This document shows positions 1-64,000 of a DNA stretch of 64,000 bases, one piece after another. Source of the DNA: Yuukianura sp. NJ FZ-2021. Lineage: Eukaryota. Position 1 is the stretch's first letter; each line of letters begins with the position of its first letter. Location of the stretch: assembly GCA_046563655.1 (NCBI GenBank), contig CM102285.1:1488001-1552000 (forward strand), given 5' to 3'. Below the pieces are notes generated by a model that had not been told where the DNA came from, did not search any database, and was given only the letters and a program-made list of their open reading frames with translations. A program made the translations under genes and the position numbers.

Positions 1-88
1 ATGACTCCTCCCACTTCCAGAAGGCGTATCCACCAAACATAGCTAGGTACTGCTGGAATTCGGGATAAACGAATTCACCCGAGTCATT
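1..88 (-). CDS. Possible internal coding exon of an unidentified minus-strand gene running off the left edge of the window
   Basis: Minus-strand acceptor cttgcttcAG at 89-98 is followed by an open, protein-like frame NDSGEFVYPEFQQYLAMFGGYAFWKWEES with higher GC than the flanks. No family recognised. Confidence 0.35.
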
Positions 89-3000
89 CTGAAGCAAGAT
101 ACACTTGTTTAGGAAATTGTTTTTTGCTAAATCAGCGTTCAACTTTCCAGAAAGTTTAAGCCAAATGAGAATATTATATGCTTCGGGACGGTTGAAGCTA
201 AGGAAATATTGACCTTGTGGTGGTAAAATTTTTCCTAAGTTTTTAACAAAACATGGTCCAAGTTTTGCTAAAATTTGTCTGTAGACCAAAATCGGTAATG
301 CTAGAAAAATGAATAGTAGAAATCCTATTCCTAGGATAACTTTTAGAATACCCCTGAACAAGTTCTTATGCAAACCCATGATGTTACACAGTTAACAAAC
401 CAACCAACTTTTACTCTTATTTGGATTTGCATAAATAGATTTACATGCACATGGTTTTATATAAATTTACCTTAAAGCAAAACCTGCCCCGACCTCTCTG
501 ACGTTATTAATAGAGAGGGGAATTTTTCTTTCTCCCACAGGAATTTAACAAACAATAAAACAAAAACAAAAACAAAATTAATTGCGCGTGGCTAATTTTT
601 TGGCGAAAACAACCTAACATAGAAAAATTTTACCAAAAGTTCCCTCGCACCAGAAACAAAAAAATAACCTCTAAATTATTGTGCGTCACTTTTTGAAGGT
701 GGTTTTCTATGAAAAAAATTTCAGGCGCCTTATGGACCGTTAACATAGAAGTTATCAATTTTTTGACATTTTGTATGCAAATCAAATGGAGAAAGTGTTT
801 TTGGAAAATGAATTTTTCCATAAGCGTTACAATGGAAGCGGAAAAAAACAACGAAGGAAAACAACCTTGTTAAAAGAATGTGTTAAAATATAATTTTTAG
901 AGTCGTTTTGTTTTGAACCTATGTAAACCAAAGTGGTTGAAGTTTTTGTATCTTTCGTTTAGAGTTTGCATACTACATTGGTGGTGTTTCATGGTAGGAA
1001 AAACCATTCTGAATTACCGCGAAAATTTTTGAAAACCTGCATACACTTTATGTTGGAATTGAAAAACTATGATTGTTGTCGACTGTCCATTGTTTTCAAT
1101 TGTTCTGTCAATTACAAATTTTGAAACCATGTAACTTGTACTAACTTTTTTTTTCTGTGTGTAAAGATTATGAACAGATTTGAATGACTTTATGAATGTC
1201 TTGTCTTGTTCAACAGTTTTAACAAGAGAACATAACTCCAAAAGGCTGTTTTGTAAATATGGTTCTACAAGGATATGTTAAGTTAAACATCCCAATGCAT
1301 TGAGAAGTTTTGAATTTAAAACCATTCAAAAACGTACTTTTTCAACAGAGTGCTGAAGATTTTGAACATCATTGAGACAAAACTTGTGTCTGTTTGACTA
1401 AGAAACAAAGTTTATCATTTTCTCATGGATTCTCCATAGGTCAAGTGACGATGTGACTAAGATGACCTCCCTTGTCATCATCATATTCAACTTATCAGAC
1501 TCTGCTCTGAAGCTGTTGGCACGAAATTCAAAATGCGTGAGAACGTTGGTTTTCCGTGGGTCACTGGACACTGGACATGTCAGTTTGTCAGCGATTAGCC
1601 AAAAACAAGATTAACAAGGTTCTTGAACATCAACAACGTCGATGTGCAACTAGCTTCTGCGCAAGAGTGCGAAATCATGTAGTTCTTGTTAAAATGTGAA
1701 ATTTTAAGTCATTTTCTTGCTTTTTGGTAAAACGTACAAAAATTTTAACTTTTGTGTGAGTTAAAAACTTTTTCAGCTTTTTTGGTTCTTTTAATTTTCC
1801 GGCTATTTTCCAAAAAGTGAAATTTTGTGTAAAACGAATGCGTGATGAGTTTTTCCAAAAGTTTGTAGGATGAGGGGATGGTAATTATGTAAGGAGTTTT
1901 AATTACATTAAAGAAACTTTAAGTTTTTCGAAAAACTTTTCGGAAAACTTGCGAAATTTTAAGAAGTGAGTAAAGTTGATTTTTCAAAATTGGGAAGTTT
2001 TGTTAGAGGAAAAGAATTTGGAGACTGATTTAGCGACAGAAGAGTAAGACTGAGTCTCACGATGCCCCAAGTTCAATGGTTGTCAGGAACGGGCAGAACT
2101 GTCTCATTAGCGGTAAAATTTGAGGTTAGAGTGTTATTTCATGGACACTCGCCTCCTTCTCCTGTGTTAACTTTGTACTTGAGCAGAAGACAAACAATTT
2201 ATCAACGTCTCCCAACTTGGCTTCACCATTTGTCTTCTCACTCCTCAAAAACCCGGGTAATTCCTGGAAAGCCAAGGATTAAACTCGATTTTGGCGGGAG
2301 AGTAGGACGGGGTGGTTCAAATAATGATCATTTCGTTAGCCACCACATCCGCCTTTGGCCCCACCACTGTGTGGTGGGGTTACTAGCCAAAACCCACCGG
2401 AGGTCACCCACTGCCACGCACAGTGATTTATTGTCATCACCCTTTTCGAACTTCCCTCTTAAAACTAAGGAAAACTAAAACGTACATTATGTTCTCAAAA
2501 AGCATCTTCTTTTGGCACTTTTCCACTAAAAATGAGAAAAGTTCGGGTCTAAGTGATGGTAATTAAAAAATTAACAAGAAAAATGAAGTAAAACACTAAA
2601 AAGACTTGAAAAACACAGTAAAACACTCGGAAATGCAAGCAATAAATTATGAAAAACTATTAAAATGAATTCGCATCGTACCGATGCGCAGAGAGAAAAA
2701 AAAATTTTTTAATTGATTTTTTTTTTCACTTTTTTTACCGCAGAGCTGCAAAATTTTGAAACTCCCAAAAACTTTTATTGAAGTTGTGTACAGGAGGCGT
2801 TTTTGCAAAATGCTAAAACACTCATCGCCTCATCCATAAATCTTTTGACTAATTACACAAAAGACGTCATGTGTTAGGCGGAGGGTTTCATTTTTTCAAT
2901 TTTGAAAATTTGGCGGGAAAAAAATTCAAAACGCAATGGGTGGTCGAGTCTGTTGGTCACTCTGTGGACAAAACAATGGAGACAAAGATTTTTTGTGTCT

Positions 3001-6000
3001 CCATTCTGTTTTGTGATTGTTATCGAAATAAACACAAAACCTTTTGTTCTTTCTTTTTTTTTCTTTTTTTAACAATGACTGAAACAATTGTTTCAACAAT
3101 ACAAATACTAATTAGTTTGTTATTTTAAAAAGATTGAAAAAAGTGTCTCAATACATGAAATAGACAAAACTTAAATTCATGGTGCAGTTCAATTGAAGTG
3201 CTCCAAAAAAATTTTTTCCCTAAAAGCTCTCAAAAATTTCTCCTCAGAAAAGCTGAAGAAATTTTTCAATTGAAAACTCCCAACGATTTTCGTCCCAAAA
3301 AATTCTCAAGAGATTTTTTTTCTCATTATTTTTTTCTAGACAGTTGTGGTGTGGCGACATTGAAAGTTTTGTTATATCTAAACGTTACGACAATAAATTT
3401 TGAGCCAAAAATTCGCACCAGAGTTCAAATTTTAAAACAGATGATTACATTAGTATTTTTGTGTTTCATTGTTTTGAATTGGGTGGCTACAAACGTGAAG
3501 TTAGTAGTTTCAGTTGCCAAAACTTTTCAAATCAAAATCTTTTTATTGACATTCTGGCAGCAGCAGCGAGAGTTTAAACAAAACGAGCCAAATTTTAAAA
3601 TTCCAGTTGCGGTAATATTTTAAATTTTGGCGCTGACTGAGCCTATGTTTGACATTTGTGGAAAGTAAGTGCTAAAGTGAAATGTTTCCTAATGTACATA
3701 ACTCCGAGTGTCTTAAAATAAGTAGGAACATGGTGTTCGGAGTTGTGCTGTACAAGGTTGTAGCATTAGGTTCAGACTAGGTTCCAAATGCTCAAATTTT
3801 TCAAAAAGTGTTTGTTCTAAATTTTTAGAACAGAACGGGACTTGAAAATGGTTGTTTTGAATTACCCGAGTCTAGTTGAGGTAAAATAGGTGTCAGTTTT
3901 AGAACATAAAACCCGGGTCTAGTTGGAACACTAAAGATTCAACACGAAGATTTTTGTTCAAATTTACTTTCTGTTTTAAAATTTTGAAATTTATGACCAA
4001 CGCTGGTCTCATCTACAGCAGAAACGGCTTTCGAAATTTGAATTTACGCGCTCTGGGTGAAATCAATTCCTCAAATGTGTTTGGGGCAATTTGAACAGGA
4101 ACAAATTCAAACAAAACATGCATCTTTTCCTGTTTTGAGTATTAAAAAGTTTTAGTTTTTTAAAAAAGGATCATGTTTGGGTTTAGAGTTTAAAATTTTT
4201 GGCACTAAATTGGGTCCCAAGAGAATCCGCCCGGAATTTCATCTCAGCTTGAACTTTAGCACAAATTTTCAAAATTCCGAAACGACCAAAATAATTTTTT
4301 CATTTTTTTTTCAAAAATCTTCTCCTTCTCTCACTTTTCAAACCAAAATTGAACTGAGCAGGTTTATGACTCCAATTAGCCGCCATAATTCCTTCTATTT
4401 TATGGCCAATGGAAATTCACCGAGGCAGTTCCAGCTTATGATGAGTTTCCGGCTCGAAAAAAAACTTCATTTTTCAAAATTTAAAATCATTACCGCCATC
4501 ATTTTCAAAATTTTGACAGGTTAAAAATTACGCAAGAATTGCATTTTCCTTGATTTTGGCTTTCTACTTTTTGGTTTTCATGAATGTTAACTTACTAGCA
4601 AAATATTTTTGATCTCTGCAGCAATTGACTTGCAGTTTACCGTGAGCGTTGAATTGCATAATCCTCAAAAATAACTTAACAAAATGTTTACTTCAAAATT
4701 CTGTGTTTTCGAAATGTAAAATTTGAAATCTTGCGCCAAGTGTGAAAAAGTACTACACAATTACCATAATGTTCAAATGTGATCAAGGGAACATGAGTTC
4801 CTCTCAGCATGGAGTCCCATCATCCCTTGACTTCTGGTTGACCATTCAGTGTCTGTCCAAGGGCCCTTGGAAATTTACTGTTTGTCCCCCACACATATGA
4901 AGGGACGACCCTGAAGTGCAGGGGCCCTTAGCTTTCAGTTCTAATTGTGCAGTGTTTAAACCGTGACAGCTGTAGTGTTCATTAGAAGGGCCGTAATGAG
5001 GTGGCAGTGGATTGTTTCATGTTCTCTTGGACTTGTGTTGTATACACTCCACAGTCCTAATTAGCATACAAAGGGATCTCCTGAAGGGAGGGGCCCTTGG
5101 CTCAAAACAATCCTTCATGCCAACCTTAAAGGGGCCCTGTAGATCCCTATCAAGCCCTGTCGCCGTCTCGTCGTCTCTGCCCCCTCCCTTGGAAGCTTTT
5201 TCTTCCAAGGAGAAATTTTGAACAAGATATGAATCCGTTGTTTCACAGCCAAACAACACAAATCTCTCGTAATTGTCTTTGTTTCAAAATGTGACCCTTG
5301 GACTTGTAACATTAGCGTGACCCCTTGTGACCCTGGAACCCTTAAGTGGCCCTTCGACTGGTAGCTTTTAGTATGTCCATGCAATGTGTACCCTTAAAAG
5401 CTGAGAAGAGTTATCCAACCGTATTGGCATTGGCAATCCCACGACAAATTGAAATTTTCACTTTTTAGTAGTATTTCAGTTTTACATTAAGTTTAGCTGA
5501 ATTGATAAAGGTTATTCGTAAACAAAAAAAAACTTTTTCTATACCAGGTTGTCTAATTACTCGAAGGTTTCAAATTTGTTTGGAAGTAGCAAATCTGTCC
5601 TTCCATGGTAATTTTTTGCATGTAATCTAAATGGGATTGGTGCTGAAAGTTGTTTGAAGCAAGATTTTTGAGAACCTCGAATCACTGGACAACCTGTTGT
5701 AGGAAATACAATCCGGTTGTCAAGGAACCTTGGCACAGAGAAAAGTTATGTTATTTGTTATGTTAGGTTTGCAGGAATCAAAAGTTAATGAATTGGAAAG
5801 TAAACTGAAAACAAAAAGCGTTTTTGAAGATTTGGCTCCAATTTCCAAGCGTCGACACCTTGAAAACGGAGACACTTTACGACCGTCTCGGAGGTTTTAG
5901 AGAACCAGGGCCCTTAAGTCCCCTCGTAGCCTGTTGTAAAGGGCCCAGGAAGATGTTGTCGCAGGGCCTTGGCGCCTAGAGGCGTCTTAAATGTCACCAA

Positions 6001-9000
6001 GGGTCACTTCTCCTAATTTAGAACCAACCACCATCGTAATTGACGACATCGACAATCCTAGTTTACTTTAAGGCTCGTTTTTTGAAACATCTGAAGGGCC
6101 CCTTCTTTTTAATGGTCCTGAAAGGCGCCTGGTCATCAGTCGTATAGTTTCTGATGTCATTTAGAAGTTGTTAGGTTTTGGAAAAACTTGAAATTGTCAG
6201 AAATTGCAAATTTCAGGTTTCTAGAGACAGGATTAAGGTGAAACTTAACGTTAACGAATTTTTTTTTGAAATCGTAGGTTGTTGACAAACGTGCGGTGAA
6301 CTTTTTCTGTTCATTAGTTTCACCATTATCATTAGCCCCCTTCCTAGTTGAAGCCATTTACTTTTACACTCTCCACACTAAAAGCAGCTTCTGGATTACG
6401 AAACGCGGGAAAAACGGAGAAAAATGTTTCAAAATGGATTTTATCCCCTCACGCTCAATTTTCTAAGACGTCTCTCTTCATTACCTTCAAATGTCAAACA
6501 GAAAAGTTTCATTAACAACTCAAAAAACTACTTCCACATTTTCAAAAAACTCCGTTTTCTGAAAAATCTGGTTCAAAATTTAAAAAAAAAACTCAAACTT
6601 ACACCAAAATGGTACTCTGTTCAAAAGATGCATCGCCTCAACCCTTTGTGCTTTTTTTTTGAAAAGTTGAAATCCATTTTAACAATGACAAATTATTTAC
6701 GCATAGTTACTCCCGCCGTTTCTCCAACAAAGCCATCATTCCGTAAGCTGCATTTGGTACACACAAAATTCACCCACAAACAACTGATTGTTGCAGAAAA
6801 ACTTTGTGTGTGTAAGTTGTGTTGACGTTTTTGTTGTTTAATAGTTTGGTAGCGTCATCGTGTATTTCCATGCAAAAACCTACAAACTTTTGTACATTTT
6901 GACCGTAAATTGTACGCAGTAGCTGCATTCATAGCAGTAATCCATTTTCTAAAAGTCCAAATCTAGATTTATTTGGACATTGCAGCAAAGAGGACTTTCT
7001 CTGTTCTAAAAAATGCTTCCTTGTCTAAAAAATGTGCTGTTCTAAAAAACCGTTTTCTAGAAGAAAGCAGTGAGTGTTGATTGGGTTTGTGGACCACACC
7101 CAAGGACTTTGGGATTCGGTGGGATTTGTGCTTCGGACGGACACTCATTAGTCTTGGAGATTGAGACAGTGATAGTTGGGGGACACTTTAATGGGGAAAC
7201 CTTGTCCACTCCTTCCCCTACACTTTTCATCTGTCTTCCACCAACTTAAGCTAGAAGGGACTTAGGTTAGGTTAGGAGACAGGGAGAGTGTCGTCTTGAC
7301 AACAGCAGAACACAGCCTTAGTCTTGTTGACATCATGAGAAATTGTACAGAGGAACAACTATTCCCTAGGAAATAAAGGCCACTTCCAGCACAAACAAAA
7401 CAGCGACCAGCACAATTTACTACTTTGTCTCCATGTCCAGAAAAAACAGAACTAAACTACAAAAATGTAGGAAAAAACTACGTTAGGTATAAAGACAAAG
7501 CGCGGTAAAAGTAAATTTTGAATTATAACATGTCAAGGTATTGGTATGTTGAAATTTCTCAGACTTTATGCGTACACTAGACCAAAAATTTGTTTGATGT
7601 TTGGTGATATTTTCCGTACGTTCGGAGAAATTTTTCATTTGAAAATGGAACTTTTTTTTGGGTTTTTGTATAGGGCAGATGAGTCACAAGTTAATTAATC
7701 GAGAGTTAATTTGAGAATAGTAGAAATGTTAAGGTTTTGTTGACAAAGCAGAACAAGGAATGAGTGGACGGAGGGAAGTTTTGAAATTTGAAAGCGGGAG
7801 ATAGTTTATTTGAAGGAAAGTATAATTAATTAGAATGTGTCCTTTGAAGGTGAAGTGTTTGAGAGTAGTTTGGTTTGATGAGAGGGTATCTTTGACTCAC
7901 TGGGTCAACAGAGGGTCAGTATCTGGAAGGAGGAAGTCTCCTTGGGAAACCACTTAAGTGGTCCATGGGTAAACACTCTCCGAAGATGACAATGGACGGA
8001 TGAGGCTCATTACATTAAGGGACGAGGACCCGACTCCAATTACATTCAGAGGCCCAAGCCCACTGGACCAGCAAGGAGACGACAAGGGACCAAGGGACCT
8101 CGAAAATCATCTTCTTCCAGGGTTCGCTTTTCCACCTCCCAGGGTACCCGGTTGGGTACCCAGAATTGGCGGCAACATGAGTATGTACCCATAGTTGTTA
8201 AAACGTAGTTATGTATCTACATTCACTAAAAACTGTGACATTGACTCTTGTTATTCAATTTAAATATTCAAATTTTAAATTACAAAATAATATCGAAAAG
8301 ATTTTCTTTTATCGTGAACATTAAATATTTATTTAAAACTCATACGAAAACGATATTTCGTTCGTTTTTGTACGGTATTTTGAATTGTTTAAGCCTTTTG
8401 TATTTAATTAATTTCGCGGTCAAAGCTCCACCCCTTTGGATTCGTCCATTTCTTCCACTGAATATCCAGCCGTGGATGAAATGCCGAAAAGTGGATATCC
8501 ATCAACAGTGCTTAAATGCATCACGAGTATTGTACCGAACAGTAGCCTAATGCGCTACTAGGTTTCGAATGTTAGAAAAACTGTGGATCTTTGGTTGAGA
8601 TGAGAGTTTATTGATAATTCCGAACTCGAAGTAGAAAAAGAACTAAAAGTTAAGTTGAACTTAACTAGCGTCCCTTGGCCAGTTGCTAAGGGACCTAATC
8701 AATCGGAAAAACTGTGACCTCTGAGCTCACAAATGGTCAGTTGACTGGTGCACAGTTCAAGGCTTAGAAAACAGATAGAGAGAGATAGAGATGTGAAAAA
8801 CAAAGGAATACAACATACAGGGTCAACGGGTATCGCCTAACCCTGGTGGTTGTCCGTTCTCATAAAACGGAGACAAATATTTGAGTAGGTTTTGGGTCTC
8901 TGTCTTACACAAAATCTAATCTGTATCTCAAAACCGTTTGTTTTCAAATTCTCTCAAGATGACAGTGACACGGAGGAAACGGAGCGCAGGAGTTTAAGGA

Positions 9001-12000
9001 CTTTTTGAATTTGAACCTTCCCACCATCACTTCCACCGCCTAAGACGATATCCCTCTTAGGAAACTGAGACGAAATCCAGAACAGCAGAGTCAATTTCCG
9101 TTTTCTACCCAAAAACATCAATCACCTTCAGAAAAAAAAGTTTTCGAAACTAATTACATCCTGGATGACTTAACTTTCTTTTCAAATTGTTTTTTCAAAA
9201 ATAGAAACAAAAATTTCAAAATTCATTTTTGTTTCTGCATGTTTTAGCTTCTGCGCCTTCCGGACACAAGATAATAACCCTTCATTACCTAAAATGCAGT
9301 TTGATCTGTCTTGTTAGAAAAACTTCATCATAAATTTTCAAAAAACGAAAAAAAAAATCTTTGTTCTTTTGAGCCGCCAGCTACAAACAAGATTTTTTGG
9401 TAATTAAATAATTATCGAAAAACTCTTTTCCCGATTTTTTTTTGTTTTTGAAAGAAAAAAAGTTTTGAAGAGGTTTCCACTCTATGCTGTTTTTCATCAA
9501 ATCTAATTGGATTGTTTCGTTAAAAGTGGCAGATCTTGTTATATCCGCAAGCACAAAAGTTCAAATGGTCCCGCACTTTTAATGTTTCAATTTAAAAGGG
9601 TTTAGAGAAACTCTTAATGATTCCTCCCTGATTTCGGAGGGGAACCGAAATTTCAAAAAAAGCACGGGATTTCTCAAATTTCCCCGAAAGGGTTAAAGTA
9701 CTTTTCAACTTGAAGCTGAAGGATTGAGGATTAGGAGAAAGTGAGGGGTGAAAGTGATTATTGATTAACAGGGTTTCAGGGAGTCAACTTGGGGCAAAGT
9801 GAGACTTTTACGCGGGAGATTTCAAAAAATAGTTTCTATTCTTCGATTTTTTTTGTTTCTATTATCTTCCTAACTGCACTTTTTCTCCTGGGATTATTTT
9901 GCCAAAAGCCACTTTCAAAACTTCCCTCCTTTTCTGGCTTTTTTCAACTTTTAGCGTTTTTTTTTTTTGAATTTCAAAAATTTAGAATTAGGAAAAGCGT
10001 TTTAGTTATTTTTGTTTCGCAAGTGAGTCGAATTCGCGCGTTTGAATTTGAAAAAAGGGCGAATTTCGAATTCCGATTTTTCTGAACTTCTAAAAATATA
10101 AATTGCTCTTTGTCGCAGTAGTTGTGTATCTCTCGATTGGTTTTGTGTTTCTGTGTGATTTGAATAATGGCGCGGTGTGTTTTTCAAAATAAAATTTAAA
10201 TCTCGCGCCAAACAAAAGACGCTCTCTCTTCAAATCAATCTGTCTCAGTTGGGAGATTCGTAATAGGAAAAGGCTGTTCTCAACTAACACGCCATAAAAC
10301 GCAACTGTTGTTTTCTCCCTCTGTTTCCTTTTGTGTCATTTTAAAATGAACTTTTCCCGCCGCCATTTCCTTTCACTTACTCAAAGTGTCACTTTGCCCC
10401 CAGAACCAAACTTTTTAAACCCCATCAACCTTCAATTGAATTCAAATATTAAAATGGTCCTCCCCCCTCACTTTTCAAATTCCCGCTTCTTTGTTCCCTC
10501 CCCACTACATTAATAATTCCCAAAGTAAGAGCAGAGTTTTATGTGTCGACACGTCAGGGAAAATGGCTTTTTAAAAATGGAATTTAGAACACACGGAACT
10601 TTATTACATTTTCAAATTGTCGCACCAATTTTTGAAAATCGCTTTTTCTTAAATTAAATTCCAATTTTTCCCGCCCGCCACACACTATGACATGTTGAAC
10701 ATTCAAATTAAGCAGGGTAACACATGGAGACACACGAACACACAAAATATTAATTGAACAAAGCCTTTTAATAACTTTTCAAAAAAATTGAAATTTTGAC
10801 TTTTGATTAAAAAAAATCCCGGACTTTAAAATTTTCTATTCGGAAACTTTCAAAACATGAGTTTCTTCCAAATTTCTACGGAAATCTCTTTCAAATTGTC
10901 TTTCATTTCCATTTTTTGGATCATAAAACACAAGTTTTTCACAATGTTACAGAAAGTATAAAGTCGGCGCGATTTTTTGAAACAAGATTTTGCAGCGTTT
11001 TTTTCTTGTTATGAACGATTCACTGCTCGGAATGAGATTCATGTCAAAATCCAATCCCATGTTTGTAAATCAAAGCTTTAGAGAAAGCTGAAGCTCAAAA
11101 TGCACAACTTTCACTTTCGCTCGTTTTTCCCTCCCAAGAGCATTTTTTTCAAAAAGTGGCGCCTTTCCTTCAAAACTATGTACTCACTGAGGAACTTTTA
11201 AGGAAGTATGAGAACGATCATGTTCTACATGTGAGATTTATCGGAGTTCAACATGCTTTTCCCTTATACAAATGGACTTCCACTTTAGCCTTCCATTGGA
11301 TTTGAGATTTTGAATTTCCTTGCTCCCATAACTTTCTCCTCCTCTGAGAATGGCGCCAAGAAAGTGAGTGTACAAGTACTCAAAATCTTCATGTTCTTAC
11401 TACAACTTTTCCAGTGGAAAGACGAAGAAAAGCTGCTCAACTTTTGAATAAAGTTTTGTATCGATTTTTGGCGCCCTTTTTCTGCTGCCGACTTTCTCTC
11501 GCTCTCCGAGCACTACAAAAACTTTTATGTCGCTTTAATACCATCAAGAGAAAGGCCTTTTCCAGAGTGTTACTTACTGTTAATATTATTAAGTGAATAT
11601 GATTCAAATTCTCCCTCCCTGCTTAAGTACAGTGTGGAGTTGACTCAAGCTCGAGGGAGGGAAAATTTGAAATGACTCCACTTTTGTATATTATATACAA
11701 AAAGTAAAAGAGGGGAGAAATTTTGAATCTCCCGCGAGACGCTCTCTGACTGTCAATGTCATCAACTCTCCCGCTCTCCTAACAACTTCACTTTATCAGT
11801 ATCCCTCTTATTCCCTCGAGGAATTTCATGAAACCCTCTGCAAGACCTTTTAATTATTTTTTCTGATTTTTCAAAAAAAAAAATTTTTTTTCAAAAAAAA
11901 GCTTTTTCGTCGTCTATTGAAGTGAGGCGTAGCTTAAAGCTCAATCGCTGCAGCGATCGGCGCTGAAATCACTGATAACTAAACACTCATTACTTCAACT

Positions 12001-15000
12001 AACACTATTTCATCGATTAGCGGTTTCGCGTATTTCAGCGACGTGAATTTTCACGGATTTAGCTGATAAGATTTTTAAAAAAATTCCGGATCTTGGAACA
12101 CTTTTTTGCTGAAAAGATTTTGCGAGTCATAGTCGACTTTACTCGTAAATTCAAAGCTGTCACGAGTTTTAAAAAACAAAAAATTTAAAAATTTTGGCTT
12201 TTTTTTTTATAATTTTTGTTCCCCAGAATATGTTATTCTCGGAAGAACCGAAAGTTAGGACATGGGAAACTTTGTATTTACTTTGTAGTTTGTGTGTCGC
12301 TTGACATTGACGGAGTGAAAGCTCTTTTTTTCCTGAAGTGTGAAAAAAGAACTGCATGATTCTGTGGACCAGCAACGAGTGTGGTTTGAAATTTTGCGCC
12401 AAAAAATGTCACCAAAATGAAGATGAAGAGAAGTTCTTCTTTTCTTGGAACTTTTTTTTCCAGTTCCGCTCAAATTCTAGAGAGTAGTTCCAGTTTTCTA
12501 AGTTCCAAGTTTTTAGAAAGTTCTAAGACTCTAGAACATTCTCCGCTTCTTTTTTCTAAAGTTTGAAATCGAATGAAACTCTTTTGTAAAATGTCTTGTT
12601 CAAACTGGAGTTCAAGCTGCTGTTACTCTGGTAGGAGCAGAACGAAGTGAGTCACGAAGTTTAAGTAAAAGGAAAATACTTTTTTGGAAAAGCCGGAAAA
12701 GTTCAATATTGAATAAAATTCCACTTTTCGAAGACATTCCTTCCCTCCGTTTTATTTCCATGTTGGGAATTGAAAAATACCATTTTGAACATTCCCGCCA
12801 AAATCCTTTGCTCCTTCTCCCTCCACTTACATCTCTTTCTCAATTGAATCTGGATCATTCTCAATCTTTCTCAACTTTCCCCAATTCCAAATGCTTTGTT
12901 TTCCAATTCAACTTTTTGTACAGTTTTCTACTTTAGTTTAAGCTTTTCCTCCAATTTTTTTCAAAATTCCCGCTTTTTTCCCCCAAAATTTTCGGCTATT
13001 TTTTAATTTTACATGATTTTCTACCACTTCCTAATGTGTGTTCAAATCATTTTCAAAGTTCATAAATTTAAACTTAAATTTTGAAATACTAAATTTTGTA
13101 GCGAAGATTTAACCTCAAGCATCAAAAACGTTCTCAAATATAAAATTTTTCTTTTGTTTTTTCTTCCCTGCCATGCTGAGCTGTGGAATTCAAAATTCCT
13201 GGAGTTGTTGCCGCCAAAACATTTCGTTTAAGAATTTTTGAAATGTTTTTGGCGCGTCATTCAAAAATTTATTAACCTATGCTATGGCGCTTACTTTTCA
13301 AAAAAAAAAGTTTTTCATCATTCTCACATCACCTCCATTAATCATAATGAATGACTTTGCAAGTCTTCAGTTTCTGATTTATGGACTTCTCTCATGCTTC
13401 GTTTTTCTTTCGGCTGTGATTGGTCAAAATGTTAAAAGATTTCTAAACATTCGAAACATTATAAAAAGCGCCATTTTCAAAAACGGAAAAAGAAAAAAAA
13501 AGTTTTCAATTATATTTGCCTAATCTCTCTCCCGGGTCATTTGGAAATATAACTGGAGCACAGTGAGCACACACCAGCAAGTGATTTCCCAGGGAACCAA
13601 TCAGAATGCCTCGTTCGCAATTTGAATTAATTTGAACTTTTTTTTCCCGCCACTTTTTTTGAAAGCACAACTCGTCTCATGCTTCAACCCACGTTTGCTA
13701 CTCACGCCAATTTTCAGTTTTTATTGATTTGAACTCTGCGCATCACTTCTGATCAGTTCTTGGACTAACATGTTTTGAACCAATTGGTTTTGAACCTTTT
13801 CATTTGAATCAATCGTATTTGAACTAATGGCGTGCTCCAGATCATTCACCGCTATAGCCACGCTTGGCGTTGCCCTACGCATGCGCAAACCGCTTTTTCT
13901 CACCCACGGCGCATGTATTTACGACTAAAGCTCAGTGTTAATTAAATTTAATTCCACATGTAGATTCATGCCCTGCTTGTTTTAAAGATGAGGATGGGAA
14001 GTCATATAGTGATGAGGTTTAAGTGCCTCCTGAGTGCCAAGTGCCAATTATTCACACCATAAATTAAACTTAAGCGCGCTGTTCCTCCATGTAAACGCAC
14101 GAAAAAGAGCGGCAGACCTTGAAAATAATCATCTCTGATGGTGATCTTCTTTTTGAGTTTTAATACTCATTAGGCCCACAATCACCGTGGCCTAAAACTG
14201 TATTATTCCTCCATTCATTATAACTTCTTCTTTTGTTAAATCTGTGTAACTAAAGATGAAAAAACACGACACAGAACCTTGTGCTCACAACATGCACAAT
14301 GAGTAAATGTGCAAAATTTTTGTTATTTTGAATGACTTTTTTTGGAAGTGGTGCAGTTTCGTGTCAATTTTTGTCTATAAGTGTAACTTTAAAAAAATTC
14401 CTCCTCCCCAAAAATGTTCGACCTGCTTCTAAACATGCAAACACTGGTTTATCTTTTTGCAACACAACGAAAATTATAATGAGTTTAAAAGTATTGTTAA
14501 CTGAGGTTGTTTAAAATGGGCATGAGCACATGCAACGCAAATTAATGCGACCATGCAAACTAAGCTTTTGAACTTGGCTAAAACTTGACATGCACAAAAG
14601 CAACTTCAAATTGCCAAAAACAGTTGAAACTTTTTGTAAAACTGGGAAACGGTGTTGAAATGCTTGTAAGATAGACGTGTACAGCATACAAATATGGTTT
14701 TCATACATTTGAACCTAACCTTTGCTGAATTTTAACAATTTGCATATCTTAAAATTTTAACATAAGTTGAACATTTAGCATTTGTTCAAACTGTCACCAA
14801 TATTTTGTTGTATGAATTCACAAAGTACTAATTTTCCAAAATTTTCAACTGTCTTAAAATTTTCTTGTGTGAAAACTTCAACCTAGGTTAAAAATTTAAT
14901 AATCTTTTTTTTTTAAATTTGCTAAAAATTTTGTTTTTAAAAAGTGGAAAAGTAGGAACTTTGTAAAACTATAAACATAGTATACGCTGAACATGAGTTT

Positions 15001-16520
15001 CAAATAAGTTCGGTTTTCACATATTTTGTTATCTTTATATAGGGCTCGATGAAGTTCGTCAAAAAATTAAGGCGGGAATTTGAAATTTCAAATTTGCAAA
15101 GGTTGTTAATCCTGGTTGTTGACTTTTGTTGCTTCTCGAAACGGCCGTAAGGAAGCATTAGTGGCGTGGAGGCAGTGAACCGGCTTTTGGATTTGGTTAA
15201 GTTGTGAATTCAAGTGAAAGGGCGCGTAACTTAGCAACGGATTCAGGTATGCAGCATGGTCGCGAGATCGATTCCCCGTGCCCTCACGTTCTTTTTGTTT
15301 ACATTTCCCTGGAAGGGGATTGGTTTAACCGCGGGACCTGGAATTCATGGCGGGAAATTTCAAATTAATTTTTTACTCTTCAGAGAAAAAGTGAAAGTCA
15401 AGATATTTCATCTGATCTGGTGCTGGTGCCACTTTTATGAAATTTCTGAAAACGCTGAAGATGAAATTTTTTCGAAAAATTTTTTGTCCGCATTTTTTCA
15501 AATTTTGATTTGAGATATGACGGTATCTGGGAAAAGAACAATAAGAGAGTTCATGTTTGGAATGAAAAGGAAGGAGAGGAAAAAGTAATAACGACAAAGA
15601 AGCGCATTTTTATGAAAGACGGCATTTGGGGTCACAGTGGAGAAAGTGAAAAAAACACACAAAGAACTTTTTTGTCCAGGATTTTGTCCAGGGGTCGCGC
15701 GGTAAAAAAAAGTTTTTCAAAAAAAACTTTCCGGTGTATGTGACATGGGAAAGTTGAAAAGGTTTTGGGCGGGAGAGAAAGTGCGGTAGGGTGGAACGGA
15801 TTCGAATTTTGGCGGCATGAAAAGAGAAATGGCCAAGGAAAAGTCTCATCCTATTACAAAGATAAAGTCCATCTTTCACTTTTTTGTTAGGTTAGTTTTT
15901 TGTGTGTAGAGAAAGTGGAGATGGCCAGTAAGTGAACCGAAGAGGCGAGAGGTCAAACAATAGAAAACGTATGTCGACAAGACAATCTCCTTTTTCTCGT
16001 TTTTTCCCGCTTTTTTTTTGAAAATAGCCGACATCAAAAAAGGATTGGAGGCTCTTATCTCCTGAACTTTCACTTTTCCTCTCCACTTTCCCCGGGATTT
16101 AAGCTCCACCGAAAAGAGGCATGTCAGCACTTTCACTTTTACTTTCCCCCTAACTGTAGCACTGGAATGAACACATAAGATCTACTCAAAATTTTGTAAT
16201 TTTAGCTCAACTTACATTTTCTAAACCATCTTTACCTCAACACAAACTCCACTGATGCTGGAAATGTTGCAAATGCTAATGTTTCCGAGATGTAAAGGCA
16301 ATTCACAATCTAAATATGCAACGACAAAGTTATGTAAAAATTGCAAAATTTACAATTTCCGTGAATGTATTTGTTGTTTGAATGATTTAGCTTGTTGAGC
16401 AATTGGTGTTGAGCTGGTTGTTGTTGAGGTTAACTGTGGGTGAATTCAAAAATCAATTGAACGAGAATCAATTAAGAATCTGCAATCATTTTCTTGTGCC
16501 AATTGGAGCCGCGACCTCCT

Positions 16521-16599
16521 TGAGTCAAAGTGTGAAAGGTTGTTTGATATGTCATGAATCAATGTTGGAGCCATTGACTCATGAGTCAAGCGTGAGTCA
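16521..16599. promoter_or_regulatory. Cluster of four AP-1-type TGA(G/C)TCA sites
   Basis: Sites at 16521, 16575, 16582 and 16593. The middle two form the perfect palindrome TTGACTCATGAGTCAA (16574-16589). Confidence 0.5.
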
Positions 16600-18329
16600 A
16601 AGTCAAATCATGATTGACCTTTGACATTACATTTAGAAACAACTCGACTATTTCTCTAATTGTCGGATTTTCTATACATACTGATTGTGTTTCGTGATTT
16701 TCAAGCGTTTCTCAATTTTCAAAACCTGCGAGAAATTGTTAAAATTTAATGTAAATTGCAGTTTTGCTTTAAAGTGCTCAGATTGCATTCTGAAACGCAT
16801 TAAATTCAAACCGTTTTTTTTTGACGCCACAAGATGAGCCGAGGTTGTGAAAATTGTCAAATCTGTTCACTTTCGTTTTACCACAAAATTCAAAATTCCC
16901 TCGCGATTTTCCATTTTGTGTTTCTACACTTCTGTAACATCTGCTCTTCCTCTTTCAATTCCAAAAAGTCGCCAACTTCTGGAGCGACCTGACACTTTGT
17001 CAGAGTGTCATTTCAAATTGATACCCGGGAAATCATTCCCAAGAGAAGGAAATTTTGAATTGAAACTCCCGTTTCCCGCTTTTCCCGGACCAAGGATGAG
17101 TTAATTCTATTGATTGACACTCCGAGAGCTAAAGCTTTTCAGAGCCTGAGCAGAGAGAGGGAAGTTTTAAATTTGGAAAAACGAGAGAAAAGGTGTGTAT
17201 CTGGCCTAACATGGGTTGTAACAAGGGAGTGTTTGTAAGTTAAAGAGGAAACGAGCATAACCATCTCCCAATGTATCAGTCAAGGCTTTAGAGTGAGAAG
17301 AGAAAGCAGAGAAAAAAAAAGAACGACTGAAGTGGGCGGCGACTCGCCAGCCACCTCCTCCTCCTCTTTGCTAGACCTAGCTAGGTCTAACGCAGCTAGC
17401 ACGCCTAGCTAGCTGTCTATAGCTAGAGGGACTGCTGCCCAACTATGTTGGCGTGAACCCCCTAACGTTAGAGTATACTTTACGTTATGTTATACCCCGA
17501 CCACCAAATATCCCCCAGAGCCCGCTCGTTTTTCAAGCTTGTTTCATCTCCATTTTTTGTGTGTGGTGTATGTGTGTAAGAACAACTTCCCTCCTGCTGC
17601 TCCCCTAAATTCAAACTCTCGAATCTCTCCCCACAGCCACACCGTTTTGATTGTTCCTTTGAAAAGTGGTGGTGGAAGGCCAGACAGAAACTTAGTCAGA
17701 ACATGATTATGATTGGCCAAAAACTGGAGAGAACAAACTGAGGAAGACTCGAAGCTTCCCTCTCTCTAGCTGCCCCAAAATGCTTGTTAGGAACCATTAG
17801 CATTTGAACTGGGAAGTAACACGGGTAGTTCGTGTTTCATCGCATGTAACACCCAGTAGAACCCTCACCTTAGTCGTCTTCGCCCCAGAGACTCCGCACG
17901 GTGTTCTTTGTCACACAGGCACGGTCACAACACAGTCCTAGTAAGTAGCAGAGTTAAAGCTCCAAGCTCCTCAGTACTTCTGACAGGCACAACCCTTGAC
18001 ACAAGTTCCTAACTAAACGTCAAACCACAATTCACACCGTGGAATCACTTAAGGGCTGGTCACGACGTGAAAACATTGCGATTCACGCCGTGAAAATATT
18101 CAAAGCAGGCCACGCCGTGAAAACACAGCGAATTATTCGCGTCGCGAAAAATTCAAACCGTGGAGTGGAATTGACACCGTGAAAAAAGTGCTTTTCTCCT
18201 CGTCAAAAAAAAAACGCTCGTGACCAATCCACGCCGTAGAAGCGTTTTGAACAATTCAAACACTGGAAAGAAATTCACAGCGCGGAAACGCGTGGAAATT
18301 TTGAGTGTGAAGAAGAGAGTGGACAGTGC

Positions 18330-18346
18330 AAAGGTCAATGACCTTT
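18330..18346. promoter_or_regulatory. Perfect palindromic ecdysone response element (IR1)
   Basis: aaAGGTCA-A-TGACCTtt, with core at 18332-18344, about 360 bp upstream of the putative mirr ATG. Confidence 0.6.
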
Positions 18347-18699
18347 TGGCGCCTCATTCAAACTTTTTTGAGCATTGGGCAATGTAGTTGACTGAACTGG
18401 AATAAAAAATTTGAGCTTGAAAGTGACAATAAGCATCGAGAACAGTGACTTTTCCTTATTACAAAGATTTCAAAATTTTGAATTTCGGAGAACATTGAAA
18501 TCTAATTTTGAAAACTTGAAAAACAGCAGTGAAAGTGAATGTGCTGAAATTTCGGATGAAAAATAATCTCATCATTGCTTCAAATCACAACATCTAATTA
18601 ATCAACGATTGTAAACAAACAATTTTTTTTCTTCTGAATTTCAAAATTTTGAATTTCGAAAAAGTGCATCTCAACAGGATCCTGGCTGCTCCGTCTAGA

Positions 18700-21600
18700 A
18701 TGAACGTAAGACTCAAATGTTTCGATGAAATCTTTCAAAATTTCAAAAAAAAAATTCTAGTATATTTCGGAGAAATAGCTTTCAGTTTTCAAATTTTGAA
18801 TAAAATATTTCGTGGCTCATTTAATTGAAAACTGTTTCAGGTTTTCGCTCTTTTTGAGTTTCTATTAATAGAAAACCGAAAAGTTTCTCCTTTTTTTTCA
18901 TTTTTTTTTCGGAATGAAGATTGATGAGTGTTTAAACATTTTTGTGGTTCTCCAGGGAGGAAGTGAGAAGAGCGAGGAGGGTGGCGGTGGCTCATCTTCT
19001 CCTGGTGGGTCCAGCCCCGCCGGAAGCACTGGTGGCAGTCGTGGAGGGGAAAGTCGAGGAAGTATCACTGGTGGGTCCAGTAGCCCCGCCTGCCCCACCA
19101 CTGCCTGTCCAGCATGTCGTTCCCCTATCTGTGGTGGGTCCTGCCTCAAGTCTTTGTCCCCACCCAGTGGCAATCCGTCACCAGCAGCAGTGGGGGGTGG
19201 ACTACTCAATTATCAGAGATTGGCCTCCGCCGTGCCGTCACTTGTGTACCACCACGGTGGTGGGGGCGGGGGAGGAGCAAATGGCTCTCAGAGCTCTCCG
19301 TATTCTCCAGATCAAATCGCTTACCTCACCGCCGCGGCAGCAGCGGCCGCTGCTGAGCACTCGGCTCTCTACGCTGCAGCGGTAAGTTTCAAATTTTCAG
19401 AAAAATTCAAAAAGTCTGAAGAATCCCAAATTAGGATTTTCTGAAGAAAGTTCTAGCACCAATTTCGTCAGGGACACATTTTGTTTTCAAAATTTTAGAT
19501 AATTTGATTTTGTTTTTCAAAAGCGTGTTAGCGGTAAGAGTTAATTAATTTTTTTTTGCAACATTTCGTCTTTGGCAACACTTTTCAAAAGCGCCAAAAT
19601 TTGAGTGTTTGATTGATTGCAAAACAGTACTTTTCACTTCAATCACCTTTCCCTTGTCACTTTCTTTCCATTTTCACAACTTTTAATGCCAATTACAATT
19701 TTCGCAAAAATTGACAAACTTTCCGCCCTTTATTTCTTCCTTGTTTTTCATAAATTTTTTCATTCTTTTTTCTAAGGACAGGTATACCCGATCACAAAAT
19801 TTATTGATTTTCATTCTTACAAAATAGAACTTTTTCACAAAAAATATTCAGGCTGTAGAAATATTGATTTCTTTTCTATTTCAATTCCAGCGGGAAAATT
19901 TAAATTTAAATTCTTCAAAATGAATTTCAAAAACATTCTTTTACGTTTTTACAAATTCAGCAGTAAATTTTAAAATTTAACACTAAACCTGATTAGGTTA
20001 TGTCACGTGTTATTTAGGTTGCGTATAGCGTTAGTTTTGCTGTGTTCGTTAGGTTATTAACCTAATGAATTCGAAACATTCATGTATAGTCGTGACCTGG
20101 CTAATTTTGGCTCCATTTTTTGAATCCTGATTACTTCCTATTGTTGTTTGCGTTCCATTAGGTTTGAAATTGTGCAGTTTAGGCTAACTTCTGAGTAGGA
20201 ATTGGACTCAAAGGTTTGAAATTAAGTGGGGGAGCGTTTGTAAGTTTGTGTTCCTTCTTTAAATGGATTTGAATTGAATCCTATTATTATCCTTCCCATT
20301 GTTTCCTTTCTCTGTTTGTTTGGATGATCCTAATGGGCGTAATTGCTGGAAGTGCTGGGAAGTGGAACGACTTCATCTCATGAGCCAGCGGGCTTTTTCA
20401 AACTTTTTTTCTCTTTTCAAAAAGTTGTATAATTCAAATGTTCATTTATGACCTCTCGTGATACAGAAGATGACTCCAAGAATTGGACCCAGAGGCTCCA
20501 ACCTTTGCTCTTTTTGGAACAAGGTCTCTTCTCTATTTCTGTTTCACGGTTAACTGTTAGGTTAGCCTATTTTTTCCATGTTGAGACACACAAAGTGTAG
20601 TTTGCTGGAGTAAAGACAATGGAAGTTCCACTTCTGCATTGTTGTAGAGTGGAATTAAGGGATTGTGGTGGTGACTTTTATCGGATGGAGTCATCTCGTC
20701 TTACCGGTTCCTCCACTTAAAACTCCAAATGTCTCTGGTTACCCTCCGTCGCCCAACCACTTCTCTCCAACAACCTTACAACTATCATGAACCTAACCTA
20801 AAACCTTTAAACCTAACCAAATTTCAACTTTACTGTTCAAAACTTACTCAAACACGGAGTTGAATTAAAGCAGAAATCGACCATGGGTACAATTGAACTC
20901 GCAGAGCCGTAATTCAACCACACAATTTTAAAAAATCCACCGAAAAATTTGTACGTGAAATTGAGTAACATAACTGAATTACGAAAAAAGGACAATTTGA
21001 AACAAAATTCGTCTAGAATATTGAAAAATCTTCAAAAAAGGATCTAGAAGCTAAATTTTTTAAGGAAACTAAGAATTTTTTGAAGAATTTTTTTAAAAGC
21101 ATACACAAGGTAAAGTGTAGGGGTGAAGATACGCAAATTAGAAAAGCAATTAGGAAATTTGCAACACAGAAATTGTTGCAACTACGCAGGTTTTGCAAGA
21201 TTTCGGCGCATGCGCATGAGCAGATCAGGATCATGCTAATAGAAAGTGTTTTTATTGTTGTTTATTCAATTGGAAACAAAAGATTACGCAAAAGAAGTTA
21301 ACAAGAGATCATCAACTAGACAATTGCAACACGACAACACGAAACATTGTTGAATCACGAAAGTCATGCTCAGAGAACACCAAAGTGACAAATCAACTGT
21401 CTTTTCCTCAAAGGTCAAAGGTCAACAACTTTGCTCGATCAACACAAAATATCAAGATCTTAATTTACTCAAAAATTAGAATACAATACGCCCATTGTTG
21501 TTTCACAAGATCACGAATTCTACATTTTGCAATTCAAGTTTTTAAAAAAATCAAAAGAAAGAAACCTACTACATCACAAATCACTTAATTAAAAAAAATG

Positions 21601-24600
21601 TGATTTTTATGTTATGTAAAGTGTATACAACTTTATGATATAAATCAGGAGCAACGTAGTTGTTAATACATATAATTATTTTAATTAGTTACGTAAGTTA
21701 ATTATAAATTATAATTAATTATAATTGGAAATTAACGAAAAGACAAATGTTCCTGTCACACAAGTTTTTGTTTAAAAGTGACATTTAACGCTAACCTTGC
21801 CATAAATTAACAAAGTGCACAAACACTTTCAATTTCCTTGAATATTTTTTTTCATTTTTTACAAAGTAGGAATAAGTTTAATGTGTTTAATTAACCATTG
21901 TCTTCTCTCAACGTCTCACTTTATGAAATGAAAAAAGAAACAATATTTCCCAACCAACACTTTACTACTTCCAACTAATTAAGAAAGGTGGGATTATAAC
22001 ACAAAACAACTTCAATTAAATACTTTTAACTTCACATTTTTTCTTCTCCTCTGAACGTGTTTCAATTTTTACTGCTCACCTTTAATTAACAAAAACAACT
22101 TTAATTGCGGTTAAGTAAGATATAGTTCAAAAAATGCCGCTTCACGTGTAAGAATTACTTTTCATATTCCTTTACAAACTCTCTAACCAAAATGTCGTAG
22201 ACTAAACATAAGATATGTTATAGTTGTGAATAGTTTTAATGCAAAACATAACTTTACAGATCCAAGACGCAACGATTTTAATACAATTCGAACATAACAT
22301 AACGAGAACAAATTTTTCAATTTTAAGAAATTTTAGCATTGCGTATGTAATCGTACAAAACTGAAGATTTAATAACAAATTTTGTACCTTGAAGCCACGT
22401 GTATGTCATTTTATGTTATGTTTTGTGGAAATTAACATCAAACCTTCAGTCGTTTCACTCTTTTTTCGCTTCCGAACCTAATCCTTTACGTGTATCGCTG
22501 TTTGTTAGCCTAACTGGTTAGGTTAAGATTAGGTTTATGTTCAGAATAATGAAAGGAGAAGAATGAACAGGTTACTACGGCATGTGAACCTTGTAATTAA
22601 AAGTAGAAAATAGATATGAATCTTAATTCAAAAAACAAGGAACATTAAAGAGGGTTACGTGAGAGGAATTTTCTGCAAAAACATGCTAAGTTTGAACGAT
22701 TCTTTTCTGTTATGTGTGACTTCCTTACTACACCACCAAAACCACAATTGAGTTTCATCCAATTCTGAAATGTTAGGCTAGGTTTCATTACTTTTCTTAT
22801 GAAAACAATTCAATTCTTGAATCGAGATGGGAGTTTATAGTTTATGATCCATGGCAAAAAGTAAGTTAAACCATTAACTTAAGGCAGAGAGGGAAGATTT
22901 GAAATGAGATAAAAATTAAAAGATGTGTAATTTATTGGGATTGTTAAGAAGAGTAAACAAGGATGAGGAGAGGAGAGGCGGACTAGCCTTGTTCTTGTTG
23001 TTTATTTCTGAATTGTGTTAACAAACAGTGGAACATTAGGAAAACAAGTAGTAATTAAGCAGAGAAACTGTGTATAAGAACTGCAAAGTTGTGGGAGGTT
23101 GGAAGTGTAATGATACTGATGGGAAAAAGTGTAGAGAGGCTACAATTTATGTAATTTTAATAACTGCGAGTTGTTCAAATTTCAAATTTTCCCGCGTTGA
23201 GGTTCAAGTGAAGAGTAATAAACACTTAAAATCCAACGCTCGTGGACCGCAGCAAATTTGCAAGTTACTTAACGCTAAAGAACGAAGGTTGGGAAGCGAA
23301 TAGTTTTTCTTTAAGAAAAAGGTTTTTTTTTCTTTAAAAAAAGTGTTAATTAGTTTATGCCAAAAAAATCTCTCCAAATTTGATCCAAAAACAAAAGTTT
23401 TTCTTTGAAACTTTTGAAACAAACAATGAAAACAAGGAAGTGAAGTCAGCAAAATTCCAAAAGAGACGCGAGAAACTTATTTTTGTGAAACTCTTGATTT
23501 TTTTTTTACAAATATTTTGGGTGTCAAAAATTAAATTTTGTGTGCCGAGAAAGTTTCACACCTTTTCACAAGGTTTTGTTGAAACGTCATTCACGTTTGG
23601 TTGCTAGCCTAACCTTATCGCTCAATCAAAATTCGAATTAAGTATTACGCCAAATAAACCTCAAAATGTGACACATTTCTTGTGTTCCTAATCCTGAAAT
23701 TTCGTAGCCCTTAGCCTTAATCACTCTCTGTCAATTTCTGTGATATAAATTGCATGTTTGTGGGCAGAAGGGAACAGCATGGAAAATGCCGTAATGCTTG
23801 AGTTCACAAACCACCAAAACCAAACGTCATGGAGTCAAATACACAATACATCTTATTCTGCAAGATGTAATGTGTAATATCATACATACAAACTACAAAG
23901 ACACATATTAAATATACATAGTCATTACGTATTTAATATAATTTATTTTGTGTTAAGTTTATTAGTTTTATGGAAGTATATTTTACATGAAAATGCAAAT
24001 TTTGAGTAAATTTAAACTGAACTTATAGCAGAGTATAAGATTTGCGTATGGTATCTACTGGGTATAAGGTTAGGAACAAAGGAAGTGGCATTTGAATTGA
24101 AACAAAGTTGTGAACTAGCTCTGGGAAAAGTTTATACAAATCTAAAGGTTCTAGAAACGGAGGAAAACATGCATGAACTCCCTAAAAGCCTTTTGTTTCC
24201 GTTTTATTTTCTCCACTTTCCTGTCACTTTCCTCTTCCAGTCAGGACATGGCAAAAGTAAACCTTTATCAAATGCTTTCATGCGTACTTGCTAAGCACAA
24301 GCTACTCAACGCCCAAAACATCAACACTTTCCGCTAAAAGCATAAACTTATGTTACTTATTACTGCCATTGCTTATACATCATTCGCCCAATCACATTCC
24401 AAATACATGCATTATACATACACATAGTACATCACGTAGGCATCGTAGCACGTTATTTATATGCTACACATACATGCTACATATGCACAGTAGAGAAGGT
24501 TTTTCGTCGAAATTTCGAATTTCCAGAAAATTCGTCGAAAAAGAATTTTCATGCATATTTTTCAGAAAGAATTTTTTTCAGTGTTGCGCTTTTTGTTCAA

Positions 24601-27600
24601 AGTGCATTTGATATCTAATAATGTAAGTATCAAACTGTGTAAACTTTAAGTGTTGAACTTTTTGTAGTTGAGCGAACGTGTGCATAGGAATTCGGTGGGC
24701 GTTTGGCTTAAATTCGCTTCACACGAAAGAACAAGAAGAAAAGGAAAAGTTGAAGTTTGTGGAAGCTTTTGAGAACTCTATTATTACTGGAAAAAACAGG
24801 AGAGAGAATTAGATCGATTTCAAAAGGAAAAGTTAAATTATAGTTGTAACTTTTATACGCCTTTTAGCAGTGAGTTACATGTTACTAACGACACAAACCA
24901 AACCCAGAGGTTACAAAAAAAAACTCTTTCTATTTTTTGTAGCCTTTGGGTTACAAAACAGCACCAAAAATTTCGTGCAATCTGCATATGCTTCGACGTA
25001 ATTTAATCTTCGAGTTTTAACATTTATGGGCATCACAAATTCAAATCTAAATCACCAAATTCCAGCAGTTCACATAGCTTGGAACTTGTTTTGTAAAACC
25101 AAAAGCGGGAAAAAGAACAATAAATTTTCTTTTTTTCATTGATTTTGAAATTAATTCCACACATATACAAGAAAACGACATTTTTGTTTTCTCGATTTGA
25201 GTTAAGGCACTTCAAATTTGATGAAACTTACTACTGGAGAGTAGTGAAGTAGTTTTGGAAAATAAAGTCATGAAAAATTTAAAGTGTGGCGTAAAGTATA
25301 ATTCAAATGACTTTATTTTTATGGTACGAAATTTAATTTGGGGGAGTTTGAGTAAGAGAGTTGCGGGAAGATTCGAATCTAATCGACTCCGATTTCTATC
25401 TCTTTGTGGAACTTTATGTTTGTTTTATATTCATTAGAAGCCCATTATTTCCTCTCTCTCGCAACGTTTGATTACTATGGTTCAACTACGCCTTCAAACC
25501 AAATTTATTTTTCTCAACAAAAAGTTTTCTCCATCTGATAAGAAAAAACACAAACCAACCTAACTGGATGAAAATTAAGTAATTTTATTGTTTGAACTTG
25601 GCGGGGTGTCATTAGAGATGGGCAAAACTTCAAACATTTGAGTTATAATACTACCTGGACAGGTTGAACAGTTCAGTTCAACATTTTTGGGCAACTTTAG
25701 TTATAAGGTACCTTCTACTTTAAGAAGTAATGTATACTGCATATGTCGTAACCATCATGCTGCGTAACCACCCATACCCACCTAGTTATGAAGTGGTAAC
25801 CACCGTAACTGTCACTTATGTCAAAGTAAAGCAGGTAGTTATATGATACTGGAACTGTAGGTTTTGGGTTTCTTTTAAGCAATGCCCACACTGTATAAAT
25901 TTAGGACAGGAAAAGCGAGCCAATTTCCCGCCCTGGCAAATTTCAAGTCTATCATTATGAGACAACTTTTAGTTTATTCCAATTATCTCGCCACTTCTTT
26001 CCTGATAGTTAGAGTTAATAAGAGTGAAAAAATATTTGTTAGGTTAAACTCACCCTTAACCTATTAGGCTAAAATTGGCTTTTTGTTTTTTCAAAAACTC
26101 AATTACATTTTCTCACCTTTAGGATATGAAAAGTGGTGGGGGTGAATTTCTTGAATAATTTAATACTGTTGGGTGAAATGACGCTGTTTGAAAAGTTTTC
26201 GAAATTTTGAAAAACCAATTCAAAAACTAAACTTTTTTTTACTAAAAATGCTAAAATTCAAAATGAATTGATATGATGTAATGCTAAATGCTTGTTTAAT
26301 TGTAAATTGCAGGGCGGTGGACTTCAGGACATGAAGGACGGTGGACTTGGCCAAGGCGGGTGGGGGTACCCTTCAATGTACCATCCGTACGACCCTGGTT
26401 TTGCCGCTGCCGCTGCTGCAGCCGCTGCAGCATATCCTTTCAACGGGTAAATTTTCAAAATTTTGAACCAGAATTTTATTTTCTGAAATTTAGTTTTTCA
26501 AAAAACCGCTCTTGCATTTCTTGAAACTAAAAATCTATCGACTGAATCGCAGCGGTGTTCAGAACTTTTTGTTCAAAAGTAAACAAAAAATCGTGCAATT
26601 TCCATCGCTTTTTCTTCATAAAAGCGTTTGTCGCGCGTCGTGTTTTGAAATGTTACCAAATGTTCTTTAAAATTTAGATTTTTTAAACTAGTTTTTTAAA
26701 AAATGTGACGTTTTCAAAAAAACTTGGAAAATGTGATGGGACTCTTAAGTGGTTTTGGTTTGGGGTAGAGGTTGGACGTGTGGTTTTGACGGAATGGAGC
26801 TGGTGGTGCGTGAGTGATTTATTTCATGAAAGTTGATCTTCTAACTTCAGAGAAGAAGGGAGGGTGAATCCCTAAAATAAGATTTTGAAACTAGCGCCAA
26901 CTCCTTGAATGTTGGTTTAAGAACATGTCATCGCACTGAAACTGAACCCTGATTGAGCAGGGCGGGTGTAGGCCGGGAAATTTCAAATTTTCCAGATGTC
27001 GCCTTTTCAAAAAAAGAGTTGTCACTCGTTGTCGCCCTCCTAGAGGAAGAAGAAAATCTGTCGTTAAGGAGCAGATGGGAATGCGAATGTTTGAAAATGA
27101 CCTGGCGTGACCTCTTCACTTTACACTCACGTGACATGCTCAACTAGCTAACTTTACATCTGCCCTCCGTATCAATTAGCACCATATTACACCAAAATTC
27201 AAAAATTCCCGCCACCGAAGACATGCTCTGTTTAAAGAAACAACAAAAATACAGTGAGAAAAACCGACCAGATCAAAAAATTTCCAAAAAAAAAAAAAAT
27301 CAGGCATTTTTGACACAATTTTTGCATGTTTTAAAAAATCTCATGCTGACTGGGTTTACTTTTTCTTGTTAGTTTTGGAGCGATCTTTTTTGCAATTTTA
27401 AGAAAAAATTCTTATGTGATTACTAGAAATTGACCTTTCAAAATTTAGGTAGAATTTGCGAAATTTGAGGTGATTGCTGAACATGCGAATTTTTTCATTG
27501 GAATTTTTTGTCGAATCACGTAACTTTTCAATTATTTGGCTTTTGTTACTCGAGGCATGTAAAAATGTTAATGTTGAAATGTTAAGTTTTGAAGGGCAGA

Positions 27601-30600
27601 CCAATAACAAGTTTACGATTTGGCGACAACTAAACATCGAAACTGTTTTTCGTTTCTGAGAAAATCCAGTTTCTGTGCCTAATCTTTACATGCTAAGCTA
27701 AAAGGATGTAAGAAAATTATGTTTCCAAGTAATCGGTTGCTCATTTAGTGAACCTCTTTGCACATTTGAACACAAGTTGACATTTTGATAAAAATCCACA
27801 CACACAAAGTTGTCTGGTGGGAACTTTTGAAAAAACAGAAAAGATAAATCCGTTAACAAGAGTTCTACAGTTGTCCCAAGAGCATTTATTACCACCACCT
27901 CCCTCCTTTAGACACATTCCAACCGCGCCAATTTTCAAAAATTCAAAACCCAACATTTGTTTAGCGCCAACATTCCCTTTTCAAACAAAAACTCATTTGA
28001 ACTTATGGTAGTTTGGAGATGCTCAGCACGAAAAAACGTAGTCGACGATAACTTATGATTAGGAAAAAATGTGACAAGTTTTATTTTGAGTTAAGTAAAA
28101 GAGAGGACGGTTTGTGCTCATTTATCAGGATGGTGATGGCGGAGTTGTGCGCAGCGGCGGGAAAAGATGCATGGGTGACACTTTTTAAATGACACTCGAC
28201 TGGATTTGTGCACATTACAAATATTTGGACTGTTAGTGTTCGGAGGCTATAAAAACAGAACATAAATATAAATACTACTCCGGTGTGTAAAGTCTCTCGA
28301 TGTAGAAAAAGTCTTTCGCGGAGAAAACAGATAGATCGTTACGCTTGGCACGTAATTTGATCATATTTTATCATTTCCTAAGATCATCATTCGTTTCACT
28401 TTGAAATTCAAAAATAGCGCCTTAAATTCTTCACCCATCACAAAAAAGTTCTTAGAATTTAAAATTTGATTTTTTTATATCAAAGCACAAAAAAAGTACA
28501 AATAAACTTAGTACAAAAATTATTAAAAAATTTTGAAACGCAGTGATTGGACAAAAGCATGCCGTCACATATTCCCGCCTTAAACTTTTTTTCCATGGTT
28601 TTCTCCAACTTTTTGAAAACACAGTTTTTGAAAATTTTGTAAAACTGTGCAAGTTTTGAAACATAAATTTGAATTTCTAAAATTTAGCCTTCTGCTAATG
28701 TTTGGTGAAAGGAGTAGTGTGAACCTGGCTTAAGCTTTTGACGCGGGAATTTCAAATCTGAGAACTAATGGGTTTAAGGTGGTGCAAATTTATTTATTTC
28801 CACATGTTCCCGCACGTAAAACACTCCTGCGTTTCCATGAATGATGACAGAAGGAAAAAGAGAGGGAAAGTGGCGGCAAGATTTGAATAAGGTTAGGTTG
28901 AGGGCATAAGGGCAGCGTTTAGAGACGAAGAAAATGGAAGTGATTAGTTTAAACCTCCGAGTCTCGAGACAGCGAGAAAAACGGAGTTCTCACCGAAGAA
29001 AAGGTTGGTAGCTGCCTAGCAGTACTTTGTAGGCTATAGAATCAATAAATTTCCCTAATGTCCCCATTTATATGAAGGGGAGATGAAAAAAATGGGATTT
29101 TAAATCGCCAGATTTTCCCCGCCAAGGATTTCTTTTTACCGCTAGTGGGCTCTTGATTTTGTTGAGAGCAAAAGGAAACTTAAGGATCGATTTCCGCCCA
29201 TTTTTTGTTCAAAAACGCACTCCCGCGCTTTCGGATTTTGATTTTGAACTTTCCCTCTCTTTCTACAGCTACTTCACTTTCTCCCCCTTTTCTAATCTCT
29301 CATTGTCAAAGAAAACTTGAAACTTTCTTCACTAAGACGGAGAAAGTGAAGTCGTCCGTGTCAAAGTTTACTTTGACTTTCACTTTTCCAGTCCTGCGTA
29401 GAGAGTGGGAGAAAGTTCAGCGGCGCACAACTCTAGTTTCGGCTTAGATTTTGAGAAGCCTAAAGCGACGAATTTCACACCAAAATTAAACTTTTGTATG
29501 TTACAGCTTTCACACTTCTCAAAAAAGAAAGTGGAAACACGATGCGCAGAAGAGGGCTGCGCAGACCGTTTTTCAGTTTAGTTTGCGCAGCTTTTCTTGC
29601 TTGTAATCAATTTTTATAGTGTGACTCTCTTGTGCTTGTGCTCTGCTTGTACCAACAACTTGGGACACTTTGTATTTTGGAGAAATTTTACAAGACAAGT
29701 ATTGGGCCCTTGCCAATTTTAGTCTTTTTCTTTACACCTAACATTTTGTTGTTCACTTCACAAGTTTGACGGAGAAAAATGGGTTTGAATTTTATTTTTG
29801 AACGTTGGCGCTTTGAACATTCATAAAATTTTGAACAATTTATGCTTTAGTGAAAAACATAGGGCTATCAAAACGAGAACACAGAGACAAAAAATGACTC
29901 GTGTCATATCAATATTAAATGGAAAAATGAGTTTTAAAAGTAGCGCAAATAATAGATTTTGGCAAATGTTCAATGTGACCTTTGACATTAGTCAACTTTT
30001 TCATATTAAAGTGGAACCATTAGCCAAAACATAACTTTTAGCCTAACTAACCTAACCTAATTTTTCATAGCCTACTCTAACCAACCTAAATTTGCAAAAC
30101 TTCGGATAATAAATCACAATTAGCGAACTTCGCCTAACAAATTTGCAAAAAACGCCATAACTTTGCAAAAATTTGACAAAAAAGCGGCAAAAACACAAAA
30201 GAGCAAAACGCCGCGTACCGAAAAACATTTTCAAAATTTTTGCTTTTTGGTTTTGGAAATTTTTGTTAGACAGACGGACAAGTAGATGTTATGGAGTGTT
30301 ATGCTATGACATCAAGTGAAAAGTGGGATGAAGTTTTTGAGGACTTGGGTGTCACATGACAGTATTCCCGTTCTCATGATGGGATAATTCAAATGATTGT
30401 GCCAAGGCGACGGGTCGAAACTGATCTTTTAACCGCCCTATCATCACTCTCAAAACAAAGTTTCAAATTTCCCACGCTCCCGGTTTTCCCGTATAACATC
30501 CAGATCAATTTTCAACTTTGCCTAACCTAAATGAAATCAGACCAAAGATCACAAGATCTCATGAGTATCAAATTTCGTCGAAAGTTAACTAACCTCACTT

Positions 30601-32360
30601 AATACTTCACCTAATATTCAGCTCATCCAATCAGAATTGAGCAAGGTTAAAAACGCGGTAAAATCACTTATTGTGGACAACATTTCACGTATCGTTAAAT
30701 TAGTACTAAACGAAAAGTTATATAATTAGTCTAACTTTTCAAAATTTTGAACACTTTGTTTTTGAAATTTGAATTAACCGCTGGTATACAATTTGAAATG
30801 TTGTAGCCCACTTTTTCTGAAATTTCGTCTGGAAGTTAGGTTAACGTTAGGTTTTCGGTTAGGATAGATTAGGTTTTTGTACTTTGAGTCCCATTGTGGC
30901 CAAAGTGTCAAAGTGTCTCTTACGAATAATTGAATGGAAGAGGGGTAATAGGGATAATAATGGAAAATGGATTAGACCCCGTGATTTAATGGGAGTGATT
31001 CCCAAAAAGTGCATTAGGCTCAGTGGATGAGATGGCAGAGCGACAGGAAGGGGACTGGGGTTCGAGTCACACTCGGGGCAAAAACTGGAGAGTGGCAGTT
31101 GGGGTCAGGGGAGTAAATAATAAAAATGGGGTTATAATGGGATAAATGCATTAGAGGGGAGGGGAGACTTTTATTGTTCCACACGAGTCACTGTCCAGAG
31201 TCCCTTCCGTCCCTGACCAGGGTGCCCATAAATAATAGACTTCGCATTTTGGAAAAAAAAGCTTTTGGAAAAGTGATAGATTTTTAAAAAAAGACAAAAG
31301 CTGTCCATTTTTTCCCTCAAATTTCAAAAATTGGACGAATATTTCTACAATTTGATTTTTTTTTCAGTTATGCCGTAGATGTGAATGGTAGTCGACGTAA
31401 AAATGCGACGCGAGAAACTACTAGTACGTTGAAGGCGTGGCTAGCAGAACACAAGAAGAATCCATATCCGACCAAAGGCGAGAAGATCATGTTAGCAATC
31501 ATTACAAAAATGACGTTGACGCAAGTATCGACGTGGTTTGCAAATGCGCGACGCAGGTTGAAGAAAGAAAATAAAATGACGTGGGAACCACGCAATCGCC
31601 CTGACGACGACGATGACGTAGATATCTCAGACTCCGAACCTGAAAAGACAAAACAATCAGATGATCAAGGTGAGAAATTTTTTCAAATCTTCAGCCGGAT
31701 TCTTTGAAAGTGAAAAAAATTATGAAATAGTTTGTCCTTATATACCCGTTGGCATAGAGACCAGAAAAATAAACCGAAATATAAAAAAAATTTAAAAAGT
31801 TTTGTTATGGATGAGGCGAAGCCCCAGCAAGCATACCTAGTATTCTTGTTTTTTCTTTAAGTTTTTGGCGGTAAATTTTGGAGCTGATACGTATGCTGAT
31901 TTTTCATTATAATGTGATAACTGAAAATCTAAATTTCGAAATTTTGAATTTTGGTACAGATTCTGATCGATACCGCCACGGAAATAGTCATGCACATGGC
32001 AAGTCGTCGCCTACGGGCTCCAGCTGTTCGGACACAAGTAAGGAGGAGGTGACTACTCCCAGTCCAAGTCAGAAACCGCGGATTTGGTCCCTAGCAGACC
32101 TAGCAGGAAGTGGCAACGGGGGTGGGGCGGGTGGGGGTGGTGGGTCATCCGACTCAAGGCTCCACTACCACCCACCCACAGCCGCCCACCGCCCCCTCCA
32201 TCACCATCACCATCACAACAGTAATCCTAGTTTAGCCGGCTCAGCCTTTAGTCCTCTGAGTCGAAGCTCACATTCCGAGGGGGCGGGGGTGTACAGGGGG
32301 CTTTACCCCCTCCCCACCCACCACCATCATCCAGCCGTCTACCACCCTGACAATCCTTAA
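18700..32360 (+). CDS. mirr: Iroquois-class (IRX) TALE homeodomain transcription factor, mirror-type, about 422 aa spliced
   Basis: Phase-consistent GT-AG exons: 18700-18705 (ATG AAC, tentative start), 18956-19381, 26313-26446, 31368-31669, 31960-32360 (total 1269 nt). Homeodomain [61 protein letters not shown], acidic patch DDDDD and IRO box [26 protein letters not shown] and upstream YHPYD...YPFNGY match insect mirror rather than araucan/caupolican (ESTATLKAW, WEPKNK), from recalled family sequences. The start exon is uncertain. Confidence 0.9.
18956..19381 (+). CDS. mirr: mirror-type Irx coding exon (Gly/Ser-rich, Cys cluster, LLNYQRL, poly-Ala)
   Basis: Acceptor ttctccAG at 18955, donor GTaagt at 19382, 426 nt, phase 0/0, GC-rich island in an AT-rich background. 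Confidence 0.8.
21412..21424 (+). promoter_or_regulatory. Perfect DR1 nuclear-receptor element in a mirr intron
   Basis: AGGTCA-A-AGGTCA exact consensus. Confidence 0.45.
25613..25893. mobile_element. Degenerate hAT-like MITE remnant in a mirr intron
   Basis: Starts TAGAGATGGGCA and ends TGCCCACACTG (imperfect inverted termini), with an interior rich in GTAAC/AGTTA motifs. No TSD seen. Confidence 0.35.
26313..26446 (+). CDS. mirr: mirror-type Irx coding exon ([27 protein letters not shown]), missed by the ORF track
   Basis: Acceptor aattgcAG at 26312, donor GTaaat at 26447. Phase 0/2 joins correctly to the flanking exons. Confidence 0.85.
31368..31669 (+). CDS. mirr: Homeobox exon of mirror-type Irx
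   Basis: Acceptor ttttttcAG at 31367, complete TALE homeodomain with PYP loop and WFANARRR, donor GTgaga at 31670. Confidence 0.97.
31960..32360 (+). CDS. mirr: Last coding exon of mirror-type Irx with IRO box, poly-Gly and poly-His
   Basis: Acceptor ggtacAG at 31959, phase 1 match, [14 protein letters not shown] box, TAA at 32358-32360. Confidence 0.88.
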
Positions 32361-33064
32361 GAATATCCCTTTAAACTTAAAGTTAAAGTTAAAGCAGCCA
32401 CTATTTTAATTAATGATTAGTTAGGTACGGGCAACTTCGCAATGTTTGTCCCACCACGGCCCCACCCACCGCGATTTGTTGTCCCACGACAAGCCCCGCC
32501 CCTCGCTCGGAATCCTAGAACAATTCTAGATCTGTTTTAGCTTTAGAAAATCCTTCAATCTTATGTCGCCTTTTCAATAGAGGGAAAATTCAAATTTTAC
32601 CGCTTTTTAAACGTTCAACTTCAAAACATTTATTGTCCAATGAATTTCAGAAAACTCAAACTTTTCAAAACAAACCTTTCTTCAAAAACTTCAAACCGAA
32701 AATTTTGAATTTCCCTCCGCGTAACTTTCCTAAAATTTACTCAAGTTCCAATTAAGTAAACATCTTATTTACAAACCACCACTTGATCACTTTTGCCCAA
32801 GATCTACTGCGCATGCGCATGATGTTTTGTTAAGTTCCCAATCCCAGTCTTGTCATAACGAAGAAATTTTTTTTCACAATTTCAAAAACGGCGGTAAATA
32901 AAATTATCATAAAAAGGAATCAAGTGGGAGAATTCTTGGATCAGAGTTGTGCGCAACATCCTAAAAAACAACAAATCTCTCATCCATTGTGATTTAATTA
33001 CAAGAAAAACTTAACTAATTACTCCAGTATTATCGATCGACTAAGAAGTTAATGTCTGTACAGC

Positions 33065-33070
33065 AATAAA
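33065..33070 (+). terminator. Candidate polyadenylation signal of the mirr transcript (about 700-nt 3' UTR)
   Basis: AATAAA preceded by TGTA, about 700 nt after the stop codon. Confidence 0.4.
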
Positions 33071-36000
33071 CAAAATCAAATTCAAAATGGCGGGAACATT
33101 AAAAAGAATGTCTTTATTTCAGCATATCTAGCACGTAATTTCAAAAAATTTTACGTTTTAATTCTAAAAAAATCGAATTTTTCAATTTTTGAATACCACC
33201 AAAACCTCAATTTTTCTATCTAAAATTTTCAACGTTACAAAAAATTCATCTGAACGTAAGTTTTGAACTTGTTCCAAGATTCTCTCAGTTACTTATCTCA
33301 ACCTAACGTGAACAGATAAGGCTAGCGTTAGGCTAAAGATTAGGTTATGGTTAGGCTAACTTTGTTTACTAGCATATGGTGAATGGAAATGTCTCAGGTT
33401 GAAGACTCCCCATTGTTTTACTTCTTGTATTAGTTCCAGGTGAATGAGAACTCATCTCAGAATTAACTTATCACTTCATCTGCTGTAGGTTATTCTTCCT
33501 TAGCTTTCGTACTTGTTAGGTTAAACCTAAACCACAAAAGTTACGAGTTGCAATATGTTAAAAACATAATTAGAACCTCATCAACCCAGCCTAAGTTCAG
33601 CCATTTCCATAATTTAGGCATTACTCAACTTCTTAACATGCGCACATGAGAACATGACACAAACAGTCTAAACTTGATTTTGTTCAACAAGGCTCTTCAA
33701 CTGCTGAAATCCAACGTTTTAGTGCTCATGCGCAGCCGATAGAGTGTCAGACAGGCAGGGAGAGTTCGGCTGTGAACCGGGCTTAACATGATTTTGATGC
33801 CATTTGGAATGAAAACCGGATTGACTTGTTTTCATCACCTTGGTGAACCTGGTGAACCAGAAGAAAAAAGACACACCTCGATGACTCTTCAAAAAAAGTC
33901 TACGTTTTGCATAATGTTAGGTTAACTTAACATAACAAGAGAGCAATAGTTACTCCCTCCGTCACTTGTCCTTTTACTAATGAATTACAATATATTCAAA
34001 ATATATTTAATTACTAATTTACTAATTTATAAAAACTGGTTGCGGCAAACTTCAAAGGTGACCTTTACCAGATGGCTACTTAACAATATTTTTACAGGAA
34101 ATTTTACGATTTAAAATTTTTACAGTTTTTTCAAAAAATTCGATCTCTTGTGGTACACACATCGAAATTTATTTTTCCAAATTGATTGGTTTCTGAATAA
34201 CACATTTTTGGTTACAAAAATGTGGAAATAATTAAGATCTAATTAAGAATTAATTAGAAACCTTGATTTGGAAATTTTCAAAAAAAAGCGTTCTTAATTG
34301 GCACGAGCTCAGTTTTTTTTTCTTTTTGCAAAATGCGCGTGTGCAAAATTCAAATCTTTGCAATTTGTGTTTACAAAAGCTAATTTAGAAACCGCGAAAA
34401 ACTTCCAGTTCATTTGAATTTAAAATCATCAATAATGGTAAGTTTTCGGTGTTCACAATGTGTTTACCTTATGCATACACAGTAACAATTTACGCTTACT
34501 TTGTAAACTTACTTTCATTCATTTTGTGTACTTTGTATTTCCGTTTGGCCACAATTGTGCTCCAAATTTCAAAAAAGAGCAAAAGTTTTTCAAATTTTTG
34601 AATAAAAGGTGCATTGAATTTCATTTTTCAAAGGATGTTTAAGAAAACATAGTCGATGGACCGTGGCCTAACTTAAGTAAATAAGCTTAGACAACAATTA
34701 AACGGTACCCACGGTACCCCACCGTACGCGGTACCTAACCAAGGTGGTCCACATCGTCTAAAAGGTGTTCAAATTACCCTCCTAAGGAAATCTGTCTTAC
34801 TCTATTGTCCACAATTGACAAAAGGACCCTCCTTTTCCCAAATATATTAATCACAGGGCCCTTAAGGGCTCACAACACAACTCAAGGGATCCCTATGATT
34901 TATTCCTTTGTTAAGACATTTAAACGTCTTAAATGCAGAGAAAAGGAAAAGTTTGAAATTTTTGACTTGTCGCTTCTGGTGTCGTTTTTCATAAAAATTA
35001 AGTCATCTTAAGTTCTAATGTGGTGGTCAAAAGAACAATAAGCTCAACAGGACAGTTTGTCACACCACGAACAATGGAATTGGGATGAGAAAATTTAAAT
35101 CTAGATTTGAATATTAAGTTCTACGTGGTGTCTGTCTCTTTTGCAGTCTGGGAGGTTTTAAATTTTAGCGCCATAGGGTGCTTCTTAAACAATTTTTGAA
35201 AAAAAATGCCTCCTACGAGGTGAATTACTTGTGACAAGGCGTGATTAATTCACTTTCTTTTTTGGTTTGAGCACACGGCGCACAAACAGTTTTTAATACT
35301 CAACAATGAGCTATATGCTCTTCATTTCCTTTATGATACTTAATTAATTAATTGCTTTTCAAATTAACGGAAAACCTTTTAAGTCTATTGTTAAACAAAC
35401 AAAACGACTTTCCGCATAAACTCAATTCCATACATACTTAATAAGCTCATCAAGTGTAGAATTTGCTGGAACGGACTAGGAAATGTTGTTTCGAGTTGTC
35501 AAATTTGGTATTTGCGAGTATTGTTGTTGACTGTTTTGGAGTTGACGGTTTTGACGGTATGTGCCCTTGGTGCTTGCGTTACTCTGCTAAGTAACTGGGA
35601 AGATGATTCGTGATGATAAGTTGGTGCTGGGGACAGTTATTAGATTTATAGTTTGTTTAGAAGGAAGAGCTAACAAGGAAGGAAGGGATTTGGAGAGGGG
35701 GAAATATAAATCCAAAGAACTTCATCCTGCCACTCAGATAAAGTTAAGGGCGAGTGACACAAAACAGAAGAAGAGAGACTGCACAAGCCCTTAAGTACCT
35801 CGCCCTTCAGTCATCATCGTCCAGCATTCAGTAGCAACAAAAACAAGTTCAATTACCAGATGCTTCCAAAACTAAATTTAAAAATTAAGTTTTCTCCAGA
35901 AACCAAATTTACACAAAATCAAAAATTTTAAAATTTCGGATATTTCATTTCCAAAGTGTAAAATTTTCTCTCAACCACTTCAATGTTATTTTCAAAAAAT

Positions 36001-39000
36001 CGGTTGTTATTGAATGTTTGAAAAACGAAAAAGAGCAATTATCCAAAAGCTACTTTAACCGTTGCATTTTCACTTTTCACAACGAAATGAAGCGAAGAAT
36101 TTAAGTTGACATTTTTCAAGTCCTAATTGAAATCCAATAAGTGGCTTTTCTGTTTTCTTTTTGTGGTAATTTTTGTATGAAAAGGTGAAAGGTCAAAGGT
36201 CGCCCTGATCGGCTTTTCTTGAGATTTTGAAGAAGCTTTTTCTAAAGCCGCTTTCACAACAATACGCCTGCACCGCAGTCTTGAAATAATGCGATTTAGT
36301 CCAAAACTTTAAGAAATCTGGACATGAATGTGCAGTGGGCGGGAAAAGGACAAGAACAACAAAGTTTAAAAATTGAGCCTTTGTTATTATCTTTGAAGGT
36401 GAGATAAAGGGCCCTCCTCTCTATTTAAGGGCCTTAAGTACCCGCGTCTTAAGTGCTTCACAAGGAGAGAGAGCCCTTAACAGATTAGGTTTCTCGAGAT
36501 TGAAATTTTTCAAAATTCAAAAATAAAAATACGCCGCCATGCCAGAGAACATAAACTTTAGTACTTTTTTGCCAATTAAATTTCGAGGAAGAAGGTGAGT
36601 TGGTGCTAATTAGGAAGATGCTCTCTCTATTTTTTTGATTGGGGGTGAGAAAATTCAAAATGGCGGGAAACCATTATGTTTGTTTGGTCAAACTGTTTGT
36701 TTCATTAGGACGTGGAGGAGATTGGACGAGGTGATAAAAGGTGGGCATGTATGAAGTACTCGAAAAAATTAAAAAAAAGGAAAAGTAAATTTTTTACATG
36801 AAAATAATTAGACTTTTTCCGAAAAAAGTAATAAAAATAGCAGGCGGAAATGGAGTGTTGAAGGTAGGTTGAGTCATAAAAAGTCTATCACTTTTATATA
36901 GTTGAAAATAAATCAAAAAGTTTCCACCACAACAGCAAAATTAGAAATATTTTCATTTACTATTTTTTTCATTCTTCAACAATTTTGAACAAAAATAAAA
37001 ATAATCAAAGTCTGAACAAATTATTGAAAGTTTTTCAAAATTTATTGCAGAGAAGTTTGAGTCGTTTAACAAAAATTTATTTTCAGCGTTACAAAAAAAA
37101 ATCGATTTCATCAAATTCACATTTTTGGGAAATAATTTTGGTCAAGCAGTGTGCACCAGGCTTAAAGTTTGTGATATTTTTTATGTTGTACTTTTTTGTT
37201 CGAAATTCCGTTAAATTGACATTTCAGCATAAAGTTAATTAAAATTATTCGATTTCTTCTAAATTTTTACACCAGTTGTACCAAGAATGCAATTTTGATT
37301 ACACAAAACTAAAAAATGCAATCAAAAGTTTTTAAAGTTTCGCAGACTTGCACCTTGGAATTTGGAATCTGCAGAAAAACTACATTGTTGGTCGTTTTTA
37401 GAGGAATCTGCACACATAAAAAAGACTTTTGTTGTTGGTTTCGCATTGTTTAAATTGTTGCATTGTTGTGAAGGTACATTGACATTGCATGACTACCATC
37501 TTCATTCTATCTCGTTCCTTCTCACTTACTGTTTCGCTCCTCTGCTTTACATGTAGCAAAAAGTTCCTGAACTATGAAGTATTTTTTTAGTTACTGATTG
37601 TTCTTACACTCCTGATGACACTTGAACATGACTTTTGACCAAGTCACTTGTCCATTGTCATTTTTCATACCATGAGCGTAGTCTAACGAGGTGTTTAGAT
37701 CCGCTGAGACTATGTTCACTCTATGTAGAAGTCTTCTCATTAAGAGTGATTATGACTTGGATTTTGGTAGTTGATGACTGTAATTGAGCATTGGAGTTTA
37801 AATGAGGACTGAATAGTAATGAATGGCCATACAATGACCACGGAAACCCAAACTAACATAGGTGAATAACGTAGAAACCTATTTTGTTTGACTAGCCGAA
37901 CAAACACGGAGTCAAGTGTACAGAGCAAGTGTAGAAAAAGTTTCGCGCCGGAAGAGCAACAACTTGGACTTTGGCAGTCTGATTACTTTGTATGTTAAAA
38001 TTTCAGCTGGTTTTGAATCTCGCCCTTCTTAGCTCCAGTGTTTTTGACTTCGCGCTTTTGGCGCGAATGTTTTTTTGCCTTTGATAATTTTTTTAATTTC
38101 AAATCTCGCTGTGTAAATTTTTCCTGTTCTTCGATCTTTTTTTATCTAATCAGTGTTCTTATTTTGGTTTCTCAGTTTAAAGTTTTTTAATTTCGCGCTT
38201 TAGTGGTTTTGGGTGTTGAAATTTTTGTTGAACAGCTCTGTAGAAGTTCTTTCTCTGCCAAATTCTGTATTATTTATGAGACCATTGTTTTGAATGTTTT
38301 GAAAAGTCAACTCCATGAGAAATGGACATAAAATATGACGGTTCGACGAAGTAAATGCGATGATGATGATAGCGTGTGGGAGGGAACGGAAAACGGCTGT
38401 AGTACAATGTGTAACCCATCATTCCATGTTATGCAGTAAACGCTCTTCGAAAATTCACAATTCCTCAAATATTTTTCAAAAAGTAGTTTCCAAAAACTCT
38501 TAAATTAAAAACAAAGTATACAACCCTACCACTCACCAAATTTCACCTAAACCAACCAACCAGTTTACCAACGATGGCATGCAGAAATAAATTTGTTGAC
38601 TTTTTTACTGTTAAATTTTCACTTTCAAATTAAAATAGAAACAAAACACGGAATGTTAAAAATTCTTGTTTTAAAGTGAAACTTTCTTTTCCCAGGGCTG
38701 CACACAGCACAATTTTTTGGTTTTAAAAATGTTGTTCTAGTTTTGAAATTTTAGAAATTTGAACACGTTGTTATTGTTCTAGAGGCAGCAGAAGAAGATC
38801 ATCCATAAGTGTCAACATCCTGTCATCTCCTCACAACTTCATTTATCTTTCTCCCCTCCATCCATCGTCTTCTTCCCAAAGGCGCTCAATTTCAAAATAG
38901 TTGAAACTTCCCGCTAAGTCAACGTTTCTTGTCCAAGCACGTCTCTCTGCCTCCAACCTACTGAGAAATTGGTTTCAGAAATTATTATGGGTGGGACAAC

Positions 39001-41891
39001 TTCTCATTTTGTTTTGATCATTTGTTGGACACGGGCTTCTGGTCAATCGACATTTTATTTATAACAGAACCACTGTCACCCTAAAGCTAACTTGGGGCAA
39101 AGTGAGACTTTGGCTTTAGATGGAGGAAAATTTGAAAAACTGAAGTTACACCCATTTAGCCGGGCTCGAAATCGAACATTTTAAGTTTCATAATTTAGGA
39201 GGGCGTGACACAAAAGTTGAGTTTATTGGGAACATTTCTAGTTTTGGAAAAAACTCAAACAGTATTTTGTATTCTAAATGTCCAGTTCTACTGTAAAAAC
39301 AAACCGAAACTCGATTTTAAATAAATTATCAAAAACTATGGTTCTACGGCTAATCCAACTTGAACAGAATCCAAGTTCCCGCACTTTTAGAACAACTTTT
39401 CAAATAACTTCAAACATGCAAATCATCACAATGCGCAAATACACATCAATTCGAAAAATTTTGTTCGTTTCAGCCATAACATGAAATCAACAAAAAAAAA
39501 TTTGTTTTAAGCCTGGTACATACATCCAGCGAGGTTTTTTAGCTGCTCTCTTTTTAGTTTTTGTACAACTTTTTGATTCTTTTTTCAAAATTTGGATCGA
39601 CATTGTAGAAAATGAAAATGAAATGGAAATAGTGTTGGTGTAAATGTTGATTAGAACAAGGTTTGTCATTTGCCATTCCCAGAGCAGAGTCAGGGTTAGA
39701 CAAGAAGTGCTAAAATATTCCTTTGGAAATGAATGTGGACAGGCGGAAGAAATGCGAGAGTTGGTCTAATGATGCCTTTGTTTTTCCCAGTAGCAGAATT
39801 AACACGACTGAATATTTTAGCAGTTAGGTTCAAACATTCGTTAACACTGGAGCAGTGTAGTACTATGTGCTGGATCTACACACGCCTTCACTCCACATCA
39901 ACATACATTTCCATCACAAGTAGCTCCATTTGGAAATTTTCCACCTCTCCATTTCTCCTCATAATTAATGAGAACCTCCACAAGAGACATAAAATGTCCA
40001 AACAAACTGGAAAATTCTAAATAAAATTAGTTCAAACAAGTCTTTACTGGTTTCTGGAACTAATTCCTCTTCAATCAATCAAGTACAAAAACCGCAAAAC
40101 TTCTAGCAGCAGCGGAATTTCAATGATGTGTAAACCGCGTGTTAAAAACAAAAAAAAAACATTTTTTTTTAAAACAGGAATTTTTTATTTACAAAAAATT
40201 TTCAGTGTTTTGGTTAAATTTGGACATTTTCGACACAAAAAAAGAAAAACTGCAGAATTTTTTTTTTACATGTTAGTGCGAACGCGGCTTAACTGAGGCG
40301 GGTTGACAATGCAGTGTGTATCACGCTTTAGATTTTTGCAAACACTACGTTTAGTTTCAAATTTTGCAAAAATTGCAAACATATCCCATGTATATGCTCC
40401 AGTAAGCACAAATTTGTTTAGGATTTTAGAGTTGTGCGCATGACATTTGTTAGGCTTGGCACATGTTGGCGCATGCGTGACTTCTGCAGGTAAAGAAATG
40501 AGTGACATGCATTGTTGCCAACTTCAGAATAGTTTTGTTTGAACAAAGAACATAAGTAGTTTGTTTTGCAACAATGTTAACTCTTTTTTAAACAAGGTTT
40601 CGATGATGTTCAAACAAGAACCAAGTTCAGGATTCTACGTTGGATGCATGATGCATGCTGTAACTTTTAGCTTGCGGGAAGGAAGGTGTTGCGTGCTTGA
40701 CTTTTGAGGGATGAGCCATGTTATTAGGATTGTTAGTTTTAATTATGTATTAAGTCTCATCTTATACAATGAAAATATCAATGGAATGCACATGCATTAT
40801 CTGAATTCTAATATTTTTCAAATACTCCCGCTCTCCTCGTTCTTTCCCTTCCGGCCAAAACCTGTACGCACATTTTCCAAAAATTAAAGAAAAAAACAGG
40901 AAATTACTCAATTCACTTTCGGCATGCTACACTGCCTTTCTACTCAAAAAATACACAAACAGCTTTTTCAAATTTTGCTTTTTTCAAAGTTAACGATTCA
41001 GACATTAATTTGACATTTTTGTGTGAACGAGCCTTAGTGTGCTAAATTTTAAAAATTTTCGAATCCTATTGATTGAATCGGTAAAAATTATTAGTGTTGA
41101 CAGTATTATGCTCGTTTTTGCGTGTTGTGTTTGAATCGTTTTTCGTGGAATCGGGGTCATGATCACTTTTTTAGAGTTGTGCGCAAACGATTCCAAGTGC
41201 CTTTAATTTATTCAATCATCACCATTTTCCACTCGTCATGCAAGGCATAATCTGGTTTAAGTTGTGTATTATTCTGAGGGCGTTGGTCTTATCAAGCTGT
41301 CATGCATCAAAAGACAAAACCCCTTACGAATTAATCACAAATACTCTGAAGTTAGTGTCAGGTGAGAACAATCGTGGAGCCAAAATTTAAAAAGTGTAAT
41401 TTTTTGTTTCAAATGTTTTTTGAAGTGAGAAAAATGCTTAGCATAATGAGAAATGGAAACCTGTCATTGACACTTTCCAACACACCATCACAGGAATTGT
41501 AATAAGCAAAGAAACAATCAGCATGAGGCCAATTTCCAAGGCTTCCTAAACCACAACTTAGAGTTACCCGTCCATGATGGACGGAAATTTGTGGACGGCC
41601 GTATTTGGACGTCCAACCTATCTTGACGTACAACCAACAAGCGATTAGAGATTGCCTCAAAAGTATTATATTTTGGACGGAATATCCGTCCGTGCACGTA
41701 TCCGTCCGGGCAAATCCGTCCACGATCTTCGTGTATTACGTTTAACAGGAAAACAATGGAAATGGTTTTGAAATTGTGAAGGAAGTAACTACTACAATTG
41801 TTGTATTTGTAAAAATTTTGGCGTCTGTTGTCATTAGCATTTAAAACAGATGGAAGAACATTGGAGAAACATATGCTTCTAAATACCACTT

Positions 41892-41935
41892 TTCTGTGTT
41901 TTAGTCATGCTGATTCTGTGTTTTAGTCATGCTGA
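41892..41935. repeat. Exact 22-bp tandem duplication
   Basis: TTCTGTGTTTTAGTCATGCTGA present twice, head to tail. Confidence 0.95.
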
Positions 41936-44900
41936 GCAAAAGATAAGGCTAATGGAACGTACTTTGCATAGAAACGAGCGACATTTAACACCCATTTAGA
42001 TATTTCAAATCAACCGGCAGTACAATTTAAAAGTTTAAAATTCCCACTCTTTCCTTGTTGGCTTCCTTACATCCAAGGTGTTTAGGGAACAATTAGAAAA
42101 TAGAGTAAGAACGCCAAATCTTCAACATCATGCGCGCTAATGTTCAAACTTTTACCTTGAACTTTACCAACATCAGCATATCTCAAATGCAAAGAACATG
42201 AACATCCATAACGCTAAAAAAGGAAAACCGGTATATAACGTTCTAAAAAAAACGAAAACACGTAGTTTTCGTTCGGAAATATCTTACCGGTAAACTTATC
42301 AACGCATAGCATTGCGTTGATAAGCATGCGTGATGGTAAGATGAAAATAAAATTACGTTTTGGACAATTATAGTAGAGTAACGTACATTTTTTTTACCAC
42401 GCGGTACGCATAGTTCCGTCAAAATTTGACATGTTGTAGTAAAAGCTGCTTATATTTTTTATTACTTTTTTAATGGTGTCGTTTTGGCATTAAGTTTTGA
42501 TTTTATTAGGATTAAGGTTAGCAAAAAATTTCAAAAAATGAGAATTTCGCGTGTAATTTTGAAAATGTTTGTTTAGAGTGACCTTAATTTGGTTTGAGAA
42601 ACGGAGTGAAAACATGAAAAAAGTTTTAGGCTACACACATACTAAAAAATTTGAAAGCTAAATTTCTCTCTCTCTTGTTTTTTGTTGTTATTGCTATTTC
42701 ATAATTTTTATTTGAATAAAATGAAAGTGATAGATGGAGTCATGAAAATCGGATATTTGAGTGATTGTGCGTTAACGCACTTCCGGATTTTCGTGTTTCT
42801 GTGATAAGGCTTACTTTTTTTCACAAATCCATCAAAATTTGCTACACTATTTTCCACTTGACTCAAATGAGGACAGAAACGCAAATTGGAAGTTTGTAAC
42901 TCCCGCCTCCTTGGAGTTTATCTTACTTCAAGGAAACTTGAATTTTACACCTTTTCTCACCAAAATGTCACTCGCTTGACAGTTGAGACAAACCCTGCGA
43001 GTTTAAATTTGAGCAGGAAATTTAAAAAAAACGGAACTACATGCTACATAAGGTTACATAGTAAGCTTTTCCTAATCTTCCTCCCACATCTTCTTACTTT
43101 TCTTGTAACCAGATCCTGTCTAATTAAAGTGTTGAGTTCATTTAAACTGAACTTCCTGTCATTAGGATTTCAGTTTTAAGCTCAAGAAAAAACATATTTC
43201 ATGTTCCAAATTTTTTAAAACTTCCGCTCAAAATCTTAACTTGTGTTTGAATCGAATCTAAGCCAAGATAAAAGATTTATGGATTGAATGAAAACCATAA
43301 TTGCACGTAAATCTTAACAAAAAAAAGAGAATGCATAGTTCGTGTGCACTGGAACAAAATTTTGCTTTTGTGCACAGCAACTGAACATTACCAGAAAATT
43401 TTGTTCTTACACACCGACAAAGCTTGAAATTTTGGCCAAGTTTGGAAAAAGCATTAGCTGAATTTTAGACAATTTTCTAAAAAAAAAATTTTTTGTTGAA
43501 CTCCATTTTTGCTTGCTTTGCCGAAGGATTTCTGCAGAATGGCAACGTTGTTAGTGTACGGCAGAATGTCTGCAATGCGCAGTAGACGTATTTAAATGTT
43601 CTGCGCAATTTGGACAAATTTAGCACAAAATTGTTATAGTTTTGCAGAACTTCGTGATTCCTGAAGTAAATTTTTGGTTTTCAAGCTCCCGTAGGATAAA
43701 AAAGTATTATCAGGTTTAGTTTTTTTTTAATTTTTTAATTTTTTTTTAAATAAGCGCGCCGTTTTCGCGTCATAGATTTTCTGAAGAATTTGAAAGTTGA
43801 ACATCGTGAGAACAAGGGAATAATGACGGATAATTATAAGAAACATTTTACTTCTCGCGCCAGAAGCCTTGTTTGCGTGTTTTTTAATTGGAGCGCTCAA
43901 TGCGGAGGATGGAGCGGGAGGAGGCGGGCAACTTTAAATTTGTGGTTAACTTTGAGTTTCCGTTTTGTTACAAGGTTTATTCACTCTTGTGCCTCTTTCT
44001 TCAGCAGAAGTTAGGTTGTACATTAGGTTAGTTAGGTTTCATGTTAGGTTTTGGAGGTTACTAAGAAGGGGTTAGGTTGAAGAAAGTTCATAATTGATGC
44101 GAAGGGGTTAAGGGGGAGGGCCCTTGTGTGTGTGTGATGATTGACAACATAATCTCAGTGTAAATTACGGTTTTCGGGAGTTTGTGAACAGTTTTTCGTG
44201 AGATTAGGATTTCATAGGCTATCCCTACTGTGCATTTCCTTTTACAAAAAAGAGTTGTGCGGAATAGTGCTGGCGGGTGGATAATTTTTTTTTTTTGAAA
44301 ATTCAAAAATTCCCTCCATATCCTTTTCAAAATGTTTCACTTCTCTCCTTACACGGCTCCTAACAAAATTTGGACACATATAATTAATTGCACGCAATCC
44401 GTTTTCGTACAGTTGTTGTTAACTCAAGTTGCCAACATGTGTAACCGCACTGTTACATCATGTTTCAAAAATCTCTTTGTTTTAAAAATTTTGAACAAAA
44501 AATTCATTCAAATTCCAAAAAAACAAATTAAATATTTCATGGAAGAATTCAAAACAATTGAGTTGTTTAATTTTCAAAATCGTAAATTTCAAATGTTTTT
44601 CCCAAGTGTTTTTTGTACGCTAATTCACAATTTTAATTTTTGTACCATTTGCTCACATTCAATTTTTTTTTTTGACATTATGTTGATGTGTTTTGTAAAT
44701 CAAAATTTTTTGACAGTAAATTTCAAAATTCCGCGCGATAAAGCCGTACTGAATTTAAATTTCTGTCAATCAATCAAGTTTTTGCTTCCAAAAAAATTAT
44801 GTAAGCCGCATAATTTGTAATTCAAATTTGAGCAAGTTTGGAGTAAACGCGTGCGCAGCTATTTGAAGAACATTTCAAAATTAGTTTCTCTCTCCAAATC

Positions 44901-46204
44901 TGGTGAACAAATTTTGTTTGTTTTTTGTGTAATTGGAAACTGTAATTACAGTTATCAAACGAAGGAGTCCAAAATAAAAATTTCCATTTTAATTTCGAAG
45001 TTGATGAAGCTAATTTTGGACTGTTTTGAGTTGTTAAACTTCATTTTACTTGTTTTCCAGCAGAAGCAGCAGCATATTTTAGTATAGTGTGAGCACATTG
45101 TAATATAGTGTTAGTATGTTAGCAGGGATGCAAGGCTAATCAAGTTGTCACTCAAATGTTGACAGCTCTTGAAGCTTTTTGGGGGTTTGGGGTTTAAGGT
45201 TGTTCAAGGAGCGGAAATTTATGAAAAATATGACGAGATTGAATTTTCCCTCCAAAAACCGGTCTTTTTGTATAACATGAAGAACATAGCGAGAGACGTG
45301 GAGGCTCTGAGTAGAGGAAAACAATGAAGACTTGTGACATCTGCCTGTCTACTCAAGTGTAAGTTGAAGTGCAAAGAGTCTGAGCTTATGAAGATACGTT
45401 CATAATTTCCCGCCTTACAAATATTTCAAAAAAAGTTGTTCTGTGTATATAATTACTTTTTGGCTTGTTAATTACATACTTTACACCTTTAGAAGCCATA
45501 GTCTCTCAGAGGACATGCGCCTCACACTTGTGTGAGTGACAAGTAGACATCTCGACTACAATGTACAGAAATGTTTCGAAATTTCAAATTTTCCTGTCAA
45601 GCTACTTAAACTAATTGGCGCTCTTAATTTTCATTGTTACTCAACAGTTACTCACAATCGAGAGTAACAAATAGGTCAACACTTGTATACAAAACGTCTT
45701 TCAAAATTTTTACATTATCATTAAGTGTAAAAATTTGTGTTAATTAACACCTTTTGAAAACAAAAAAAAAGTTTAACTTCATTAACATAATCCATTTCTT
45801 TCAAAGTATCCAAAATTACAAAACAATTTATAGCGTAAATGCCAAATTTTGAAGGAATTTTCTTGTAAGAACAATTTTTTCGCAGCATTTTTTGATTATG
45901 CACAAATTTTTCTCCAAACTTGAAAAAAACGGAGAAATTTTTTGGATTTAGATTTGGATAGATTCAAAATTTTGATGTTAACAGCAATGAAAGTTAAACG
46001 TCAAAATTTCAAAAATTTGAGCAATCACAAGCAGACGGAACGTTTGGCGGTTTGAAAATTCAAAAATTCAAACAGGTGAATAAACAAAAGTGAGAAAAAA
46101 AGACAAGGAGCCGTTTGAACTTTTTTTTGAAAAGTGAGCACCTTTCTTACGGTAGAAAATAAACCGGTTGTAAACCGCCCATACTGATAATAGCGAAGCA
46201 ATAG

Positions 46205-46431
46205 GCCCCCCGAAGGGGGTTTGTTCCCCCCACTTTCCTGCCTCCCCCCCCGGGGGAAGTGGGGGTGTGTTTTCCTCACTTTCCCGCCCCCCCCCCGGGG
46301 AGTAGGGGTGTGTTTTCCCGCTTTTTTGCTCCGCACCCCAGGAAGCGTAGAGATGTGTTCCCCCCACTTTCCCGCCCCCCCGGGGTAGTGGGGGTGTGTT
46401 CCCCCCACTTTCCCGCCCTCCCCCCAGGGGG
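46205..46431. repeat. GC-rich minisatellite, about 5 units of 42-46 bp, inside the HINE-like element
   Basis: Repeated CACTTTCCCGCCCCCCCGGGG..AGT.GGGGTGTGTT units. Confidence 0.85.
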
Positions 46432-46435
46432 TTTT

Positions 46436-46855
46436 GACAGGTGAGACGTGACAGCTGAGGCGTGACAGGTGACACCCGGCAAGTGACACTTGAGGGTGAC
46501 AGGTGACACGCGGCACGTGGCAGGTGACACCCGGCAAGTGACAAGTGACAGGTGACACCCGGCACGTGACAGGTGAGAGGTGACACCCGGAAAGTGACAG
46601 GTGACAGCTGACACCCGGCAAGTGACAAGTGACACCCGGAAAGTGACAGGTGAGAGGTGACACCCGGCAAGTGACAGGTGACAGCTGACACCCGGCAAGT
46701 GACAGGTGACACCCGGAAAGTCACAGGTGAGAGGTGACACCCGGAAAGTGACAGGTGACAGCTGACACCCGGCAAGTGACAGCCGTGACAGCCGTGACAG
46801 GTGACACCCGGCGCGTGACAGGTGAAGTGACAGATGAAGTGTGACAGGTGACAGT
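46436..46855. repeat. Compound minisatellite built from GTGACAG and GTGACACCCGG(C/A)AA modules
   Basis: Dozens of GTGACA cores. It explains the repetitive CHLPGV/SPVT ORFs on the minus strand. Confidence 0.95.
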
Positions 46856-47253
46856 TGAGTGTGTTAGTCAACTGCGTAATGGATTTTTTGCTAAGCAGAA
46901 AACCAACTACCATGCCAATTGCCTTTCCAGTCTCACAAGCAGAGTCTTTGTTACATACACTTGCATTACAAATGACCTTTAAAATCCATTTTGACCCGGA
47001 AACAGGTGACCTAGGGTCACACATTCCACACAAAAGTTGTTAGTCTCAATGAGATGAACAACTTTTGTAGAGGTCATTTTCCATGTTACCGGGGATGAAA
47101 CCGGTTGACCTTGACCTTTGACCCGGAAGGAGTTGACACCCGGGGGTCATATTCAATAGTGACCAAGCCCGGGTCATGACATGGTCACTGGTGAAAACCG
47201 GAATCAAATCGGGCCAGTAGTTTCTGAGATAATTAATCTGGACAGACAGACAG

Positions 47254-47284
<31 letters not shown>

Positions 47285-50200
47285 AACCACTTTTATCATA
47301 ATAGCTTCGCTATTATAATAACTGTAATTTTGAATCGTATTAATTTTTTTAATCTTTCATTTAATTCAGTTGGTGTTTTTTTTCAAAAACGAAATATAGT
47401 TATTATTTAATTCATTTCAAAATTACCCGCCTTCCTTCTGCAAACACGCTCCTTGCCCGGAACAACTCCATTTGGTTCATGTTTCACTTTTTTTTTTGTT
47501 TTCATTGCATACATATCCTTTATTCTGATAGGTTCAATTATCCACTTACTCTTATAACTGAGAAATTTCATCAAGAATTGAAATTACCCGCTCTTTTTAT
47601 TTTTCAAATTGCTCAATTTTCAAAATTCTGTTCCCACCTTTTTCCGTGCACTTCAAAACAACACGATTGACTTTTGTAAATAATAAAAACCGGGAGTTTC
47701 AAAATTGTCCCCGTTAAGCTCAAATTTCCACTTGGTTTCATACATTTTCAGCATCACCTAACATAACATAACCTTTTCAAAAACTTTTTGTCAAAGTCAT
47801 GTTTTTCAAAAAAAATGCTTTTTCAAGAAACAATGTTGCACGTTTTTTGAACAACCTTGTTTTCATTTGTTCAAAAAGACTTGATTTGAAAAACCATACT
47901 GTTGAAAGGCTTTCGTGTCACCGGATGAATATTTTTTTGAAATGTTCAAATTGAAAAAAAAACAGTTTTCAAAAAATTAAGGGCTCACGTCATGTGTTTG
48001 CTCGAGTCTAAGGGCCCTCCCTGTCAACAGCTTTTGGCTTATTGACAAGGGAACATCGTGTTGCCTCTTTTTTGTATTATGTCTTGTTCTAAATTTTGAA
48101 CAGAAATTCAAACAGTCATGCGCAACTGACACAAGGTGTCAAGGAGAGGCTGTTGACATGACATTGACACTCTTCCACAACTTTTTTTTTCATCTTCAGA
48201 ACAGAAGCGATTCCACTTGAGCGGTCAGAATCGCTTTGACTCTGGATTATCTTCAGCACAATGGAAAAAAGCAGAGGGGAAAGTTTAATAACAAAACTTC
48301 AATCACAACAGTTTCTCTGTCTGTGCTGTCTCCTAACTTTTACAATAAAACTAAACCTAACCTTAGTCCTCCTCATGCATATTCATTCAAAAACTCCCGC
48401 CTCTCACTTTCCGACAAACCAACAAAACACTTCAAAAGTGTCAGAGCGGGAGAAAAGTAGAAAAGTTTGAAAAAGGCGCCAATTTCAATTGTTTCGTTTA
48501 AACGCTTAGATGTTTACTCGTTTTCGAATATTTTGTTTGTCCAAGCGACGTTGGTGGTCCACCGGATGTAAAATAAAAATTAAACGAACACGCCAGTTGT
48601 CAAGCGTTTTTCTGCAAAATTTCAAAAAAAAAATATTTTTTCTTGAAATTTTGTAAGCTCACCTAACATGTTTGTTGAAAGTCTAACTTCAGAATAAAAT
48701 CACAAATTAAAAAGCAGTTGAAATGCGACATGAGGAAAAGATATGTAACAGTTAAAATTACTTTATTTTAATTTGAAAAGCAGGAAGTTTATGCAAATTT
48801 TAGATTTGAAATTTTGAATTTTGGCGAGAAGGCGTGACATGTGGGATTGACACTTTCTCTTTGAAATAAAAGCATTTTGATGTTTCTTTCTCCTATTCTT
48901 TCACTGTAGCGGTAAAAGTGTTTCTCCATATCATGTTTGCGTGACATTCAAATTTTTCAAAAAAGTTTTGGCGGGGTGAATATTTGATTATGAAAATTAA
49001 AAGAATCCGAAAAGGCGGGTGTAACTTTTTGTGCATGTCGTTGCAACAGTTACACTTTTACATAACCATGACGACATAACACAGTATTTTCCGTAACAAT
49101 GACAAACTACCACGGAACTCTCCGTAACCATGACAACATAACTTTTTGTAACCATAACAACGTGTTTTAGCAACTCTTGGTGGCAGTTGTACTTTTCAGA
49201 AATTTTTTCAGAATTTTTTTTTCAATGACACAATTGGATTTCTGTTTTGAGTGCGTTGATGGTGGGACTATTGAATTTCCTGTTCGATTTTAATCCAAAT
49301 CTGGTGGATGAGTTTAGTAAGATTAGGAAAAGTGGATTATTTCTATTATATTTTTTATATTATATTAATAAAGAACATTATTATATAAAGTACTCCAAAG
49401 AGGACTGGTGTGTCACTGATGGGAAATGGATGGTAATATCCCCTAGGAATGGAAGAACATAATCCTCATCTCTGCCCATTGTCACTCTCCCTCGTCTTAA
49501 TCCGATTGACTTTTCAAAATTATTCAATAACAACGACTGCAGTGCATGATAGGAACGAGAGGGGAACCACCCTAATGGAACCATCAACATTAACCTAACT
49601 AACCTAATTTAACACTAACCTAACTAAACTGTATTAACTTAATGCAAGTAGCCTAATATCATACTAATCACTCATCACACCGTGAAAAACACTCCAACTA
49701 ACCAAAATTTCCACGCAAAGTTTCTTTTTGAGAAGCAAATTTTCAAATTTTTGTCGCAATTTTCGATGCGATTTGAAATAAAAATTTGTTTTCTTTTTTA
49801 AATTTATCTTCAGGTTGAGCACGCAAATCAAAACATTTTGAAATTTGGAAGTTTTGCGTATTTTTAATTTTTTTTTTTTGGAAAAAGACCGGTTTGTTTT
49901 AAATGTTGAAAATTAATCCGAGGAAGTACAGAATGAGATTAGATGTCAAGACAACATCTCAACTGACACCAAGGGCCCACTCCCTTCTGCCTCCAAAATT
50001 CAAGGGGTCAGGAGGTCACCCTGCCCCACCCAGCTCCCGTGGCTCCACTGGAAGCTTTGGAAGTGGAATACTAAAGGAGCAGTCCACCGTCTGGTCCTAA
50101 CTGCTCCAACGTACGGACTTGAGATGCCCATAAAGTTGTTTTTATGATGCGCTGAGCTCCGTTTTATTAATAATCTCCTCATTTAGAAGCATGCATTACA

Positions 50201-50452
50201 GCGGCAGGGGGTAGACACATTATGAAGAAGTAAAAAGTTCTCAAATTGCCTCTTCTCACGTCCTCTCAGGCTTCCGGAGACGCTCATCTCGGAAGAAAGG
50301 AGGCAGAAACAAATAATCTGATTCTCATCTTCATTTGATCTTCTTCAAGTACGCATTTTATGACATTCCTTCATCAAACATCTCCTTACCAAAATTCAAA
50401 TGTCACACTTCTCACTAACGTCATTTTTCAAAAGAAATGGCGCGAATAAAAA

Positions 50453-50983
50453 CAGTGTTTCATGGAGTGCTAAATCCCAAACTTCCGTCCTTCCACACTC
50501 CGTCCATCCGTCCATCCGTTACTACCTTGGCAAATTCCGTCCATCTGTATTTCCCCGCAGTCATTACAGCATAGCCAACTCGGTTACAGTAAATTCATAA
50601 TGGGCAAACTTCCCAATCGTTCATCAATTTTCACTTTCCGTCCATCCGTCCATAACGTCCACAGTTAGACTGTTTTTGATTAGCATACAGATCCTTGTGT
50701 ACATAGTGTGAAATGGACAGATTCCGTTCCGTCCATTCCTGGCTTTCACTTTTTCCGTCCATCCGTCCTATTATTTTTTTCGTCCATCATAACTTTCAGC
50801 CAGGCAAATTTCTGTCCAAATCTCCTCCAATATGTTAATATTTTTCTGAAATCGACTTTGTGACTTTAAATATTTCTGTCCGTCCGTCCACCATCCGTCC
50901 ATTCCGGGATCCGTCCATCTTGAGTATTTGGGGTTTCTGTCCATTCGTTTTTAGAATTGTATTTTGGTGTTTACAAAGCCCTG
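50453..50983. mobile_element. Probable hAT-like MITE with many CCGTCCAT motifs
   Basis: Termini CAGTGTTT / AAAGCCCTG (CAGTG/CAGGG type). More than 10 (T)CCGTCCA(T) motifs, mostly on one strand. Flanks CGAATAAA(aa) and CGAATACA resemble a degraded 8-bp TSD. Confidence 0.5.
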
Positions 50984-53900
50984 CGAATACAATAAATTCG
51001 TCATGGCTTTTGAGGAGATCAACAGCTTCTGAAGAGGTGTTGATCCAGGTGACATTTTGGTTTTACAAGGAAGCACGAACGTCCATGTCCGTAGATGTAG
51101 CTTTTGAAAAAGTGACAAGCGAACCATATCCATAGCATATGTAAACAAAAAATGTTCTCCAAAAAGAAAATTGTAACGTTTGAATTTTCCCTCTGAGAAA
51201 TTTGAACGCCCAAGTCCATTCCTGGCATTGTGCTCCTCCTGGCGTTCCTCCTCCGTTCTGGTTCTGACGCTTCTGCTGTTTTGTGAAATCAACAATGACC
51301 AAAATGTGGCTTTTGTAGTGGTTGTGGCACTTAGCCAACCTCCAAAAGCCCTTATTTATGTCCTTAATTGACACAAACACCCTAAAATATGAGTGTGCAC
51401 AATGGGAGGGACCCCTTCAAGGGCCCCCCTTCATTTGTTGACACAGAAGAGACTTTTTGCAACATAACATGGACTAACTGAAGACAATGTTCAGGAGTAG
51501 CCGTTTTACGATTTATTGTTGGAGGTTTTTGGATTTGTTTGGCATGTTACGATTTCACGAAGGGAAGTTTTTGAAAACGAAAAAAATTGAAACCTCCCGC
51601 GGTGATTCGTTCCGACCGAAAAAATGAAACCTCTTTTTAGCTTTTTGAATTTCACCAAAGCGCAACGGTTGCTTCGGTCATTAATTCACTCTCAATAAAA
51701 AGTGTCACGTACATGTGTATAAAATATGCTCATACAGTAAGCTTTTACAAAAAATTTTGTTGAAAATAGTCTTTCAAAATTTTTTGAATAGGAGAATAGC
51801 GGCAGAGCAGATGAAAAGACCGCGAGATTTCGAATGTTCAAAATTCTAAATGGAAGTACTAGCGGTAAACCCAGAATTCCTATAATGGACTAAACGAGTA
51901 TACTCAAAATTTAAAATAGAAAATCTACAAAAATTTGTCTAAAAAAGTTTCACAAAAATGCATTTCAGAAATTAGTCAGTTTTCACGTTTGTGCTAATTA
52001 TAATTATTCAAATCTTAGAGAGAGTAAAACAGAAATGGCTTGAAATTTTAAACTTTTGAAACTTTTTCTAAGTTCCACTTTTTGTTGTACTCCTCTCACA
52101 AACATAATTGATAATGTGATTTAGTCTTAAAAACGTATGTAGTTATAGTGAGAAGACGTTTTTAGTGAAAATTTGAAACAAAAAGGAAATTTTTAGAGCG
52201 CGGGAAATTTTGAATCCGTCGGGAAGAGAAATTAGAAGAGGTTTTACTCCGCCTAACTTTCTCTTCTCTAGAAACTTATTTTCACTCTGCGTGACTAAAA
52301 AGTTTTTATTACTTTCTCCACAGCTTCTCAACAAAAAAAAGCAGCCGTACTTCAACCACTCGAAACTTCCTTAGTTGAACCACAGTCTCTGAGCAGCATT
52401 TTGTAACCAAGAAGCTCATCACAATCGATCCGAGCATGAGCATTTTTGTAACTACGCGGGTTTTAGTAATACAGCAACTGCTCTGTCGTGTCTAACCTTT
52501 TGTCATCATCCCGTGTTAGACATGAGACACTCTGGGCGATGCACAGATGAAGAAAAGAACAGCGCAAGACTTTAATTAGAGCAGAAAGTGAGGGAGAAAA
52601 GAGGCGGAGCTTGTGAGAGAACCTTGATTTATGGAGAGGCTGACACGAGTTTGTGCGGGAATTTTAAATCTCCCACTTTGCCGCTTCTCAAGCCCTTCAT
52701 CTCTCAAACATCAACTTTGCATTAAGGAGAAAGCAGAGCGGAAAGTTGGAGGGAAATTTGAATTTTTAAAAGAACTGTAGAAAACTTAACGCCTCTTTCT
52801 CTCTCCCCACCCCTACTGCCTAACGTTCAAAATTGTTACAGGAGTTAATTGGATTCACCCAAAAGGAAAGTTGAGAAGGTAAATGATGATGATGATGAAG
52901 ATACTTTGTTCCTTCCAGACCCCCCCCTACTGCAGCAAGGGGGGGGGGTCTGGAAATAGTACTTTACTATGAAGAGTGATGTGCTGGTGTAGGATGGTGG
53001 CCCCCTTTACACCCCCCCTCTCACTCTTCAACCCCCCCCCCCCTTCTCCTCCCCCAAGCTATGCGACCGAACCATTTTCTCCCTACTTTGTAAACAGAGA
53101 AGGGATGCGGATTTTGGAAAGATAAATCTCTTGATTTTCATCCTTTAAGTCTATTTTATTAATGGAAAAGTGTTGAGGCGAAAAATCCTCTTTTCCATGC
53201 ATTTTCTAACGTAAATGGCAAAAGAATTCTAAGCTCCTAGTTCATCATCAATGACAAAAACTGCAATTTCGTTTATTTATATACAAATTTATTTTCAATG
53301 ACACAAGCTACACTTGCTTGTATTCATAAACAAGTTTATTTAACTGAAATTCAAATTTTCAGCATTTGGTGAAATTCAGAAATTCGAAGTGACGGTGCGT
53401 TACAATCGGTGAAGGACAAAGGATTGTTTCTGTGTTTTCATTATTCAAAATTCAAAATTTTCAAAAAAGAACCGGTTTTTGGAAGAAAAGGAAATTGAAC
53501 TTAGCCGCCGCTTTGAAAAAGACAATAGATGTTTGGAGGAAACGACAATGAAGGTGTATAAATTAATAATTAACACTTACAAATAATAAGGTATCGAACA
53601 CAACAACACAACAACTGGAAAAACGAACAACTCTTCAAATTCAAAACTTCAAACGGCTTTGCCGCCCTCTCCATTGTAACTATTATTCTCCTGTTTGTGT
53701 AGATTTTGAAATTCTGAGGTGTAATGTAATATGTTAATTTGGGAAAAACATGTTTTGGTAAGAAGGTGTTGATTTGCATTGAATAAACTCATTTATCATC
53801 AAAATAATTAGGCAATTTAATTTACAAAATTTATTGGACAATGGAACTTGGAAATTTTGAAAAAAAAAAAATACGTTAAGCTTGGTTGTTTTTAGTCATT

Positions 53901-55394
53901 TTTTGGGGTTTAAGTTGAAATTTGAAATGTTTTGGGTAGTAAAGTTGTGAAGGCGGTAGAAATCAATTTGAGGAAATGAAAGAATTGTTTTTCTTTGGTC
54001 GTTGTGCTTTTGGCTTATGGTGAAAGTGGCATAGGGTGAACCTTACGATAGGTTAGGTTATGTGTGTGTGATATTTTGTGACTAGGGAGCGTGCGTGTGG
54101 GTGAAAGTCTTGCTCATCTACATTTAATCAAGACTGACACAAAAGAGGAGTGTTTACACTACACACCCCTCCATGAATTTTTCATGACTCCAACTTTTAT
54201 TATTACCTCTCCCTTCCACTGAGACCAGGCGACATGTCACTTCGACGACATCCGACATGTCGCCTCAACATCAACCAAAACTACACTACTCACATGGTAC
54301 AGAGTCCTCCTCTCTACTACAAATATTCAGTATTATACGAAAAAACTTAACCGTAAAAGCCATCTTATGTCCCATTGTCTCTTTTTAGTACAGTTTGGTT
54401 CTACAGCATCGCATGATGTTCAGCTCTAAATATATTTATTACACACCTACAGTCACTCATCCACCTCCATCATGGAATTTGAAAAAAAATGCGCCAAAAT
54501 GGCCTCCAATTCTTTGTCAAACTTTAACCGGCCTTCAAAAATAACTAAAACAAAAACTAAAAAAAAACTAAAACTTATACTTTAAGAATTTATTTTTCAA
54601 ATTAGATAGTTTGCCGGTTTTCCTCTCATAAGTTTGGATCTTTTATATTATGGAGAAAGTTAAACTTTCTCGTGCCATTACGTTAGCTAAAGCTGTAATC
54701 TGTGTTTTTTTGTACACTATGTTTCATAATTTTTCTGGGTGTTTGTGAGGGCAGTTCCTGGCGAGGTGATTAATGACACTCGGACGGAGACAAGTCACTT
54801 TGTGTGGTTTTTCCTGCAGGACGTAAATGTCTCCTTGTGTGAAACACTCCGCAAACTACCCGCCACTTAATCTCTCAAATTCACATTCATCTTCTACTTC
54901 TAGCGCTGCTTTGCTTCACAAAAGTTCAACTGGCAGAGCTACTTTATCTCCGTGATCACTGCTTGTCCGTCTTTCTGTTCCTATGGAAAAACCTACTCAT
55001 ATTATTGCCAACGTCAAATTAAAGTGCTAAGCAAGAAAATTAATTAGACGAACTTAACTAAATTTCTTTCCACTCAGATTGAGTCTTGATCGCCTTGGGA
55101 GTAAATAATAACTTTTTCTTCGTTTTATTTTATTAATGAAACTAGTTTTTCGATTTAGACTTCTCTGCACAAGAAAACCAAAGTTAAAAGTGCAGAATAA
55201 AGCACAGTGATCGCTTAAGATAATACTAATTAATAGTCGTTTCTCTCTATAAAACACGTTCCGTGAGAAAAACCAGAAAATGCAAATCCGATTTTGTCTT
55301 GAAATTGTTGTTCAAAAGACGTTGCTTGATCAAGACGAAACAAATTTTGCTTACTTTCATTTAGTTTTGAACCGAATCTAAAGTTAACAATATT

Positions 55395-56601
55395 ATGAAG
55401 CTGCAAATTTTGGCAGTTGTTGCAGCAATTTCGTTTTTGAAATTTTGTAGTTCAAGTGGAGCTGCAGCAGCCGACTACACTCGTTCTGAAAAAGAAAAAC
55501 TGCAGAAAGTGAGTTATTAATTCCTTACATTTTTACATGTTAGTTAAAATATAGTCAAAAAAATATACTAATCCAAAAAGTATGTATTGATAAATTTGTG
55601 TATCTTTTTTTAAGTTTCGAAATATGATGCAACCAAAACTGTACCGTGATTTCATGACGAAGGACAAATACTTAATACGTTGGCTACGGAATGAAAACAT
55701 GAACTTGGAGAAGGCTAAAAGAAAGTTGAGTTGGGTAAAAAGGAATTTTGATTTACAAAATTATTACACTCAAAATAAAAAAAAATGCAAATGTTTTCAA
55801 ATATTTAAGTCTCTTGACTACCGAAGAGAGAACAAAATTGATTCCGTTTTCGAAGAAAATTATCCAGAATACAAAAGGTATTGCAAAAACTCAGTTGATG
55901 GATACGATAGAATGGGAAGACCGAGTAAGTTCAAGTTTAACAAAAATTATCAAAGAAATTTAACTTCTTTTTTTTTAATTTCAGTATTTGCAAGTGACTA
56001 TGGAACTTGTAAACTGCGGGAAATAATCGTACGTGGTCTCAACGGCGACAGATTCAAACGACGAGCTTTTCAAGTTTATGAAGAATTAAGCAAAAGAATC
56101 GCTGATGCTCCTGATAACGTTACAGATGCAATTGGGATTTCCGACACAAGTGGATTTACACTAAGAGAACACGCTTGTGTTTTATGTAAAACAAAAAATT
56201 AAGCATATTTCGAAATTTCGATTTTTTTTATATTTTATGTATTTGTTCACTTTAGGCATACCATTACAACTATTGTACCACAGAATCCAAAATGATCATT
56301 ATCCTCTTCTTTACCACCGTTTTTTCATGATCAACGGTACTAACAAATTATGAAACTTATGAAATTCTGAAGTTAATAAAATTTTGTGTTTTTGAAATTT
56401 TTGACAGTACCAAAAGTTTTTGAAAATTTGTATCAACTGATCCGCGAAACATTTTCGGAAGAAGAAAGGAAGCGCAACTTCGTTTATGGATTCAACAAGG
56501 CAGAATGGCAACCTGAACTCCTGAAGGTTATTGCATCTGACCAACTCACAACGCAATTCGGTGGTACAAAAAGTATGAACACAACACCTCATAAATCTTG
56601 A
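55395..56601 (+). CDS. CRAL-TRIO/SEC14-like lipid-binding protein with N-terminal signal peptide, copy 1 (about 274 aa)
   Basis: Exons 55395-55508, 55615-55734, 55810-55924, 55985-56185, 56256-56336, 56408-56601, all GT-AG and in frame. CRAL-TRIO-N motif DKYLIRWLR..NMNLEKA; SEC14 motifs GYDRMGRP, HYP...FMINVP..F and DQLTTQFGGT. N-terminus MKLQILAVVAAISFLKFCSSSGAAAA. Confidence 0.9.
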
Positions 56602-57637
56602 TCCATTTAGAAAAAAAGGTTTAAAAATTGTTTAAATTAAATTAATTAAAATTAAGAAAAAAGAAAATTAACAGTCTTCTTCAACATGTCGTAGACATGG
56701 GTGTGCAGGAGACTAAAAAAAATCTAAACCTTATAAGCTTTAGCCCATATATGGTCATACTACATGTCCTTAAAAAGGCTTTTTAAAAACTTTAATAACT
56801 TAAAGTTTAAGTAAAAAATGTTAGTAATTATTGTTTTTTTATTACATAAAATAAAACATTAAATATTACATAAAGTACGTGAAATACCTGCTAACGCCTA
56901 TGTCGTTAATAATGTAAAGGTTTGAGTGCAATGTAGGGCTACTAGTACATCGGAAAGCACACAGACAGACAGACAAGGTTAATGCACAAAGTAGCCTTTT
57001 CTACGTAATAAGCGCGTGCAGACTTGCTTGTGAAACTATTTTTTTTTCGATTACTTTTCTGTGTAAGAGAATCAAAGTTAAAATTGAACAATAAATACAA
57101 CGTTGTAATTTTTTTCCAAAATTTTATAGTTTTTATTTTTGAAGCTTAATTTATAAACACTTGGATGAAACTTAAAAAGTAAAGATATATTATTTCGTAT
57201 AATTCTCTTCCGGGGGGAAGCGTTCCTTAAGATGGAGGCACAGATACCAAAGTGCATTTCAAGGCTAATTCTCTGCAAAAGGAAGGACGTGGCTTTTTTG
57301 TATTTATTTTGCTAGTTAATAAAACTAATTAAAATTCATCTCTTTGCAAAAACCTGTTCCGTGAAAAAAGTCACAAGAAATTACAAATTAGCAGGAAATC
57401 TTTTGTTGCCATGACAAGGCTTGTTTAGATCAAGACGCAACAAAGGATGGTTTCGGGTTTCTGTAGAAAAACCGGCCCAGTGCCATTTGTTTGTATGTAT
57501 TTTCTCCGGCCCAATTAATAACGTTATAAAACGTTTTAAATCGCCTGTTTTTTTCACAAATGTGCACAATGTTGCACAATTCTTTCGGCCTTGTGCAACA
57601 TCAAAACTCAAAAAGCTCGAAATAGTGAAACACCTGG

Positions 57638-58272
57638 TATTGCGAAGTAGCGAGAGCTACTTTATGGTTTGACCCTGACTGTCTGTCTGGTTGTCTGCCT
57701 GGCCGTCCATCGACGACAATAATATCACTTAAAACTATATCCGTGGTGGTTGCTATTGAAAACGTTTTATAGTTTGTCTCTTTTTAGAAGGCACTGTTCA
57801 AATTCGAAAGCAATTTCAGTCGCCTTATGGATCGCTAACATAGAAATGACCAACTATCTCGAGTATGACACGATTCCACGTAATTTGGTCGGAATTAAAA
57901 TGATCGGAGGTGAAATGGTTGGAAGTGAATTGGTCGGAAAGTGAAATATTTAAGCAAATCACTTACCAAAATGACTTTTCAACATTTTCATGATTCGACC
58001 TTTCTTTGTTGCGACTATTTCACTTTCCGACCAATTCACCTTTCGACCAATTCATGTTGCGATCATTTTAGTATGCGATGTTATCACCTCCGACCTTTTC
58101 ACTTTCCGACCAATTCACTTCCGACCATTTCACCTCCGATCATTTCAATTCCGACCAAATAATCCATAGCTATCACACTGATTTGACATTATATAAGCTT
58201 TCCGCAGTGTTTTCGGTCAAACGCCAATAGGTCTTTCGCTAGTTACGTATACGCGGTTTACAATCGGTTTAT
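57638..58272 (+). mobile_element. Second, older HINE-like (Helentron-type) element nested in the Spy-like element
   Basis: 5' hairpin AAGTAGC-gaga-GCTACTT, CTGT microsatellite at 57679-57700, 3' subTIR CTTTCGCTAGTT and 3' end GCGGTTTACAATCGGTTTAT, nearly identical to the 3' end of the 46 kb element (GCGGTTTACAACCGGTTTAT). Confidence 0.7.
57872..58170. mobile_element. Foldback MITE (MULE-like) nested in the HINE-like element
   Basis: 64-bp inverted arms 57883-57946 and 58097-58160 with 2 mismatches, built of GGTCGGAAGTGAA-like subrepeats. Flanked by TATGACAC (57864-57871) and TATCACAC (58171-58178), a 7/8 TSD. Confidence 0.75.
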
Positions 58273-58296
58273 CCTCATTAGTATAACTCGTGAAAA

Positions 58297-58621
58297 TGTG
58301 CAATTTAAAAACACAAAAGGTTCGAAACTGTGCATTGTCTGATCTAGAAGGTTTGATCTTGTGCAGTGTAAAAACAGAAAAGGTACGAAGTTGTGCAATG
58401 TTAGAACGTTTTATTCCGGATTGTGCATTGCAAATAACACAAAATTTAGAAATTGTGCATTCCAAAACCGTCAAAAGATTGAAAATGTGCAGCTGGGACA
58501 CTCGGAAGTTAAAAAATGTGCAACATAAAAATTGAAAACTCGAAGATTGAAATTGTGCAACTTCGCCAACGCAAACTTAGAATTGTACAACGTTTGCACA
58601 CAAAACGGTCAAAAATGTGCA
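58297..58621 (+). repeat. Periodic array of TGTGCA motifs with about 31-32 bp spacing and diverged spacers
   Basis: Motif starts at 58297, 58329, 58360, 58392, 58422, 58454, 58486, 58517, 58554, 58584 (TGTACA) and 58616. Confidence 0.85.
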
Positions 58622-58921
58622 TAACAGTGTTAAAAACAATTTTCCTCAAGATGGAAGGAAATAAACGAAAGTTGTGATGTTTTCCGACGAAATATGGTCA
58701 ACTTTGGCGTCCCTTTTGGACTAGAACCCGAAAACGCATCACGCCAATTTTTTGAGCATCGGTTCTACTATAGGGCCACATGACGTCTGTGAAATTTCAG
58801 ACTGTTGCGTTATCGGGTTGATGCTCTTTTCCACGCTGAAAGTCATGTCCGAAATCCGAAACCATCCTTTTACTTACCTACTTTTATTACGTTTTGAGCC
58901 GATACTGAAGTTAACAAAAAT

Positions 58922-60269
58922 ATGAAGCTGCAAATTTCTACCATTGTTGGAGTAATTTTGTTTTCAGAATTCTTTAGTTCAAATGGAGCTGCAGCATCCA
59001 ATTACACAATGGCTGAAAAAGAACAACTGCAAAAAGTAAGTCACTAATCACTCATAGTTCTAATAAATGTTATGAACAAAAATTATTGCCCTAGAATGAA
59101 TGCAATCATAATTTTGTGTATTTTGTTAAAGTTTCGAAACCTGATGCAGCCTAAACTGTACCGTCACTTCATGACGAAAGACAAATACTTAATACGTTGG
59201 CTACGGAATTCAAAAATGAACCTGGAAGACGCAGAAAGAAAATTGAGTTGGGTAAAACTAAAATTTTTTGAATTTCAATTATTGCATTGAAATGTATAAA
59301 AAAACTGAAAATGTGTTCAAAAATTAATAGTCTCTCAACTACCGAAAAGAAAACAAAATTGACTCTGTTTTGCATGAAGATTTTTCTGACTACTACAAAA
59401 GGTATTGCACAAACTCACTTGCTGGACAAGATAGAGAGGGACGGCCTGGTAAGTTCTAGTTTTTAAAAAATTGTAAAAACAAAATCTAATTTTTTTTCAA
59501 AATTTTAGTAATTACAAGTGATTTAGCAACTTGTAAAACGCGGGAACTAATCGTACGTGGTCTAGGCGGCGACATATTTCAACGGCATGCTTTCCAAGTT
59601 TTTGAAAAGCTAAACAAAAGAATCACCGATGCTCCTGATAACATCACAGATTTGATTGGAATTTTCGACTTTGGTGGATTCACTCTAAGAGAACACGCTT
59701 GTCTTGCATGTACCAACACAAAAAAATAAGTTTTCAAAATTTCAATTTTTATTTTATTTTATGTGTATTTTTACACTTTAGGCAAACCACTACAACTTTT
59801 ATATCACAAGTTGCAAGAGGATCATTATCCTCTTATTTATCACCGTTTCTTCCTGATCAACGGTATTAAAAATATTGTGTTTTTTAAAAATAATTGTTTT
59901 GTTCAATGAAAACCTCTCCAAATTTTTGGATTCTCATAATCGTCAGTTTTAATCGTTTTTCATTAAATTATTACATCTAAAGCTAAAGTATTATTGCTAT
60001 TCACAACATATTTCAATAGCCTCATAGAATTAGCAAAAAAAATGTTCTACAAAGTTTTTTTTATATTTTTGATAGTGCCTAAGGCTTTCGTAAGTATTTA
60101 TCAACTGATCAAAAAGGGAGCTTCGGAAACAGCAAAAGAACGCCACTTCGTCTATGGATTCAACAAGGCAGAATGGAAACCAGAACTTCTGAAGCTTATT
60201 GCACCAGACCAACTCACAACGCAATTCGGCGGTACTAAAAGTACAAACGCAATATCTCATAAATCATAA
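58922..60269 (+). CDS. CRAL-TRIO/SEC14-like protein with signal peptide, copy 2 (about 275 aa)
   Basis: Exons 58922-59035, 59132-59251, 59331-59448, 59509-59709, 59782-59862, 60076-60269. Same intron positions and phases as copy 1, frame intact. Confidence 0.9.
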
Positions 60270-60866
60270 TCAAATTTAAAAAGTTTCACAATTTTGATAT
60301 TAAAAGAAATCTAAATCTTATTAGATCTAGCCTACATATGGTCATACTGCATATTCTAGTTTAAAATTTGAATAAAAAATGTTAGTAGTTGTTGTTTTGT
60401 TATTTCATAAAATAAAATATTAAATAACACACAAAGTAGGTAAAATAGCCGCTAAAGTCTGTTTTCTTAATGTAAGGATTGGAGTGCAATGTAGACCCAC
60501 GAAAACATCAGAAGGCACCCAGACAGACAGACAAAGTCGTAAATGCACAAAGTAACCTTCTCTACTTAATAAGCTCAAGTAAACTTGCTTGTGAGACTTA
60601 TATTTTTTTGATTCATACGTTTCTGAGCAAGAAAATCAAAGTTGAAGTGCACAATAAATACAACGTTGTACGAGATCTTCCAAGTTAATAAATTTACTAA
60701 TTAAAATTCATTTCTTTCTAAAAACCTGTTCCGTGAGAAAAGCCAAAGAAAATTCCAATTTTTCAGGAAACTTTTTGTTGAAAAGAGGTTGTTTGATCAA
60801 GACGCAACAAATTTTACTTAGCTACTTTCATTATACTTTGAGGCGAGACTGAAGTTGCTGAAAAAT

Positions 60867-62243
60867 ATGAAGTTGCCAATTTCTACAGTTGTTGCAGTGA
60901 TTTTGTTTTTGAACTTTTTTAGTTCAAATGGAGCTGCAGCATCCAATTACACAAGGGCTGAGAAAGAAAAACTGCAAAAAGTAAGGCACTAATCACTTCT
61001 ATTTATAATAAATGTTACTTAAGTTAAGAAAAAATAATAAAGAAATTATTGCCCGAGAGTGTGTCTAATACTAAATGTGAGTATTTTTTTCAAGTTTCGG
61101 AATCTGATGCAACCGAAACTGTACCGTGATTTCATGACGAAAGACAAATACTTAATACGTTGGCTAAGAAATTCAAAAATGAACCTGGAAGAAGCTCAAA
61201 GAAAGTTGAGTTGGGTAAAATCAAATTTTTGAATTTCAAATATTAAGTTCATATTTAAATAAAAAAGTTTAAATGTTTTCAAAAATTTATAGTCTCTCGA
61301 CTACCGGAAAGAGAACAAAATTGATTCTGTTATACATGAAGAATTTTCAGACTACTACAAAAGGTATTGCAAAAACTCGCTTGATGGACAAGATAGAGTG
61401 GGACGGCCTGGTAAGTTCTACTTTTTAAAAAATTGTAAAGCAAAATCTAACTTTTCTTGTAAATTTTAGTAGTTACAAGTGACTTGTCAGCTTGTAAACC
61501 GCGGGAACTAATCGTACGTGGTCTGGGCGGCGACATATTTAAACGGCATTCTATCCAATTTTTTGAAAAATTAAACCAACGAATCACTGATGCTCCGGAT
61601 AACATTACAGATGCAATTGCAATTTTCGACTTTGGTGGATTTACAATAAGAGGACACGCTTGTGCTGCATGTACAATTACAAAAAAAAAATTTAAGTTTT
61701 TAAAATTTCGAAAGTTTCAATTTATTTCATGTGTAATTTTCTACACCGTAGGCATACCGTTACAACTTGTATATCACAAGTTGCAAGAAGATCATTATCC
61801 ACTCATTTATCACCGTTTCTTCATGATCAACGGTACTAACAAAAAATTATGCTTTTTAGAAACGGTTTTTTTTAGTTAAAGTTTTTCACAATTTTTGAAT
61901 TTTCATAATCGTCTTTTATTAAATTCTTCTTTTTATTTAAAACTAAAGTACTATTGCTGCTAACAATATGTCAATACACTCATAAAATTCACAAAAAAAA
62001 GTTTTAAAACGTTTTTTTTTACTTTTGATAGTGCCAAAGGCTTTTGTAAATATTTATCAACTGATTCAAGAGGGAGCTTCAGAAACAGCAAAAGAACGGC
62101 ACTTCGTCTATGGATTCAACAAGGCAGAATGGCAACCAGAACTTCTGAAACGTATTGCACCAGACCAACTTACAACGCAATACGGTGGTACTAAAAGTAT
62201 TTACACAAAACCTCATAAACAACAATCCATTTTAAAAAATTAG
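60867..62243 (+). CDS. CRAL-TRIO/SEC14-like protein with signal peptide, copy 3 (about 281 aa)
   Basis: Exons 60867-60980, 61095-61214, 61293-61410, 61470-61670, 61752-61832, 62032-62243. Frame intact, closest to copy 2. Confidence 0.9.
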
Positions 62244-64000
62244 TTTCAAAATTGAGATTTTTTTGAAACATGAATTTTATGGTCATACTACAAACGGATG
62301 GTGTATTGGAAAGAAAACTTTTTTTTTGAATTTCTACTGTGAAATTTTTGTCTGCCGTATAAATCATGCTCCATTTTATTATTAAATCCCAATTCTTTCT
62401 CTCTTTCTCTGCCGCTCATAAATCTCCATCACCCTCCTAAAATATGAACTCAAATTCCTCTCCTCCAACCTCCTAAATTAATGTCACTTTTCCTTTTCTC
62501 CAAAATTTCGAAAAAATTTCAAAAAAACGAGATTTCCCTCCACCACAAAAATCTCTCATTTTTGAAATTCAGTCCAAGAAGCTAAGCTTTATTGGCTCCC
62601 TCAAATTAAAAAAAACGATTTGTCACATTTTTTGAATTTCAAAAACACTTTTTGAGGACTACGAAAAGCTTCTTATTGTTGTAGAGTTGTGTAGAATTAT
62701 TTTGATCCTTCATATTTCAACAATGGAGAAGTTGAATTGCTCTTTTGGCGCGTTTCTTTTCAAATTTTGAAAGTTAGGGGATTTGAACAATTTTTTTTTG
62801 CGGCGCGTATTTAGTACAAAATTTTAATACACGACAGAAGTGTTTCTCAGCTGCTTTTGAAAAATAGAGCTTCGTCATTGGTCTAATATGACTTTGAAGG
62901 TGACAGATTTCGAGAGGGGATCAAAATTTTCCTTTCAAAATTTCAATTGACAAATGTAAAATGAAAAAGAGAAGCAGAAAGCCTGTGTTCCATTTCGACT
63001 GCTACTGAATTCAAACAGGTAAAATTTCAAATCCTATTTGAACAAAAAAAGTTACTTCATCCCATGGGGTCGTTTTTGAATTTTGAAAAGCATTGAGTTC
63101 AAATGGGAAAAAAATTTAAAAAAAGAAGAAGTTTCAATTGAATTGGAACAATTGTAGATTGAATTATAGAGCCTATTTATAGCGATTTCAATTGAATTTA
63201 CGAACTCATGTTCTGATTTGTATAGCTTTTCAAAAATAGTTGTAAATTTCAGTCGTAGAGTTCAATTCAAAATTTCCAAAGTTCAAAATTTGAAAATTTT
63301 CAAAATACTCAGTTTCAGTTTAACGGTGCTATTAAAGTGGTCACCTTGGTTGGTGTCATGACTTGTGCAGCTTAGTTTTTTTTTTTCGAAAAAGCAAAGT
63401 TTTTGTAAAATTGTGATTGTAAATTTGTAATGTTTCTTTTGAAAGTGTGGGAAAATGAATAATGTTCAAAATTTGTTTGTTTTGGGATTAGATTTTAGTG
63501 GGAAGTTGAGGTATATGTACAAAACACAACTAAAATTTTCACACGGACATATGTAGTTCACTTCAGGCGTTGGATGGAACTGCGCAGACTCCTCTGCTTA
63601 GATGACTAAAATGTTACAAATGTCCAAAATTGTCATTATGAAGGAAAAAAGGAAAGTAAGACTTTGTGTAAACACTTGATGGGCTTAAGCACAGTACTTA
63701 CTCTTCCTTTTCACGTTCATTTTTACTCCTGATTGTCTCATCTGCGCATACACTCATGTTTTAGAAATTGAATTCTCCCGCGAACATAATTCCTTATTCT
63801 CCCTCTGCTGAACTTAATTGAAAAGAACTCAAATCCCTTGACGGACATTAATCACACGATTCCACTCAAAGGCAAAATGCTATAAGCTCTCACCCACTTC
63901 ACTTACTAGCGCACCACTTTTCAAAAAAAGATTCAAAAACGAATCAGTCAAATTTTTGCTGACTAATCAAAATCCTTGACTTTGGCAAACCTCTTATGTA

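Follow-up and report, generated by a model that had tools for sequence, protein, structure and literature searches.

The window analysed here (i.e., the whole 64,000-nt stretch of DNA) carries three tandem paralogous CRAL/TRIO-domain genes of about six exons each, the middle one of which (copy 2) has its ATG at 58922. A CRAL_TRIO match was obtained for the last exon of copy 2 (59994–60269, E 7.5e-5) and for that of copy 1 (E 9.7e-4), and a protein search with a 202-aa CRAL/TRIO exon stretch (a query that included in-frame intron sequence) returned no matches. Elsewhere in the window, an Iroquois-class homeobox exon is located at 31288–31704 (Homeobox_KN, E 8.6e-18), for which the top named arthropod matches were the springtails Allacma fusca and Folsomia candida, followed by ticks, mites and insects. 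The homeobox matches, together with the tandem CRAL/TRIO genes, indicate an invertebrate host, which fits the host range of the Spy transposons discussed below. A springtail-like host is also consistent with this DNA turning up in a soil metagenome.

The insertion point of a mobile-element copy of 1,423 bp (57445–58867, as read directly from the window sequence) lies 54 nt upstream of the copy 2 ATG. The left host flank reads ...GACGCAACAAA, with its last base at 57444, after which the element starts with GGATGGTTTCGG at 57445. The element ends with CCGAAACCATCC, closing at 58867, and the right host flank opens with TTTTACTTA at 58868. On direct reading, the junctions in full are ...GATCAAGACGCAACAAA / GGATGGTTTCGGGTTTC ... 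GAAATCCGAAACCATCC / TTTTACTTACC..., with the element inside the slashes. The features of the insertion and of the corresponding paralogous sites are as follows:

57442–57444, plus strand: host AAA, left half of the AAATTT target (direct reading; retained by both paralogues as well as by the empty allele)
57445–58867, no strand assigned: whole presumed non-autonomous element, 1,423 bp (1,423-column gap versus both paralogues; same letters skipped by the contig from sequencing run X5)
57445–57461, plus strand: left terminal inverted repeat (TIR), 12 perfect bases (GGATGGTTTCGG) and 16 of 17 when the next five are included (inverted-repeat finder and base-by-base comparison)
58851–58867, minus strand: right TIR (inverted-repeat finder and base-by-base comparison)
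58868–58870, plus strand: host TTT, right half of the target, followed by a fourth T (direct reading, alignment and contigs)
58922–58924, plus strand: start codon of CRAL/TRIO paralogue 2, 54 nt past the insertion point
55342–55347, plus strand: paralogous empty site of copy 1, with intact AAATTT (direct reading, MAFFT)
60809–60814, plus strand: paralogous empty site of copy 3, with intact AAATTT (direct reading, MAFFT)

The inverted-repeat finder reported a terminal pair of 20 nt (95% complementary) if the AAA and TTT were included. Without these flanks, the 12 outermost bases pair perfectly (12/12), and 16 of the first 17 match. The element runs from GGATGG... to ...CCATCC (i.e., with GGA...TCC termini) between host AAA on the left and host TTTT on the right. 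The insertion is situated exactly at the centre of the target, between AAA and TTT, which is a membership feature of the Spy group. Since AAATTT occurs at only 322 of the 63,995 window positions (0.5%), hitting its centre by chance is unlikely. Moreover, when the window was scanned for AAA/GG...CC/TTT pairs spaced 60–8000 bp apart, a 12/12 inverted repeat was found only at 57445–58867, and such 12/12 pairs appeared in none of 100 block shuffles of the window. Pairs with at least 10/12 matches numbered three in the window versus a shuffle mean of 0.46 and a maximum of 4. Given this 10/12 shuffle background, the 10/12 pair at 38881–46142 was taken as a chance pair rather than a second element, and the 10/12 pair at 53421–58867 likewise as chance rather than an element; no transposase domain was matched in the scanned ORFs between 38881 and 46142. 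A BLAST search for a second element copy in the window found none, yielding four short matches only (28–87 nt, 75–86% identity).

The upstream regions of the two neighbouring paralogues show the site without the element. The copy 3 sequence at 60801–60820 reads GACGCAACAAATTTTACTTA, corresponding to both copy 2 flanks joined, and copy 1 at 55334–55353 shows two differences from this string, with its AAATTTT uninterrupted. In a MAFFT alignment of the three upstream regions, copies 1 and 3 share one gap, which measures exactly 1,423 columns (57445–58867). It opens at the first G of the left repeat and closes at the last C of the right one, and in each of the three rows AAA precedes it and TTTT follows. 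The coordinates and quoted strings of the initial annotation thus proved exact on both direct reading and alignment, and its proposals that excising the element restores the copy 3 sequence exactly, and a sequence similar to that of copy 1, are confirmed by these two sites. Since the empty sites keep AAATTT, the AAA and TTT are host-derived and not part of the TIR.

Parts of the stretch were also contained in five public sequencing runs, three of which (referred to as organism A) stem from one sample that is possibly the source of the assembly. The remaining two are one run of organism B (X3) and one soil metagenome from another study (X5). Contigs from four runs (X1, X2, X3 and X5) were placed on 56500–59800, and parts left uncovered in some runs (e.g., 58165–58275 in X1 and X3) were not used as evidence. 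From X5 came one contig of 254 letters, every letter of which was placed: it matches 57392–57444 with no differences and 58868–59068 with one, and this lone difference (within the 201 letters right of the joint) is also present in X2. The contig joins 57444 to 58868, thereby skipping exactly 1,423 letters (with ends GG..CC). No letter at the joint is ambiguous in the sense of fitting either side, and since a duplication of n bases would give n such letters, their number of zero corresponds to zero duplication. Over the same stretch, the in-window paralogues show many differences from copy 2, far more than the X5 contig does. Because the contig is near-identical to copy 2 and the paralogues are far apart from it, the X5 contig is the orthologous empty allele of copy 2. 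Its low depth (2.1) is the main weakness of the allele evidence.

A contig from organism B (X3) is about 92% alike on both flanks (13 differences in 166 letters and 12 in 140), and passes from 57396 to 58868 via 22 other letters, with the element absent. These 22 letters represent a shortened form of the same upstream block, with CAA at the end. As this contig resembles copy 2 more closely than the in-window paralogues do, it probably represents the orthologous site in a related form. Across the two paralogous sites, the allele and the relative's site, zero target bases were duplicated or deleted at the insertion, so the earlier proposal that no bases were duplicated holds. The locus, whose filled site matches two paralogous, one allelic and one relative's empty site down to the base, constitutes a textbook-clean natural example of such an insertion. 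Among the X1 and X2 contigs listed, none bridges a filled junction with 31 letters on each side, and the filled state is represented by the assembly only. One X2 record (record 10) stops following the window at 57431 and has 32 unplaced letters.

The contigs further point to other copies of the element. In total 382 (X1), 285 (X2) and 84 (X3) contigs were placed on this 3.3-kb stretch, most of them less than 99% alike. At the element ends, their depths add up to tens of times the depth of single contigs on the unique flanks, a figure that is not a copy number and that is partly due to a different repeat at 56944–57300. Among the variants, one in X3 is an element without 57587–57830 (3 differences in 310 letters), and another X3 copy carries 396 other letters replacing 57764–58290. 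Two of the listed records belong to other copies and extend to an element end, and both retain the half-target: X2 record 11 matches from 57442 onwards after 310 unlike letters, so that AAA is kept, and X2 record 14 matches up to 58871, so that TTTT is kept. With this copy and these two contig ends, a preference for AAA/TTT across the whole family, as the initial annotation expected from the flanks of other copies, is indicated but not established. A 17-base terminal pattern gave at least 120 stretches in metagenome contigs that were taken as chance matches; among the pattern matches listed, similarity stops within about 19–29 bases of the terminus, and the three preceding bases are mostly GC-rich rather than AAA.

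The element is therefore multi-copy, with variants, and is polymorphic at this locus. Since independent data contain an allele of this locus without it, the insertion is either recent or precisely excisable. The suggestion that the family "is or was active" agrees with this presence/absence polymorphism, with the further copies and with the deletion variants.

The interior of the element contains the following features:

57559–57600, no strand assigned: left subterminal TGTGCA/TGCACA cluster, two on the plus and two on the minus strand (motif count)
57656–57689, minus strand: 34-bp stretch, an inverted match to a high-copy repeat upstream of the gene at 56962–56995 (BLAST, 82% over 34 nt)
57883–58160, no strand assigned: internal foldback with 64-nt arms at 57883–57946 and 58097–58160, 97% complementary (inverted-repeat finder)
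58297–58621, plus strand: array of 10 TGTGCA on one strand, spaced by about 31 bp, period 32 (motif count, periodicity)

The foldback arms are composed of 15–16-bp tandem units. TGTGCA occurs 12 times on the plus strand of the element, a count matched by none of 2000 shuffles, and the motif has the same orientation in the left cluster as in the right array when each is read inward from its end of the element. These repeats may represent putative subterminal transposase-binding sites. At both 34-bp stretches many contigs have loose ends on both sides. The inverted pair that they form (56962–56995 and 57656–57689) was considered as the bounds of another element lying over the left end, and was rejected because 57318–57444 is homologous to the upstream sequence of copies 1 and 3.

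Regarding coding content, the nine ORFs of the element (53–94 aa) matched no Pfam family at E ≤ 0.01 (no match was below E 0.04, and all were far under the cut-off), and no Rep or helicase remnant was found among them by Pfam. A transposase ORF of at least 150 aa was not found in the window. Among 61 of the 156 window ORFs of at least 70 aa (i.e., the longer ones, up to 51.4 kb), none matched a transposase domain, and the only domain matches were Homeobox_KN/Homeodomain and NTF2. An Rfam scan of the entire window gave no match.

Spy transposons belong to the PHIS superfamily (PMC4122938, PMC11304231) and are the sole eukaryotic cut-and-paste transposons described, as far as the available parts of PMC4122938 and PMC4482050 go, as inserting without a target-site duplication (TSD). 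According to PMC4122938, they insert between AAA and TTT without duplication, as proven by paralogous and orthologous empty sites, have TIRs of 9–1,474 bp with a "relatively well conserved" terminal consensus (5′-GGANNNNG-3′), and encode a single-ORF DDE transposase (D(79–80)D(44–62)E, with an N-terminal HTH) in invertebrate hosts. The Spy supplement of the same paper contains 178 "AAAGGA" strings, corresponding to AAA/GGA junctions. The silkworm non-autonomous Spy families measure 844–1,608 bp with TIRs of 10–12 bp, and Spy_PPa of Phlebotomus papatasi measures 1,441 bp with a 14-bp TIR (PMC4122938).

The element described here closely parallels Spy-1_BMo to Spy-5_BMo and Spy-7_BMo of the silkworm, as well as Spy_PPa: all insert at AAA/TTT without a TSD, have empty sites that keep AAATTT, and share GGA-starting TIRs of 10–14 bp, a size of about 0.8–1.6 kb, the absence of a full transposase and an arthropod host. 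It differs from them in having its own TIR sequence (GGATGGTTTCGG), in its springtail-like host (a class not listed for Spy in the part of PMC4122938 available), and in its terminus, which reads GGATGGTT and has the GGA but carries T at position 8 where the consensus GGANNNNG has G. In the accessible part of the Spy supplement, "AAAGGATG" occurs in no string, and no family shown there has a matching TIR. Some published families depart from the consensus as well (e.g., Spy_DPl with GGACATCA and Spy_MDe with GAATAAGG; PMC4122938). The interior is also distinctive, with a foldback of 15–16-bp units and a 10-fold TGTGCA array, whereas PMC4122938, in the part available, reports no subrepeat structure in long TIRs.

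A further comparison is offered by cgSpy of Colletes gigas, for which insertion without a TSD has been shown experimentally, with about 60% of insertions at AAWTT; its authors report that promoter regions are preferred and, to a slight degree, gene 5′ ends as well (PMC11304231). The copy analysed here resembles cgSpy in the missing TSD and in the AAATTT-type site, and lies 54 nt before a start codon. cgSpy differs in being autonomous with long TIRs (3,462 bp, 467-bp TIRs and a 689-aa transposase; PMC11304231 Table S1), versus 1,423 bp, 12-bp TIRs and no ORF for the element here. One Spy element has been developed into a gene-transfer tool (PMC11304231).

We therefore consider it quite likely that the element belongs to the Spy-type cut-and-paste DNA transposons (PHIS superfamily) as a non-autonomous member, recognised here from its structure and target site rather than from its enzyme. 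The initial annotation had arrived at the same Spy-like identity. Its account of Spy as targeting AAATTT and creating no TSD matches what PMC4122938 and PMC11304231 state, its observation that no transposase ORF is present here was upheld by the ORF search and Pfam, and the AAA/TTT site and zero TSD add to the support for its assignment.

According to the mechanism that this Spy-type reading would imply, a DDE transposase of the Spy clade, encoded at another genomic locus, would act in trans by recognising the element ends, and perhaps also the subterminal TGTGCA repeats. The enzyme would cut the element out and then attach its two 3′-OH ends to the target strands at positions that face each other exactly, between A and T. 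Without a stagger there would be no gaps to fill and hence no duplication, as has been speculated for Spy (PMC4122938). An ancestral origin and precise excision are equally possible for the empty allele, and both fit this proposed mechanism. No new mechanism is added by the present locus.

The same structure could also result if a TSD-less TIR transposon were moved by a non-Spy transposase, i.e., one from a PHIS branch not yet described, or an unrelated one that converged on blunt insertion at AAATTT. This is an unlikely but not negligible explanation: no transposase was found in the window or element ORFs scanned, the terminus deviates from GGANNNNG at position 8 (PMC4122938), and the published Spy surveys are transposase-based, with no springtail in them as far as the available parts of PMC11304231 extend. 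However, apart from position 8, the structural traits fit Spy, including the GGA...TCC termini and the exact AAA/TTT position, and no other TSD-less cut-and-paste group is described in the available parts of PMC4122938 and PMC4482050.

That there was no mobile insertion at all, with the 1,423 bp being ancestral and deleted elsewhere or with the junction being an assembly artefact, is very improbable. The shallow depth of the empty-allele contig and the unbridged filled junction among the listed contigs lean in that direction, but deletion would require the same end points in four separate sequences, at the edges of a perfect TIR and with no repeat at the break. Moreover, a de Bruijn false join requires a shared word at the joint, and since none is present there, the X5 joint is not explained in this way. 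The sequence is, in addition, multi-copy with variants elsewhere.

Helitrons are not known to carry TIRs and have 5′-TC...CTRR-3′ ends. A Helitron or Helentron-type rolling-circle element, inserting into A/T or T/T without duplication, would share with the element its lack of a TSD and its insertion between A and T, but is hardly credible in view of the perfect 12-bp TIR at the very ends, the GG...CC termini (not 5′-TC and 3′-CTRR) and the lack of any Rep or helicase remnant in the element ORFs by Pfam. ISL2EU and PIF/Harbinger elements are DDE cut-and-paste transposons whose TIRs usually begin with GG or G/A and whose targets are AT-rich, and they generate a 2-bp AT and a 3-bp TWA duplication, respectively (PMC4482050). 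An ordinary PIF/Harbinger or ISL2EU miniature with a hidden TWA or AT duplication, or with a TIR that includes the AAA/TTT, is comparably implausible: the GG-starting TIR and the AT-rich target are in the style of this superfamily, but AAATTT(T) stands complete and without additions in the allele and in each of the paralogues, and these 0 bp as opposed to 2 or 3 bp refute that explanation for this copy.

With the Spy-type assignment as the preferred reading, these data suggest that a springtail-like genome harbours a non-autonomous family of the Spy type, the host group being the only new point. The most recent survey cited here lists 182 Spy elements from 172 species of Arachnida, Insecta, Cnidaria and Mollusca (Diaby et al. 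2024, PMC11304231), and in the accessible part of its Table S1, neither "Collembola" nor any of three springtail genera occurs. A search for literature joining Spy, transposon and Collembola found none, and the present element is possibly the first of the Spy type noted in springtails. Transposase-based surveys miss families that have only non-autonomous members (Han et al. 2014, PMC4122938), and structure alone can reveal non-autonomous families where transposase-based searches see nothing. The locus points to a Spy-type family that was recently mobile in a soil arthropod resembling springtails, a group absent from the available parts of the published surveys.

Finally, the insertion is located directly 3′ of a block of about 130 bp that is conserved among the three gene copies. 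Its position 54 nt before the ATG and adjoining this conserved block places it in the promoter or leader, and since the element parts the block from the coding region, it probably alters the promoter or 5′ leader of paralogue 2. A bolder and rather doubtful extension would be that duplication-free transposition of the Spy type is currently active in springtails, via a transposase too divergent or too rare for homology-based surveys, and that the polymorphic copy alters the promoter or leader of this tandem CRAL/TRIO gene. If true, the polymorphic copy could be a natural regulatory variant. No disabling lesion was seen in the copy 2 gene model, which consists of inferred exons; each of these is in open frame, and their splice-site dinucleotides line up with the corresponding ones in the other copies.

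The middle of the non-autonomous Spy-type element (57445-58867) may, judging from its sequence, be a nested or exchangeable module, since run X3 (i.e., a public sequencing run of a relative, organism B) holds one copy of the element in which 396 different letters replace 57764-58290. The middle carries a foldback whose edges show no clear duplication. This foldback and the gene features of the window are the following:

57883-58160, foldback inside the element, with 64-nt arms (97% complementary) built from 15-16-bp tandem units
55376-62340, three CRAL/TRIO-domain paralogues (copies 1 to 3), in tandem on the same strand, with about six exons each
29789-30031, exon with an NTF2 domain (E-value of 6.8e-5)
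31288-31704, exon with an Iroquois-class TALE homeobox, within the stretch 29789-32357

Directly 5′ of gene copy 2, a high-copy repeat that is distinct from the element was identified at 56944-57300, with a core at 56962-56995. In the comparison of contigs from the public runs with the 56500-59800 region, the summed contig depth of this repeat (which does not equal copy number) was near the top for that region and approximately level with that at the left end of the element. Among the contig ends listed, about 20 contigs per run diverged at both sides of the 34-bp core. An inverted and diverged version of the core was found by BLAST within the Spy-type element itself (57656-57689; 82% over 34 nt), and a string resembling it, seen through ORF translation only, appears to be present near 60520, upstream of copy 3.

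Closer to the insertion point, a 211-letter contig (depth of 112) from run X2, a public run of organism A, matched 57252-57431 and then departed from the window 13 nt short of the site where the element is inserted, leaving 32 letters unplaced. This contig may represent another haplotype or a paralogue.

A second AAA|GG...CC|TTT pair was observed at 38881-46142, with 10 of 12 bases inverted and a separation of 7.3 kb. Block shuffles yielded a mean of 0.46 such pairs at 10/12 per window, and the pair probably arose by chance; the ORFs scanned between its ends gave no Pfam match to a transposase domain. The block at 46025-47039 on the minus strand (GC content of 0.44 vs. approximately 0.35) displayed long open frames in three phases, rich in repeated CHLS/PVTCRVSP-like units. 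It yielded no match in a Pfam scan and looks, from its sequence, like a minisatellite with a coding appearance.

Regarding the CRAL/TRIO paralogues, their starts resemble signal peptides (MKLQI...). For copy 1, a 202-aa exon stretch served as the query in protein searches; this query includes in-frame intron sequence, and no relative was retrieved. Finally, the homeobox exon is followed, within 29789-32357, by an ORF with a RIWSLADLA motif, which we take to be Iro-box-like, and the top named arthropod matches of this exon were two springtails.
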